Source: Selaginella moellendorffii (lineage: Eukaryota > Plantae > Lycopodiophyta). From it: 64,000 nucleotides of DNA. Under the pieces are notes generated by a model that had not been told where the DNA came from, did no database searches, and saw only the letters and a program-made list of their open reading frames with translations. The position numbers and the translations under genes were made by a program. The stretch lies in the NCBI RefSeq assembly GCF_000143415.4, contig NW_003314270.1, forward strand, positions 1,357,048 through 1,421,047, written 5' to 3'. Positions 1-64,000 of the stretch are shown here, piece after piece. Numbering within the stretch: position 1 is the stretch's first letter; every line of letters starts with the position of its first letter.

Positions 1-85
1 TTCTATTTGAGATCCCTTTCGTTGGGCAATATAAAAACGCTAGGACTAATAGGGTTTGTGTGCTAGGACTAATAAGGTTTGTGTG

Positions 86-1101
86 ATGGAGTTGAAGAAG
101 ACGGTGCTAGGGAAGTATAGGTTTTGTGATGGTATCCAAACGATTGATAGGTTTATATTGTGAGTGAAGGTCGTAACCAAGAAGGCGATAAAGTTCTAAT
201 CAAGAAGATTGATAGTGAATTATACAACTATAATCACATGGTCCGAGAGGTTGAGCTCATGAAGGAGTGCAAGCATGAGAACATAATGAGAGTTCTCGAC
301 ATAGGCCAAGAAGAAGATGGAGATTATATGGTTCTAGAGCACTTGTGCGATGCCAGGGACCTCCAGTATGAGCGATTCTACTACAAACTCTCTGACGTAG
401 GGTTGATCAAGGAAACCATACGGCAGCTCCTGGTGGGCTTGGCAAGCTTGCACGAGCGAGAGGTTGTGCATCAGGACATTGTGCCCGCTTGTATCAGATT
501 CGAGCTCAATCATAGCAACTTTGTGGTGAAGCTGGGAGATTTTCACTGCTCAAGGAGGCTATCAACTCCACCAAATGTAGATACTATGGGGGGCTCAATG
601 GGATTCACTGCTCCTGAAGTTATCTCCCGAGAGACGGAGAAGATAGGGAAAGGTGTGGATATGTGGGGTGTTGGAGCTGTGCTTGCAAATATGCTCTTAG
701 GAGAGAACCCTTTTCTTGAAGGTATTGATTTGAGTTTGAGCTGCGATGCAAACAAGGCAAAGGTGATGGACAATATGAAAAAGTTCTTGAAGAGGGATTG
801 GTATGAGATGATTGAAGACGAGGATGCAGTGGACTTGCTGCGATGTTTATTAGTTTGGGATCCAGACAAGAGGATTACTGCGGAACAAGCTTTGAAATCA
901 ATGTATTTCAAAGTGAGACCTCAAGATATCGAAAAGAAAAGAGTGGTGGTACCTGTTGTCAAAGAAGAAAAGGAAGAAGAAAAGGTGGTGCCGAAGAGTA
1001 TTGATTATTTCAAAGAAGAAAGGGAAGAACTAATGATGGTGGGTCTTTTCATAATGTTTGCCATAGCTGTCATCATATATTTTAGTTTATATACAACATA
1101 A
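86..1101 (+). pseudogene. Ser/Thr protein-kinase-like gene (MAPK/CDK-like fold) with C-terminal hydrophobic anchor; frameshift near 152
   Basis: ORF 160..1101 has kinase motifs VLIKK, REVELM, HENI, VVHQDI, KLGDFH, FTAPE, VDMWGVG and PDKRITAEQAL, and a terminal TM segment (LMMVGLFIMFAIAVIIYFSL). The ATG at 86 (MELKKTVLGKY) is out of frame by one base. Confidence 0.75.
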
Positions 1102-1169
1102 AGGTGGCAAACCCTTAAGTTGTAACGAGTTTTTAAAATCAAAACTATTTTATTATCTAAATGCTCCGG

Positions 1170-2952
1170 CTAGTTGTAACAAGTAAATTGGCGCCTAATG
1201 TAGACAATCTCTTCGAGCATGTCTTGGTACGTGAATGGCCTCACGGCGGCCTTCAATCCAGTCCCTGGCTCGAAGTTCCAGTTCTTGCTCTCATCCCTGT
1301 CATCGTCGAGCTGATCGAAGTGGTGGAAATAGAGCTCTCGCGGGTAGCGTCGCAGCGCAGCATAGCTCGGGGTCACCTCCCGGTAGAAATCACGCTGCCA
1401 GGACGTGAGGTTTCTCTTCCGCAGTGGATGGGGCTTGCCACCAAAGTAGCTCTCCTTCATCCTCCTCTTCCTCTTCTTTCGCATCCCCACTTCTTCCTCG
1501 TTGCCCTGTTTAGCCGCAATTCCACTTCCTTCTTCTAGAATACGATGGTCTCCTCCTGGTTCTTCTTCCTCTTCCTGGGACTCGAAGCTTTCGAGCTGCT
1601 CTTCGTCGTATTTTCTAAGCTGTGCCAGCGCTTCACCCAGATCAAGCTCTTGATCACCAGCTTCTTCACTAGCAATATCATCGTCTTCGTCATCACGACC
1701 ATCTTCTTCTTCTTCGTCATCGCCACCTTCCTCGTCTTCGTCATTTTCATCTCCATCTTCACTACCATGATCTTGCTCGCCATCCTCGTCTTTGCCTTCC
1801 TCCTCCTCATCTTCATCATCCCACACACTCTCGTCACTCGCAAACTCAACCTGTCGCCCCGTGGCCTCGGCCTCGGCCTCCTTCCGTCGCCACTCCTTGG
1901 TAAACGGATGAAGGAACTGCACGGGCTGGCCATTCATCATATGCTCCAGCACCAGCGATCTCCTCTCTTCATCCAGCCCCACCCACGCCGCCACAATCTC
2001 CGCCTCGCTCGCACTCACCTCCACGCCCAGCCTCTCGCACAGCCGGTAGTAGAAGCTCTTCTTTCTCCTCTCTTCCACGTCCTCGCCCTCGATCCCATCC
2101 AGCTCCGTCTCGGGATTGAGAAGCTCGAACAGCCCACGCATGTAATCCTCCTGCGGCTCATATCTACGCAAGAAAACGATCAGACAATCGATCGCCAAGA
2201 ACAAGAGCTCGAGGGTGGTAGTACCTCATCTGATACTCCGGCCTCTTCACCCAGATCAAATCCGGCCGGCACCACGACACACACCTCGTCACCCCGTGCC
2301 GCGCCCGAAGATCCACCCTCTCGCCAACGTCCCACTTATCGAGCTTGGCATCGCCAGACTCCACAACGACGTGCGCCGCCAGCGTCCACGTCTTCCACGG
2401 CGGCTGCCATCGCCGCGGCTTGCTCGCCCCCCTCACGAACACGTAGAAAAAATGCATCTTGGCCGAGTCCATCATGTCGAGCTTCTTGTCGAAGATCCGG
2501 CACTGCTGGAACTTGTGCATCTCCTCCATCTCCTCGTCGTCCCGGACCGACGAGTAGAGGAACACCATGTCCTTGTCGTGCACGGACCCAAACTTGGGCT
2601 CCCCGAAGATCATCCCGCGATGGCGGTATGGCCCGTAAGCTCCATACTTGTAGTAGTCGTCGTTGTAGACGATGTCCGCCTCGGCCAGGACCTTGTCGAT
2701 CACCTCCGGCGATGGACCCAAGTCCTTGGGCTTCCTGGGACCGTCGAAGCGTCCCCCGGGACTCACCCTCTTCTTCTTCCCGGCGCTCACACTCACGTCT
2801 CTTGGAGTTGCTCTTTGGGTGATCGAGGTGAGGGAGATTGAGCTTACCCGAGTGATGGGAGGGATGGATGGAGCTGGATTGGCGCTGTGAGAGCTCCTGA
2901 GCTCTTGGCCTAGGAAGGGGCTGCCGCTTTGGAGGAGAATGCAAGAGGACAT
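1170..2952 (-). CDS. Conserved plant protein with transit-peptide-like N-terminus and Asp/Glu-rich region; 2 exons (2952-2225, 2163-1170)
   Basis: ORFs 2164..2952 and 1170..2204 join in frame through a 61-bp GT..AG intron (2224-2164) giving ...KRPEYQMR|YEPQEDY.... The N-terminus is Ser/Arg-rich. Family not identified with certainty. Confidence 0.8.
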
Positions 2953-3169
2953 TGACGAGCCCTAGAAACAGAGTATGCCAGGGGAAGGGAGAAGGAAGGC
3001 CAATTCGCAACCGATTCGACAAATTCTCGATGCTAGGGGATGGAGCTGGAAGAGATCTGGGAGCCCAACTCTCTGGATCTCGAGAAAGTTCGCGCGCGAG
3101 AGAGAATTTTACTGTAGAATCTCTCAAGAACGAGAAGAAAAGCGATTGGCATTTCTTTTTGCCCTGTGA

Positions 3170-5413
3170 ATGGCAAGATTTGGATCCACTGTATTCTCCC
3201 GAGGGTGTTCTTCATCGGCATTTGCATCGGCCCTTAAGAATTGCACCGAAGTGTCCGAGGGTAAGCACATCCACAGCCAAATCGTTTCTGCCGGTTTGGA
3301 TAGATCCACCTATGTTGGAAATCACGTCTTGGAAATGTATGGCAGGCTTGGAAGCGTGGAAGAAGCCCAAGAAGCGTTTGAGAAAGTGTTTGAGAAGAAC
3401 CACATTTCGTGGACACTCTTCATTGCGGCACTTGCCCAGAACGGGCATTGCAAGGAGGCACTTGCAACCTTCAAGAAAATGGATCTGGAGGGTGTCAAGC
3501 CGAAGAGGCTCGCGTTCCTGCGAGTGATCGGAGCTTGCTGTGACGCCAGAGACGCAACCGAGGGCAGAAAAGTCCATGCACGGGTTCTGGAAGACGCTGT
3601 TCTGGCGAGTGATGTGTTTTTGAGCGCGGCACTCATCAACATGTATGGGAAGTGTGGCTGCCTGGACAAGGCCGAGATGGTGTTTGGTTCCATCGCTTCC
3701 AAGGACGATTTCTCGTGGACTTCGATGATAAGAGCATACGTGGAGCACGAAGAGTTTGATCTGGCGCTGGAGATCTACATGGAGTTTCTGGTGGAAGGAG
3801 GCAAACCAGACGCGTCAACTTTCAAGAACATCCTGAGAGCTTGCACTAGATTGGAAGAGAAATCTCTCCCACAAGGCAGGCTCGTCCACTCCCAGATCCT
3901 CGAGTCCGGGCTCGGCTCAAACTTGGCGCTCGTCAACCGCCTCGTCTATCTCTATGGAAGCTCCGGGTGCTTTGAGGAGGCCATGGATCTGCTAGACCGC
4001 ATGAATCCACCGGAGGACGTCCCATGGAACGCAATGGTGGCTGCGTTGTCCCAGCGCGGCAAGAACAGGCAAGCTCTCGAGCTCTTCAACCGGACGAGTT
4101 TGGAGGGAGTGAAGCCGAGCGGCGTGACATTCGTGAGTGGAATCGATGCCTGCTCGGATGGTGGCGATGAGCAGCAAGGCCGAGCGATCCATGCGCGAGC
4201 TCTCGAGGCCGGATTCGGCAGCGACGAGGTGGTGACCGGATGCTTGATCAACATGTACGGAAAGTGTGGAAATCTCGAGCAAGCGAGGCGGATGCTGGAA
4301 GCTAGCGGCTGGAACAACTTGGTTTCGTGCACTTCCTTGATCTGGGCCTACTGCCAGCACGGTCTTCTCGAAAACGCTCTCGATGTCTTCCACCGGGTCG
4401 AGCAGGGAGGGATCAAGGCCAACAAGGTGACGCTCGTGAGCGTAGTTGCCGCGTTTTGGAGCTCGGATTTCCTGGATCGAGGGCGAGCCATGCACGCTCG
4501 TTTGATCGAGCTCGGGCACTCATCGGACGTGATCGTCACCAACGCGCTCATCGGCATGTATGGAAAGTGTGGAAGCTTGCCCGACGCGAAGATGATCTTC
4601 GCGAACGCTCGCCGGAAGAACGCCGTGTCGTGGAACTCGATCATCGGAGCTTGCTCGCAGCAGGGAGATGGCAAGAGCGCATTGGACTTGTTCGCGAGGA
4701 TGGACCTCTCGGGGTCCTCTCCGACGACCATCACGCTCGCAAACGTCCTGGAAGCTTGCGTCCGGATTAACGATCTGCCTAGAGGAAAGGTGATCCATCT
4801 GGAAATCCGGGGATCCATGCTCGAGCACGATCCAAACGTGAGGAGCTCGCTACTAAACATGTATACCAAGTGTGGCAGCCTCGTCGATGCCGAGAAGATC
4901 TTCCAGCGCTGGCAAAGCTCTTGCGTGGTGACATGGACGAGCATGATCGCGGCCTATGCCAAGCACGCTCGATTCGAGGACTCCCTCAAGCTCGGCCGGA
5001 GGATGGAGATGGAGGGCGTCAAGTTTAACGAGGTGACGTTCCTGACCGTGATCTTCGCTTGCAGCCACGCCGGATTCGTGGAGCAAGGCTGCCACTACTT
5101 CGTGTCTATGACGAGGGAGCGTGGGATGACGCCGAGCTTGGAGCAGTACAGCTGCGTGGTGGATCTTCTGGCGCGAGCCGGATGGATTGAGCAAGCGCTG
5201 GACTTCATCGAGAGGAGGATGCATCTCCCCCCAAACGCCGCGACTTGGATCGCACTGCTGAATGCTTGTAAAATCCATCATGATCTCCAGAGGGCCGTGA
5301 TGGTGGCAGAGAGAATCATCGAGCTATCGCCTGGGAATTCGTCGGCGTGCTCGCTATTGCAGGATGTTTGCAATGAAGCAGGGATCACGCAGTCGGATAT
5401 TTTGGCCTCATGA
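3170..5413 (+). CDS. PLS-class pentatricopeptide repeat protein with E-type C-terminus (no DYW), intronless
   Basis: 747-aa ORF with repeated 'LINMYGKCG..A..F' and 'VSWNSII.A..Q.G' motifs, 'ACSHAGFVEQGCHYFVSM', 'YSCVVDLLARAG' and 'TWIALLNACKIH'. Confidence 0.93.
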   Translation: MARFGSTVFSRGCSSSAFASALKNCTEVSEGKHIHSQIVSAGLDRSTYVGNHVLEMYGRLGSVEEAQEAFEKVFEKNHISWTLFIAALAQNGHCKEALATFKKMDLEGVKPKRLAFLRVIGACCDARDATEGRKVHARVLEDAVLASDVFLSAALINMYGKCGCLDKAEMVFGSIASKDDFSWTSMIRAYVEHEEFDLALEIYMEFLVEGGKPDASTFKNILRACTRLEEKSLPQGRLVHSQILESGLGSNLALVNRLVYLYGSSGCFEEAMDLLDRMNPPEDVPWNAMVAALSQRGKNRQALELFNRTSLEGVKPSGVTFVSGIDACSDGGDEQQGRAIHARALEAGFGSDEVVTGCLINMYGKCGNLEQARRMLEASGWNNLVSCTSLIWAYCQHGLLENALDVFHRVEQGGIKANKVTLVSVVAAFWSSDFLDRGRAMHARLIELGHSSDVIVTNALIGMYGKCGSLPDAKMIFANARRKNAVSWNSIIGACSQQGDGKSALDLFARMDLSGSSPTTITLANVLEACVRINDLPRGKVIHLEIRGSMLEHDPNVRSSLLNMYTKCGSLVDAEKIFQRWQSSCVVTWTSMIAAYAKHARFEDSLKLGRRMEMEGVKFNEVTFLTVIFACSHAGFVEQGCHYFVSMTRERGMTPSLEQYSCVVDLLARAGWIEQALDFIERRMHLPPNAATWIALLNACKIHHDLQRAVMVAERIIELSPGNSSACSLLQDVCNEAGITQSDILAS

Positions 5414-5432
5414 CTGTCTCAATATTTCTCCA

Positions 5433-6328
5433 AACATTGCAAAGATCACGTTGGCTAGAACTATCACGCATGCATGGGGGAAAACAATGAAGAAAATGGT
5501 CCTATAGTACCTTTACAATTGTCTTTCAAGCTTTATCTTTCTTCACCGCGGCTTTTTTCTTGCTGCTCTTCTGGCTCTGCTTTAGCTTCGCCAGTCCCGG
5601 AGCGCTCACCTTCACATTTCCAATCATGCACGCTACCAGATCCGGCTCCGCCACCGCTTTCATCAATTCTTTCTCTCTTGGAAGCACGTCCGACGAGCGA
5701 ATGAAAGCGTCCATAGCCATTTTCGCTCCTGGAAGCAGCAAACGAGTGAAACCAAGCGAAAGAAAACCACTACTTACCTTTGCCTTTCTTCGAAGGCCCT
5801 GGTGTGATCTTTGCGTGGTACTTGTAGTTCTGGAGAGCACTGTAAGGCCCGCACACCGGTACCGCGTAGAGCAGGATGTCATTCGGAAGGGGCCTTCCAG
5901 TCAGAGCGTCCAGCTCCGTTAGCTTCTCCCTTTCTTCCTCGTCCAGATCCACAATGTTCTCCTCGGCATTGATCGCCGCAATTTCGCTTTCAGTTTGCTT
6001 CGAGTCCGGGCACTCGGATGCAACATGTCCTCTTTTCTTGCAGGTGTAGCAAATCACGGGTTTCTTTGCTGCGTCTGTAAAGCTTGCAAACTTCAAGAAC
6101 GAAAATTAGAGTACAAGACGAACCTTCGTTCTTCACGCTCGGTTTTTCCGGTTGCTCCTTGGCTGATGGTTTCTCTCGTCCTGCAGACTGTTTGTAATTA
6201 CGTTTCAAGTCAGTTCCAGGAAGAACAAAATCAAAAGAGAAAACCTTACAGAAAGTAGGACCTGTTCCCGTCATCTTGCTCGGCATACTTCTTGTCGATG
6301 AGATTTCCTTTCCTTTCTGCCAGCGGAC
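5433..6328 (-). pseudogene. NEMF: 3' fragment of NEMF/Rqc2 (zinc knuckle + NFACT-C exons), duplicate of ~19248-20155
   Basis: Near-identical to the 3' exons of the intact gene ([15 protein letters not shown]; [25 protein letters not shown]). Its 5' part is replaced by PPR sequence at 6329. Confidence 0.9.
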
Positions 6329-6804
6329 CACCATCTTGGCCTAGGCAGCCACACTTCCCATAAGAACACATCACTCGCCAGAACAGCGTCTTCCAGAACC
6401 CGTGCATGGATTTTTCTGCCCTCGGTTGCGTCTCTGCAAGCTCCGATTACTCGCAGGAACACGAACCTCTTGGGCTTGACACCCTCCAGATCCATTTTCT
6501 TGAAGGTTGCAAGTGCCTCCTTGCAATGCCCGTTCTGGGCAAGTGCCGCAATGAAGAGTGTCCATGAAATGTGGTTCTTCTCGAACACTTTCTCAAACGC
6601 TTCTTGAGCTTCTTCCACGCTTCCAAGCCTGCCATACATTTCCAAGACGTGATTTCCAACATAGGTGGATCTATCCAAACCGGCAGAAACGATTTGGCTG
6701 TGGATGTGCTTACCCTCGGACACTTCGGTGCAATTCTTAAGGGCCGATGCAAATGCCGATGAAGAACACCCTCGGGAGAATACAGTGGATCCAAATCTTG
6801 CCAT
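6329..6804 (-). pseudogene. 5' fragment of the PPR gene, truncated and frameshifted, joined to the NEMF 3' fragment
   Basis: ORF 6271..6804 matches 3170+ up to ...LASDVFL, then small deletions shift the frame. Junction ATGGTG|GTCCGC. Confidence 0.9.
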
Positions 6805-7014
6805 TCACAGGGCAATGCCAATCGCTTTTCTTCTCGTTCTTGAGAGATTCTACAGTAAAATTCTCTCTCGCGCGCGAACTTTCTCGAGATCCAGAGAGTT
6901 GGGCTCCCAGATCTCTTCCAGCTCCATCCCCTAGCATCGAGAATTTGTCGAATCGGTTGCGAATTGGCCTTCCTTCTCCCTTCCCCTGGCATACTCTGTT
7001 TCTAGGGCTCGTCA

Positions 7015-8818
7015 ATGTCCTCTTGCATTCTCCTCCAAAGCGGCAGCCCCTTCCTAGGCCAAGAGCTCAGGAGCTCTCACAGCGCCAATCCAACTCCATC
7101 CATCCCTCCCATCACTCGGGTAAGCTCAATCGCCCTCACCTCGATCACCCAAAGAGCAACACCAAGAGACGTGAGTGTGAGCGCCGGGAAGAAGAAGAGG
7201 GTGAGTCCCGGGGGACGCTTCGACGGTCCCAGGAAGCCCAAGGACTTGGGTCCATCGCCGGAGGTGATCGACAAGGTCCTGGCCGAGGCGGACATCGTCT
7301 ACAACGACGACTACTACAAGTATGGAGCTTACGGGCCATACCGCCATCGCGGGATGATCTTCGGCGAGCCCAAGTTTGGGTCCGTGCACGACAAGGACAT
7401 GGTGTTCCTCTACTCGTCGGTCCGGGACGACGAGGAGATGGAGGAGATGCACAAGTTCCAGCAGTGCCGGATCTTCGACAAGAAGCTCGACATGATGGAC
7501 TCGGCCAAGATGCATTTTTTCTACGTGTTCGTGAGGGGGGCGAGCAAGCCGCGGCGATGGCAGCCGCCGTGGAAGACGTGGACGCTGGCGGCGCACGTCG
7601 TTGTGGAGTCTGGCGATGCCAAGCTCGATAAGTGGGACGTTGGCGAGAGGGTGGATCTTCGGGCGCGGCACGGGGTGACGAGGTGTGTGTCGTGGTGCCG
7701 GCCGGATTTGATCTGGGTGAAGAGGCCGGAGTATCAGATGAGGTACTACCACCCTCGAGCTCTTGTTCTTGGCGATCGATTGTCTGATCGTTTTCTTGCG
7801 TAGATATCAGCCGCAGGAGGATTACATGCGTGGGCTGTTCGAGCTTCTCAATCCCGAGACGGAGCTGGATGGGATCGAGGGCGAGGACGTGGAAGAGAGG
7901 AGAAAGAAGAGCTTCTACTACCGGCTGTGCGAGCGGCTGGGCGTGGAGGTGAGTGCGAGCGAGGCGGAGATTGTGGCGGCGTGGGTGGGGCTGGATGAAG
8001 AGAGGAGATCGCTGGTGCTGGAGCATATGATGAATGGCCAGCCCGTGCAGTTCCTTCATCCGTTTACCAAGGAGTGGCGGCGTAAGGAGGCCGAGGCCGA
8101 GGCCACGGGGCGACAGGTTGAGTTTGCGAGTGACGAGAGTGTGTGGGATGATGAAGATGAGGAGGAGGAAGGCAAAGACGAGGATGGCGAGCAAGATCAT
8201 GGTAGTGAAGATGGAGATGAAAATGAAGAAGACGAAGATGGTGGCGATGATGAAGACGAAGGTGGCGATGACGAAGAAGAAGAAGATGGTCGTGATGACG
8301 AAGACGATGATATTGCTAGTGAAGAAGCTGGTGATCAAGAGCTTGATCTGGGTGAAGCGCTGGCACAGCTTAGAAAATACGACGAAGAGCAGCTCGAAAG
8401 CTTCGAGTCCCAGGAAGAGGAAGAAGAACCAGGAGGAGACCATCGTATTCTAGAAGAAGGAAGTGGAATCGCAGCTAAACAGGGTAACGAAGGAGAAGCG
8501 GGGATGCGAAAGAAGAGGAAGAGGAGGATGAAGGAGAGCTACTTTGGTGGCAAGCCCCATCCACTGCGGAAGAGAAACCTCACGTCCTGGCAGCGCGATT
8601 TCTACCGGGAGGTGACCCCGAGCTATGCTGCGCTGCGACGCTACCCGCGAGAGCTCTATTTCCACCACTTCGATCAGCTCGACGATGACAGGGATGAGAG
8701 CAAGAACTGGAACTTCGAGCCAGGGACTGGATTGAAGGCCGCCGTGAGGCCATTCACGTACCAAGACATGCTCGAAGAGATTGTCTACATTAGGCGCCAA
8801 TTTACTTGTTACAACTAG
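7015..8818 (+). CDS. Second intact copy of the plastid-type acidic protein; 2 exons (7015-7742, 7804-8818)
   Basis: Intron GTACTA...GCGTAG at 7743-7803. Differs from the copy at 1170-2952 by a few substitutions and a 21-bp in-frame indel in the acidic tract. Confidence 0.8.
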
Positions 8819-8886
8819 CCGGAGCATTTAGATAATAAAATAGTTTTGATTTTAAAAACTCGTTACAACTTAAGGGTTTGCCACCT

Positions 8887-9910
8887 TTATGTTGTATATA
8901 AACTAAAATATATGATGACAGCTATGGCAAACATTATGAAAAGACTCACCATCATTAGTTCTTCCCTTTCTTCTTTGAAATAATCAATACTCTTCGGCAC
9001 CACCTTTTCTTCTTCCTTTTCTTCTTTGACAACAGGTACCACCACTCTTTTCTTTTCGATATCTTGAGGTCTCACTTTGAAATACATTGATTTCAAAGCT
9101 TGTTCCGCAGTAATCCTCTTGTCTGGATCCCAAACTAATAAACATCGCAGCAAGTCCACTGCATCCTCGTCTTCAATCATCTCATACCAATCCCTCTTCA
9201 AGAACTTTTTCATATTGTCCATCACCTTTGCCTTGTTTTTACCATAGCTCGAACTCAAATCAATACCTTCTCTCCTAAAAGCATCTTTGCAAACACAACT
9301 CCAACACCTCACATATCCACACCTTTCCCTATCTTCTCCGTCTCCCGGGAGATAACTTCAGGAGCAGTGAATCCCATTGACTCCCCCATAGTATCTACAT
9401 TTGGTGGAGTTGATAGCCTCCTTGAGCAGTGAAAATCTCCCAGCTTCACCACAAAGTTGCTATGATTGAGCTCGAATCTGATACAAGCGGGCACAATGTC
9501 CTGATGCACAACCTCTCGCTCGTGCAAGCTTATGGTTTCCTTGATCAACCCTGTCTCAGAGAGTTTGTAGTAGAATCGCTCATACTGGAGATCCCTGAAA
9601 TCGCACAAGTGCTCTAGAACCATATAATCTCAATCCTCTTCTTGGCCTATGTCGAGAACTCTCATTATTTTCTCATGCTTGCACTCCTCCATGAGCTCAA
9701 CCTCTCGGACCATATGATTATAGTTGTATGAACACACACTGTTTACTACGTGCCAATCACCCAGACGTGACCACCATTTACTTCCATCAATCTTCTTGAT
9801 TAGGACTTTATCGCCTTCTTGGTTACAACCCTCACATTATTATAAAACCTATCAATTTGGATACCATCACAAAAACTATACTTCCCTAGCACCTTCTTCT
9901 TCGACTCCAT
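8887..9910 (-). pseudogene. Degenerate duplicate of the kinase-like gene
   Basis: Split over ORFs 9309..9623 and 8887..9312. Carries deletions (e.g. RQLLVGLA missing) and frameshifts relative to 86-1101. Confidence 0.88.
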
Positions 9911-10019
9911 CACACAAACCCTATTAGTCCTAGCGTTTTTATAGTGCCCAATTAAGGGGAATCTCAAATAAAACAATATATGATACAAAAGAAAAATAAA
10001 AATGCGCGCTCGCATCACA

Positions 10020-10870
10020 AGTATCCACCAAGGGAGAGGCCGAGAATGCATCATTCTCCTTGAAACACCGCACCACCGCCAGTATAGCTCCACTCGGGTT
10101 GCGCACCACTGGCCTTGAGTTGGACTGTGAAAGTTGATGCACTGCTAGCTTCGTCTTTTCCTGTTCAAAGCATTAAGTTCCAAGACTTGAATATTAGGTG
10201 TTTTATATGCTTACCATCACAAGTTGTTGAGTTTTAAAGTTTTCTCTTTCCCTGACGAGGTTACTCGCTTCACTTCGTGAATGCCTGTCCTCAAGAGCGC
10301 TCTTGATTGCATTTATCTTGTCGCTAAAAGGTAGCAGCTGCCTGCCGTTGAGATCCTGAAATGCAATGATCAAAGTAACATGAAATGATAAGTTTGTAGT
10401 AGTTTTCACGCACCCTTCTATGTAGATCGAGAAACTTTTGTCTGTCCTCCATCGCCTTCAGAGATTGTTCTTTCTCGCTTTCTTGTGTTGAGCTTCGTTG
10501 CCTCTTCCTTCAGAGACATGACAGCGGAATCTACTGCCTTTTGTCTATCCTCCACATAACGCCGCTGAGCATCCAGTTCTGAATGGGCTTTTCTTAGCTG
10601 CTGCTTGAGCTCCTCAGCGTCGTTCTCGATTTGCGTAATTCCTTTGAGGAACTTGCACTCCATCTCGAACAAGAATGACTCTTTTTCAGCCGCTTTAAAT
10701 TCCTTGTCACGAAGCACGTCCATCAGCTGTGCGGTTTCGTTGCGTTTCTTGTCAAGTCTCTCTTTCATCTAGTTGTTCAAACTGCGTCCTCACGGATCCC
10801 AGGTATTCACGTTTCTTTGATAAAGCTGCTTGTTCTTCTATGTCCGGTTGTAGAGCTCTCTACATAAATC
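10020..10870 (-). pseudogene. Fragment of a multi-exon coiled-coil protein gene, 5'-truncated
   Basis: ORF 10418..10768 is heptad-rich and K/E-rich. Flanking segments show GT/AG short-intron signals. The gene is cut off by the NEMF fragment at ~10904. Confidence 0.45.
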
Positions 10871-10903
10871 ACCCCGGACGTTAAAGATTTTGATATCCAG
10901 TTT

Positions 10904-12658
10904 TCTCTCTCCGGATGAGAAGAAGGCCGAACAGCAGGAAGCTCAGCAGACCCCGCAAGATGCACGCTTGCAGAAGAAAAAGGATGACGAGGGGTTTACT
11001 TTGAAGTCGATCTTGCTAGACAGCTTTAGCTATGGACCAGCGGTGTTTGAGCACGTAATTCTGGACGCTGGCCTGCAACCAAATATGAAAGTTTGTGACG
11101 CTTCCAACAGGTCGATGGTATCTGAGAAGGATCTTCACTCGCTGCTGGAAGCTATCAAAAGATTCGAAGATTGGCTGGAAAGTGTGACGACAGGTGATTT
11201 TACACCGGAAGGATATATCACGTTTCATCCAAACAAGACTGCCAAGAAGAAGAACGCAGAGTCCGCGGAAGAGAAGGTGCATATGCATCTTACGTAATGG
11301 TCTGGAGTTGATTGTGGGCCTTTTCAGATGTTCGATGAGTTTTCTCCACTCCTATTGAAGCAGAGCGCTCACCGGGAGTATGTAAAGTTCGACACTTTTG
11401 ACGCGGCGCTGGATGAATTCTTCAGTAAGATTGAGGGCCAGCGACTGGACCAGCAGTGAAAGACACAAGAGGATTCTGCCTACTCAAAGCTTGAAAAAAT
11501 TCGTGCTGATCAGGTACCGAACACTGCAATAAATTTTAAATGTTCTCAACTCGTAACTGACATGTAGAGAAGTCGAGTGGAATCTCTGAAACGTGAAGTT
11601 GATCAAGCAGTACACACAGCCGAGCTCATCGAACGATCTAGCCATTGATGCGGTTCGTGCTGCGCTTGCAAATGGCATGGATTGGAAAGACTTGGGACGC
11701 ACGATAAACGAAGAAAAGCTGGCAACCACGTAGCGGGACTCATAATCTCGACGATATGGATGACGATAATAAGGTATGGCTTGGCCAATCTTATGGTTGT
11801 TTGATATGTAATTTTGCAGGTGGAAGTTGATCTTTCTCTCTCGGCTCATGCAAACACGGGGAAGTGGTCTGAAATGAAAAAGAAGCAAGCGCTTGAGCAG
11901 GAGAAGACCGTTGCAGCACATGAAAAAGCTTTCAAAGCTGCAGAGAGAAAGACGCAGCAACAATTATCCCAGGTGCCAGACTTGCTATCGTAATAATTCT
12001 CAAGATTGAGTGTTATGCTATCTGCTTAACAAAATCCTTGAATTAGCAAATATAGAGCTTAATATTGTCATTAGAAGTATTGAGTTGCTCATTGAGATAG
12101 AGAGTGTCAGTAACAATCTTGCAGCCATAAATATCATGGAGGTAGGTCTAAATGATTGATATAAATGTAAAAGGTAAGGCATCAATATCGCTCAACAGAA
12201 TGAACAAATTGTCAAGCGCTACATGAAGAAAGGCGATTTGTACGTAGTATGAAGTTGATTTCGCGTGTTTCATCTTATGCTTTTGGACCTGCAGGTACGT
12301 TCACGCCGATTTGCATGGTGCATCAAGTACTCTAATCAAGAATCATAATCCTTCTCAACCTGTGTCGCCTTTAACAATCAACCAGGCTGGATGTTTTACA
12401 GTAATGAGCTGTTTGTTGTCCTTCACAATGCAGTTCCTTAGTTTTTTTTTTTTTTTTTTGTTGACAGGTTTGTTGCAGTCAAGGATGAGATTCCAAGATC
12501 ATTACAAGTGCTTGGTTGGTATATGATCATCAAGTGAGCAAAACGGCCCCAACAGGTGAATATCTCACTGTTGAAATTTTCATGATATGAGGAAAGAAGA
12601 ATTTTCTTCCACTGTATCCACTTGTCATGGGGTTTAGACTCTTTTTGAGGCTTGATGA
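10904..12658 (+). pseudogene. NEMF: Internal fragment of NEMF/Rqc2, inverted copy of ~20733-22527
   Basis: Matches the intact gene exon for exon ([10 protein letters not shown]...; [10 protein letters not shown]; [11 protein letters not shown]). It has a CGA>TGA stop near 11457, several deletions, and ~190 bp of unrelated sequence at ~11995-12185. Confidence 0.92.
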
Positions 12659-12679
12659 ACGAATGGAAAACTAAGATAT

Positions 12680-13390
12680 GTAGTATATAGAATTGAACGT
12701 GAGGTGATAAGAGCTGCACGAGCCATATTTTTCTGGAGCGAGTTATGAAAAGGAAGTTAAAACCAATGTGGAATCACTTATGGAGCTGTGGTGCATTGAT
12801 ACTAAGTGTCTTCTACTACATGAAATGAATTCTTGACACAACTTTCTTTTTGCAAAATAGAGCCTTAAGATATTTACTTATATGGAATTATCAATATTGT
12901 GTATGTTTGAAGAGCATATGGTTTTATTTGTTTATGAAGGGATGCACTACAGTGCAAGTATACTTGTGTCAATGAACAAGAGAGGTTTAACTCTTAACAA
13001 ATGCTACTACATGACAATAGTACAATTTGGTCAGCTAAAACACATGTGTAGTGATTGGATGAAGGAGTTCAATGAAATAAAGATAGATTTGACAAATGCA
13101 TGGCCTGTGTTTTTGCATAGTTCCTTAGTTCATAACTAGATAAAACTTGCACCTTTCTATGTATGTTTGTAAAAGATCCAGCACTTATGAAGGGAAATAT
13201 GGTGCAAGTGGCTTGGTACTTGAAAACAATGGTATTGACTATGAAGCACCATAGTATGACCTATGTAAGGGATAATTGACATGCATATAACTTATGTAAT
13301 GTCCTTTATACTGATTCTCACAATGGCTTAAAAAGCATGTAAAAGCATGGAACTTACACATAATGCGGACTGTTACAAAGAGGCATGGAT
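12680..13390 (+). mobile_element. Decayed DDE (rve-type integrase core) transposase of a eukaryotic IS3-like DNA transposon
   Basis: Translation across stops and frameshifts gives ordered motifs ELWCID - KIEP*DIYLYGIIN - SMNKRGLTL - QFGQLKHMCSDWMKE - KIQHL*RE - KAWNLHIMRT. These parallel the family pattern lWHiD-KL.PyG..IhG.iDG-NnrA.TV-yG.P.rvRsD.G.E-RIERLWR-WN.H.iRt (recalled, not searched). Confidence 0.55.
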
Positions 13391-14368
13391 ATCACCAAGC
13401 ATATAATTTAGCTAAACTCTTCATTAAGTTGTTATTTTTTTATAGGAGTTATTATGCCTCCATTATAATATATATCAGAGCAATGTGGAAGGCCTAGAGT
13501 TTGATTAAAAGGTGTTGTTACATCACACACTCATGTTGGAGGTTGGATGAGTGTCCCATAGCACCCTTCTTATGAGCGTGTATCTAAAACATATCATTAG
13601 GTTCCTAAGACTGTCTGCACAATAAATGGAAGTATGTACAATGCTACTCAAATTTGTGAATATGCCATGATATATATAAAAAAGTCTTATATCAACATAT
13701 TTATAAATGTTGCACACATAATTGTTTTCCCCTAAATCCCACAAAACTATTGCCATGTAAACCTTGCAAAATTGTTATCATGTAAATTTGGCAAACCTCT
13801 ACATATTATCTCTTTCCTAAATTATTTAACGCTCATCAAAAAGGGGCAATTTTTTTATGGCATACCTTAATTTATATGTAAATTGCTCCACATCATAATG
13901 GTGATCCTCAACTTCTATAGTGGATGAACAAGTCGTAGTCTTAGGAAGGTGTGGTTCCGTGATGGTTGTGGTGGCCCAATACAAGGGAAGATGTTAATAA
14001 TAATCCACTATCTGTTGGTAAAGAACTTTGTATTTATCACAAAGCAATGAAGCATGTGCAACTTTATAATGTTCATCACCATCACTGAAAAAAATGCCCT
14101 TACAGTGGCTAGCACTCTCCAAGTGCAAGCATATAACCACTTTTGGCTACTAAAATATTTGTCTATATCTGTAAACAAATATTAAAAGATGTAATGAATG
14201 GCAAAAGCCTACATATAGAGCACTTACAATTGCCTTTAACTCCACAAAGAGTATATAATCCACAATGGAGTTGATTGTGTTTTCAAGTGTCTCTTAGTAT
14301 CTAACATTGACTTGCACCTTTTCAACATGAAATATGTTGACTATCCACATCACTTTGTGCCATATTTT

Positions 14369-15044
14369 TGTAAGCTCTTGAATTTAGACTTCCCTAGAAG
14401 TCACCAACTTAATACTATTCAAGGACACTTAACCCTAAATATCCCACCTTTAATCAATTGGAAAAGAGGTGCACTTTTATTTATAAACCTTTTCCCTCTA
14501 TATTAAACCGTTATGAATTATTTCTTAAGTCGTTCTCTTTGGTTATTTATAATCTATCATACTTCACTACAAGTTCATGCTGTTGTAAATGAAAGCTAAG
14601 AGCTACAGCTCTCCTGAGAGCCTTGCTCTTTTAACACCTTACCCTTTGGGTCGAGCCCAGTTAAAGCAAACTAGACTTGCCAAATATCAATTAACATATA
14701 GTGTTTGAGAGCCCCGTTCTCTTGAAACCCTACCTCTTAGTTTGAGCCCAACTGAAGCAAATTAAACTTGTCAAATGTCAATCAACATGTGGTGTAATTT
14801 CTATAGCCAGCCAAGAAAATCAGATTTGAGACCTTTCTAATATCAAATATAAGTTTATGAATTTAAATTTCCCAGGAGATCACCCAACTCAATACTATTC
14901 AAACCCAAGGATACTTAACCTTAAATATCCCAAAACCCTTAATCAATTAAAAAAAGAGGTACATTTTTATTCATGGGCTCTTTTTTTTTTTATATTTGAA
15001 CCTTTATGGATCATCTTTCAAGTTATTTTCTTTGGTTGTTCACA
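14369..15044 (-). mobile_element. Cassandra-like TRIM: 676 bp, LTRs 14369-14551 and 14848-15044, TSD ATTTT
   Basis: Two ~190-bp direct repeats with outer ends TG...CA and identical ATTTT flanks (14364-14368, 15045-15049). Degenerate tRNA-iMet PBS at 14836-14845 (TCTAATATCA vs TCTGATACCA), PPT-like tract at ~14552-14566, and 5S-like sequence in both LTRs. Confidence 0.85.
14866..14919 (-). other. 5S rRNA-derived segment (A-box/C-box internal promoter region) in the TRIM LTR; second copy at 14387-14433
   Basis: TTCCCAGGAGATCACCCAACTCAATACTATTCAAACCCAAGGATACTTAAC aligns without gaps to the reverse complement of plant 5S rRNA, TTCCCAGGAGGTCACCCATCCTAGTACTACTCTCGCCCAAGCACGCTTAAC. Confidence 0.8.
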
Positions 15045-15197
15045 ATTTTATATAAAGTTTAGCATGTCCCACATGCATGGAGCATAGTGGCCATGAACAC
15101 CACTTATTGCAGTGTGATGATGTGCATTGCATCCATACACTCGTTATAAACTTTGTAGAGCAATACAATTATGCAAGGACAATCAAGTTGCATCTTG

Positions 15198-15285
15198 GTT
15201 ATAAAAATCTAAAATATCAAAATCTCAATAGTATATACTTCATGTTATAAAAATCTAAAATATCAAAATCTCAATAGTATATACC
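15198..15285. repeat. Tandem duplication of a ~46-bp unit
   Basis: GTTATAAAAATCTAAAATATCAAAATCTCAATAGTATATAC occurs twice in succession. Confidence 0.9.
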
Positions 15286-17759
15286 TACATGAAGATGCAT
15301 TTAAATTGCATAGTAAGAAAATAGTCAAAGTAAATGTACCTTGTTGAAGCCTTCATTAGGAAACTCATGCACCCCTAAAGCATGTGCATGCCAACTCTAC
15401 CCTTCCTCACACATATCAAAATATACTTGTAAAAGAATTTATACCTAGTTCCACATAGCATCCAACATCTGTTTTGTTGGCCCCTAAAGTTTTATATATC
15501 ATCATCTACCACCAATTTACTATTAACAAACCTACAATATACAAAGTATAACTATGGGAAGATTGATTTATCCCTTTGAACATTGATGCAAAACCTAGAG
15601 CTAAGGCAAACTTGTACATGCATGTATTATATTATATTTGAAACATATCATGCGTTCTCACTTGATATGTCTCCAGTAAGTACCTTGAATTATGCATTGT
15701 GTCTATGAGTATCTTTAAGGCTTGTATTACTATATCATGGTAATGGGCCCTCCAAGCTATCTCCTTGCACTTTACCACTTCAAGTAGTTGCTATACTGTG
15801 GGATGCACTTCTTATCATGCCAGGAACATCTTATTAACCCACTCCTATGCAATAGGTAAATGGATATGAAACACCTCTAAGTCTACTACTAGCCTCCATT
15901 AGAAATTTGCTATATGATTATACTATAGACTAGATCCTCCACCCTTGCATCAATGGAGAGACGTATTGGCTCCCAAGAATCTGTGTTGGGGAGTGTTTAT
16001 GCCCACAAAATAGTGTGCACCTATTCCTCTGCTGTGGCATCAAGATTAAGAGAGAGAGCTTCCTACTGCCCCAGATAAAGTATTGGTGGCATAAACATGC
16101 CTCATAGCGTATGCTTACAATATGTTCTACTATATCTTCAATAGCCATAAGCACCTTTAGCATGTGCTTTCATGTCTACAAGCTTGCATGTTTGGCCTCT
16201 TGAAGCTACAACCCTGTGAAGTGTGTGCTTAAGTTGCTAGCCACCTAGAAAAAGTCAACAAGATTATTTTCATGTTCATATAAAAAGTCTATCATCAATC
16301 TACACCCTTTCCATCTAGTTTAAATACTCATTCTGTCTCCATCACTTAAGCCTTTCCATTCACTACCTTTTTTGATCCATTTATATCAAGTCAATACAAT
16401 TGATTTGGTTATTATAGAATTTTTTTTTGGTGTGGAAAGTGGAATAAATAACTGGTGAAAGTAGGGTAAATTCCCTTATCTTGTTTTTTCATGGAAGACC
16501 CTTCAATTTGTAGTAGGATATGAGCTAAAAAGTTAAGCTTACGAGTGAAGCTAAATTTTCAATTGTAGTTTAATACAAATATTATAAATTTTAAAAAATT
16601 AAGGTATTATACTTTTACAACTCTTTACACTATATATAGATAAAACTTTTCTGGAGGAGAATTCTCACCAAAATATTTACTATATGCTATTATAGGTATA
16701 TTCATAAAAATAATAAAATAAATAGTTTCTAATATTGGTAGCTTTAACTCTTAAAATCTTTCTTCTTAGGGTAGCAATTCAAGGGTTAGGAGTTGCAATA
16801 GTCATACCATTACATAGCACAACCAAATTAGATAAGATATAAAAAGAGAGGATAATAAAGATAGTGATTACGAGTTGGAAATAAATGTAATTACAAAGAG
16901 TAAAATAAATTAGGTGAAAAAGAATGCTCTCTTTGTTATTTTAGAAGATTTTAGTTCTATGATTTTTAAAAAATACCTCATTTAGTTTTCAGTGGAAACA
17001 ATGGCAATGATCAATACAATAGTATATATATACTTTTACCAAGGTTTTTTTTTAAGGATTGCAAAAAAATCAAAATATGAAAATTGTAAAAGTAAAAAAA
17101 ACGATAGGTTCTCATGAACTTTATCTTTTTTAAATAACTTAATCTAATAGAAACTTTCAACCTAGATATTTATATATTTCAATGTTTTAAAGTTCATCAG
17201 AACCATGATTATAAGAGGCCTCATGCTCATTAGAGGTGTCATATTACAAGATGGACAAGGAAAAAGATGGAGGATGTACCTCCATGTGAGGAGGTGCAAC
17301 ATAGAGAGATAAAAGGAAGTGCTTCCACATGAGGAGATAGAGGAGGCGCCTCCATGCAAGGAAGTGCAAGGCTAAGAGATGAAGGAGGAGTCTTTATGCA
17401 AAATGGTGAAAGAAAAACTTTAATTGCAATGCAAAGTCACCAACAAGCAAGTTCTATGCAGCATAGCTTACTCATAATATGGAACCTCATGCTCATAAAA
17501 AGCTTTGTATGCAACCTCCACCTATATAATCTGAATGTCTATAGTCTTGACCATCTGTGAGCTTTTAAACCCTAAAAAAATATAGGAAATGGATTCTATA
17601 TATATGTTGTAGTGCAAAATTTCATAAAGTCCATTTTTAATGCTTATCATGGATGAACTTACCATCTCAATATAAACCTCTCCAAGTGCAAGTCATCACC
17701 ATTGCATCCTCCTCCTCCAAATCATGGTGATGAATGTAAGCTCAAGCAACCTATAGCAA

Positions 17760-18007
17760 TACACAAAATGAAAATATGTGCATGTGGCAGTGGGGAAATG
17801 CAATTTTGTGTCTCACATTTTGAGAAGAACCCTGGCAGTGGGTATCTTGTTTACTTGCATCCACATGATGAGAGTTATGACTTCTTCTCATGGGCTGATA
17901 CTCCAGATTTAAGATGCAACAAACTATGTAGCCTTATGGCATCACATACATCATGCAATCTATGGTGGGAGTTCGTTTCTTGTATTGGTTGTCACTTCTT
18001 TGCATAG
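17760..18007 (+). pseudogene. Degenerate tandem GRF-type zinc-finger coding relic, probably transposon-associated
   Basis: ICACGSG...SHFEKNPGSGY...YDFFSWAD is followed by C..C...SHTSCN..WEFVSC..CHFFA, resembling the C-x-C-G...S...NPGR.F..C...C.FF.W.D pattern. Confidence 0.55.
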
Positions 18008-19335
18008 AGGGATACTCTTCACTAGTATAAATATTGTTCATGTTTCTAACATAATATATATAACCATAATTTTACCTTTCAAAACATTTATTCTTACTTG
18101 CTAATAGCAATATACGTGGATGCATAGAGATAAGTGGTATAATTTATATCTAAGAGACTCTTGATGTGTATGAAGGACCTTTAATATTATAAAAATTATA
18201 AATTGAGTATAATTTAGATGCGTGGATTTTTATTTTCAGTAAAATCCAATAAATAGATCTTGTCAAGATTTTAAATTTTTGGTTTTTTTCATTATAACAG
18301 GCAAATCAGCCCTCTTTAAATTCTGCATAGTTAATAGGAGTAGATAGGTGAATTTACAAAAACACAAATTGAGTCATAAAAGTTGTATTGATCATTGGAT
18401 ATGCCACAAATGTTGCATACTAACATTTAACACACAATTTATTGTTCCAAATTGTTGCTTTAAGCACTCCCTAGCAAGTACCACAGTTCAAACATGGATG
18501 TATGCTTCACACACCTCATGTAGTTGAGGTCTTGTCTTGTGACGTGGGTTGTGGAACAAAAGCAGACCATCACTACTATAATCCAGGCTAGATGTAAAGT
18601 GTTTGACAGTGCAGGAGTGGTAGTAGAGGCATAAAAAATGCCATACCATTCTTTTGAACAAGCTCTTATTCATATAGATGAAGTATGTGATGTGAGGGTG
18701 GCTACAAAGGTGGATGCACATACACTAATCAATGTGAGATAAGAATTAGTGACGATGGAGACAGAATGTGTAGAGACCTGGGCAATTCTCTTGATCATAA
18801 AATCAACCAGAGGTTATCAAAACTGATAACCAATTATATAACGAGGACACACTATGTAATTAATATTATCATGAGCTGATGATATGAACCATGCCAACAC
18901 TGATATCGAGCGTGCCCAGCGCAGCCACAGAAGCTACTTCTGACGTCTCACTGTGCGCAGGATTTTGCTGTAGCAGCTCCTCACATACACCAGCGGCTCA
19001 TGCTTTCTTCTTGGCAACCGCCCGGGCTCGTCACATTTGTGAGAAGGCTTTCAGCTCCTTGTACAGGGTATTAGCTATGTCTCTTGCTGTCGTTCGCAGG
19101 CTTCGCAACCAGGCTGGGATGTGGGATACCGAGCAGCTAGAATGCACGCTGCCAGGAGCCTCGACATTTTCTCAAACCTCTTTGCCACCTTTTTGTATTT
19201 GCGTTCCTCGGTTGTTTCTACCCTCAAATACCTTCCAGGCACATACTAACATTGCAAAGATCACGTTAGCTAGAACTATCACGCATGGGGAAAAACAACG
19301 AAGAAAATGGTCGTAGAGTACCTTTACAATTGTCT

Positions 19336-22300
19336 TCAAGCTTTATCTTTCTTCACCGCGGCTTTCTTCTTGCTGCTCTTCTGGCTCTGCTTTAGCTTCG
19401 CCAGTCCCGGAGCGCTCACCTTCACATTTCCAATCATGCACGCTACCAGATCCGACTCCGCCACCGCTTTCATCAATTCCTTCTCTCTCGGAAGCACGTC
19501 CGACGAACGAATGAAAGAGTCAATAGCCATTTTCGCTCCTGGAAGCAGCAAACGAATGACACCAAGCGAAAGAAAGCCACGTAACTATTTACCTTTGCCT
19601 TTCTTCGAAGGCCCTGGTGTGATCTTTACGTGGTACTTGTAGCTCTGGAGAGCACTGTAAGGCCCGCACACCGGTACCGCGTAGAGCAGGATGTCGTTCG
19701 GGAGGGGCCTTCCAGTCAGAGCGTCCAGCTCCGTTAGCTTCTCCCTTTCTTCCTCGTCCAGATCCACAATGTTCTCCTCGGCATTGATCGCCGCAATTTC
19801 GCTTTCAGTTTGCTTCGAGTCCGGGCACTCGGATGCAACATGTCCACTTTTCTTGCAGGTGTAGCAAATGACGGGTTTCTTTGCTGCGTCTGTAACGCTT
19901 GCAAACTCAAGGACAAAAATTAGAGTACAAGACGAACCTTCATTCTTCACGCTCGGTTTTTCTGGTTGCTCCTTGGCTGATGGTTTTTGTCGTCCTGCAG
20001 ACTGTTTGTAATTACGTTTCAAGTCAGTTCCAGGAAGAACAAAAACAAAAGAGAAAAACTTACAGAAAGTAGGGACATTCTCAGCTCCCGTTCCTCGTCA
20101 TCTTGCTCGGCATACTTCTTGAGTTTCTTCAGCTTTCCCTTCTTCCCGCGGACCTGCTTGTTGCTCCCTTCACTGGGCTTGGCTCCTGAACTACCCTCCT
20201 CTATGCCATCTTTCTCATTTTCCTGGGCCACTTCCTGAGTGTTTCCACCTTTCTTCAACTTCCTTCGCTCTGCTTTTGATATGTACGGCTTCTCCCTGGC
20301 TACCTTTGTCTCTTGATCAGCGTCATCAACTTGGTCTTCTGTTTGAACTTCACCCAGTCCGTACTTATTCGTATCTACCTGAGACGGAAGAACGGACTTG
20401 AGCTCTAGCGCCTTATCAAGCAAGCTATCGATATCTGAGTCGGATTGCGGAGCCTGTTCCTCCTGCTCATCCATTGCTGCGTTCTCTGTTTCCGGTGCTC
20501 TAGCTTCCTCTGATTCCGCTTCCTCCGATCTAGCTTCCTCTGCTTCCGTCACACTAGCTTTCTCTATCGTGCTTCCACCATCACCGCTTTCTTTTCTCTC
20601 GTGAACTTTGTCCTGACTATCCTCTACACTAGCGTCGTCAATCTCCTCATCGTCCTGAATCTCTGCTTCTGGTTCTTCGTTGTCCCCTTCAGCTCTAATT
20701 CTCCTCTCGTTAAAGTGAGCAGGGATGGAGCTTTCATCAAGCCTGAAAAAGAGTCCAAAGCCCATGACAAGTGGATACGGTGGAAGAAAATTCTTCTTTC
20801 CTCGTATCATGAAACTTCCAACCGTGAGATATTCACCCGTCGGGGCCGTCTTGCTCACTTGATGATCATATACCCACCAAGCACTTGTAATGATCTTGGA
20901 ATCCCATGCTTGACTGCGACAAACCTGTCAAAAAAAAAAAAAAAACAAAAAAAACAAAAAAAGCGAAGGAACTGCATTGCGAAAGATAAACAAACAGCTC
21001 GTTACCGTAAAACATCCAGCCTGGTTGATTGTTAAAGGCGACACAGGTTGAGAAGGATTATGATTCTTGATTAGAGTGCTTGATGCACCATGCAAATCGG
21101 CGTGAACATACCTGCAGGTCCAAAAGCATAACATGAAACACGCGAAATCAACTTCATACTACGTACAAATCGCCTTTCTTCATGTAGCGCTTGACAATTT
21201 GTTCGTTCTGTTGAGCGTCTCGTCCACTGATGATAAGATAGTTCTCACTGCTTATGAACCAGTTAAACTTCTCGAACCAGTGGACTTTTCGCAAGTGCGA
21301 AATAGTTGCAACAGCCTTTGCCTGTGAAAGAACTTCAAATCAGAACAAATTACGATAGCAAGTCTGGCACCTGGGATAATTGTTGCTGCGTCTTTCTCTC
21401 TGCTGCTTTGAAAGCTTTTTCATGTGCTGCAACAGTCTTTTCCTGCTTAAGCGCTTGCTTCTTTTTCATGTCAAACCACTTCCTCGCGTTTGCATGAGCT
21501 GAGAGAGAAAGATCAACTTCCACCTGCAAAATTACATATCAAACAACCATAAGATTTGCTGAAGCCATACCTTATCCGCGGGTTTTGTTTTATCATCGTC
21601 ATCCATATCGTCGAGATTATTGCTTAGGAGTAATGTTATGTGGTTCTTTTCCAGCTGCAGACTGTGTATGAGTCCTGCTACGGGGTTGCCAGCTTTTCTT
21701 TCTTCTTTTATCATGCGTCCCAAGTCTTTCCAATCCATGCCATTTGCAAGCGCAGCACGAACCGCATCAATGGCTAGATCGACGTCAGCCAGGTTGTATT
21801 CGATGAGCTCAGCTGTGTGTACTGCTTGATCAACTTCACGTTTCAGAGATTCCACTCGACTTCTCTACATGCCAGTTACGAGTTGAGAACATTTAAAATT
21901 TATTGCAGTGTCGGTACCTGATCAGCACGAATTTTTTCAAGCTTTGAGTAGGCAGAATCCTCCTGTGTCTTTCGCTGCTGGTCCAGTCGCTGGCCCTCAA
22001 TCTTACTGAAGAATTCATCCAGCGCCGCGTCAAAAGTGTCGAACTTTACATACTCCCGGTGAGCGCTCTGCTTCAATAGGAGTGGAGAAAACTCATCGAA
22101 CATCTGCAAAGGCCCACAATCAACTCCAGACCATTACGTAAGACGAATATCCACCTTCTCTTCCGCGGACTCTGCGTTCTTCTTCTTGGCAGTCTTGTTT
22201 GGATGAAACGTAATATATCCTTCCGGCGTAAAATCACCGGTCGTCACACTTTCCAGCCAATCTTCGAATCTTTTGATAGCTTCCAGTAGCGAGTGAAGAT

Positions 22301-23290
22301 CCTTCTCAGATACCATCGACCTGTTGGAAGCGTCACAAACTTTCATATTTGGTTGCAGGCCAGCGTCCAGAATTACGTGCTCAAACACCGCTGGTCCGTA
22401 GCTAAAGCTGTCTAGCAAGATCGACTTCAAAGTAAATCCCTCGTCATCCTTTTTCTTCTGCAAGCGTGCATCTTGCGGGGTCTGCTGAGCTTCCTGCTGT
22501 TCGGCCTTCTTCTCATCCGGAGAGAAGGCACGTATCAGGTCTTGCATCGTCGTTCGTTGAAAGGTTCGACAATTCTCGACTGGATATCGATGACGAGCCA
22601 TCATAGCAATGCCTTTATAATCGTCCCTGGAAGAAAAATGTAATAGCACAATGTCTCGCAAAGAAAAACAAAAAAAATCTACAAGCTTGCCTGTGACTAC
22701 GAAGTAAAGTAAGAACGTTGTAGTCCGCATCAGTGAGTAGCACGTTGCCTTGAGCATAGAGCTCCAAGATGATGTGATGAGCGAGTTCTCCAGTGCCAAA
22801 TTGGAAATCTACCACCTAGAAAGAATCATAGAGAATTACTTGCAATTTTCAATGTGACCATACCCGATCAACACCAAGCTGTTGGACATTCTCCAGTCTT
22901 CTAGTTCGTATGTGCTTTCTCAGCTTCAGAGTAAATCCAGAAGGTGTAACGCTCTTATCCCTGCAAAGGAGAAAGACACGAATCTCTCCAAGCTTGAATG
23001 AAATCTCTTACCGGGAGAATTCGGTCATATGCAATCGGACGCCACTCTCCAGCAGCACGAGAGCTCTCTCGCCTTCTCCGGAACTAGTGAGGCCGCTGCT
23101 CTTGGCGAGCTTGATCACATACGTCTGGAATGCGAGAGAGAGAGAGAGAGAAAATGGACCGATGATCCTGTCGACGGAAGATTACCTTCGGCGTGAGATC
23201 GTACACGTTCGCGCACCGCATTCCGATGAGACAGCGCAGGCATTTCACCTCCGCCGCCACATCTGCGACGTTCAGCCGCCCCTTCACCAT
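19336..23290 (-). CDS. NEMF: NEMF/Rqc2 ribosome quality-control subunit (NFACT-N, NFACT-R, zinc knuckle, NFACT-C), multi-exon, apparently intact
   Basis: [29 protein letters not shown]; [13 protein letters not shown]; [13 protein letters not shown]; [12 protein letters not shown]; [11 protein letters not shown]; [27 protein letters not shown]; CCHC knuckle; YHVKITPG. Short GT-AG introns throughout. Confidence 0.95.
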
Positions 23291-23309
23291 GGCGCTCGTG
23301 CTCTGAGAG

Positions 23310-23373
23310 AAACCCTAGCTAAGCCTCGTATATCAATTTGATTCGTTTAGAATATTCAAGATTTAGGGTTTTG
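23310..23373. promoter_or_regulatory. Telo-box motifs (AAACCCTA / TAGGGTTT) upstream of NEMF
   Basis: AAACCCTAG at ~23310 and TTTAGGGTTTT at ~23362. Telo-boxes are typical of plant translation-machinery genes. Confidence 0.5.
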
Positions 23374-23648
23374 TCAAGGTGACGGCATGTTGCGGCGACT
23401 GCTGTACCGAGGTGAGTCAAATTCGAGCAGTGTAGACACTCGGCTAACATTCTTTTCTGCCCAGCAGCAGCACCCAAGGCTCGATGTGTTCGCGGAATCG
23501 CCAACGAAGCCACAACAGCTCCTCCGCTCAATCTCGTCTACGACGCCAACACCACTTCCTTGCTTCTCTTCTGCGATGACTGCTATAAAAGGGACTTCAC
23601 TTGCCGATTGAATGACTACATCCCCCTGAAAGCGTTCTACCAATCACT

Positions 23649-24456
23649 GTGGCCATATGGAGTTTTGCTCCGAGCTCCTGGAGCCACCCGGCTTTTCTCT
23701 ACGACCCCGAGATGCCACCATCGCTGGAGCCGCTCAAGCCATGCCAGATCAAGAGCATCGAAGCCCTGGGCTTCATCTCCATGTTCGAGCTTGGCCTGCG
23801 ATGGAGTTGTCGTCCGGCGAAATTTAAGGTCCTAAAACTCCATCACGATGTTGATGCCGGCGCTGTGAGGACTGATGTTCAACGGCCCGTGTGGCGGAAC
23901 CGGATATCCACCGGCCACCTTCTTCTCGCGGTTCCGTCCAGGGCGCTGTTGGAGTACGATGCGCTGGAGTGGATTGTGGATTACAAGGACTACAAAGGCA
24001 TGCCAATGACGTTGTCAGTCAGGAAGCTGGTGACGGCTTGTGCTTCCAGGAGACGTGATCCTGTGAAGGAGCTGCAAGACGCAGATTGCGTGGTGGTGGA
24101 TCTCCGGGGTATAGCAAGGTTGGGCTCTTTTTTCCGGAGATGCTGTACAGCGCTTGTAAGAGATGACAAGCAAACTTGAGCCATGGAGGCTCCACCCGGA
24201 GATGAGAGTCGCAGCTGGTGAGGTCTTTGACGATGATTTATGGGACGCGCTTGGTGTTGAGGGCAAGGTCACCAAACATGCTACCATATGCGAGGTGAAG
24301 GACTTTGGGGGCACTGTGGAGATGATACTACTTCCTGCTAGTGACGAAGGTGCGCAAGTCACAAGCACCGAGGCTGAGAAGTGCTCAAGAACAGACCTGC
24401 TGAGTGAATCCATGGCCTTTGTGATTAGTTTTGATGTTACTTCAGGTTTGTGTTAG
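23649..24456 (+). pseudogene. Hypothetical protein, divergent from NEMF, split by a frameshift near 24170
   Basis: Two overlapping GC-rich ORFs (23649..24179, 24163..24456) with coding-like composition, plus a local duplication of the TEAEKCSRTDL segment. No recognisable domain. Confidence 0.3.
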
Positions 24457-27400
24457 CAACAAAGGCACAGAAGTCACAGAGGCGAAGAAGTGCTCAAGAA
24501 CAGACCTGGTAAGCTCCATGCCGTTTATGATTAATTTTCATGTTGATGTTGGGCACTTCAGATTTGTGTTAGTGATAAAGAGCTCTCTAGCCAGCCTTCC
24601 TTTGAACAACTCTTTTCAGGGTTGAAGGACGTTCTTATGTTTGCCGCCACGCATGGACATATAAGGGTGTTCATTGGTAAGCAGATTTCTAGTTTTCACA
24701 TTCTTTCTTTATATTCAGCAATATTTTATAAAATATTTTTGAAGAAAACCACCTTGCACAAAATGGTAACATTGTGTCAGAGCTACAGAAAAATAGGAGG
24801 TCTCTTATCGATGATGTTTGGGCTTTTTTTTTCCTTTCGTTTTTTACTTATTATATTATATGTATAATAAGGCAATTACATGAGAAAATACTTGTTTCAG
24901 TAGATATATTATCAGTTGCCTTGGGAAACTCTTTCTCATATCTTCATGGTCGTGGTGAGTTGTATAATATATTATATTATGCTAATTTTATTGGCATTTG
25001 TTTTCAAAGGAATAAATAAACTAGAATATCAAGTCTGGTTGGACGATTACCTTGCATTTTATTGTCATTATTCAGTGTAAATAGTTTTTATTTTTATTTT
25101 CTCTTAATATATTTTATATTTAGGACAAGGGATCTCACAGAAGAAATGCCCCTTGGAGCACATGGTTATTATATTTCCATCAAAACTAAAGGATCTTGAG
25201 ATAATCTTTTTCGTTGCCACACTTGCTGTGTGCAGGGCTTTAGCATTTCAGAAGAAAGTCCATATAGAATGTAGGGATGAATTTGGGAAAACTATTGTAA
25301 AAGTATAGTATAAACTTTCACATTATACATTAATAAGCTTTAGTGGATTTTGACTTTAACTAGAATAGATACAGTTATATAATTATTAAAACAAACAAGT
25401 TCAAAAATAATTTGCTGAGTTAATAGTAGCTAAATTATTTGTTGTTAATCCAAATGATCAATTAGAAGTTTATAGTTATAGGTGCATATTGCTATGTGTT
25501 GCATGTAGCAACGCTTGGTTTGTAATTTATACACATAAGATTAATCTTATTGTATATCAACTTTTAGATGATAAAATAAAAAATAATATAGTAGAAAGGG
25601 TTTAAGAAAGCTTATAAATTATAAATATGTTTATAAATTATAAATACAAGACTAACCTAAATGAATAACAACTGTTAGATGGTAGAATATCCTAGAATAT
25701 CCAAGCATATTCTAGGTATAAGGTTTGCTTAAGCAAACCAAAAACAAAAATTATTCTTAGTGCATAATAACCATTATAATAAAATGTTAATGAATTATAA
25801 ACATGTTTATAAAATATAAATATAGATTTAAATAAAAAATAAAAATTAAATGATAGAATATCCAAAATATCCAATTACATTTTAACCATCTATTGGTTTG
25901 CTTAAGTAAACCAAATATATATGATAATATTAAAATCTAGCTTTTATATGATAGCATTCACTATGTTTTATATTTTAAATTTGTACAATATATGTTCACT
26001 TATAATGCCATACTCACATATCATGAACACGACCTGAAAACAATAAATGTAATTTGACTCCTAAAAAAAAAACACAATTAATGTCTAATTCAAGTTCTTG
26101 ACAAGAATGCAAGTGTGAAGTTTTTTATGTGCATGTAAAATTCACAACACTCTTTTGTATTTCTAGGCATCAGGAGATTGAGTGCTTTTCTAGAGTTGGT
26201 GATCAAGATGGCCAGATCTTGCATCATATCTCTAGCTCAAGGCAACCAAGCCAAGTATTGGATAGCAACAACCTCTCATCATTTTGAAATGAACTGAAGG
26301 TGGTGGTGTGGTGGTTTTAGATTGATCTCATTGCTATGGCATTAGGCATCTTTTAATATTTTGTGAATAAAACTATAATTATAAGAAAGTATTATACACA
26401 CTATATATTAAACAAGTAATTTAGACTGTCATTATGTAAACTGCATACCAAACTACTTAACAAACTATGAAATAAAACTGTTATATAAAATACATATTAG
26501 TTTCACATTTTTTAAAAATCAAAACTCATATAAGTTTTAAACATGAGTAAAAACAATAAAACTTATATAAAAACTATATCATATACCTTATGGTGGTCAT
26601 AACTCTCCACTCCACATACTTCACGACTTTGAACTCAATCAAAGCCATGACTTCTCCTCGTGTCCAATTACTTTTCCCTTAGATCTCAGCCAGACTCCTG
26701 TTTCAAAGCTCACTTAAAATCCCAAAGTGATTAGCTTGAAAATTAGAATGTTTGAAACTAGAACTGGAAATAAAAACTCTTCCTCTAGAACTAAAACTGG
26801 AACTAAAACTAAAACTAAAAGTAGTGAGTGTGGTGCCAAGGATAGAATCTCAATGAAGGCCTAAATCAATGATCCACTTGTGGAAGCAATTGCCCAGGTA
26901 GATAGAATGGAGATTTGTGCAGGCTGAAAGGATCTCAATGAGCATGATGTGATTGGGAGGGATTCCATCAGCTTGTAGGGGTCATTTTTGTAAGTGTATG
27001 AGGGTTGTGTACATTCCAACTATATTGGATGTGGGTAGGAATACTAGATGCTTTAAAGGGGAAAACTTTAAAGGGGAGAACTTACTATATGACTAGAGTG
27101 GCTTTCAGCCCAAGCCAAAGCATAGCTCTCTTCAGCATGGCTCTTAGGAGCACTTCCCTCACCATGCAAAATTGCACTACCACAGCCAAATCTAGTGCCA
27201 CAGCTGTGCTTGAATCAACTGCACCCACTCATTAGTTACTTAAGTTAAATTATGTTATATATAGTTATGTAATATTTATGTGTGAAAGTAATCCACTTAC
27301 CATACTTTAAGATAAAAATTATATATAATGTTAAAGGTAGAAAAGTAAGTCAAATAATTCATATTTATTTTATATTATAATGTCCCATAAAGTATAAGTG

Positions 27401-27714
27401 TTTGCCAGAAATTGCCAACATAAGTGTTTTTAATACTAACTTGATTTTACAGAATTCATAAATAAAAATTAATATTTTAGCAAATTTATATTCACTTTTT
27501 TCAAAGGTATGTAAATTTAAAACCTTACACACTCAATAAATTTTTTAAAATGTTTAAAAAATAAATTTCAAATCTAATTTCATTTTTTATTAAAATGTTT
27601 TACATAGTTTCTAAATCAATATTTTTTATACTTTAAATTTAATTCCATAGAGCACAAGAAAATTTTAAAATTTTATTTATATCAATATGAAACTCAGACA
27701 AGGTCAATAGCTTT

Positions 27715-28158
27715 CCCCCACCCCCCCTAGGGGATGATTGCTTTAGGCTTTCACTTAACAACCTGTATTAGTATTCGAACTCAAACTCGGACTCGAACTT
27801 AGTCTCGGACTCGGTCTCAGACTTGGTCTCAATTTCGGTCTCAGTCTTGGTCTCGGTTCCATCTCGGACTCCATTTTGGACTCCATCTTGGGTCCATATT
27901 AAACTCCATCTCAGGTCCATCTTGACACTTCCATATGTCATATGTTGATCCTCATGGGTCCCTTTTCTAGAGACTCACTTACTGCTTGCTTCATGCTCAT
28001 TTCTTGAGCACTTTGTTGGAAGTTTCACTCCCACTCTCGATTGTCTAAGTTGGAGATTTTAGTCCAAATGTGTTACTTTTGTTTGGTTTCTGCTTTGGTC
28101 ACTACCACATGGCACCCTTTTAGCTCCACTTTTGGGGATATGGGATTTGTGTCTCACA
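27715..28158 (-). mobile_element. Truncated, diverged LTR of the same LARD-like family as 28824-36498
   Basis: Degenerate GGACTC/GGTCTC repeats followed by the family terminus ...GGGATTTGTGTCTCACA at 28158. Confidence 0.88.
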
Positions 28159-29834
28159 CTACCTTCTCTTGATGAGGTTAATGAGACTCAAAAGATTGAG
28201 CTATGGATTTGAAGGCTTTAAGATGGGTTTAAAAATTTTACATCACTTGTTGATGACTTACCATTTCAGCATTTACATTCTCAATATCACCTTGAAGACA
28301 ACCTTTTTTATTTTGTGGGGACAAATCCTAATGATCATTTACAATTGGTGGTGCCTTCAATATTTATTCCACAGTTTCTTTATGCTTACCATGATTCTTC
28401 TGTTCTAGGCAAGCATATAGGACATCGTTGTGTGATCGAGAAGTTGCACAAGTCTTTCTATTAGCCAGAGATACAACGTGATGTTATTCGGTATGTGCAT
28501 AATTACGTTTGGTGCCAAACTCATAATACTCCCCCTTGTGCTGCAAAAGGACAATTGGAATCAATTGCAATTTCCTATCCGTTTGAGTTTGTGGTATTTA
28601 ATCTTATGGGACCTTTTCCACAATTGACTATTGACAATGAGTATATTATTATTGCTTTTGACAATTTGACTCGTTGGGTGGAAGTTGGTGCTTTTACTAG
28701 TGCCTCTGCAACTATTGTTAGATACTTCCTCCTCAATTGAGTGGTGTTTCAACATTCTTGTCTAAAGAGGATTCTTTTGGATAATAATCCCGCATTTATG
28801 GCTGAGGCATTTCATGTGTTAGTTGTAAGCGACTAAATTTTCCATTCTACTTTAGTCACTTAACCACACCTCTGACCACTTGGAGGAGTCTCATTCACAA
28901 CCTCCATAAGTCCAATCCAGGACTTGGGACTTGCTAGCCCCGAGAATGGCATCCATGCCACTCAACCTTTGCACTTGGTCCAAGTGCTCCACGTGTCCGA
29001 TCCCATGACCGACACTCAAAGGTACCACCGACATGCCAGCCCGTTATGCTAAGGCCATGCCCAATCACCTTTGCCACACTGGTAGTCCATTACCACTTGC
29101 ATCACAGTCTTGGCTCTCCAAGACTGGGCCATCTGTCCACGAGGGGTCATCCTAGATCCACTCCTTAGCATCCTTAGGATGCCCACAGACCTGGGGAATC
29201 GCCTTCCCCAAAGTCCCTTTGTCAGTTCCTACCAAGTCCCTTTCTGCCCCTGGCCGTGTTTGCCAGCACTGCCACTGGATCGAGGCCCACAGGCCCGACC
29301 ACTAAGTCCCACGGTCCTCTGGGACTTCCTCACCACACGACTGTGTCCTTGGTCACACCCCAGGGGACTGCTCCTCTTCCTTTCCACAGTTTGGGCCTTT
29401 GGGACGACATTTCGGAACACCGTGGCCTTACGCGAGCCACCTGGGTACTCTCCCCACCTATCGCCTTTAGGTGCTCTAGCCATGGGCTTAGAGCGAGGTT
29501 CCATTGAGCCACGCCTGGTATCCAAGTAGGTAGTGCCACCCACACTTGGACTGGGAGCATTGGCCAGTCGATCTCCCGGGGGAACTAGAGCCGGCTCTTG
29601 AACACTTCACCAAGCTACCCCGCTTGTCGGTCTGTGTTCACTCTAGTCTTGGACTTCCCAGTGGGCAGCTCATCACCCAACACTGGGTCCGGCCTTCCTG
29701 GGCCAAACTGGCCTTTCCTGGCCAAACTGGCCTTTCCTGGCCAAACTGGCTCCACTGCAGTCCTCCCCCTACTATACTTCCAAACCCCCCAGGGTCTGGG
29801 AGATGAACGCTTTGGGCTTTCACCCTCTCAGGCT

Positions 29835-30390
29835 CCGGACTCGGACTCGGACTCGGACTCGGACTTGAACTCGGACTCGGACTCGGATTCGGACTCGGAT
29901 TCGGACTCGGACTTGGGCTCGGGCTCGGTCTCGGCCTCGGTCTCGGTCTCGGTCCCGATCTCGGTCTCGGTCTCGGTCCCGGTCTCGGTCCCGGTCTCGG
30001 TCTCGACTTCGGACTCCATCTCGGACTCCATCTCGGACTCCATCTCGGACTCCATCTCGGGTCCATCTCGGACTCCATCTTGGACTCCATCTCAGGTCCA
30101 TCTCGGACTCCATCTCGGACTCCATTTCGGGTCCATCTCAGGTCCACCTCGGACTCCATCTCGGACTCCATCTCGGACTCCATCTCGGGTCCATCTCAGA
30201 CTCCACTTCGGACTCCAACTCGGGTCCATCTCGGGTCCACCTCGGACTCCATCTCGGACTCCATCTCGGGTCCATCTCGGACTCCACTTCGGACTCCAAC
30301 TCGGGTCCATCTCGGGTCCACCTTGGACTCCACTTCGGACTCCATCTCGGACTCCATTTCGGACTCCAACTAGAGTACATCTCGGACACT
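29835..30390. repeat. LTR-internal satellite: (GGACTC)n - (GGTCTC)n - (GGACTCCATCTC)n; also at ~35680-36270, 40348-40835 and 46090-46730
   Basis: Directly visible hexamer and 12-mer arrays. Unit number differs between LTR copies. Confidence 0.97.
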
Positions 30391-31796
30391 CCCACGTGTC
30401 ATGTGTTGGTCCTTTTGGGTCCCTTTTTGGAGCCTCACCTTTTGCTCGCTTCGTGCTCGTTCCTCGAGCACTTCGTTGGGAGTTCCACTCCCGCTCTTGA
30501 CTTTTCAAGTCGGAGCTTTTGGTCCAAATGTGTTACGCTCGTTTGGCTCTCGCTTCAGCCACTACCATGTGGCGCCCTTCCGGCTCCACTTTGGGGCCTA
30601 GGGATTTTGTGTCTCACAACTCCACCACCCATAGACGAAGTTTGATGTCCTCATCGAACAGTAAACCCTTTCATAAAGTAACACCCACACGTGTTACCAT
30701 TTCCATCCTTGGCACCTAGCCAATCTTTGTCTATGGTTTGACATCAAAGGCTCACCATGCCTTGTCCATCCTTTAAGGAGCGTAGTCTCTCCAACTTAGA
30801 GACTTATTGGACCACATGTAATGGTTCTCTCTTTTTATTGGTTTAGTTCTCGCTAAACCTTTTAGAGACCCTTCTCTAAGTCAATCCCACTACTCCTTTT
30901 CGAGTAGTCTCAATTTCCATCGATATAACCTTTGCACTTTGGAACTTTGAATTTTGACTTCTTGGAGTCAATTTCCTAGGTGTCTCCAACACCTTGCATT
31001 GCACAGATTGTGCGACTCCACTTCCCTATCCTAGGAAGTTCATTACTTGAGGGCACCATCATCCTCTCTTCTATTTCGTGCCATCTTGGGCACTAAGTTC
31101 CATTTATCACACTTTGTGCTAGGGTTGTCCATCGCCCTATCATTTGGCTACCTTACCGTTCCCTCCCTTGGAGCTTCCACTTTCGCCAAATCGGAGCAAT
31201 TCGGAATCCCTCCTTGGAAACACATTTCCTTTCCCGCAACTTTTTAGCGTCCAACACATTAGTATTCCTCGCCTAACTTCGTCACTTGGATTCCTTCCAA
31301 GGGATTCCACGGCCCTATCTTGGCCACTCATCTTTTGCTCCTATCCGTTGATTGTTGCACCAAGCAACATCGAATCTGTACCTCCCTCCTTGAGGTATTG
31401 TTTCGGTTCCATAGCAAAGACTCTTCTTTGCCAAGTCCGGAGGATGTTCACCCCTAGTACGTCTCTTTAGCATCTTCTGCTATGGGCTCTATCCACGGCC
31501 CAACTTCGTGACCCTCCCATGGGTCTTTTATAGAGACTACTTTCCTCGGACTCACTATGCCATCGCACGGACATAGTTTATTTCCCTTAGGTGCTCTTCC
31601 CACTTGGTTATCATGACCAAGCCACACCACCTTAAACAGTTCAATTTCAACATTTTGAACCAGGAACTTCATTCCTTAGCCAACCAAGGACCTTGTCCTT
31701 TTCTGGCCATAAGATCACCTAGTGATCTCACCTTGGCACCTTAACAGAGTTGCCAAGAGGTACTTGGTTTTCTAGACCTCCAAGTTGTTGACTATA

Positions 31797-32215
31797 ACCC
31801 CGGGGGCATCCCCCACACTTGGCGGTGCACCCAAGCTAGCCCTTACGGCCAAGGGTTAATAGCAACTGAGATTAGGTGTCCCCATCTCACTCACCACGAC
31901 CTTGGTGCCACTTGCACCAAAGTGTTCAAGTTAGATATGCTGAGCTTTCACACTAAGCAATCTAACCGTGCATCACGACTCCGAGGCATCCCTCGCTTGG
32001 CGGTGTGCCCAAACCAGTCTCCCCACTGAGAGTCCATGACCACCGAAATATGAGTGTCCTCATATTCCAAACCATCACCATGCCCTAGTGATTTGGGACT
32101 CAAACCCAAGCACTAGAGGGTCGGGACTCGAACCCAACCTCCGTATATGCATCTACGGACGGCATCACACTAGATGCCTGGCGTGACTCCCCACGCCGGT
32201 GCACCAACCTATTTT
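31797..32215 (-). ncRNA. Putative conserved structured cis-RNA core of the LARD-like element (second copy 42240-42655)
   Basis: Dense perfect hairpins, two GGGTTCGAGTCCC T-arm-like stems, two repeated modules, and much higher B/D identity than the flanks. Function unproven. Confidence 0.55.
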
Positions 32216-35200
32216 TAAAGCGCGCTACAGATCACAGTTTAGGAACCTAGTTCCTCCACACTGCCAAGTCCTCTCACTTGACATGTCTGTGATCATGCAT
32301 GGACTCCTCCATGCTCGGCCCCATGGCCCACCCCTTTTGAAGTTATCACCTTCAACTAGGGTCTTTGTTCCCCCGACGTGCCAATCTCACTTGGCAAGTC
32401 CTCCGACCATTGTAACATGGTTCCTGCATAAGCGTGAAAGTCCTTGACCATCGACTTTCGTTCAAAGCCCTCTCTTTGAACACTCAGGAATTACTTCCCT
32501 AACCTTGATAACCTTGCCTCATGGCAAGCTTCAAGACCACGCTTCTGCTGCGCCACTCTGATTTCGCACGTTCCATGAACCATTTACACTTGGCCTTTCT
32601 AGGTACTACGCTACCTAGAATCGTCTTTGGGAACCTTGAAGGAACTCTGTCCTTCAGCTTGCTAAGGCCTCCCCTTTCGCAAGCTTTATAGTTGCCATAT
32701 AGTCTAACATGGACAATTCCATATTTTAGACTCTCCATGGCATCACGGTTGCTAGCAACAACATCCTCGAGCACCCTCTTGCTTCTCCACTCCCAACTTT
32801 CATAACCACTGTTGGATATGTCCTTTGATTTCTATGGTTCAGTTCCATCCCAATACTACTTGCCTTTGGCTTCACATCTTTCTTTCGGTCATTCTCCTCC
32901 AGACCAGGAGGATAGCTTTGCACTTTCTATCATGCCTTAGCAAGTATTCTTAGGGATGAACCTACCCAATAGCCCAGGGAGTGGTTCCTCAATCCGGGTA
33001 TGCTCAGCTTATAATCCCACACACTGGGATTACATTGTTGCTTATGGGCCTTTACATGCCCATCACTAGCCTTGCCAAAATTCCATTTTTGGCTTTGTCC
33101 AACTTGGGTAGACAGTCCTCTCCTGTCTCCGCAACCTTGGACATTTGGATAGCACCTTCTATCCATCATTCGCTAGGGACTTAGTCCCTTGGGCTTTATC
33201 CATTACCCTCGCGACATCAAACACCACCTTCTGGTGTTCTAGAGTGTTCGGGTGTCCCAATGATGGCTTTCTTGACAATGAGTATTTCCTTTTTTGACAT
33301 TGACTTACTATATCGCAACATAAGCAACTTATCCCCCGTAAGGGTATATCCGACTTCCCTATACTAGAAGTCTTGGGTAGCTACCTTCTACCCGTTTAAC
33401 TAGTTATTTTGCACCTCTTGCTTAGTTGCCTCATGGTTGTCAAGTCCTACAACTCATTGCTTGGTGCTTGCACACCTCCATCATTATCTGGGTCACCGCA
33501 CTCCAACTGCATGCTCTGCCGCTTAGGCTATGGCATTCCCATTTCCATTGGGATTCCTTTGGCAAGGGGTTCTCATGAACCCACCAACATAGCCTCAAGG
33601 TATCACACCTTGGCACATTTGGTGTCTCCACACCATCGGCTCCACGAGCCTACCTCTATGACATTTCCCTTTCGTGTCTAAGTCTTTGCCAAGACCAACA
33701 CCGCTCTTTCTCATGCCAACCATCCGTTAGCACTGCCCCATAGAGGTCATACACAACTTTATGTCAAAGTTGTTTTCTTCTGGGAACACCTTTCCCATAA
33801 CTTTAGCATGGCACATTTTGCCATCGATGAGATACCCTCTGTTCTCATCCTTGGATCCTATGATCCCCCCCATCCTTTGTGGGGTACAACACACCTCAGT
33901 CCAAATGCTTCCATCAGTCCTTTTAGGACCATCGCTTGACTCTACTTGAGTCATCCAGCAGTTTTGGACTTGGTTAATCCACAGACCCGTAAGGTCCTAC
34001 TTGTGAGGCACTAGCTCACTGGAATACCCTTCTTGCATTCCGGTCCTACTCAAAAGGACTATTTTCACAAGTGTTACTCTGACACTTGATTTTGTTATCT
34101 GGGGGCAACCTTTGCCCCTTAGGACTACTTGTCCATGTGATGAGAATACCAACTCATCCACTTAATACACCCCCAACTCCTTGGGTTGTTCCAGCATTTA
34201 TTAGAGGTAGCCCCGGCTACCATTTCAAGGACTTGAGTCCTCTTCCGTATTTGACCTTCCACGGTCATTACCTTTGGTCTCACATTCATGAGCACCAACC
34301 TCAACTATATGAGGATAATCTTGTGACTCCTTTATTGTTTTGGAGTCTCTATCTTTCCCGTGATCCCAACTTTAGTTGTTTACCACAACAACCTAAGCCA
34401 ATTTGCTGAGACAAATGCTCATCCGGATCACATCCTCAACTCAATGAGGAAAACCTTGCACTGTTCCCAAGATCCCAAAGTCGTTCCATTATTGGCCCTT
34501 TTCTATCCACCACCTCGTCTACAAGTTCACATATGAACTGTAATGGAGAGCCATGTCTTCCCGACTTGCTACTCCTTAAGGATAGGCCCACTCCTCGGAC
34601 CTTCCGATGCCAACACTAGTGGTGATATACTTGAGCACCAATAAAAGTTGGACTAAGGAACAGCTCCGATACCAAATTGTAAGAGACTAAATTTTCCATT
34701 CTACTTTAGTCACTTAACCACACCTCCGACCACTTGGAGGAGTCTCATTCACAACCTCCATAAGTCCAATCCAGGACTTGGGACTTGCTAGCCCCGAGAA
34801 TGGCATCCATGCCACTCAACCTTTGCACTTGGTCCAAGTGCTCCACGTGTCCGATCCCATGACCGACACTCAAAGGTACCACCGACATGCCAGCCCGTTA
34901 CGCTAAGGCCATGCCCAATCACCTTTGCCACACTGGTAGTCCATTACCACTTGCATCACAGTCTTAGCTCTCCAAGACTAGGCCATCTGTCCACGAGGGG
35001 TCATCCTAGATCCACTCCTTAGCATCCTTAGGATGCCCACAGACCTGGGGAATCGCCTTCCCCAAAGTCCCTTTGTCAGTTCCTACCAAGTCCCTTTCTG
35101 CCCCTGGCCGTGTTTGCCAGCACTGCCACTGGATCGAGGCCCACAGGCCCGACCACTAAGTCCCACGGTCCTCTGGGACTTCCTCACCACACGACTGTGT

Positions 35201-37725
35201 CCTTGGTCACACCCCAGGGGACTGCTCCTCTTCCTTTCCACAGTTTGGGCCTTTGGGACGACATTTCGGAACACCGTGGCCTTATGCGAACCACCTGGGT
35301 ACTCTCCCCACCTATCGCCTTTAGGTGCTCTAGCCATGGGCTTAGAGCGAGGTTCCATTGAGCCACGCCTGGTATCCAAGTAGGTAGTGCCACCCACACT
35401 TGGACTGGGAGCATCGGCTAGTCGATCTCCCGGGGGAACTAGAGCCGGCTCTTGAACACTTCACCAAGCTACCCCGCTTGTCGGTCTGTGTTCACTCTAG
35501 TCTTGGACTTCCCAGTGGGCAGCTCATCACCCAACACTGGGTCCGGCCTTCCTGGGCCAAACTGGCCTTTCCTGGCCAAACTGGCTCCACTGCAGTCCTC
35601 CCCCTACTATACTTTTGGAGCTCACCAAACCCCCCAGGGTCTGGGAGACGAACGCTTTGGGCTTTCACCCTCTCAGGCTCCGGACTCGGACTCGGACTTG
35701 GACTCGGACTCGAACTCGGACTCGGACTCGGATTCGGACTCGGATTCGGACTCGGACTTGGGCTCGGGCTCGGTCTCGGCCTCGGCCTCGGTCTCGGTCT
35801 CGGTCCCGATCTCGATCTCGGTCTCGGTCTCGGTCCCGGTCTCGGTCCCGGTCTCGGTCTCGACTTCGGACTCCATCTCGGACTCCATCTCGGACTCCAT
35901 CTCGGACTCCATCTCGGACTCCATCTCGGGTCCATCTCGGGTCCATCTCGGACTCCATCTCAGACTCCATCTCGGGTCCATCTCGGACTCCATCTCGGAC
36001 TCCATTTCGGGTCCATCTCAGGTCCACCTCGGACTCCATCTCGGACTCCATCTCGGACTCCATCTCGGGTCCATCTCGGACTCCACTTCGGATTCCAACT
36101 CGGGTCCATCTCGGGTCCACCTCGGACTCCATCTCGGACTCCATCTCGGGTCCATCTCGGACTCCACTTCGGACTCCAACTCGGGTCCATCTCGGGTCCA
36201 CCTCGGACTCCACTTCGGACTCCATCTCGGACTCCATTTCGGACTCTAACTAGAGTCCATCTCGGACACTCCCACATGTCATGTGTTGGTCCTTTTGGGT
36301 CCCTTTTTGGAGCCTCACCTTTTGCTCGCTTCGTGCTCGTTCCTCGAGCACTTTGTTGGGAGTTCCACTCCCGCTCTTGACTTTTCAAGTCGGAGCTTTT
36401 GGTCCAAATGTGTTACGCTCGTTTGGCTCTCGCTTCGGCCACTACCATGTGGCGCCCTTCCGGCTCCACTTTGGGGTCTAGGGATTTTGTGTCTCACATT
36501 AGTGTCTTGGTTGAGGATATGCCACACTTTCACGAGTGCTTATCATCCACAGTTAAACAATTTGGTGGAATGACATGTTCAGACATTCAAAGGGATGATC
36601 ATAAAATACGTAAACTTTCAATATTCAAATTAGGATGGTTATTTACCATTTCTTTAGTATGCATATGTCACAGGGGTGTAAAGTTCTATTGGTGCTTCAC
36701 CATATAAACTCCTATATAGTTATGATTCAATATTACCAACAGAGTTGGGTTTACCTTCATGATTGTTACGAGTGGTTGATACTAGGTCATGGGATCAATA
36801 TTTGACAAGTATTCTTCCATTTGTTTGAGTAGATTTTGCTAAACATTTAGGCCGCGTATAAATGGGACAACAATGGCACTACAACTCTTATCATCATCCA
36901 CCTACGGAGTATAAATTTGATGACTTGGTGTTAGTCTATTTTCTCTATCTTACGGTTCATCTAAAGGACTCTTTGCTCAGTGGAAAGGACCATATCAGGT
37001 GTTGTGGCAAATTAGACCACAAGCTTATAAGGTTCAATATGATGTCCAGTAGGCTAATCCTCTAGAAATTATATATGTACGACGGTTGAAACATTTGGTA
37101 CAAAGAGATCAGGAACAACTGATACCACATATAGATCCACCAATACCTTCTTTTAATATTCCTCCAGATCCCGGCCCGTCTATTAAAGAACCTAATAGTC
37201 TTCCATTATTTCGAGAGGAGGAGATGATGTGAGGTCCAAGTGTATAGTTATGATGCTATATGCTAATATTAGCGTATGTTAGGAATCCCCCAATTCTTGC
37301 CACATTCCTGACTCTCACCAAATTCTTGACCTACAGACCATATTCCTGACTCTTGAGACACTTCCCTATTCCTGACTCTTTGATTTCCTGTACGATCCTT
37401 GAGTCTCGAGCCACATTCCTAATGATGATGTGGTGCCTCCTCGACCTCAGCTATGTTTAAGTCGTCCTCAATCCAAGAGTGGTGGAGCTTCATCAACCTA
37501 TAGTATATATAGGTTACCCTTGTTCCATTTCTCCACAATCTAAATTAAGGCCTTTTCTTCGTTTCCACTAACTTTTCTCTTTGTCTTCTGCATTTTCCAG
37601 TCTTGATTTTGTTAGGGGTCTTGACAGTTTGATTCATATTGTGGTTTTTCATTTTTTGCTTTAGCTAATTTTGATTGTTTGACTGCCTTTGCCTTTTTTC
37701 CCCCTTTTTTCTTTCTTCTTTGCCG

Positions 37726-39110
37726 ATGGAATCTCCAAGCCATCTTGATTTCTTTGCCAAAGTCCTTCCAAAAATCCAGTATGAGAATACCGAGTTGAAG
37801 GCAACCCTTCTTCACATGCAGCAGGAGCTTGCTTCACTTTTAGCTCAAGGATCCAGCAAAGTTCCTGAACCAAAGGTGAGTTTTCCGGCGAAATTTTCAG
37901 GCAAGTGTTCGGAGCTTCGTAGATTCTTGAACCAGATGGAGCTAATCTTCGCACTTCAACATCGGCGGTACCCCACTCCCGAGTTTCAAATCAGTGCGAT
38001 TGGGACATTGCTCGAAGGTGCAGCTTTGTCATGGTTTTCTCCTCTCCAGGGGTTGTGGTTCCGGAGCTGATGGATCTTCAATTGTTCAAAGAGAAGCCCG
38101 AAGCATGTTTTGGTGAGATGGATCAGGTTCGGGCTGCCACCACAAAGATGAGATGTCTCTCTCAGGGGTCTCGTCCTGCCTCGATCTATGCTACAGAGTT
38201 CCAACTCCTTGCCTTGGACACACAGTGGGATGAACAGGCCCTGATTGATCAATTTCGTTTCAGCCTTAACAACGGTGTCAAGGATTTGTTGCTCACCATA
38301 GAGGATCCCACGGACTTGTCAGACACCATCAACAAAGCTGTTCAATGCAACACTTGTCTCTTTGAATGTTGTCAGGAAAGTTGCCGCATCACCGTTTTCC
38401 CGTCCCAGACTCAAGAATCCCAGCTTGAGTCTTCAGGGCATACTCCTAAACCTACTACTCTGGTCCCAATGGATATTTTTGGTACTCCCCGATTCATCAG
38501 AGGGAAGTTGAGTCCTGCTGAGAAGCAACGTCGGATATCTCATAATCTTTGCCTCTACTGTGTTGATCCTAATCACAAAGCAGCTGTGTGTCCCAAGAAG
38601 CCTCCCTGACTTCTCGAGTTCACTTTACCCCAAAGTCCACCTCTATTGTAGTTGGGAAACGACCTGTCCAAATAGAGTAGGAGCTATTTGTTTGGACTCC
38701 CCAAATAAAAATCACTTTTCTTCTTTATCAAGCTCCTCACCACCTTTCATCAAAGCCACTACCAATTCCCGCAACTTTCGCGTCCCATGTCTCCTTTCTT
38801 TCACCGGGCAATCAGAACTCAATGCTCTAGTGCTATTGGACTTGGGTGCAACTTCCTACTTCATGGACGCAGACTTTGCTGCTTGACATCATGTTCCTCT
38901 TTCTCCTACCATACAGGATCTGAGGGTTGAAGGCATCGGCAGGCATTTTGTGTATCCATTTTCTGGACTTAGGGAAATGTTTCCTGTTCGAGTACACATC
39001 AGGTCCACCGTCACCGATATCACCTTCAACATCATCAGCAGCAAGTCCTCCTCTGTGGTGCTCGGCCTTCCTTGGTTCCAACTACATCAGCCTTAGATCT
39101 GTTGGAAGGA
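37726..39110 (+). pseudogene. Gag (Ty3-type capsid + degenerate CCHC knuckle) and aspartic protease of element C, frameshifted
   Basis: PEPKVSFPAKFSG, LLEGAALSWF, LSQGSRPASIYATEF, PMDI, LSPAEKQRR..NLCLYC...HKAAVCP; protease motif LLDLGATSYFMD. Confidence 0.9.
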
Positions 39111-39349
39111 GTTATACCTCGTCTCTCCCACATCACCATCTCCCATGGCTTCCCCCCAATTCTTGCCACATTCCTAACTCTCACCGGATTCCTGATCTGC
39201 AGACCATATTCCTGACTCTCGAGACACTTCTTTATTCCTGACTCTCGAGACACTTCTCTATTCCTGACTCTCGAGACACTTCCCTATTCCTAACTCTCTG
39301 ATTTCCCGTACGATCTCTAAGTCTTGAGCCACATTCCTGATGATGATAT

Positions 39350-42300
39350 TGTAAGCGATTAAATTTTCCATTCTACTTTAGTCACTTAACCACACCTCTA
39401 ACCAGTTGGAAGAGTCTCATTCACAACCTCCATAAGTCCAATTCAAGACTTGGGACTTGCTAGCCCTAAGAGTGGCATCCATGCCACTCCACCCTTGCAC
39501 CTGGTCCAAGTGCTCCACGTGTCCGATCCCATGGCCGACACTCAAAAGTACCACCGACATAGCAGCCTGTTACGCTAAGGCCATGCCCAATCACCTTTGC
39601 CACACTGGTAGTCCAATACCACTTACAACATAGTCTTGTCTCTCCAAGACTGAGCCAACCATCCGTGAGTGGTCATCCCAGATCCACTCTTTAGCATCCT
39701 TAGGATGCCCACCGACAAGGGGAACAGCCTTCCCCAATATCCCTCTGTCTGTCCCCACTAAGTCCCTTTCTGCCCTTGGCCGTGTTTGCCAACACTGCCA
39801 CTGGATCAAGGCCCACATGCCTGACCACTAAGTCCCATGGTCCTCTGGGATTTCCTCACCACGTGACCATATCCTTGGCCACCACACCAAAGGACTGCTC
39901 CTTTTCCTTTCCACAGTCTGGGACTTTGGGACAATACTTCGGAACACCATGGCCTTACGCGAGCCACCTGGGTACTCTCCCCGCCTTCCGCCTTTGGGTG
40001 CTCTAGCCATGGGCTTAGAGCAAGGTTCCGTTGAGCCACGCCTAGTATCCAAGTAAGTAGTGCCACCCACACTTGGATTGGGAGCATCGGCCAGTCGATC
40101 TCCCAGGGGAACTAAAGCCGGCTCTTGAACACTTCACCAAGCTACCCCGCTTGTCGGTCCGTATCCACTCTAGTCTTGGACTTCCTAGTGGTCAGTTTAT
40201 CACCTAACACTGGGTCTGGCCTTCTTGGGCCAAACTGGCCTTTCCTGGCCAAACTGGCTCCACTGCAGTCCTCCCCCTTACTATACTTTTGGAGCTCACC
40301 AAACCCCCCAGGGTCTGGGAGACAAACGCTTTGGGCTTTCACCCTCTCAGACTCGAACTGGGACTCGAACTGGGACTCGGACTCGAATTCAGACTCGGAC
40401 TCGGACTCGGACTCGGACTTGGACTTGGGCTTGGTCTCGGCCTCGGCATCGGTCTCGGTCTCGGTCCCGGTCTCGGTCTCGGTCTTGGTCCCGGTCTCGG
40501 TCTCGGTCTCGGTCTCGACTTTGGACTCCATCTCGGGTCCATCTCGGACTCCACCTCTGGTCCATCTCGGACTCCATCTCAGGTCCATCTCGAACTCCAT
40601 CTTGGTCCATCTCAGACTCCATGTCGGGTCCATCTCGGACTCCATCTCGGTCCATCTCAGACTCCATCTCGAGTCCATCTCGGACTCCATCTCGGTCCAA
40701 TTTGGACTCCACCTTGGACTCCACCTCGGACTCCATCTCGGACTCCATCTCAGACTCTGTCTCGGACTCTGTCTCGGTCCATCTCAGACTCCATCTCGGA
40801 CTCCAACTCGGGTCCATCTCGGACTCCATCTCAGACACTTCCACGTGTCATGTGTTGGTCCTTTTGGGTCCCTTTTTGGAGCCTCGCTTATTGCTCGCTT
40901 CGTGCTTGTTCCTCGAGCACTTTGTTGGGAGTTCCACTCCCGCTCTCGACCTTTCAAGTCGAAGCTTTTAGTCCAAACGTGTTACGCTTGTTTGGCTTTT
41001 GCTTCGGCCACTACCACGTGGCACCCTTCTGGCTCCACTTTGGGGCCTAGGGATTTTGTGTCTCACAACTCCACCACCCATAGACAAAGTTCGATGTCCT
41101 CATCGAATGGTAAACCCTTTTATAAAGTAACACCCGTAGGTATTACCATTTCCATCCTTGGCGCCCAGCCAATATTTGTCTATGGTTTGACCCCAAATGC
41201 TCACCATGCCTTGTCCATCCTCTAAGGAGCATAGTCTCTCCAACATAGAGACTCACTCGACCACCTAGGGTGGTTTGCTCCCTTTTATTGGTTCAGTTCT
41301 CGCTAAACTTGTTAGAGACATCGTCTCTAACTCACTTCCACTACTCATTCTCGAGTAGTCTCAAATTCCATTGACATAACCTCTACACTTTGGAACTTTT
41401 ATTTTTGACTTCTCCGAGTCAATTTCCTAGGTGTCTCCGACACCTTACGTTGCACATGGTGCAACTCCACTTCCCTATCCTAGGAAGTTCTTTACTTGAG
41501 GGTATCATCATCCTCTCTTCAATATCATGCCACCTTTGGGCACTAGGTTCCAGTTATCATCCTTTGTGCTAGGGCTGTCCATGGCCCTATCATTTGGCTA
41601 CTTCCCTTTGGAACATCCACTTTTGCCAAATCGGAGTAGTTGGGAATCCATCCTTGGGGAAATATTGCCTTTCCCACAATTCGTTAGCACCCAACACATT
41701 AGTGTTCTCGGCCTAACTTTGCCATTTGGATTCTTTCCCATGATTCCCATGGCTCTTTTCTTAGCCATTAGCTTTTTGCCCCTATCCTTGATTGTTGCCC
41801 CCAGCAACATAGGATCGCTACCTCCATTTTTGAGGTTTCCTTTCAGTTCCATAGCAAACACTTTGTTTTGCCAAGTCCAGAGGGTGTTCACCCCTAGTAC
41901 GTCTCTTTAACATTTTCTATTGTGGGCTCTATCATGGCCCAACTTTTTGAGACCCTCCCTTGAATCTCTTATAGAGACTACTTTCCTTGGATTTATTATG
42001 CCATAGCATTGACATAGCTCATTTCCCTTAGGTGTTTTTCCCACTTGGTCACCTTGACCAAACCACACCTTTATCAATAGTTCAAATCAACACTTTGAAC
42101 TAGGAATCATATTCTTTAACCCAAAAAAATACTTTGTCCTTGTTTAGCCACAAGATCACCTAGTGATTTCATCTTGACCCCTTAATAAGTCTATCAATAG
42201 GAACTAAGTCTTCCAGACCCTTTTAAGTTGTTGACTATAACCCCGGGGGCATCCCCCACATTTGGCGGTGCGCCCAAGCCAGCCCTTCCGGCCAAGGATC

Positions 42301-45300
42301 CATAGCAATTGAGACTTGGGTGTCCCTATCTCATTCACCACGTCCTTGGTGCCCTTTGCACCAAAGTGTTCAAGTTAGATATGCCGAGCTTTCACTCTAA
42401 GCAATCTAACCGTGCATCACGACTCCGAGGCATCCCTCGCTTGGCGGTGTGCCCAAACCAGTCTCCCCACTGAGAGTCCATGACCACCGAAATATGAGTG
42501 TCCTCATATTCCAAACCATCACCACGCCCTAGTGATTTGGGACTCGAACCCAAGCACTAGAGGGTCGGGACTCGAACCCAACCTCCGTATATGCATCTAC
42601 GGACGGCATCACACTAGATGCCTGGCGTGACTCCCCACGTCGGTGCACCAACCTATTTTTAAAGCGCGCTACAGATCATAGTTTAGGAACCTAGTTCCTC
42701 CACATTGCTTAGTCCTTTCACTTGACAAGTCTGTGATCATGCATGGACTCCTCCATGCTTGGCCCCATGGCCCACCTTTTTTGAAGTTATCACCTTCAAC
42801 TAGGGTATTTGTTCCCCCGACTTGCCAATCTCACTTGGCAAGTCCTCCGACCACTGTAACATGGTTCCTGCATAAGCGTGGAAGTCCTTGACCATTGACT
42901 TTCGTTCAAAGCCCTCTCTTTGAACACTCGGGAATTACTTCCCTAACCTTGATAGCCTTGCCTCATGGCAAGCTTCAAGACCCCGCTTCTACTGTGCCAC
43001 TCTGATTTTGCGCGTTCCATGAACCATTTACACTTGGCCTTTCTAAGTACTAAGCTACCTAGAATCGTCTTTAGGAACTTTTGAAGGAACTCTGTCCCTT
43101 AGCTTGCTAAGGCCTCCCTTTACACAAGCTTTCTAGTTGCCATATAGTCTAACATGGACGACTCTTCATAGCATCACGGTTGCTAGCAACAATACCCTCG
43201 AGCCCCCACTTGATTCTCCACTCCCAGCTAGCATAACCAAACTTGGTTATGCCCTTCGATTCTTATGGTTCGGTTCTATCCCCTTACTACTTGCTTTTTG
43301 GCTTCACAACCTTCCTTCGGTTATTCGCCTCCAAACTAAGAGGATAGCTTTGCACTTTCTACCATGCCTTAGCAAGTATTCTTGGGGATGAACCTACCCA
43401 ACAGCCTAAGGAGTGGTTCCTCAATCCATGCATGCTCACCTTATAATCTCACACATCGGGATTAACGTTGTTGCTTATGGGCCCTTACATGCCCATCACT
43501 AGCTTTGCCAAAATTTCATTTTTGGCTTTGTCCAATTTGGGTAGATAGTCTTCTCCTATCTCCGCAACCTTGGACATTTGGATAGCACCTTCTATCCATC
43601 ATTTGCGAGGAACTTAGTCCCTTGGGCCTTATCTATTGCCCTTGCAACACTAAACACCACCTCCTGGTGTTCCAAAGTGTTTGGGTGTCCCAATGATAGT
43701 CTCCTTGACAATGAGCATTTCCTTTTATGACATTGACTCACTATATCGCAACATAAACAATTTATCCCTCGTAAGGGTATATCTAACTTCTTTATGCCAT
43801 TTAGAAGTTTTGGGTAGCTACCTTTTACCCATTTAACGAATTATCTTTACACCTCTTGCTTAATTGCCCTATAGTTGTCAAGTTCTACAACTCATTGCTT
43901 AGTGCTTCCATACCTTCATCATTATCTGGGTCACCACACTCTAACCGCATGCCTTCCAGCTTAGGCCATGCCATTCCCACTTCTATTGGGATTCTCTTGG
44001 CAAGGGGTTCTTATAAACCCACCATCATAACCTCAAGGGATCACACCTTGGCACATTTGGTGTCTCCATACCATCGGCTCCACGAGCTTACCTCTGTGAC
44101 ACTTCTTACTTGTGTCTAGGTCTTTGCCAAGTCTAAAGTAGTCATTTTTCATGCCAACTATCAATTAGCACTACACCATAGTGCACACACAACTCTATGC
44201 CAAAGTTGCTTTCTTTTTAGGGAACACCTTTCCCACAACTTTAGCATGGCACATTCTGCTATCGATGAGATACCCTCTGTTCTCATCCTTAGATCCTATA
44301 ATCCCCCCCATCCTTCGTGGGGTACAACACACCTCAGTCCAAATGCTTCTATCAGTCCTTTAGGACCATTCCTTGACTCTACTTGAGTCATCCAGCAGTT
44401 TTGGATTTGGTTAATCCACGGACCCATAAGGTCCTACTTGTCAGGCACCAGCTCATTGGAATACAACTTCTTGCATTCATGTCCCACTCACAAGGACTAT
44501 TTTCACAAGTGTTACTCTGACATTTGATTTTGTTCTCTGGGGCAACCTTTGCCCCTTAGGACTACTTGTCCATGTGATGAGAATTCCAACTCATCTCTAA
44601 GTACACCCCCCAACTCTTTGGGTTGTTCCAGCATTTATTAGAGGTAGCCCCGGCTACTATTTCAAGGACTGGTGTCCTCTTTTGTATTTGACCTCCCACG
44701 GTCAACAATTCTGGTCTCAAATTTATGAGTACTAGCCTCAACCATATAAAGGTAATCTTGTGACTCCTTTATTGTTTTGGAGTCTGCATCTTTCCCGTGA
44801 TCCCAACTATAGTTGTTTACCACAACTACATTAGCTCGTTTGCTAAGTCAAACGCTTATTTGGATCACATCCTCAACTTTCTAAGGAAACTTTTATATTG
44901 TTCCCAAGATCCCAAAGTCATTCCCTTACTGGCCCCTTTTCTATTCACCACATCACGCCCACGCATGAACTTGAGTGGAGAGCCGTGTCCTCTCGACATG
45001 CTACTCCTCAAGGATAGGCCCACTCCTAGGACCTTCCAATGCCAATGTCAATGGTGATATACTTGAACACCAATAAAAGTCGGACTAAGGAACAGCTCCG
45101 ATACCAAGTTGTAATCGATTAAATTTTCCATTCTACTTTAGTCACTTAACCACACCTCTGACCACTTAGAGGAGTCTCATTCACAACCTCCATAAGTCTA
45201 ATTCAGGACTTGGGACTTGCTAGCCCCAAGAGTGGCATCCATGCCATTCCACCCTTGCACCTGGTCCAAGTGCTCTACATGTCCGATCCCATGGCCGACA

Positions 45301-46238
45301 CTCAAAGGTACCACCAACATAGCAGCCTGTTATGCTAAGGCCATGCCCAATCACCTTTGCCACACTGGTAGTCCAATACCACTTGCAACACAGTCTTGTC
45401 TCTCCAAGACTGAGCCAACCATCCGTGAGTGGTCATCCCAGATCCACTCCTTAGCATCCTTAGGATGCCCACCGACAAGGGGAATAGCCTTCCCCAATAT
45501 CCCTCTGTCTGTCCCCACTAAGTCCCTTTCTGCCCTTGGCCGTGTTTGCCAACACTGCCACTGGACCGAGGCCCACAGGCCTAACCACTAAGTCCCATGG
45601 TCCTCTGGGACTTCCTCACCACATGACCGTATCCTTGGCCACCACACCAAAGGACTGCTCCTTTTCCTTTCCACAGTCTAGGACTTTGGGACAATACTTC
45701 GGAACACCGTGGCCTTACGCGAGCCATCTGGGTATTCTCCCCGCCTTCCGCCTTTGGGTGCTCTAGCCATGGGCTTAGAGCGAGGTTCCGTTGAGCCATG
45801 CCTGGTATCCAAGTAGGTAGTGCCACCCACACTTGGACTGGGAGCATTGGCCAGTCGATCTCCCGGGGGAACTAGAGCCGGCTCTTGAACACTTCACCAA
45901 GCTACCCCGTTTGTCGATCCATATTCACTCTAGTCTTGGACTTCCTAGTGGTCAGTTCATCACCCAACACTAGGTCTGGCCTTCCTGGGCCAAACTGGCT
46001 TCACTGCAGTCCTCCCCCTTACTATACTTTTGGAGCTCACCAAACCCTCCAGGGTCTGGGAGACGAACGCTTTGGGCTTTCACCCTCTCAGACTTGAACT
46101 CGGACTCGGACTCGGACTCGGACTCGGACTCGAATTCGGACTCGGACTCGGACTTGGACTTGGACTTGGACTTGGGCTTGGTCTCGGCCTCAGCCTTGGT
46201 CTCGGTCTCGGTCCCGGTCTCGGTCTCGATCTTGGTCC

Positions 46239-46270
<32 letters not shown>

Positions 46271-46958
46271 ACTTCGGACTCCATCTCGGGTCTATCTCGG
46301 ACTCCACCTCTGGTCCATCTCGGACTCCATCTTGGGTCCATCTCGGTCCATCCCAGACTCCATCTCGGGTCCATCTCGGACTCCATCTCGGTCCATCTCG
46401 GACTCCATCTCGGGTCCATCTCGGACTCCATCTCGGTCCATCTCGGACTCCATCTCGGGTCCATCTCGGTCCAATTGGGACTCCATCTCGGACTCCACCT
46501 CGGACTCCATCTCGGACTCCATCTCGGACTCCGTCTCGGTCTATCTCGGACTCCATCTCGGGTCTATCTCAGACTCCATCTCGGTCCAACTTGGACTCCA
46601 TCTCGGACTCCACCTCGGACTCCATCTTGGACTCCATCTCGGAGTCCACCTCGGACTCCATCTCGGACTCCGTCTCGGACTCCATCTCGGACTCCAACTC
46701 GGGTCCATCTTAAACTCCATCTCGGACACTTCCACGTATCATGTGTTGGTCCTTTTGGGTCCCTTTTTGGAGCCTCGCTTATTACTCGCTTCGTGCTTGT
46801 TCCTCAAGCACTTTGTTGGGAGTTCCATTCCCGCTCTCGACCTTTCAAGTCGGAGCTTTTAGTCCAAACGTGTTACGCTCGTTTGGCTTTCGCTTCGGCC
46901 ACTACCACGTGGCACCCTTCCGGCTCCACTTTGGGGCCTAAGGATTTTGTGTCTCACA
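39350..46958 (-). mobile_element. Full-length non-autonomous LTR element D (same family as B), 7609 bp; LTRs 39350-41067 and 45110-46958; TSD GATAT
   Basis: GATAT at 39345-39349 and 46959-46963. Same PBS (GCTCCGATACCA on +) and PPT as B. Interior collinear with B. Confidence 0.95.
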
Positions 46959-47728
46959 GATATGGCACCTCCTCGACCTCAGTTATATTTAGGTCGTTTT
47001 AGATCCAAGAGTGGTGGAGCTTCATCAACCTATAGTATATATAAGTTAGCCTTGTTCCATTTCTCCACAATTTGAATTAACACCAGTTAAAGGCCTCTTC
47101 TTTATTTCCACTAGCTTTTCTCTTTATCTTCTGCATTTTCCAGTCTTGATTTTGTTGGGGGTCTTGACAGCGTAGTGGGATTTTGGTAGCTATTAGATTG
47201 GTTTTAATTCAGACCACTCACTCCTATATATAAATTAGAATTTTTGGGCTAATTGATATGCATATTTTTTGTATTCCCTTTTATATTCCATGCACTCACA
47301 TATAAAAATAAGAGAAATCTAGATAATATAAAAAGCTAAATCTTTTAAAAAAGCATAAATCTAAACATTCTTTAGGGGCAATTAAAGCTACTACTAATTG
47401 AAATACAATAATATACCTATAAAAACAAGTGGTCTCTATTGAAATTAATTTGATAGCTATCAAAATCCCACTACACTAATAATAATATATAATATTGTAA
47501 TTGTACACTTCTAAATTCATTAATTTTTTCAATGTTTTTTATTGTTTTAAATTGATGAAACATTGAATAGTCTAAATCTCTAAATATATATCCCTTGAGA
47601 TATCAAAGACATTTTAGTGTAACTATATCATATATGTCTTTGATTAGTTGAAGTGTAATAGAGATATTCTTTGTATTTATAAATATTTTTTGGATTATTT
47701 TTTTATTATTAATTTGATCAAAAGTTTT

Positions 47729-49512
47729 TTACAAAACCATTTTCTTCTTCTTGAGATCCAAAGAAACCATTTTCGAGAGTGGTATTCCCTCTTGCAATGC
47801 TGTTTGGATGGATGTTTGCATGGCAATCTCAAGAGAGATATCATCAGCTGAACGAACTCCAGCTATGTTGTGATACACAGACATTTGCGCTTCACCGCCC
47901 TGAAAGATAAAGGCATCACAGATTTTTTTAGCTGTTCTTTCGGTTTTTTTTTTCTGACTTGGAATGATTACCTGTGTGCAAGCTACATGCAATCTCTTAA
48001 CTTGATCTTTATCTCCTCTCATCTCGGCTCGAAATCGAAGCTCTTGCTCTGTTGAAACAACAAGAGATACAAACATAAAACCATACGTTAACTATCGCTT
48101 ACTGGTAACTTTGTCCAAAATAACCAGATGAGGATCAGCCGCATCCATGTTTGGTTCTCGTATTTCACTGGTAAAGCTTCCTAGCCAGACCACTCTTGTT
48201 GGCGAATTTCCCTGCCACAGCATTTCCTCTCTAGTATTGTTTAGATCTGCTACAAGACCATTACCTTTCTTGAAGCATACAACGCAAGCTCGTTCCTTGC
48301 TGGAGCTCCATTTTCTGTCGAGCATGTCGGCAATACGACGGCCCAGCTGTTTTCAATGTAATGTCAGAGACCGAAAAGCAATCTTCCTTGGCTGAGTGCT
48401 TACACTTTTTTGGAGACAAGCTTCTTGCTGCTTTTGGAGTTGTAAAGCTCACGCAAATATCCTCCGAAGTAGCAAACCCAATCCTGAAACCAGACTTGTG
48501 CAATTGATTTGAAAGCAAAGCGTGAAACATACCTCTATTATTCGTACCACTGCTATATGTTTCTTTTCTCTAGCTATGTCGAGAGGGGTTTGACCTTCAT
48601 CGTTCGCCACCAGAGAATCGGCTGCAAAGAAAGAAAATGAAGGAAGAAAGGAAGACTAGTTAGAAAGTTCAGCAAGCATTATAACTAAATTACGTTAGAC
48701 CTCCACAAGAAAGTAGCAAGGCCACTGTGTTGATAAGCCCAGAACTTGCAGCATGGTGCAAAGCGTATCTTCCCGCGGAACCTTTCAGATTTCGAAGAAT
48801 CAACTAACATCACACAAGCAAGGAAAACTTAACTTGTTGGAAGGCATCCCAATTTTATTAGCGTCAGTGCCATGCTGAAGAGATCTTCTCGGGTGCACGA
48901 AACCATGAGTGGAGTCATTCCTTCAGCATTTGTCCACTATGTTTGTTCTCACTAGTTAGAGCAAACAAATCACGAAAATACCTCCAATGAAGCACCATTC
49001 AAGGATAAAGATCTGACGAGTGGACAATCCCCCTTCTCAACAGCGTTAAGCAATTGCTTCTTCAAGTTCTCCTCTCGGAGTTTCTCTGCAGCCGCTCGAG
49101 ATTGTTCGTAAGAAATCTCTCCAAAACCCCGGCTCTCCTGTGACTCAGTCACGTCAGATCTTACAACATCAAAGTTCTATGATTACCTGATCACTGGAAG
49201 GAAGCCATTTTGCACGGATCCTTCTTTGACTAATTCCCTGCACAAACGATCTCCGGGACCGCCCGTGAGTGTGTTCGCTGGGGCCCCCTGTGCTATCGTC
49301 CTTGGCATTCTCATTTTTGCCAATCCAGGGCAATTTGCCCCCCGCCTCTACCTCCACCTCCATGAAATCTATCTCAGGATCACTCCTCCCGACGAAGAAG
49401 GATCTCCAGCGCCGTCGCGCAGCCCCCAGGCGACCGTCCGTGCTCTTCTGCATTCTGATCAACACAAGCCACCTAAGAATCCTCCGCCAAGGTCAGAGGA
49501 GCAATGATCTCA
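47729..49512 (-). pseudogene. XBAT34/35-like ankyrin-repeat protein gene, multi-exon, lacking the C-terminal RING; probably degenerate
   Basis: Ankyrin pieces LLNAVEKGDCPLVRSLSLNGASLE, GMTPLM, ALHHAASSG and NDEGQTPLDIAR. Middle region EPNMDAADPHLVILDK..RFRAEMRGDKDQVKRLHVAC and DDISLEIAMQTSIQTALQEG resemble XBAT34/35. Confidence 0.6.
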
Positions 49513-49889
49513 CCTGGGACGAGAATGACGATCAAACAGTGCCTAGCCCCGGGGCCCTAGAGAGAAACCCTATCGCCCCTAGAGCGCGCTTTAGGAGCGA
49601 TGGAAGAAGGAATGTGGAATGGTGGAAAGATAAAACAAACGCTCCTAGTGCTTTCAATTCACTGCCACCGTCAGATAAGCTCCAGCTATACCACGTGTGC
49701 GGCTGGAATTAACCGAGTTCAAAAAGATGGTGGCGGGTGATTTATAATGGAGCGCTGACGTAGGACCGCACTTGGGCAACGCGTCACGTCGCGTGTTCGA
49801 TTCCATCCAAGAAACTGGCAACTGCGCCACAGCGTTGCTTTGTTATGAAGCAACCTCTCGAGAGTCTCCCGTTGTTGTGGCCTTGGAAC

Positions 49890-49947
49890 TCCCGCCAAAC
49901 TAATTTAAATTTTCCAAATTCCCGCCAATCCAATGAGATTTCCCGCC
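49890..49947. promoter_or_regulatory. Cluster of three E2F-type sites with CCAAT boxes
   Basis: TCCCGCCAAA 49890-49899, ATTCCCGCC 49918-49926 and TTTCCCGCC 49939-49947 match the plant E2F consensus WTTSSCSS (the first on the minus strand). Confidence 0.6.
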
Positions 49948-50237
49948 ACTTTGGAGCTTAGGGTTCCAGACCAAGGTAGGGCTTTGAGGGTCGTGGCGGG
50001 GGGCGCGGGAGGGCGCGACTGTTGATCCATGGCGCAAAACGCCGCATTGACGCCATCGGCGCTCACAGGTAGCGATCTCGCCCTCACCACACCACGGAGT
50101 CGCTCGACGAGTTCAAGCGCGTCACGCCACAGCAGTCGCGCGAGGCCCGGCAGAACGCAGCTCGCAGGGAGCTCGCGACCAAGCGCACCAATTGGACAGC
50201 CGACAACCGCAAGCGCAGCATCTACCAGGGCACCGGC

Positions 50238-50895
50238 GTGCTCGTCGATCGGGAGCGCAGCAAATCGCGCTCGCGCTCGCGCTCGCCTGGCGAACACTTC
50301 CACTACGTCCACAATTGCTTCCTGGACTACAACCGCTACGTCGACACCGACTACGCGGATCTCTACTCCACCATCCCGGAGGAGGAGGAGGTGAACAACG
50401 TCAGCTCCGGATCGGGCGCTAGCAACATCTCTGGGATTGGCCCCGAGCTTTCCATGGCCAACACTTCGGTGGATGTGAAAGAGCTCCCCGCGTGCTACGT
50501 CTTCGTCGCGGACGTTCCAGGCCTCAAGAACAGCGACATCAAGGTTAGTACTCTCTAGGAAAAAAAATGATTTTGATCGGTTTTCTTGGTTGGTTCATTG
50601 CGGTGATCATCAATCATAGGTCCAAATCGAGAATGACAGCATCCTCAAGATCAGCGGCGAGCGCAAGCGCGAGGACGGGCCCAATGTGGACGTCAAGTAC
50701 GTGAGAGTGGAGCGAGCAGTGGGGAAGTTCATGAGGAAGTTCAATCTCCCGGCCAATGCCAATCTCGAGGCTGTGTCCGCGTCGTGCCAGGACGGTCTCC
50801 TCACCGTCACCGTGCCCAAAGTACCGCCGCCGGAGCCTCACAAGCCCAAGACGTTTGATGTCCAAGTCGCGACTGCCAGCGTCGGCCCAAAGTAG
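50238..50895 (+). CDS. Small heat-shock / alpha-crystallin-domain protein (class II/III-like); intron 50544-50619; start uncertain
   Basis: [30 protein letters not shown]|[17 protein letters not shown]...[49 protein letters not shown]. Confidence 0.9.
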
Positions 50896-51289
50896 AAGAT
50901 CCAAGAAAAGAAGTGGAGATTGGCAAGATTTCTACCAGATCATGAGAGTGAAAACGAGAAATGTTGGTAACATCACGCCAGGCAGAGAGAAATAAGCTTT
51001 GTAACTCCTTTCTAATGAAGCAAAAATTTCTATAATGGTCTTCACTGATCAATCAATCTATGATATGATATGGTAAGTTGCGAGTATTGGAAACCCATGC
51101 GACGAAAAGATTCGGGGATATTACTTCAGTTGAGCTCCGGACAGTAACTGCGCCACGTGGCGAGATGCGAGAGTTTGTTAACGGGATATCGGATTTCGCG
51201 GATCGGACCGGATCTGTATTACTCATTGTATATACTTTGTATTCGTTACTGTATAAAAGACTGCGCACGGAGGAGGGTATATTCTATCC

Positions 51290-54200
51290 ATGGCTTCTTC
51301 TCCAGCTTCCGATGATTTCATCTTCTTCCCCGAGAAGAAGCCACGGATCCACTACGACACGCTCGACAGCAGCCTCTTTAGCAGCGATCTCGATTTCGTG
51401 GGCGCCGCCACCGCCGATGACAGCCACTTCCTCTTCTGTGATGTGCCGCCATTCTCGCCCTCGTCGATCGGCGGCGGCGGAGGCGGCGGGGCGGTGGGCG
51501 GTGGCGGTGGCAGGCCGCGCAAGGATCCGTCTAGCGATCCAGTGTAAGTTCTTGCGATGGATCATCGCAGTTGAGCTGATGGCTGGAAATATTTTCTTTT
51601 GTGGCGCGGGCGCGAAGAACAGGTGGTTTGAATTTGGGGCTATTTGCGTGCCAATCGACGAGGGCGAGGGCAAAGAATTCCGGCTCCCGGGCTTCGATGT
51701 CGATGGCGGCGGCGGCGGCGGCGATCACAACCCGCTGGATCTCATCCGGGGCCAGCACAAGGCGCTGCTCGACGAGCTCGCGTAAGGATCTCTCGCGCCT
51801 TGGATTTTCTTCTTTTTCCCTCCCCTCCTATTGATCCACCATGGCCCGATCCAGGCTCAACGAAGCGCAGGGGCAAATGGCGACCATCGCCACGGAGCTG
51901 AGCGACAGGGTGGAGGTCAAAGTGTTCTTGAAGAAAGAACGCGGCGAGGAGCCGCTCGTCCTCAACGAAACGCTCCAGAGGATGTTCCCGGGGGATCTTT
52001 ACTTGCAGCAGAGCTTGGCCGAGGTGGAGGAGATGCGGCAGTGGGGTCGATCCAGCACCGACTGGATGTCCTTCTCGGGGCTCCTCCGCGACCTGGAGAA
52101 CAACGTCTACTGCGAGGCGGAGCAGCCCAGCGGATTGACGGTGCCGCTGCGCCCCTACCAGCTCCAATCTTTGCAGTTCATGCTCGACGCGGAGCAGCGA
52201 GAAGGCGGGCTCTTGAGCGTCAACTATCAAGAGCTCCATTGCCCACAAGATGGAAGCCAGTTGATGTACTCGTCATCGCTCGCGCACCTCATGGACTTCA
52301 AGGAAGGGGAGATCCGTGGGGGGTTTCTTTGCGAGGAGATGGGGCTTGGCAAAACTATCGAGGTACTAGCATCGTTTTTTGTTTTTTTTTTTTTTCCGGA
52401 GTAACATTTGATTTAGTTTGACAGATTCTAGCGCTCATTCTTGCAAATCCTTGCCCTGTTGATCGGTGTGACACACCTCTAACATCGCGAGGAACTTTAG
52501 GTGACTTCCATGTCAGATCATTCGTCTCGTGTAGCTTTCTTGTGTTTTATTTGTGTTGCTTTTTTCATCTCCAGTGGTTTGTCCGGTTTCGATTGTTGGA
52601 CAATGGGCGAACGAGGTGAAGAGCAAATTGGATCCGGCATGCAATCGCAGCATTTACATGTACCATGGTTCGAAAAGGATTCGTGATCCTAAGAAACTTG
52701 CGAAGTTTGATCTTGTATGTATGATCTTGAGAAAGAGTATGTTGATAAGCTTTGTTGTTTACATTTCTCAGGTAATCACGACGTATGCAACACTAGGAAG
52801 CGACTTCAGTAAAGCAACGCAGGCAACGCGGCATGGCTCAGATTTTGCGGAACAATTCTGTCCTCTTCTCAGCGTGGATTGGTGGAGAGTCGTCCTAGAT
52901 GAATCACACACAGTAAGTCTTGTAGTTCTTACAAAGTATACAGGCGTTCTCATCTTCGTTTTTGTTTTCTTTCTTTTTCGTTTTCCTTCTCTTTGTCTAA
53001 CAAGGTGAAAGATCCAGCTCCATTGCACTCCCGCGCCTGCACTAGGCTGAAAGCGAACCGCCGCTGGTGCTGTACAGGAACACCGATCAACACCAGCATA
53101 TACGATTTGTATGGCCAAGTAAGCAGCTACATTCGTGCAGTTACACATGCGTTACTGAATTTACTGATTTTATGTTTCGTAGTTCTTGTTCTTGAAGCTG
53201 GAACCTCTTGACAATAAGAACGTTTTTAGGAAAAAGATCGGGCGTCCGTACGAGCGGCACTGTAAGAACGACGACCAGACCGCATTGTTGTGGACGCTAA
53301 ACAAGGTACAAGATTCTTTAACGGTTGAGTTCTGAAGACGGGATTTATCATATAACAAAGGAACCAACACCAACATCTTCCATTAACGACACCCAAACCC
53401 CTGCCATCTTTCCTTCATAATCAGATTATGGTGAGGCACACCAAGCAGCAGAAGTTCAACGGGAGGGAGCTGCTGATGCTACCGCCCAAAACCGAGCAGG
53501 ATCTTCCTGTCACGTTCACTCCCGAGGAGCGGGCTGTCTACGATGCGGTGTACCAGAAGGTGATCACAAAGTTCGAGCAATTTCGATGTTGGGGCCCGAC
53601 AGTCGTGAGCAAGAACATCCTGCAGATAATGTCGCTCCTGCTACCACTTCGAAGGTGAGACTTTAAAGCTTGAAACCATGTCTGGTGTTGTTTACTAAGA
53701 ACTCCTCGTGACAGGCTCTGTAGCGGAGGCTTTGTGTCCAATGAAGAGCTTGTTCCCATGGAGAAAAAGGAGGCGGCTGGTGCTTTCGTTGATCCTAGCA
53801 TAGGATCACTGCCGGAGACGCATGGCATTGGCGAGTGTGGGATTTGCTCGGAATTGATGGAGTGCCCCACAAAAACACCATGCGGTCACTGGTATGTTTG
53901 AATCATGAAAAAAACTTATCTTTATAGCTCTTTTCTAACAGGTTCTGCTCGGAGTGCGTGATCTCGGTTCTTGGTGTAGGGATCCAACCTTGTCCAACAT
54001 GCTCCACTCCCATATCCGTGAACAACCTGAGGAATGCAGCTACTGTTTCTTCGCCTGCCACGGATATTCCTCCATTTGGAGCTGCTGGAGAAGGTGGCGA
54101 AGAAGAACCCGCCCCTGTGAAAGGTGTCCGGATGGAGTCCAAGTTGAGGACGCTGCTTGCGGATCTGGCTGCGATTAGAGCCGACAACAGTGGCGCCAAG

Positions 54201-55026
54201 GTGAATTTGACTCAAACTAGAGAACCTTGGTTACCGGGTGTTACTATTGCAGGTGTTGATCTTCAGCCAGTTCATGCAAACAGTCGCATGGCTCAAGTGT
54301 CAGTTCAAGAAGCAAGGAATCAACTATAGGTTCATCAGTGGGGACATGCCAATGAAGAAGCGAGCACAAGCCATCGAAGCTTTTCAAAAGGTTTGGATTG
54401 TTACGACAAGGAATTGGAACTGACTTAATGGAAACAGGAGTCTCCTACCACCGTCTTCTTGTTGTCGATACGAACCGGTGCCGTGGGCATAACACTCACG
54501 GCCGCTTCTCACGTTTACATGGTACGAGCATTCGATGTTCTTTGGATGATCCAACTAACGTTTCCTTGCTGCTTGCAGCTAGAACCATGCCTCAATCCAG
54601 CGGTAAGAGTTTTCATTCCTTCGCTGCCTCGCTCACGCGTCCAGCGTTTTCGTTGCTTCAGCTCGAAGAGCAGGCTGTGGGGCGGTGCTGGCGGATGGGC
54701 CAAGAACGCCCCGTTGTAATCAAAAGGTATTTCGCCATATCCACGAATCATTAGAAGTCTAATCTCCTCGCAGGCTCTACGTTGAGAACTCCGTGGAAGC
54801 CAACATTCTAAAGCTCTTCCGGAGTAGAAATTTCGGGAGCTCGGCTCTGTCGCCGGATGGAGAGAACCGGTGAGTAGAACAAGGCAGGAAGAATCTTCTC
54901 CACGATCTCTAATGGATGATTTCCAGAGGCTCCAAGACGGGCAAGGCTGGACTGGATGTCGCGGGATGCATTCGGACGGACAAGCAAAACCTCCGGCTAA
55001 ACGAGTTCGAGCTTCTCTTCTCGTAG
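51290..55026 (+). CDS. RAD5/RAD16-like SNF2 helicase-ATPase with inserted RING finger, multi-exon
   Basis: LRPYQ, GGFLCEEMGLGKTIE, VVCPVSIVGQW, ITTYATL, WWRVVLDESH, RWCCTGTPIN, RING (CGIC..TPCGH..CSEC..CPTC), ESKL, VLIFSQF, GAVGITLTAASHV, EEQAVGRCWRMGQ. Confidence 0.93.
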
Positions 55027-55121
55027 AAGAAAAGTATTCTTTAGTGTCACTGGAAAAATTCTATGTTCATACTTGGAATATTCCCGGTATCAAATCATTC
55101 CAAGAACCCTAATGTTCTGTG

Positions 55122-56543
55122 ATGCTCCTTTCCTCCTCTCCACAGTTCCAAAATCCAGAGCTCGGGCGCCAATTGGAGCACCACCATCGCCAGCAACTAC
55201 CACCGCAGCCACAAGCGCCGCCGCTGCCGCTGCCGCTGCCAACGCGCCCCGCCAGCGCCGCCGAGTATGGGCGGCTCCTCCAGGCGTGCACCGCCGCCCG
55301 CGACGGCGCTACCGGTAAGAAGATCCACCGCCTCATCCTCCACGCGCGCCTGGAGCAGCACATCCACCTCCGCATCAATCTCCTCCACATGTACCTCAAA
55401 TGCGGCTGCCTGGGCGAGGCGCGCGAGATCTTCGACAAGCTCTCCCGCCGCGTCACCAGCGTCACAATGTGGACCGCCATGATCGCCGCCTACACGCGCC
55501 ACCACCGCCCCGCCGCCGCCCTCGCGCTCTTCCGCGCCATGCTCCTCGCCGGCGTCCGCCCCAACAGCATCACCTTCGTGGACGTCCTCTCGATGTGCTC
55601 CTCCGCCGGGGCGGAGTTCCTGGCGCACGGGCGCTGGATCCACGGGCTCATCCGCGAGCTGGGCTTCCAGGAATCCAACGTGATCGTCGCCACCGCGCTG
55701 CTCAAGATGTACTCGCGCTGCGGCAGCCTGGACGACGCGAGGGCCGTCTTCTCCGCCATCGCAGCCAGGGACAAGGTGGCGTGGACGGCGATGATGGCGA
55801 TGCTGGCGCAGCACGCGCGCGCCGAGGACGCGCTCCGCCTGTGCCGCGCCATGCTCCTCGACGGCCAGGCGCTGGACGAGATCACTGCTATCACCGTGCT
55901 CTCGGCGTGCGCGGACGAGAGCGCGCTCCCCTACGGCGCCGCCATCGCCGCCGCCATCGCCCAGGCGGGCCTCGACGCCGATGTCCGCGTCGCCAACGCG
56001 CTCGTCCACATGTACGGCACCTGCGGGAGCCCCGCCGCCGCCGCCGCCACCTTCGCCACCATGGCGGCGCCCAACGTCATCTCCTGGACGGCGATCATCT
56101 CCGCCTGGGCGCGCGCCGGGGACGTCGAGCGCTCCTTCGATCTCTTCCGGGCGATGCAGCAGCACGGCGTGGAGCCCGACTCGGTGAGCTTCGTGTCGCT
56201 GCTGGCGGCGTGCAGCCACGCCGGGCTCACCGCCCAGGCGCTCGACTACTTCGCGGCCATGACGCAGGACCACGGCATCGCCGCCACGCCCGAGTGCCAC
56301 GGCTGCCTGCTGGATCTGCTGGGGCGGGCCGGGTGGCTGGACGCGGCGGAGGAGATGATCGCCACTCTCCCGGTGGAGCACCTCCAGTCGGACGCTCGGC
56401 TGTGGAGGGCGTACCTGGGAGCTTGCAAGACATTTGGCGATCGCGGGCGAGGGCAGCGCGCCGCTGGCCGGCTGCTGGATCTCCGCCCCGGCGATCCGGC
56501 GGGCTACGTCGAGCTCGCCAGCCTCTACAGGAAGAAATCATAG
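55122..56543 (+). CDS. PLS-class PPR protein with E-type C-terminus, intronless, very GC-rich
   Basis: YGRLLQAC, LLHMYLKCGCLGEAREIF, ACSHAGL, CLLDLLGRAGWLDAAEEMI, WRAYLGACK, YVELASLY. Confidence 0.93.
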   Translation: MLLSSSPQFQNPELGRQLEHHHRQQLPPQPQAPPLPLPLPTRPASAAEYGRLLQACTAARDGATGKKIHRLILHARLEQHIHLRINLLHMYLKCGCLGEAREIFDKLSRRVTSVTMWTAMIAAYTRHHRPAAALALFRAMLLAGVRPNSITFVDVLSMCSSAGAEFLAHGRWIHGLIRELGFQESNVIVATALLKMYSRCGSLDDARAVFSAIAARDKVAWTAMMAMLAQHARAEDALRLCRAMLLDGQALDEITAITVLSACADESALPYGAAIAAAIAQAGLDADVRVANALVHMYGTCGSPAAAAATFATMAAPNVISWTAIISAWARAGDVERSFDLFRAMQQHGVEPDSVSFVSLLAACSHAGLTAQALDYFAAMTQDHGIAATPECHGCLLDLLGRAGWLDAAEEMIATLPVEHLQSDARLWRAYLGACKTFGDRGRGQRAAGRLLDLRPGDPAGYVELASLYRKKS

Positions 56544-56778
56544 ACCTTCGTTCAAACCGGTGATTATTCTTGGGTATATTCATTACGTGATTATTCTAGA
56601 GTATATCCTTTACCGTACCTGTTACTCTTCTTGGTTGTGTATATCCTTTACCGTCCGGTGATTATTCTTGGGTATATCCATCAGATAAATATCCTAGAAT
56701 ACACACTTTGCAAACATCTTTCTCGCATTTCTTGGTTTCGGGATTACAAAACTTGCACAGTAGAAAGTGAGTGATCGA

Positions 56779-57616
56779 TCAGAAGATACGAACTGGCTTG
56801 CCCATTGTACTCTTCAAGTAAAGCACCCTCACCTGGAAACAATCGAAGTTAAGCCACGAGAAAAGAGAGAAGCGCTCCTACTACTTACGTTCTGCCAGTT
56901 CTTCTTGAGCAGCGAGACGAGGAAGTTAACGCTGAGCTGAACGTTCTGGAAGACCTGCTTCTCCTCCATCTCGATGTTGCCCACTGCTACTCCCATGCAC
57001 AAAACCTTTTTGAGCTGGAACTTGACCATGGCCTTGGTCTCGTTCAGCTTGCTCTCCAAGCTCTCCTGGTGCGACACCAGAGTGGGGAACTTGCCCGCCT
57101 TGTTGAGGCCCGGGCCGAGCAGCCGAGGGATGAGCTTGATCACCGCCTCAGAAGCCAGGAAAGCGTGGTACTTCTTTGCCAGCTTCTTCACGAGCTTCTT
57201 GTTCTTGTTCATCTTCTTCAGCCCCTCCAGATCCATGTAGTCCAGACCGATCTTCTCGGCCTGTGCAAAAAAGCAATGGACCAGTGATTCAATCCGGCAA
57301 CTAAAGGAGAGAGGGCGCTCAATCTTACCTCGCCTACATGCTGCGCATCACCGAGCATGCACACTCTCATCTTGGGCCGCGCAATGTGAGGCAGCTTCAC
57401 CGAGCCGCTGAAACGCTTGTCCTTCTGCGGGTCGTAGTTCTTGAGACCGATCTGGAGCTCGATCGTCTCGGGGAATTTGCGCTTCTTCTCCCGGCATTCC
57501 GTGAAGATCTGGGAGATGGCCTCCCGAAGAGAATCGGCCTGGAGCTTACTGCACACATCGACAAGAGCGAGAGTCAGGAGGGAAGAAACAGAGCGCGCAC
57601 ACGACGCTCACCTCAT
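56779..57616 (-). CDS. RPL10A: 60S ribosomal protein L10a (uL1), 4 exons
   Basis: MS|[11 protein letters not shown]...[28 protein letters not shown]...[13 protein letters not shown]...[11 protein letters not shown]|[17 protein letters not shown]. Telo-box-like TAGGGTT motifs at ~57646 and ~57672. Confidence 0.97.
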
Positions 57617-57937
57617 CGCGCCCCCGCCTCCGCCTCCGCCGCTGCTAGGGTTTCCTAGGAAGAAGAAGATTTAGGGTTCTAGGCCGTCCAGGACTTAGGG
57701 CATATGGCCACCGTTGGATGCCCAAAATCTGACGGTAGGGGTTACAGTGATAGAAGCTTAAGATAATGACAACCCTTATAAAAGAAATGTGCCCTAGAAC
57801 ACCTTTTATCTTACACGTTACTTTAGTAGGAAGAAAACACTATCCATTAACGGTTTTTGTTTCCTTTCCCACAATGGATCAGAAAAGAAATGCGTCTCCT
57901 TGCAGAGTTGCATGGCAACCTTTACACATTAATCACG

Positions 57938-60115
57938 TTAATCACACCTCGCGGGAGTTCTTGCCGGGATAGGGGGAACGTCCGTCCTGCGCTCCAGCAA
58001 GCGCGCCACGCCTTCCATCGCGGGCCTGGATCTCGGATCCGGATGAGAGCAAAGCAATCCAACTCCATAGAGGGTCATTGCTTGATCAAACACGAAGCTC
58101 CCCCCAAGCCTCGGATCGACCAGCTCTCCAATTCCACACCCCCGCTCGTGTAGCAGCCACGCTCGATCCACCAGAGACTCACCCTCCTCGGAACTTGGAG
58201 GACCCCCGGAGACGAGCTCCAGGCAAACGATCCCAAATCCATAGACGTCCATCTCTCGGGTCCACGGATCCGAGAAGGAGCTCGCCTCCGGAGGAAGATG
58301 ATACTCTGGCTGAGGATGATGATCCGAAGAGCTTGGAGCTCGCGAGGAGCTCGAGCCGAGCAAGCCAAAGTCACCGAGCCGGGCCTGGAAGGTGATATCC
58401 ATGAGAACGTTGCTCGACTTGACGCGGCCGTGGAGGAAGTTCGACATGTGGAGATGGAGGAGGGCCGCGGCTACGTCCCCTGCCAGCTTCCAGCGGTGGA
58501 TCCACGGCAGCGCCAGGAGAGCTTCCGCGGGATGGAGCCACTTATCCAGGCTCGCGTTGGGCATGTACTCGTAAACCACCATGAGATCCGGGCCTGACTC
58601 GCACCAACCCCGGACTGGAACCAACCGGGGATGCCTGAGCTTGCTGAAAGCCGGGAGGATCTCCGAGATGAGCTGCTGCTTGCGCTTCCTGTTCTTGCTC
58701 ATGTTCAAGCTCGGCACGCACAGCACACCTGAGGACGAGACCGGCCAGACGTTGCTGAGAACTTTGATCGCTACCAAGCTGCCATCCTGCAAGCTTCCCC
58801 TGTAAACTACTCCGAGCGGCCCCTGCCCGAGCTTCTGCTTCTCGGCGAAGTCCCCGGTTGCTACCACCAGCTCAGGAAGATCAAACTCTCGGGGCCTGTG
58901 GAGCGGCCTCGGCCTTGGGAGCATCACGACTGGCATGCTCCATGGATCACCACCACAGCCACCACCACCGCCACTAATACTAGCACTAATGGTTTTGCTC
59001 GAGTGAGCTCTGTTCCTTCGCCAAGAAACGAGCACGATGAGAACCAGCGAGAGGACGGTAGCACTTACGCTGACGAACACGAAGAAGATGGCCGGGGGAT
59101 GGCCCTTTCTGCCGCTGGCGTGGTCGAACTTGTCCTCCACGATGGCGTCTTCGCATTCCTCTCGGTGGGAGATGGTTTCCTTGCTGTTGCTGAGAGTCAC
59201 CGGCGGGAACCTCTGGACGGCGTGGCTGGCACACGAGAAGGTCCACGAGAGGATGCTGTGGGAGAGAGCCTCGGCACCGGTGGAAGCCGTGAAGCCGACG
59301 AACATGTACTCCTTGAGAAAGCTGGAGAGATCGACCGGCGTGGAAATCAGTGGAAGAACCTGATCGTCGTCGAGTAAGCTGTCTTGCTTGGCCGGATCAA
59401 ACTCGGGGTCGCGCGAGGAAGGAGTGGAACTCACTCGAACTTGGAGGTGCTGGATGGAGCTGTCGTAGCTGATCCTGGCAGTCACAGACGAGCCGTTCCT
59501 CAGGAACACTCCCGCGTTGGAGAGATCGGCCGTCTCGTTGGATATGACGCTTCCCAAGTTCAGGCCAACATGGTTGTCATTGGGATCGCCAAACTCGTCG
59601 TCTTTGAAAGTGTCAAACTCCACCGCGATCACGGGACGCCTACCCTCGCTGCTGTTGCCTCGCCGGTGGTGGACGCACGCATCGTTGAGCATTCCCAGAT
59701 AGCCAGCGTCTCGACCAACCGTCAGTTCATCCGGAGCTATGATAAAAGCCAGGCCTCCACCAGTTTCATGGCTTGTGGACGACGACGAGCTCTGGATGAC
59801 GAAGGAGAAGGTAGTGTCGAACGAGGCCGGGATGCTGGTGTTTGGATCCCACATCCGGACTGGCGATGCAAAGAGCGCTCGTCCCGCTTGATTGGCTTGC
59901 GCGTCCTGAGCTGGAATTCTTATCGATCCATCCCCCATCACTGCCGCATTCCCAATGAGCCTGATATCCTCCGTCCTCTCCCCGAATGCTCGAGGTGGAA
60001 ACTTGAAACTCCTCCTTATCTGGCTTCGGTGGTGAGCAACCTTGACAAACAAAGACGAAGAGTCCCGGGCTTGAGCAGCACATAGCCATAGCAGCAGCAG
60101 CAAGAGCAGTCCCAT
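57938..60115 (-). CDS. L-type (legume) lectin receptor-like kinase, probable pseudokinase
   Basis: Signal peptide, lectin motifs (GRALF, SFDTTFSF, GLAFII, AVEFDT, NDNHVG, MFVGFTAST), TM helix, and a kinase domain with HGRVK in place of HRDxK. Confidence 0.92.
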   Translation of the reverse strand: MGLLLLLLLWLCAAQARDSSSLFVKVAHHRSQIRRSFKFPPRAFGERTEDIRLIGNAAVMGDGSIRIPAQDAQANQAGRALFASPVRMWDPNTSIPASFDTTFSFVIQSSSSSTSHETGGGLAFIIAPDELTVGRDAGYLGMLNDACVHHRRGNSSEGRRPVIAVEFDTFKDDEFGDPNDNHVGLNLGSVISNETADLSNAGVFLRNGSSVTARISYDSSIQHLQVRVSSTPSSRDPEFDPAKQDSLLDDDQVLPLISTPVDLSSFLKEYMFVGFTASTGAEALSHSILSWTFSCASHAVQRFPPVTLSNSKETISHREECEDAIVEDKFDHASGRKGHPPAIFFVFVSVSATVLSLVLIVLVSWRRNRAHSSKTISASISGGGGGCGGDPWSMPVVMLPRPRPLHRPREFDLPELVVATGDFAEKQKLGQGPLGVVYRGSLQDGSLVAIKVLSNVWPVSSSGVLCVPSLNMSKNRKRKQQLISEILPAFSKLRHPRLVPVRGWCESGPDLMVVYEYMPNASLDKWLHPAEALLALPWIHRWKLAGDVAAALLHLHMSNFLHGRVKSSNVLMDITFQARLGDFGLLGSSSSRAPSSSDHHPQPEYHLPPEASSFSDPWTREMDVYGFGIVCLELVSGGPPSSEEGESLVDRAWLLHERGCGIGELVDPRLGGSFVFDQAMTLYGVGLLCSHPDPRSRPAMEGVARLLERRTDVPPIPARTPARCD

Positions 60116-60742
60116 GACTCGATAAAAATCCTGTTTTAGCTTCTCATCCTTCTTGTTCTCCTTCTTCTTCCGATGGAAAGGAAAGTCTCACCAGGAAAAT
60201 CACCCCCTTCAACTGATCCCCAACTGTTTTCACTTCACACCAAGACTGTGAGCACCAAGTTGCCTAGCCATGCGATCGACGGGCCGGGAGGGAGCAAATT
60301 CGCGGAAGCGAGACTCTCACGATGGTCCAGAGGCCGTCCGCTGAGTGGTGAAGACGACGGAGTGCTAATGAAGGTGGAAATTGTTTTCTAGTGATCAATG
60401 GAACAGTTGTTGGACGGACATTAGCACAGCCGGTGCGGAATATTGATGAAACCAGGACCAACCAGCACCGCTCATCTGCTAGTACGTTCTCCACAATCTG
60501 CTCGGCAGCTTCGGCTCGTGGAATCCCAGCTGGCGGAAAATGAAAGAAAATTGTTACTGTCTCGTCCCAGCGACAGGCCACTCACCTGTGACCCAGGCGC
60601 TTTTGGTACCATCGCTACAAACGAATTTGGTTGTCTTTCAATGAAACTGTGGAGTAGTATGTTAGTAGTGCACTGCAAAAGGGAGAGATGTCAGGAAGCC
60701 AGCGAATTTTCTAATCGCAAGGATCCAAATGCGAATGCTTAT

Positions 60743-61627
60743 TCAATTATACTGAAACCTGAGAGTTAAGAGGAAGAGTTCTGGATTGCGAGAATCGAGC
60801 TGCGGCGTCACTGGTCCATCATTAATCAAATGAACCTGTCAGCTATCAGAAGTTTCCATCACGTCAACTTCATGAACAAGAGCGGGAGGAGATCATACTT
60901 GCATCAGTGCGCCAAATATACGCACGGCTTAGCTTTTGGAGGGATTCATGGAGATCACACAAAGCTTGCCTTTAACTTTGTCCGTAGAGTAGGAGTGAGC
61001 GACAGCCTCGACGAACTTGGAGTAGAAATCCTTAGCCTGGAGTGGTGGCATGGCCAAGTGGAAGTCCGGCTTGTTCCCCTTGAGAAATCCATAAAGCGTG
61101 AACTGGCTCACTGGACAGTGGAAGAAGAGAAAAGATAAATGTTGCAATACATTCATACAATCCCGAGCAAAACGTCGGAGGTTCTTTTGCATGACCTGTT
61201 CGTAAAGAACACAAAAGAAAAACTTTTTTTTTCTGAGAATCTCGAGAGTGGGAAATAGAAAAAGAGGCACTTTCTTTCTTACACATGCTTTGGCGGTTTC
61301 GTCGTTCACAAATCGCATCCTTAGAATTTTCCTGCAGCTGCGAAGAACACACCAAAGAAAACTGTATCTCCTTTCCCATCCGAAGCTCAATTAGGAAATC
61401 TGCAGGGAAAGCGTTTCAAGGAAGAAAGGAAAAAACGCACAAGCAAGCATCTGTGACACAACTTGGCCATCGACCCGATCGAAAGAAGCGCTCAGAGCGA
61501 TCAAAAGGGAAGGACTCTCGCGCTTACTGGCGGACAAGACTCGCTGCACCACCCCTCGAGTAGGGACTTGATTTTTAGGGTTCTTGCTGGAAATGGCGCG
61601 CTCTCGTTCTTCTGGTGGTGTCGTCAT
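60743..61627 (-). pseudogene. DTD: D-aminoacyl-tRNA deacylase (DTD1-type), apparently degenerate
   Basis: VVQRVLSAS, VDGQVVS, CRKILRMR, VSQFTLYGFLKGNKPDFHLAM, IFGALMQ, LINDGPVT. The usual GLLVLVG segment appears deleted and splice sites look damaged. Confidence 0.8.
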
Positions 61628-62016
61628 GGCAGCACTAGGCCAGATTCCTCCCAATCCGCGGCATTCGAGATGGCTCGTCGCCAGCGGCTTAAGGGTGCTG
61701 CATTGCAGGGATCACGAAGATGAGAGAAATGCGAGAAAATAAGCTCTCTCCACAAGGGCGTTGAATGTCACTGGTGAAGGACTGATTTCTTTTTCTCTGG
61801 ATTGGTTCTTGCAGGAACATTGTCTCTTTCAGCGATGGCCCCGCGCTTAATTCCACTGGCACTCCATACTTCTACCTGACCGAGCTGGATCCAACAGCAA
61901 GGGATTTGGCCGCGGACGAGCGCTGCTCGTTCACGATCAGCGAGGCCTCGCTGGGAACTTGCGGCAAAGCGGACGCAGAGTGCCCAACTTGTTCCAAGAT
62001 CACGCTCTCTGGAAAG
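61593..62016 (+). pseudogene. CREG-like (pyridoxamine-5'-phosphate oxidase-related) gene fragment
   Basis: Exon ~61814-62016 encodes NIVSFSDG...GTPYFYLTELDPTARD...CSFTISEASLGTCGKADAECPTCSKITLSGK. The upstream exon is degenerate and no downstream exons were found. Confidence 0.75.
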
Positions 62017-64000
62017 GTGTGGAATTCTCCTTGTTCTCATCGCAAGATTTACTACACTCGCTAACTCACTGCCCTCGGCTTTGTTCTCCAAGCACCATGA
62101 AAGTTTTTTTGCTGTCATGCATTCTAATATTTGGATCCAATTAATAAAGGGCCAGCCCTAACCCTAAAAATTTCCTGTTATTGAGTAACTTAACCCGTGC
62201 AAAATGATTAATTGTGTTCTTAACCGCTTTCGGTAAAAGCTGACCTATTCATCTTACATTGACAATATCTCCTGGAAAAGACTGGTAACAATTTCCCGTT
62301 CCATCGTTTTCTCTAACTCGTTCATCAGAGCCCAATTCCTGGGAACACACACACACGGGATGAAAAACACACCTCCCTGCCCACGCATCGCATTGATAAG
62401 TAGAGTAGCCTTCCCAAGTGCCCTTGGAAAGTAAGGACATTGTTAGGATTAAATCGTCAGCAGCACCCAAATCTAAGGGCTCCCCTTCGGGAGGGGTAAT
62501 TTGTTTTCTAGATTATCTTGGCAATTGACAAATTAAATTTTGAAATACCTTCTTATTAGCGGGTCCAAATGAATATACATTTAGAGCTCCTTCCTAAGCT
62601 TGCTTGCATTACCAAACAATGCTATGCCGCCATGCCCAAAATTTGCGATTGGGCAGGATTTGGACATGTGTATGTAACAAGTATATGGTGGTCACAAGCA
62701 CTTAATCTTTCAAGCCTTTTATATATACATGGAGTATAATACATATATATATATATAAAGTGGCCTGACCACAATTCATTTAACAGTGGCTTAAATCTCA
62801 CGTTCGATGCGATGTCCCCACCAGCATACTGGATCTACCAAAGACCAGGATAGAATTTGAGGAGAAGAAGCTAGAAGTGATGAGACATTGCCAATCGTCA
62901 ATCGATCTCAAGAGGAGTGAGACCAATCTCAAGATTGTCAAGTGTACTATTCATAGTTATATGTCAGAAGAGCTTTAGTATTTAAGAGCTTCTCACTACT
63001 TTCATCTCTACAATCATGTACCTTGACAAAATGTCACTTCCAACATGTCCTTTTGCCATACATTGGAGATAGATGTTTGCAGCCTCATCAAATCACCAAC
63101 ATCATCATTCTTACGTTGAATTGAATCATATGAATAATTACTAAAGTATTACTCTCCCTAGTATCCATCCAGCAAGAACCTTCCAAGTGTAGCAGCAGTC
63201 CAAGCATGTTCTTATGCGAGATTTATTTGCTCCACAGTGGGATTGACCTGAGCAACCTCGTAACATTTGAAATGAGCTGCCTGATAAATAAAAAAGCTCC
63301 CAGTATACCAAAGAAATAAAAAAATTCAATGTTCATTTGTGAGATTTTTAAAGGCTTTTTCATTGGAATGATTAAAAAATGCTATATGTGTTCAAAGCTT
63401 TTTCTATTTTACTAGAAACTATGTAAACATTTCGTGACTAGTTTATTCCAAATCTTGTGCAAGTGTGAAATGCAAGTACTCCCAGGATAGATAAAGGTTT
63501 TGTGATTCGCAACGTGAAGTTGCAACCTCCTGCCCAACAACTTTGAAGGCGGATAAGCTCTTGTGGGCCTGGAAGCAACAGCCTTGTGAGATTGATGAAC
63601 AAGCAGACCAGGCCATCAGGAAAAGAACGCGTCAGAGTTACACTGCTGCGGATTATGTCAAGGCTGTGGCTACGAATGGAAACACTCAGAAAGTCTGTTC
63701 CCGTGTTTCAGGACTTGCTGAATTGTTTCACAAGGTGTGGAAAGAGACGGGTGTTTGATCGCCTCTGTTCTCATATCCCGCTAAAAGATCAGGCGAAGTG
63801 GCTGCATTTGCAGTAGCTCCCGGACAAGGAGATAGCCTGCTTGTCTTTCGTCCTCGACTTCTCAAATACTTCCTTCTGCTGGGCAGATTACATTGAAAAG
63901 AAGGCAGCGAGGAAGGGTCTGGCGAAATTGTTTCTGCACACCACACGCGGTAAGATCTTTCGAAAAAACTAAAAAAGATTTAGAGAGCGCTAAGTTCTTA

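Follow-up and report, generated by a model that had tools for sequence, protein, structure and literature searches.

A conserved, multi-branched RNA core in an abundant, protein-less LTR retrotransposon of Selaginella moellendorffii and its possible role in RNA packaging

Two copies of an extremely abundant, protein-less retrotransposon of Selaginella moellendorffii occur in the 64-kb window (the whole stretch of DNA analyzed here), and both carry a multi-branched core in their interior. The reading that we tentatively prefer is that this core is a conserved domain of the genomic RNA of a LARD, in which selection maintains the sense-strand fold, and that it perhaps serves in packaging or dimerization. 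The original prediction had placed such a structure at 42240-42655 on the minus strand, with a second copy elsewhere in the window; both were recovered, the second at 31782-32186.

The two copies belong to complete non-coding LTR retrotransposons of the LARD type, arranged in tandem 10 kb apart and in the same orientation, both on the minus strand, as are all of the features described below. The element termed E2 ("D" in the original prediction) spans 39350-46958, as established by self-BLAST and reading of its boundaries, and is flanked by the target duplication ATATC. Its 5′ LTR (45110-46958) and 3′ LTR (39350-41067) both have TG..CA ends and differ from each other by 5.0% outside a tandem array. 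The PBS TGGTATCGGAGC (45095-45106) lies 3 nt past the LTR and is of the initiator-tRNA-Met type, as judged from Selaginella elements, while the polypurine tract (PPT; 41068-41079) adjoins the 3′ LTR. The second complete element, E1 ("B"), occupies 28824-36498, with a different target duplication (ACTAA) and with TG..CA LTRs at 34678-36498 and 28824-30618, the divergence of this pair being 1.7%. The same PBS and a purine-rich tract at the 3′ LTR are present in E1, and in both elements the LTRs measure 1.7-1.85 kb and the target duplications 5 bp. The earlier assignment to a non-coding LTR (LARD) family is thus borne out by the full anatomy of two copies: LTRs with target duplications, PBS and PPT, and a long interior without gag/pol capacity.

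The interior of E2 is 4.04 kb long, and its longest ORF comprises 127 aa. Neither the ten ORF pieces around the core nor six longer interior ORFs gave a meaningful Pfam match (the only line listed, E 0.27, is at chance level), and protein searches detected no homologues of the ORFs of the element. The interior consists of a chain of short hairpins, about 116-127 over the whole 4 kb. Windows outside the core are equally structured, with z values of −4.7 and −5.0 at 43655-43256. In total, 124,515 contigs from a Selaginella moellendorffii DNA run could be placed on the element.

The core begins with a five-way junction (42522-42630), in which a closing stem encloses four hairpins. In the fold of the 113-nt piece 42632-42520, positions 42630-42624 of the closing stem are paired with 42528-42522, and the minimum free energy (MFE) is −54.5 kcal/mol versus a shuffle mean of −35.0 (z −5.3), with none of 200 dinucleotide shuffles being as good. 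The 416 nt as a whole yielded z values of −5.9 in the E2 copy and −8.1 in the E1 copy, again versus dinucleotide shuffles. Hairpin 1 (42605-42622) has a 6-bp stem and a 6-nt loop, and hairpin 2 (42584-42603) a 6-bp stem and an 8-nt loop that includes the palindrome ATGCAT. Hairpin 3 (42563-42583) combines a 7-bp stem with the loop TTCGAGT (T-loop or B-box GGTTCGAGTCC), while in hairpin 4 (42529-42560) an outer 6-bp stem encloses a second T-arm-like hairpin. Hairpin 4 is a paralogue of hairpin 3 by way of a 28-nt tandem duplication, within which GGGTTCGAGTCCC occurs, twice in each element. Of the 116 loops in the E2 interior, that of hairpin 2 alone carries a 6-nt palindrome; by a rough estimate, we take about two palindromic loops to be expected by chance, such that this loop is not above chance and is regarded as a candidate lead for a kissing loop rather than as a finding.

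The predicted closing stem around four hairpins is exact in E2. In E1 the branches are the same, but a CpG transition has disrupted the stem as originally drawn, and closure is provided by a shifted stem of 5 bp. The CACGCC strand has two alternative GGCGTGG partners. The antisense strand of the junction folds equally well (z −6.3). The junction is nearly invariant between E1 and E2, and these two copies consequently display zero covariation within it.

The junction is followed by module 1 (42407-42525), by two linker hairpins of the predicted fold (42348-42406) and by module 2 (42225-42347). Module 1 is composed of a GACA-loop hairpin and a three-way junction bearing the invariant TTGGGCRCACCGCCAA hairpin (covariance model R1, 125 bits), and module 2 adopts the same fold with other stem sequences. 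The invariant motif appears exactly twice in each element and nowhere else in the 64 kb, where no occurrences would be expected by chance. The two modules had been described as sharing one grammar over ∼200 nt each; the shared grammar holds, in the form of one common fold, while the length was revised to ∼120 nt, at a spacing of 179 nt. The common fold includes 33 pairs, in which 97.7% of the cells are paired and 9 pairs are changed on both sides, in agreement with the claim that the module hairpins differ in sequence and still pair. When the 3′ partners were slid by 1-3 columns as a control, 34-46% of the cells paired and 0-2 pairs were changed on both sides. The consensus energy of −30.8 compares with a mean of −12.7 (sd 3.0) in 300 column shuffles, none of which was as low, and nine compensatory pairs were reached by 2 of the 300. 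The covariation across copies that had been proposed as a check is lacking, for these two copies, inside the junction; compensatory change is seen between modules 1 and 2 and, more weakly, over the interior as a whole.

The module fold suits the sense RNA only, since G-U accounts for 22 of its 132 paired cells (17%); when the fold is mirrored onto the antisense strand, 83% of the cells pair, and the MFE of a single module ranges from −46 to −50 kcal/mol in the sense and from −27 to −37 in the antisense direction. This strand specificity is confined to the modules, the junction folding on both strands.

In terms of sequence divergence, the core (42659-42346) is the most similar part of the entire element, with 7 substitutions in 314 nt (2.2%) between E1 and E2. 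The corresponding values are 6.3% just upstream of the core, 11.4% in module 2 (an ordinary rate), 12.5% and 17.1% in the remaining interior, and 9-10% in the LTRs; the flanking interior is thus more diverged (11-17%), as was originally observed. The earlier count by eye of ∼4 differences in ∼270 nt was close to the actual 5 of 271 in 42655-42385. The statement that several of these changes fall in loops could not be upheld: only one of the five does so, two keep a pair and two break one. The zone of low divergence extends over 42356-43050, with its minimum (4 differences in ∼300 nt) at 42700-42397; its right edge is fairly sharp, at ∼42356, and its left edge is graded over ∼400 nt. The decay since insertion, estimated from the two LTR pairs (1.7% and 5.0%), predicts a divergence of 3.35%. 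The core does not exceed this value, and it is therefore only in the core that the two source elements were virtually identical. In the DNA run that yielded the 124,515 contigs, the bin 42425-42599 showed a word depth of 230k, versus 29-120k in every other interior bin, a peak that could instead mean that this piece is common to another repeat. A 2,580-nt contig links the LTR to position 42826 and retains the core ∼200 nt behind the LTR. The run from which this contig derives is not plain genomic DNA, since its depth on 42950-45049 is zero. In the few raw RNA reads, the first mate maps nearly always to the plus strand, as expected of sense transcripts provided that the library was stranded.

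We infer that selection, rather than recombination, may lie behind this peak of identity. The strongest competing explanation, which we consider rather unlikely, would deny the core any function: the hairpins would be a mutational by-product, short inverted repeats written by snap-back or template-switch errors during reverse transcription, and the identity peak would reflect local gene conversion or a patch acquired by recombination between co-packaged RNAs. The hairpin chain that occupies the whole 4-kb interior, with other windows as structured as the core, would be accounted for in this manner, and the position of E1 and E2 as tandem neighbors, together with the fairly sharp right edge of the zone, would suit conversion or recombination. 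Across the interior, pairs changed on both sides number 11 versus 4.7 expected (reached by 7 of 1000 permutations) and, in a second count, 13 versus 6.1 (8 of 1000), an excess that speaks for a maintained fold. Its equal size on the antisense strand fits a by-product instead, as does the near balance of single changes in predicted stems (105 pairs broken versus 89 kept, and 115 versus 88). Such a near-equal ratio is expected of decaying copies and does not aid the selection reading. Against a by-product, however, the divergence of the core is not judged to lie under the predicted decay, and gene conversion is therefore not needed to explain its identity; the left edge of the zone is graded. 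Furthermore, the old module duplicates have retained their fold through nine compensatory pairs and through sense-only G-U pairs, and the core bin has the top interior depth in the genomic DNA of the family.

The two hairpins said to mimic a tRNA T-arm or B-box do so perfectly: the B box GGTTCGANTCC has two exact matches on the sense strand, starting at 42578 and 42550, 28 nt apart, each on a hairpin with a 7-nt T-loop. The same species harbors tRNA-promoter TRIMs with an identical PBS, the 12 letters of the E2 site being the first 12 of the internal part of Helenus-1_SMo (PMC10886601 supplement). Both facts could suggest that a captured tRNA gene, or a tRNA-derived SINE or TRIM, survives as a relic in the junction, its B boxes still binding TFIIIC as a Pol III promoter or chromatin boundary. 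We regard this as improbable. ARAGORN reported no tRNA gene in the window and, at default settings, none in three deletion constructs in which either T-arm or one 28-nt unit had been removed, and its calls with relaxed settings were inconsistent. No Rfam tRNA match was obtained at E≤10, with the top-scoring Rfam entry, a tRNA-like element of Tymovirus, reaching 12.4 bits (E 7.6) against a gathering threshold of 40. The D-like and anticodon-like arms depart from tRNA in their dimensions (stems of 6 bp, loops of 6 nt and 8 nt), and the tRNA-like part of Helenus-1_SMo differs in sequence and is located in the LTR rather than in the interior. By these searches, the junction is not a tRNA or a recognizable tRNA relic.

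The Pol III promoter that had also been suggested is, in its complete type-2 form, ruled out by the missing A box and conserved terminator. No A box (TRGCNNAGTGG) is present at the expected distance of ∼30-60 nt on the 5′ side of a B box; the closest approximation, with 2 mismatches, precedes the first B box by 132 nt, and a relaxed A-box pattern gave no match. No T-run terminator is common to both copies: E1 lacks any T≥4 within ∼900 nt, and E2 has a single one, at 42129. Similarly, the proposed ribozyme-like motif matched no hammerhead, twister, HDV-like or other known model, a comparison that covers existing classes and not a new one: Rfam 15 gave 0 matches at gathering over the 64 kb, and no ribozyme family at E≤10 over 42200-42900.

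It is highly unlikely that the domain serves the host or silencing, as a small-RNA source or as a host-adopted non-coding RNA. The family is abundant and nearly silent in RNA-seq (15 reads of 9.2 million in one raw RNA run), as would befit a silenced target, and its core is conserved; but stems of 4-14 bp are too short for Dicer substrates, and conservation across a multi-copy family points to the lineage of the element itself. Least credible of all is a decayed gag or pol relic, a refutation that the original prediction had itself proposed: autonomous elements are the presumed ancestors of LARDs, but the ORF pieces within 42200-42900 do not exceed 54 aa, they lack Pfam matches and protein homologues, and it is helices, with compensatory changes, that are conserved.

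In LARDs, RNA structure is considered to be conserved. Representatives such as Sukkula of barley are abundant and have a multi-kilobase interior without gag/pol (Kalendar et al. 2004, via PMC7215508), and in the features given in that account they resemble the present element in LTRs, PBS, PPT, 5-bp target duplications, gag/pol-less interior and abundance. They differ from it in that the host here is a lycophyte, with no detectable sequence relation, and in that the interior contains more than 100 short hairpins and a delimited core, which combines T-loop hairpins with two copies of a three-way-junction module. Our search of the literature found no paper describing a delimited structured core domain for any LARD. 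The TRIMp3 elements (Helenus-1_SMo, Cassandra and Ajax) are likewise non-autonomous LTR retrotransposons (Kojima 2024, PMC10886601). Helenus-1_SMo is 325 bp long, with a near-complete tRNA-like sequence containing A and B boxes inside its LTR (PMC10886601), and shares with our element the species, the 5-bp target duplications and a tRNA-gene-like B-box sequence. In contrast, the present element measures 7.6 kb, lacks an A box and has only T-arm-like hairpins, located in its interior, with the PBS as the sole sequence relation. Membership in Helenus/TRIMp3 (elements below ∼1.3 kb with small-RNA-derived sequence in the LTR) is ruled out by this size and by the interior position of the motif. Retrozymes, non-autonomous LTR elements with hammerhead ribozymes (PMC5680766), are also non-coding plant LTR retroelements that rely on a structured RNA motif, but the element described here is ten times larger and the window contains no hammerhead match. 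Viral tRNA-like structures (RF00233, of Tymovirus, Pomovirus and Furovirus) similarly present a branched RNA with a T-arm-like hairpin in a non-tRNA genome, whereas the present region is internal rather than 3′-terminal and lacks both the acceptor pseudoknot and the CCA end.

The packaging and dimerization signals of HIV-1, MLV and Ty1, Psi and the kissing-loop DIS, are usually found in the leader just past the PBS. The core resembles such domains as a conserved hairpin cluster in genomic RNA, with a purine-flanked palindromic loop, repeated hairpins with conserved tetraloops and a conservation above that of the surrounding non-coding sequence. Unlike them, it follows the PBS at a distance of 2.45 kb (∼200 nt from the LTR in the one contig variant).

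What endures of the original view, namely a selected cis-acting RNA domain of a LARD, is supported to a limited extent by the compensation between modules, the sense-specific G-U pairs, the lowest divergence and the depth peak; as a tRNA, a complete Pol III promoter or a known ribozyme, the core found no support in the searches. In the reading that we prefer, transcription of the minus strand would yield the genomic RNA of the element, and the proteins of a helper element would package, reverse-transcribe and integrate this protein-less RNA. The predicted core, consisting of the five-way junction with two T-loop hairpins, the two linker hairpins and the two three-way-junction modules, would be recognized by the helper Gag or would be a site of RNA-RNA pairing; the duplicated modules could act as a pair of similar binding sites, and hairpin 2, with its palindromic loop, would provide a candidate kissing loop. 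Selection on the sense-RNA fold would act in the still-transposing lineages, while inserted copies would decay neutrally. The role in packaging is putative, and export, stability, priming or no role at all may equally be envisaged. A more speculative proposal, to which we assign little likelihood, is that the core constitutes a new kind of RNA signal, with which the element would capture either the helper Gag/RT or a host factor that binds tRNA. Here a mimic of the "tRNA elbow", formed by the double T-loop, would be set within a five-way junction able to switch between two closing helices and coupled to the two modules.

The similarity of the hairpins to T-arms and B boxes calls for caution when tRNA genes and Pol III loci are annotated in this genome. 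How gene-less LTR retrotransposons are packaged and copied by foreign proteins is still largely obscure, and this abundant family offers a delimited core of ∼300-700 nt, with four junction hairpins, two paralogous modules and invariant loop motifs, whose architecture is open to mutational, SHAPE and Gag-binding tests. If the tRNA-elbow proposal were true, a gene-less element would outcompete its helper, which would account for its abundance among the repeats of Selaginella.

Self-comparison of the window revealed two complete LTR elements arranged in tandem on the minus strand, E1 (28824-36498) and E2 (39350-46958), bounded by 5-bp target duplications, ACTAA and ATATC, respectively. In both elements, the LTRs (1.7-1.85 kb) start with TG and end with CA, a primer binding site (PBS; TGGTATCGGAGC) is located 3 nt past the 5' LTR, and a purine tract adjoins the 3' LTR. 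The interiors measure 4.04 kb, and their longest ORF comprises 127 aa. None of 16 interior ORF pieces had a meaningful match in Pfam, and searches with ORFs spanning the core, 3' interior and LTR found no protein homologues. Owing to this combination of LTRs, PBS, purine tract and target duplications with an interior devoid of coding capacity, E1 and E2 are classified as LARD-type non-autonomous elements. LARDs with conserved RNA structure are a known class (PMC7215508), within which E1 and E2 represent a new family with an unusually well-delimited core. Helenus-1_SMo, which is a TRIM from S. moellendorffii, has the LARD PBS sequence at the start of its internal part (PMC10886601 supplement).

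Each LTR also holds a tandem array of several hundred bases, composed of short units (~12 nt, from BLAST offsets) and located at 46087-46727, 40346-40836, 35672-36267 and 29826-30387. These arrays yield long spurious ORFs on both strands, rich in SD, GL and RP repeats.

No similarity of the element interior to the rest of the window was detected. A candidate Cassandra-like TRIM (14369-15044) showed no detectable similarity to the LARD interior, and the LARD PBS sequence is absent there. Between E1 and E2, the plus strand carries a broken Ty3/gypsy-type gag relic (37675-38609; Retrotrans_gag E 8e-4, a weak Ty3_capsid match and a CCHC knuckle). The segments 37427-37627 and 46959-47170 are 86% alike, and both LARDs may thus have inserted in copies of one older repeat. 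Other repeat families account for two large inverted repeat pairs, 222-3621 versus 9729-6362 and 10906-12659 versus 22525-20733 (96% and 92-95% identity).

The stretch singled out in the original prediction (42240-42655) lies 2.45-2.87 kb past the E2 PBS. In 100-nt steps, identity between E1 and E2 is 71-96% over most of the element, but 93-99% from ~43050 to 42350, with a peak of 98-99% at 42647-42447. The core (42659-42346) carries 2.2% substitutions (7 of 314), compared with 6.3% in the upstream zone (43149-42660), 11.4% in module 2 (the second of two related folds described below) and 12.5% and 17.1% in the remaining interior, which bears out the earlier claim that the flanks are more diverged than the conserved part. 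Between the elements, the LTRs differ by 9-10%. The right edge of the low-divergence zone is fairly sharp, while the left is graded.

Within each element, the LTR pair differs by 1.7% in E1 and 5.0% in E2, so that post-insertion decay alone predicts ~3.35% divergence between the two. The core is not below this value, and gene conversion is therefore not required for its identity. Rather, these comparisons indicate that the source elements of E1 and E2 were practically identical in the core and 6-14% apart elsewhere. The main rival explanation, which we consider less likely than a selected RNA domain, holds that the hairpins are of mutational origin and that the copies were locally homogenised. 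The two copies are neighbours, and a conversion tract or recombinant patch is a possible source of the core identity; the decay estimate makes such an event unnecessary.

The original prediction described a closing stem enclosing four consecutive hairpins on the sense (minus) strand. All of its motifs were found in place in both copies, and the five-way junction folds as drawn, occupying 113 nt at 42632-42520 (MFE -54.5 kcal/mol, 31% of the ensemble, z -5.3). The whole 416-nt stretch has a z of -5.9 and its E1 counterpart -8.1. Hairpins 3 and 4 are the products of a 28-nt tandem duplication and carry the only T-loop-type loops among the interior hairpins. In E1, the closing stem as drawn is spoiled by a CpG transition and the second T-loop is altered by another; the junction is still closed, by a shifted 5-bp helix. 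The antisense strand folds the junction equally well, and the junction alone is thus uninformative as to RNA or DNA.

The CACGCC at 42624-42629 can pair with either of two copies of GGCGTGG, at 42635-42641 and 42522-42528 (32179-32185 and 32078-32084 in E1). The upstream partner is spoiled in E2 and the downstream one in E1. Either the two copies decayed reciprocally, or the source element could form one helix or the other but not both.

The best evidence for a kept sense-strand RNA fold comes from the two modules that follow the junction on the minus strand. Module 1 (42525-42407) shares one consensus fold with module 2 (42347-42225), located 179 nt away, and with their E1 counterparts: a hairpin whose GACA loop is conserved precedes a three-way junction, which a 14-bp helix closes. 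Nine of the 33 consensus pairs differ at both positions from one module to the other yet still pair, and 97.7% of cells are paired (one sixth of these by G-U). When the 3' partners were displaced by 1-3 columns as a control, both-side changes numbered 0-2 and 34-46% of cells paired. None of 300 column shuffles matched the consensus energy of -30.8 (mean -12.7, sd 3.0), and two of them attained nine compensatory pairs. The mirrored fold on the antisense strand is 83% paired, and single-module fold energies are -46 to -50 kcal/mol on the sense strand versus -27 to -37 on the antisense. The modules are two old paralogues and count effectively as two lineages.

A covariance model of the modules retrieved no further copies in the window, even with filters off. 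The module motif was absent from the viral contigs searched; bacterial and archaeal genomes yielded a single match, read as chance, since ~2 are expected by our estimate. A duplex scan against the whole element, judged without a shuffle control, recognised no above-chance partner for the invariant motifs.

Structure is not confined to the core. When folded with a span limit, the 4-kb interior forms 116-127 hairpin loops, and z is negative in all 200-nt interior windows. The core windows (-3.6 and -4.3) are exceeded by those at 43655-43256 (-4.7 and -5.0), and the core is therefore not uniquely structured. Both-side changes that keep a pair are about twice the permutation expectation (11 versus 4.7 and 13 versus 6.1, reached in 7 and 8 of 1000 permutations, respectively). 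This excess is equal on the antisense strand, and single changes in predicted interior pairs break them as often as they keep them.

The family is enormous, as 124,515 contigs of a DNA run from the same organism mapped to 40850-46080 at 80% likeness or more, with 765 variable places along the element. Word depth reaches 230k in the bin 42425-42599, comparable to the LTR bins, versus 29-120k in every other interior bin. This peak fits a core that is still recognisable in diverged subfamilies, though it could also stem from a piece common to another repeat. In a raw RNA run, 15 element reads were present among 9.2 million; the first mates were nearly always on the plus strand, as expected of sense transcripts if the library is stranded.

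Another run, X17, has zero depth on 42950-45049 and ~50 elsewhere, and is thus not plain genomic DNA. One of its contigs (2,580 nt) connects 45107, which directly precedes the PBS, with 42826 and runs on to 41324; it is a shorter relative, in which the core is kept ~200 nt past the LTR. The joint gives a PBS-like start, TGGCAAGTCGG. In a separate DNA contig, 42820 abuts 41067, the base at which the 3' LTR starts. The two joints lie in the same perfect 8-bp hairpin (42842-42821), in its 3' arm. Upstream of 42826-42856, the PBS-like site, no LTR relic was found (best local alignment score 27; shuffle mean 22.6, maximum 32). Two shorter interiors may have fused to form the 7.6-kb element; alternatively, the hairpin could act as a template-switch hotspot.

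Among the roles originally suggested, those of tRNA mimic, Pol III promoter and ribozyme found no support. Rfam gave no match at gathering scores in the whole window and only noise at E<=10 in 42200-42900, where the best structured match was a Tymovirus tRNA-like element (12.4 bits versus a gathering score of 40). ARAGORN detected no tRNA, nor did it at default settings after removal of one T-arm. Two exact B boxes are present, but a complete Pol III promoter was rejected, since an A box at working distance is missing and the copies share no T-run terminator. In Helenus-1_SMo, the tRNA-like part sits in the LTR, and its sequence differs from that of the junction (PMC10886601).

The double T-arm pattern (two cores 13-17 nt apart) occurs at 13 loci (L001-L013) in JGI metagenomes. 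These were rejected as relatives of the element, being unrelated duplicated T-arm sequences without BLAST similarity to it. Two of them, L003 and L009, contain the motif in longer tandem arrays, and wherever a tRNA body is visible upstream, the locus resembles a tRNA 3' end duplicated at an integration site.

Of the readings considered, the conserved stretch is best explained as a selected cis-acting RNA domain, although we advance this tentatively, at somewhat less than even odds. By analogy, a packaging or dimerisation role would be favoured for such a domain.
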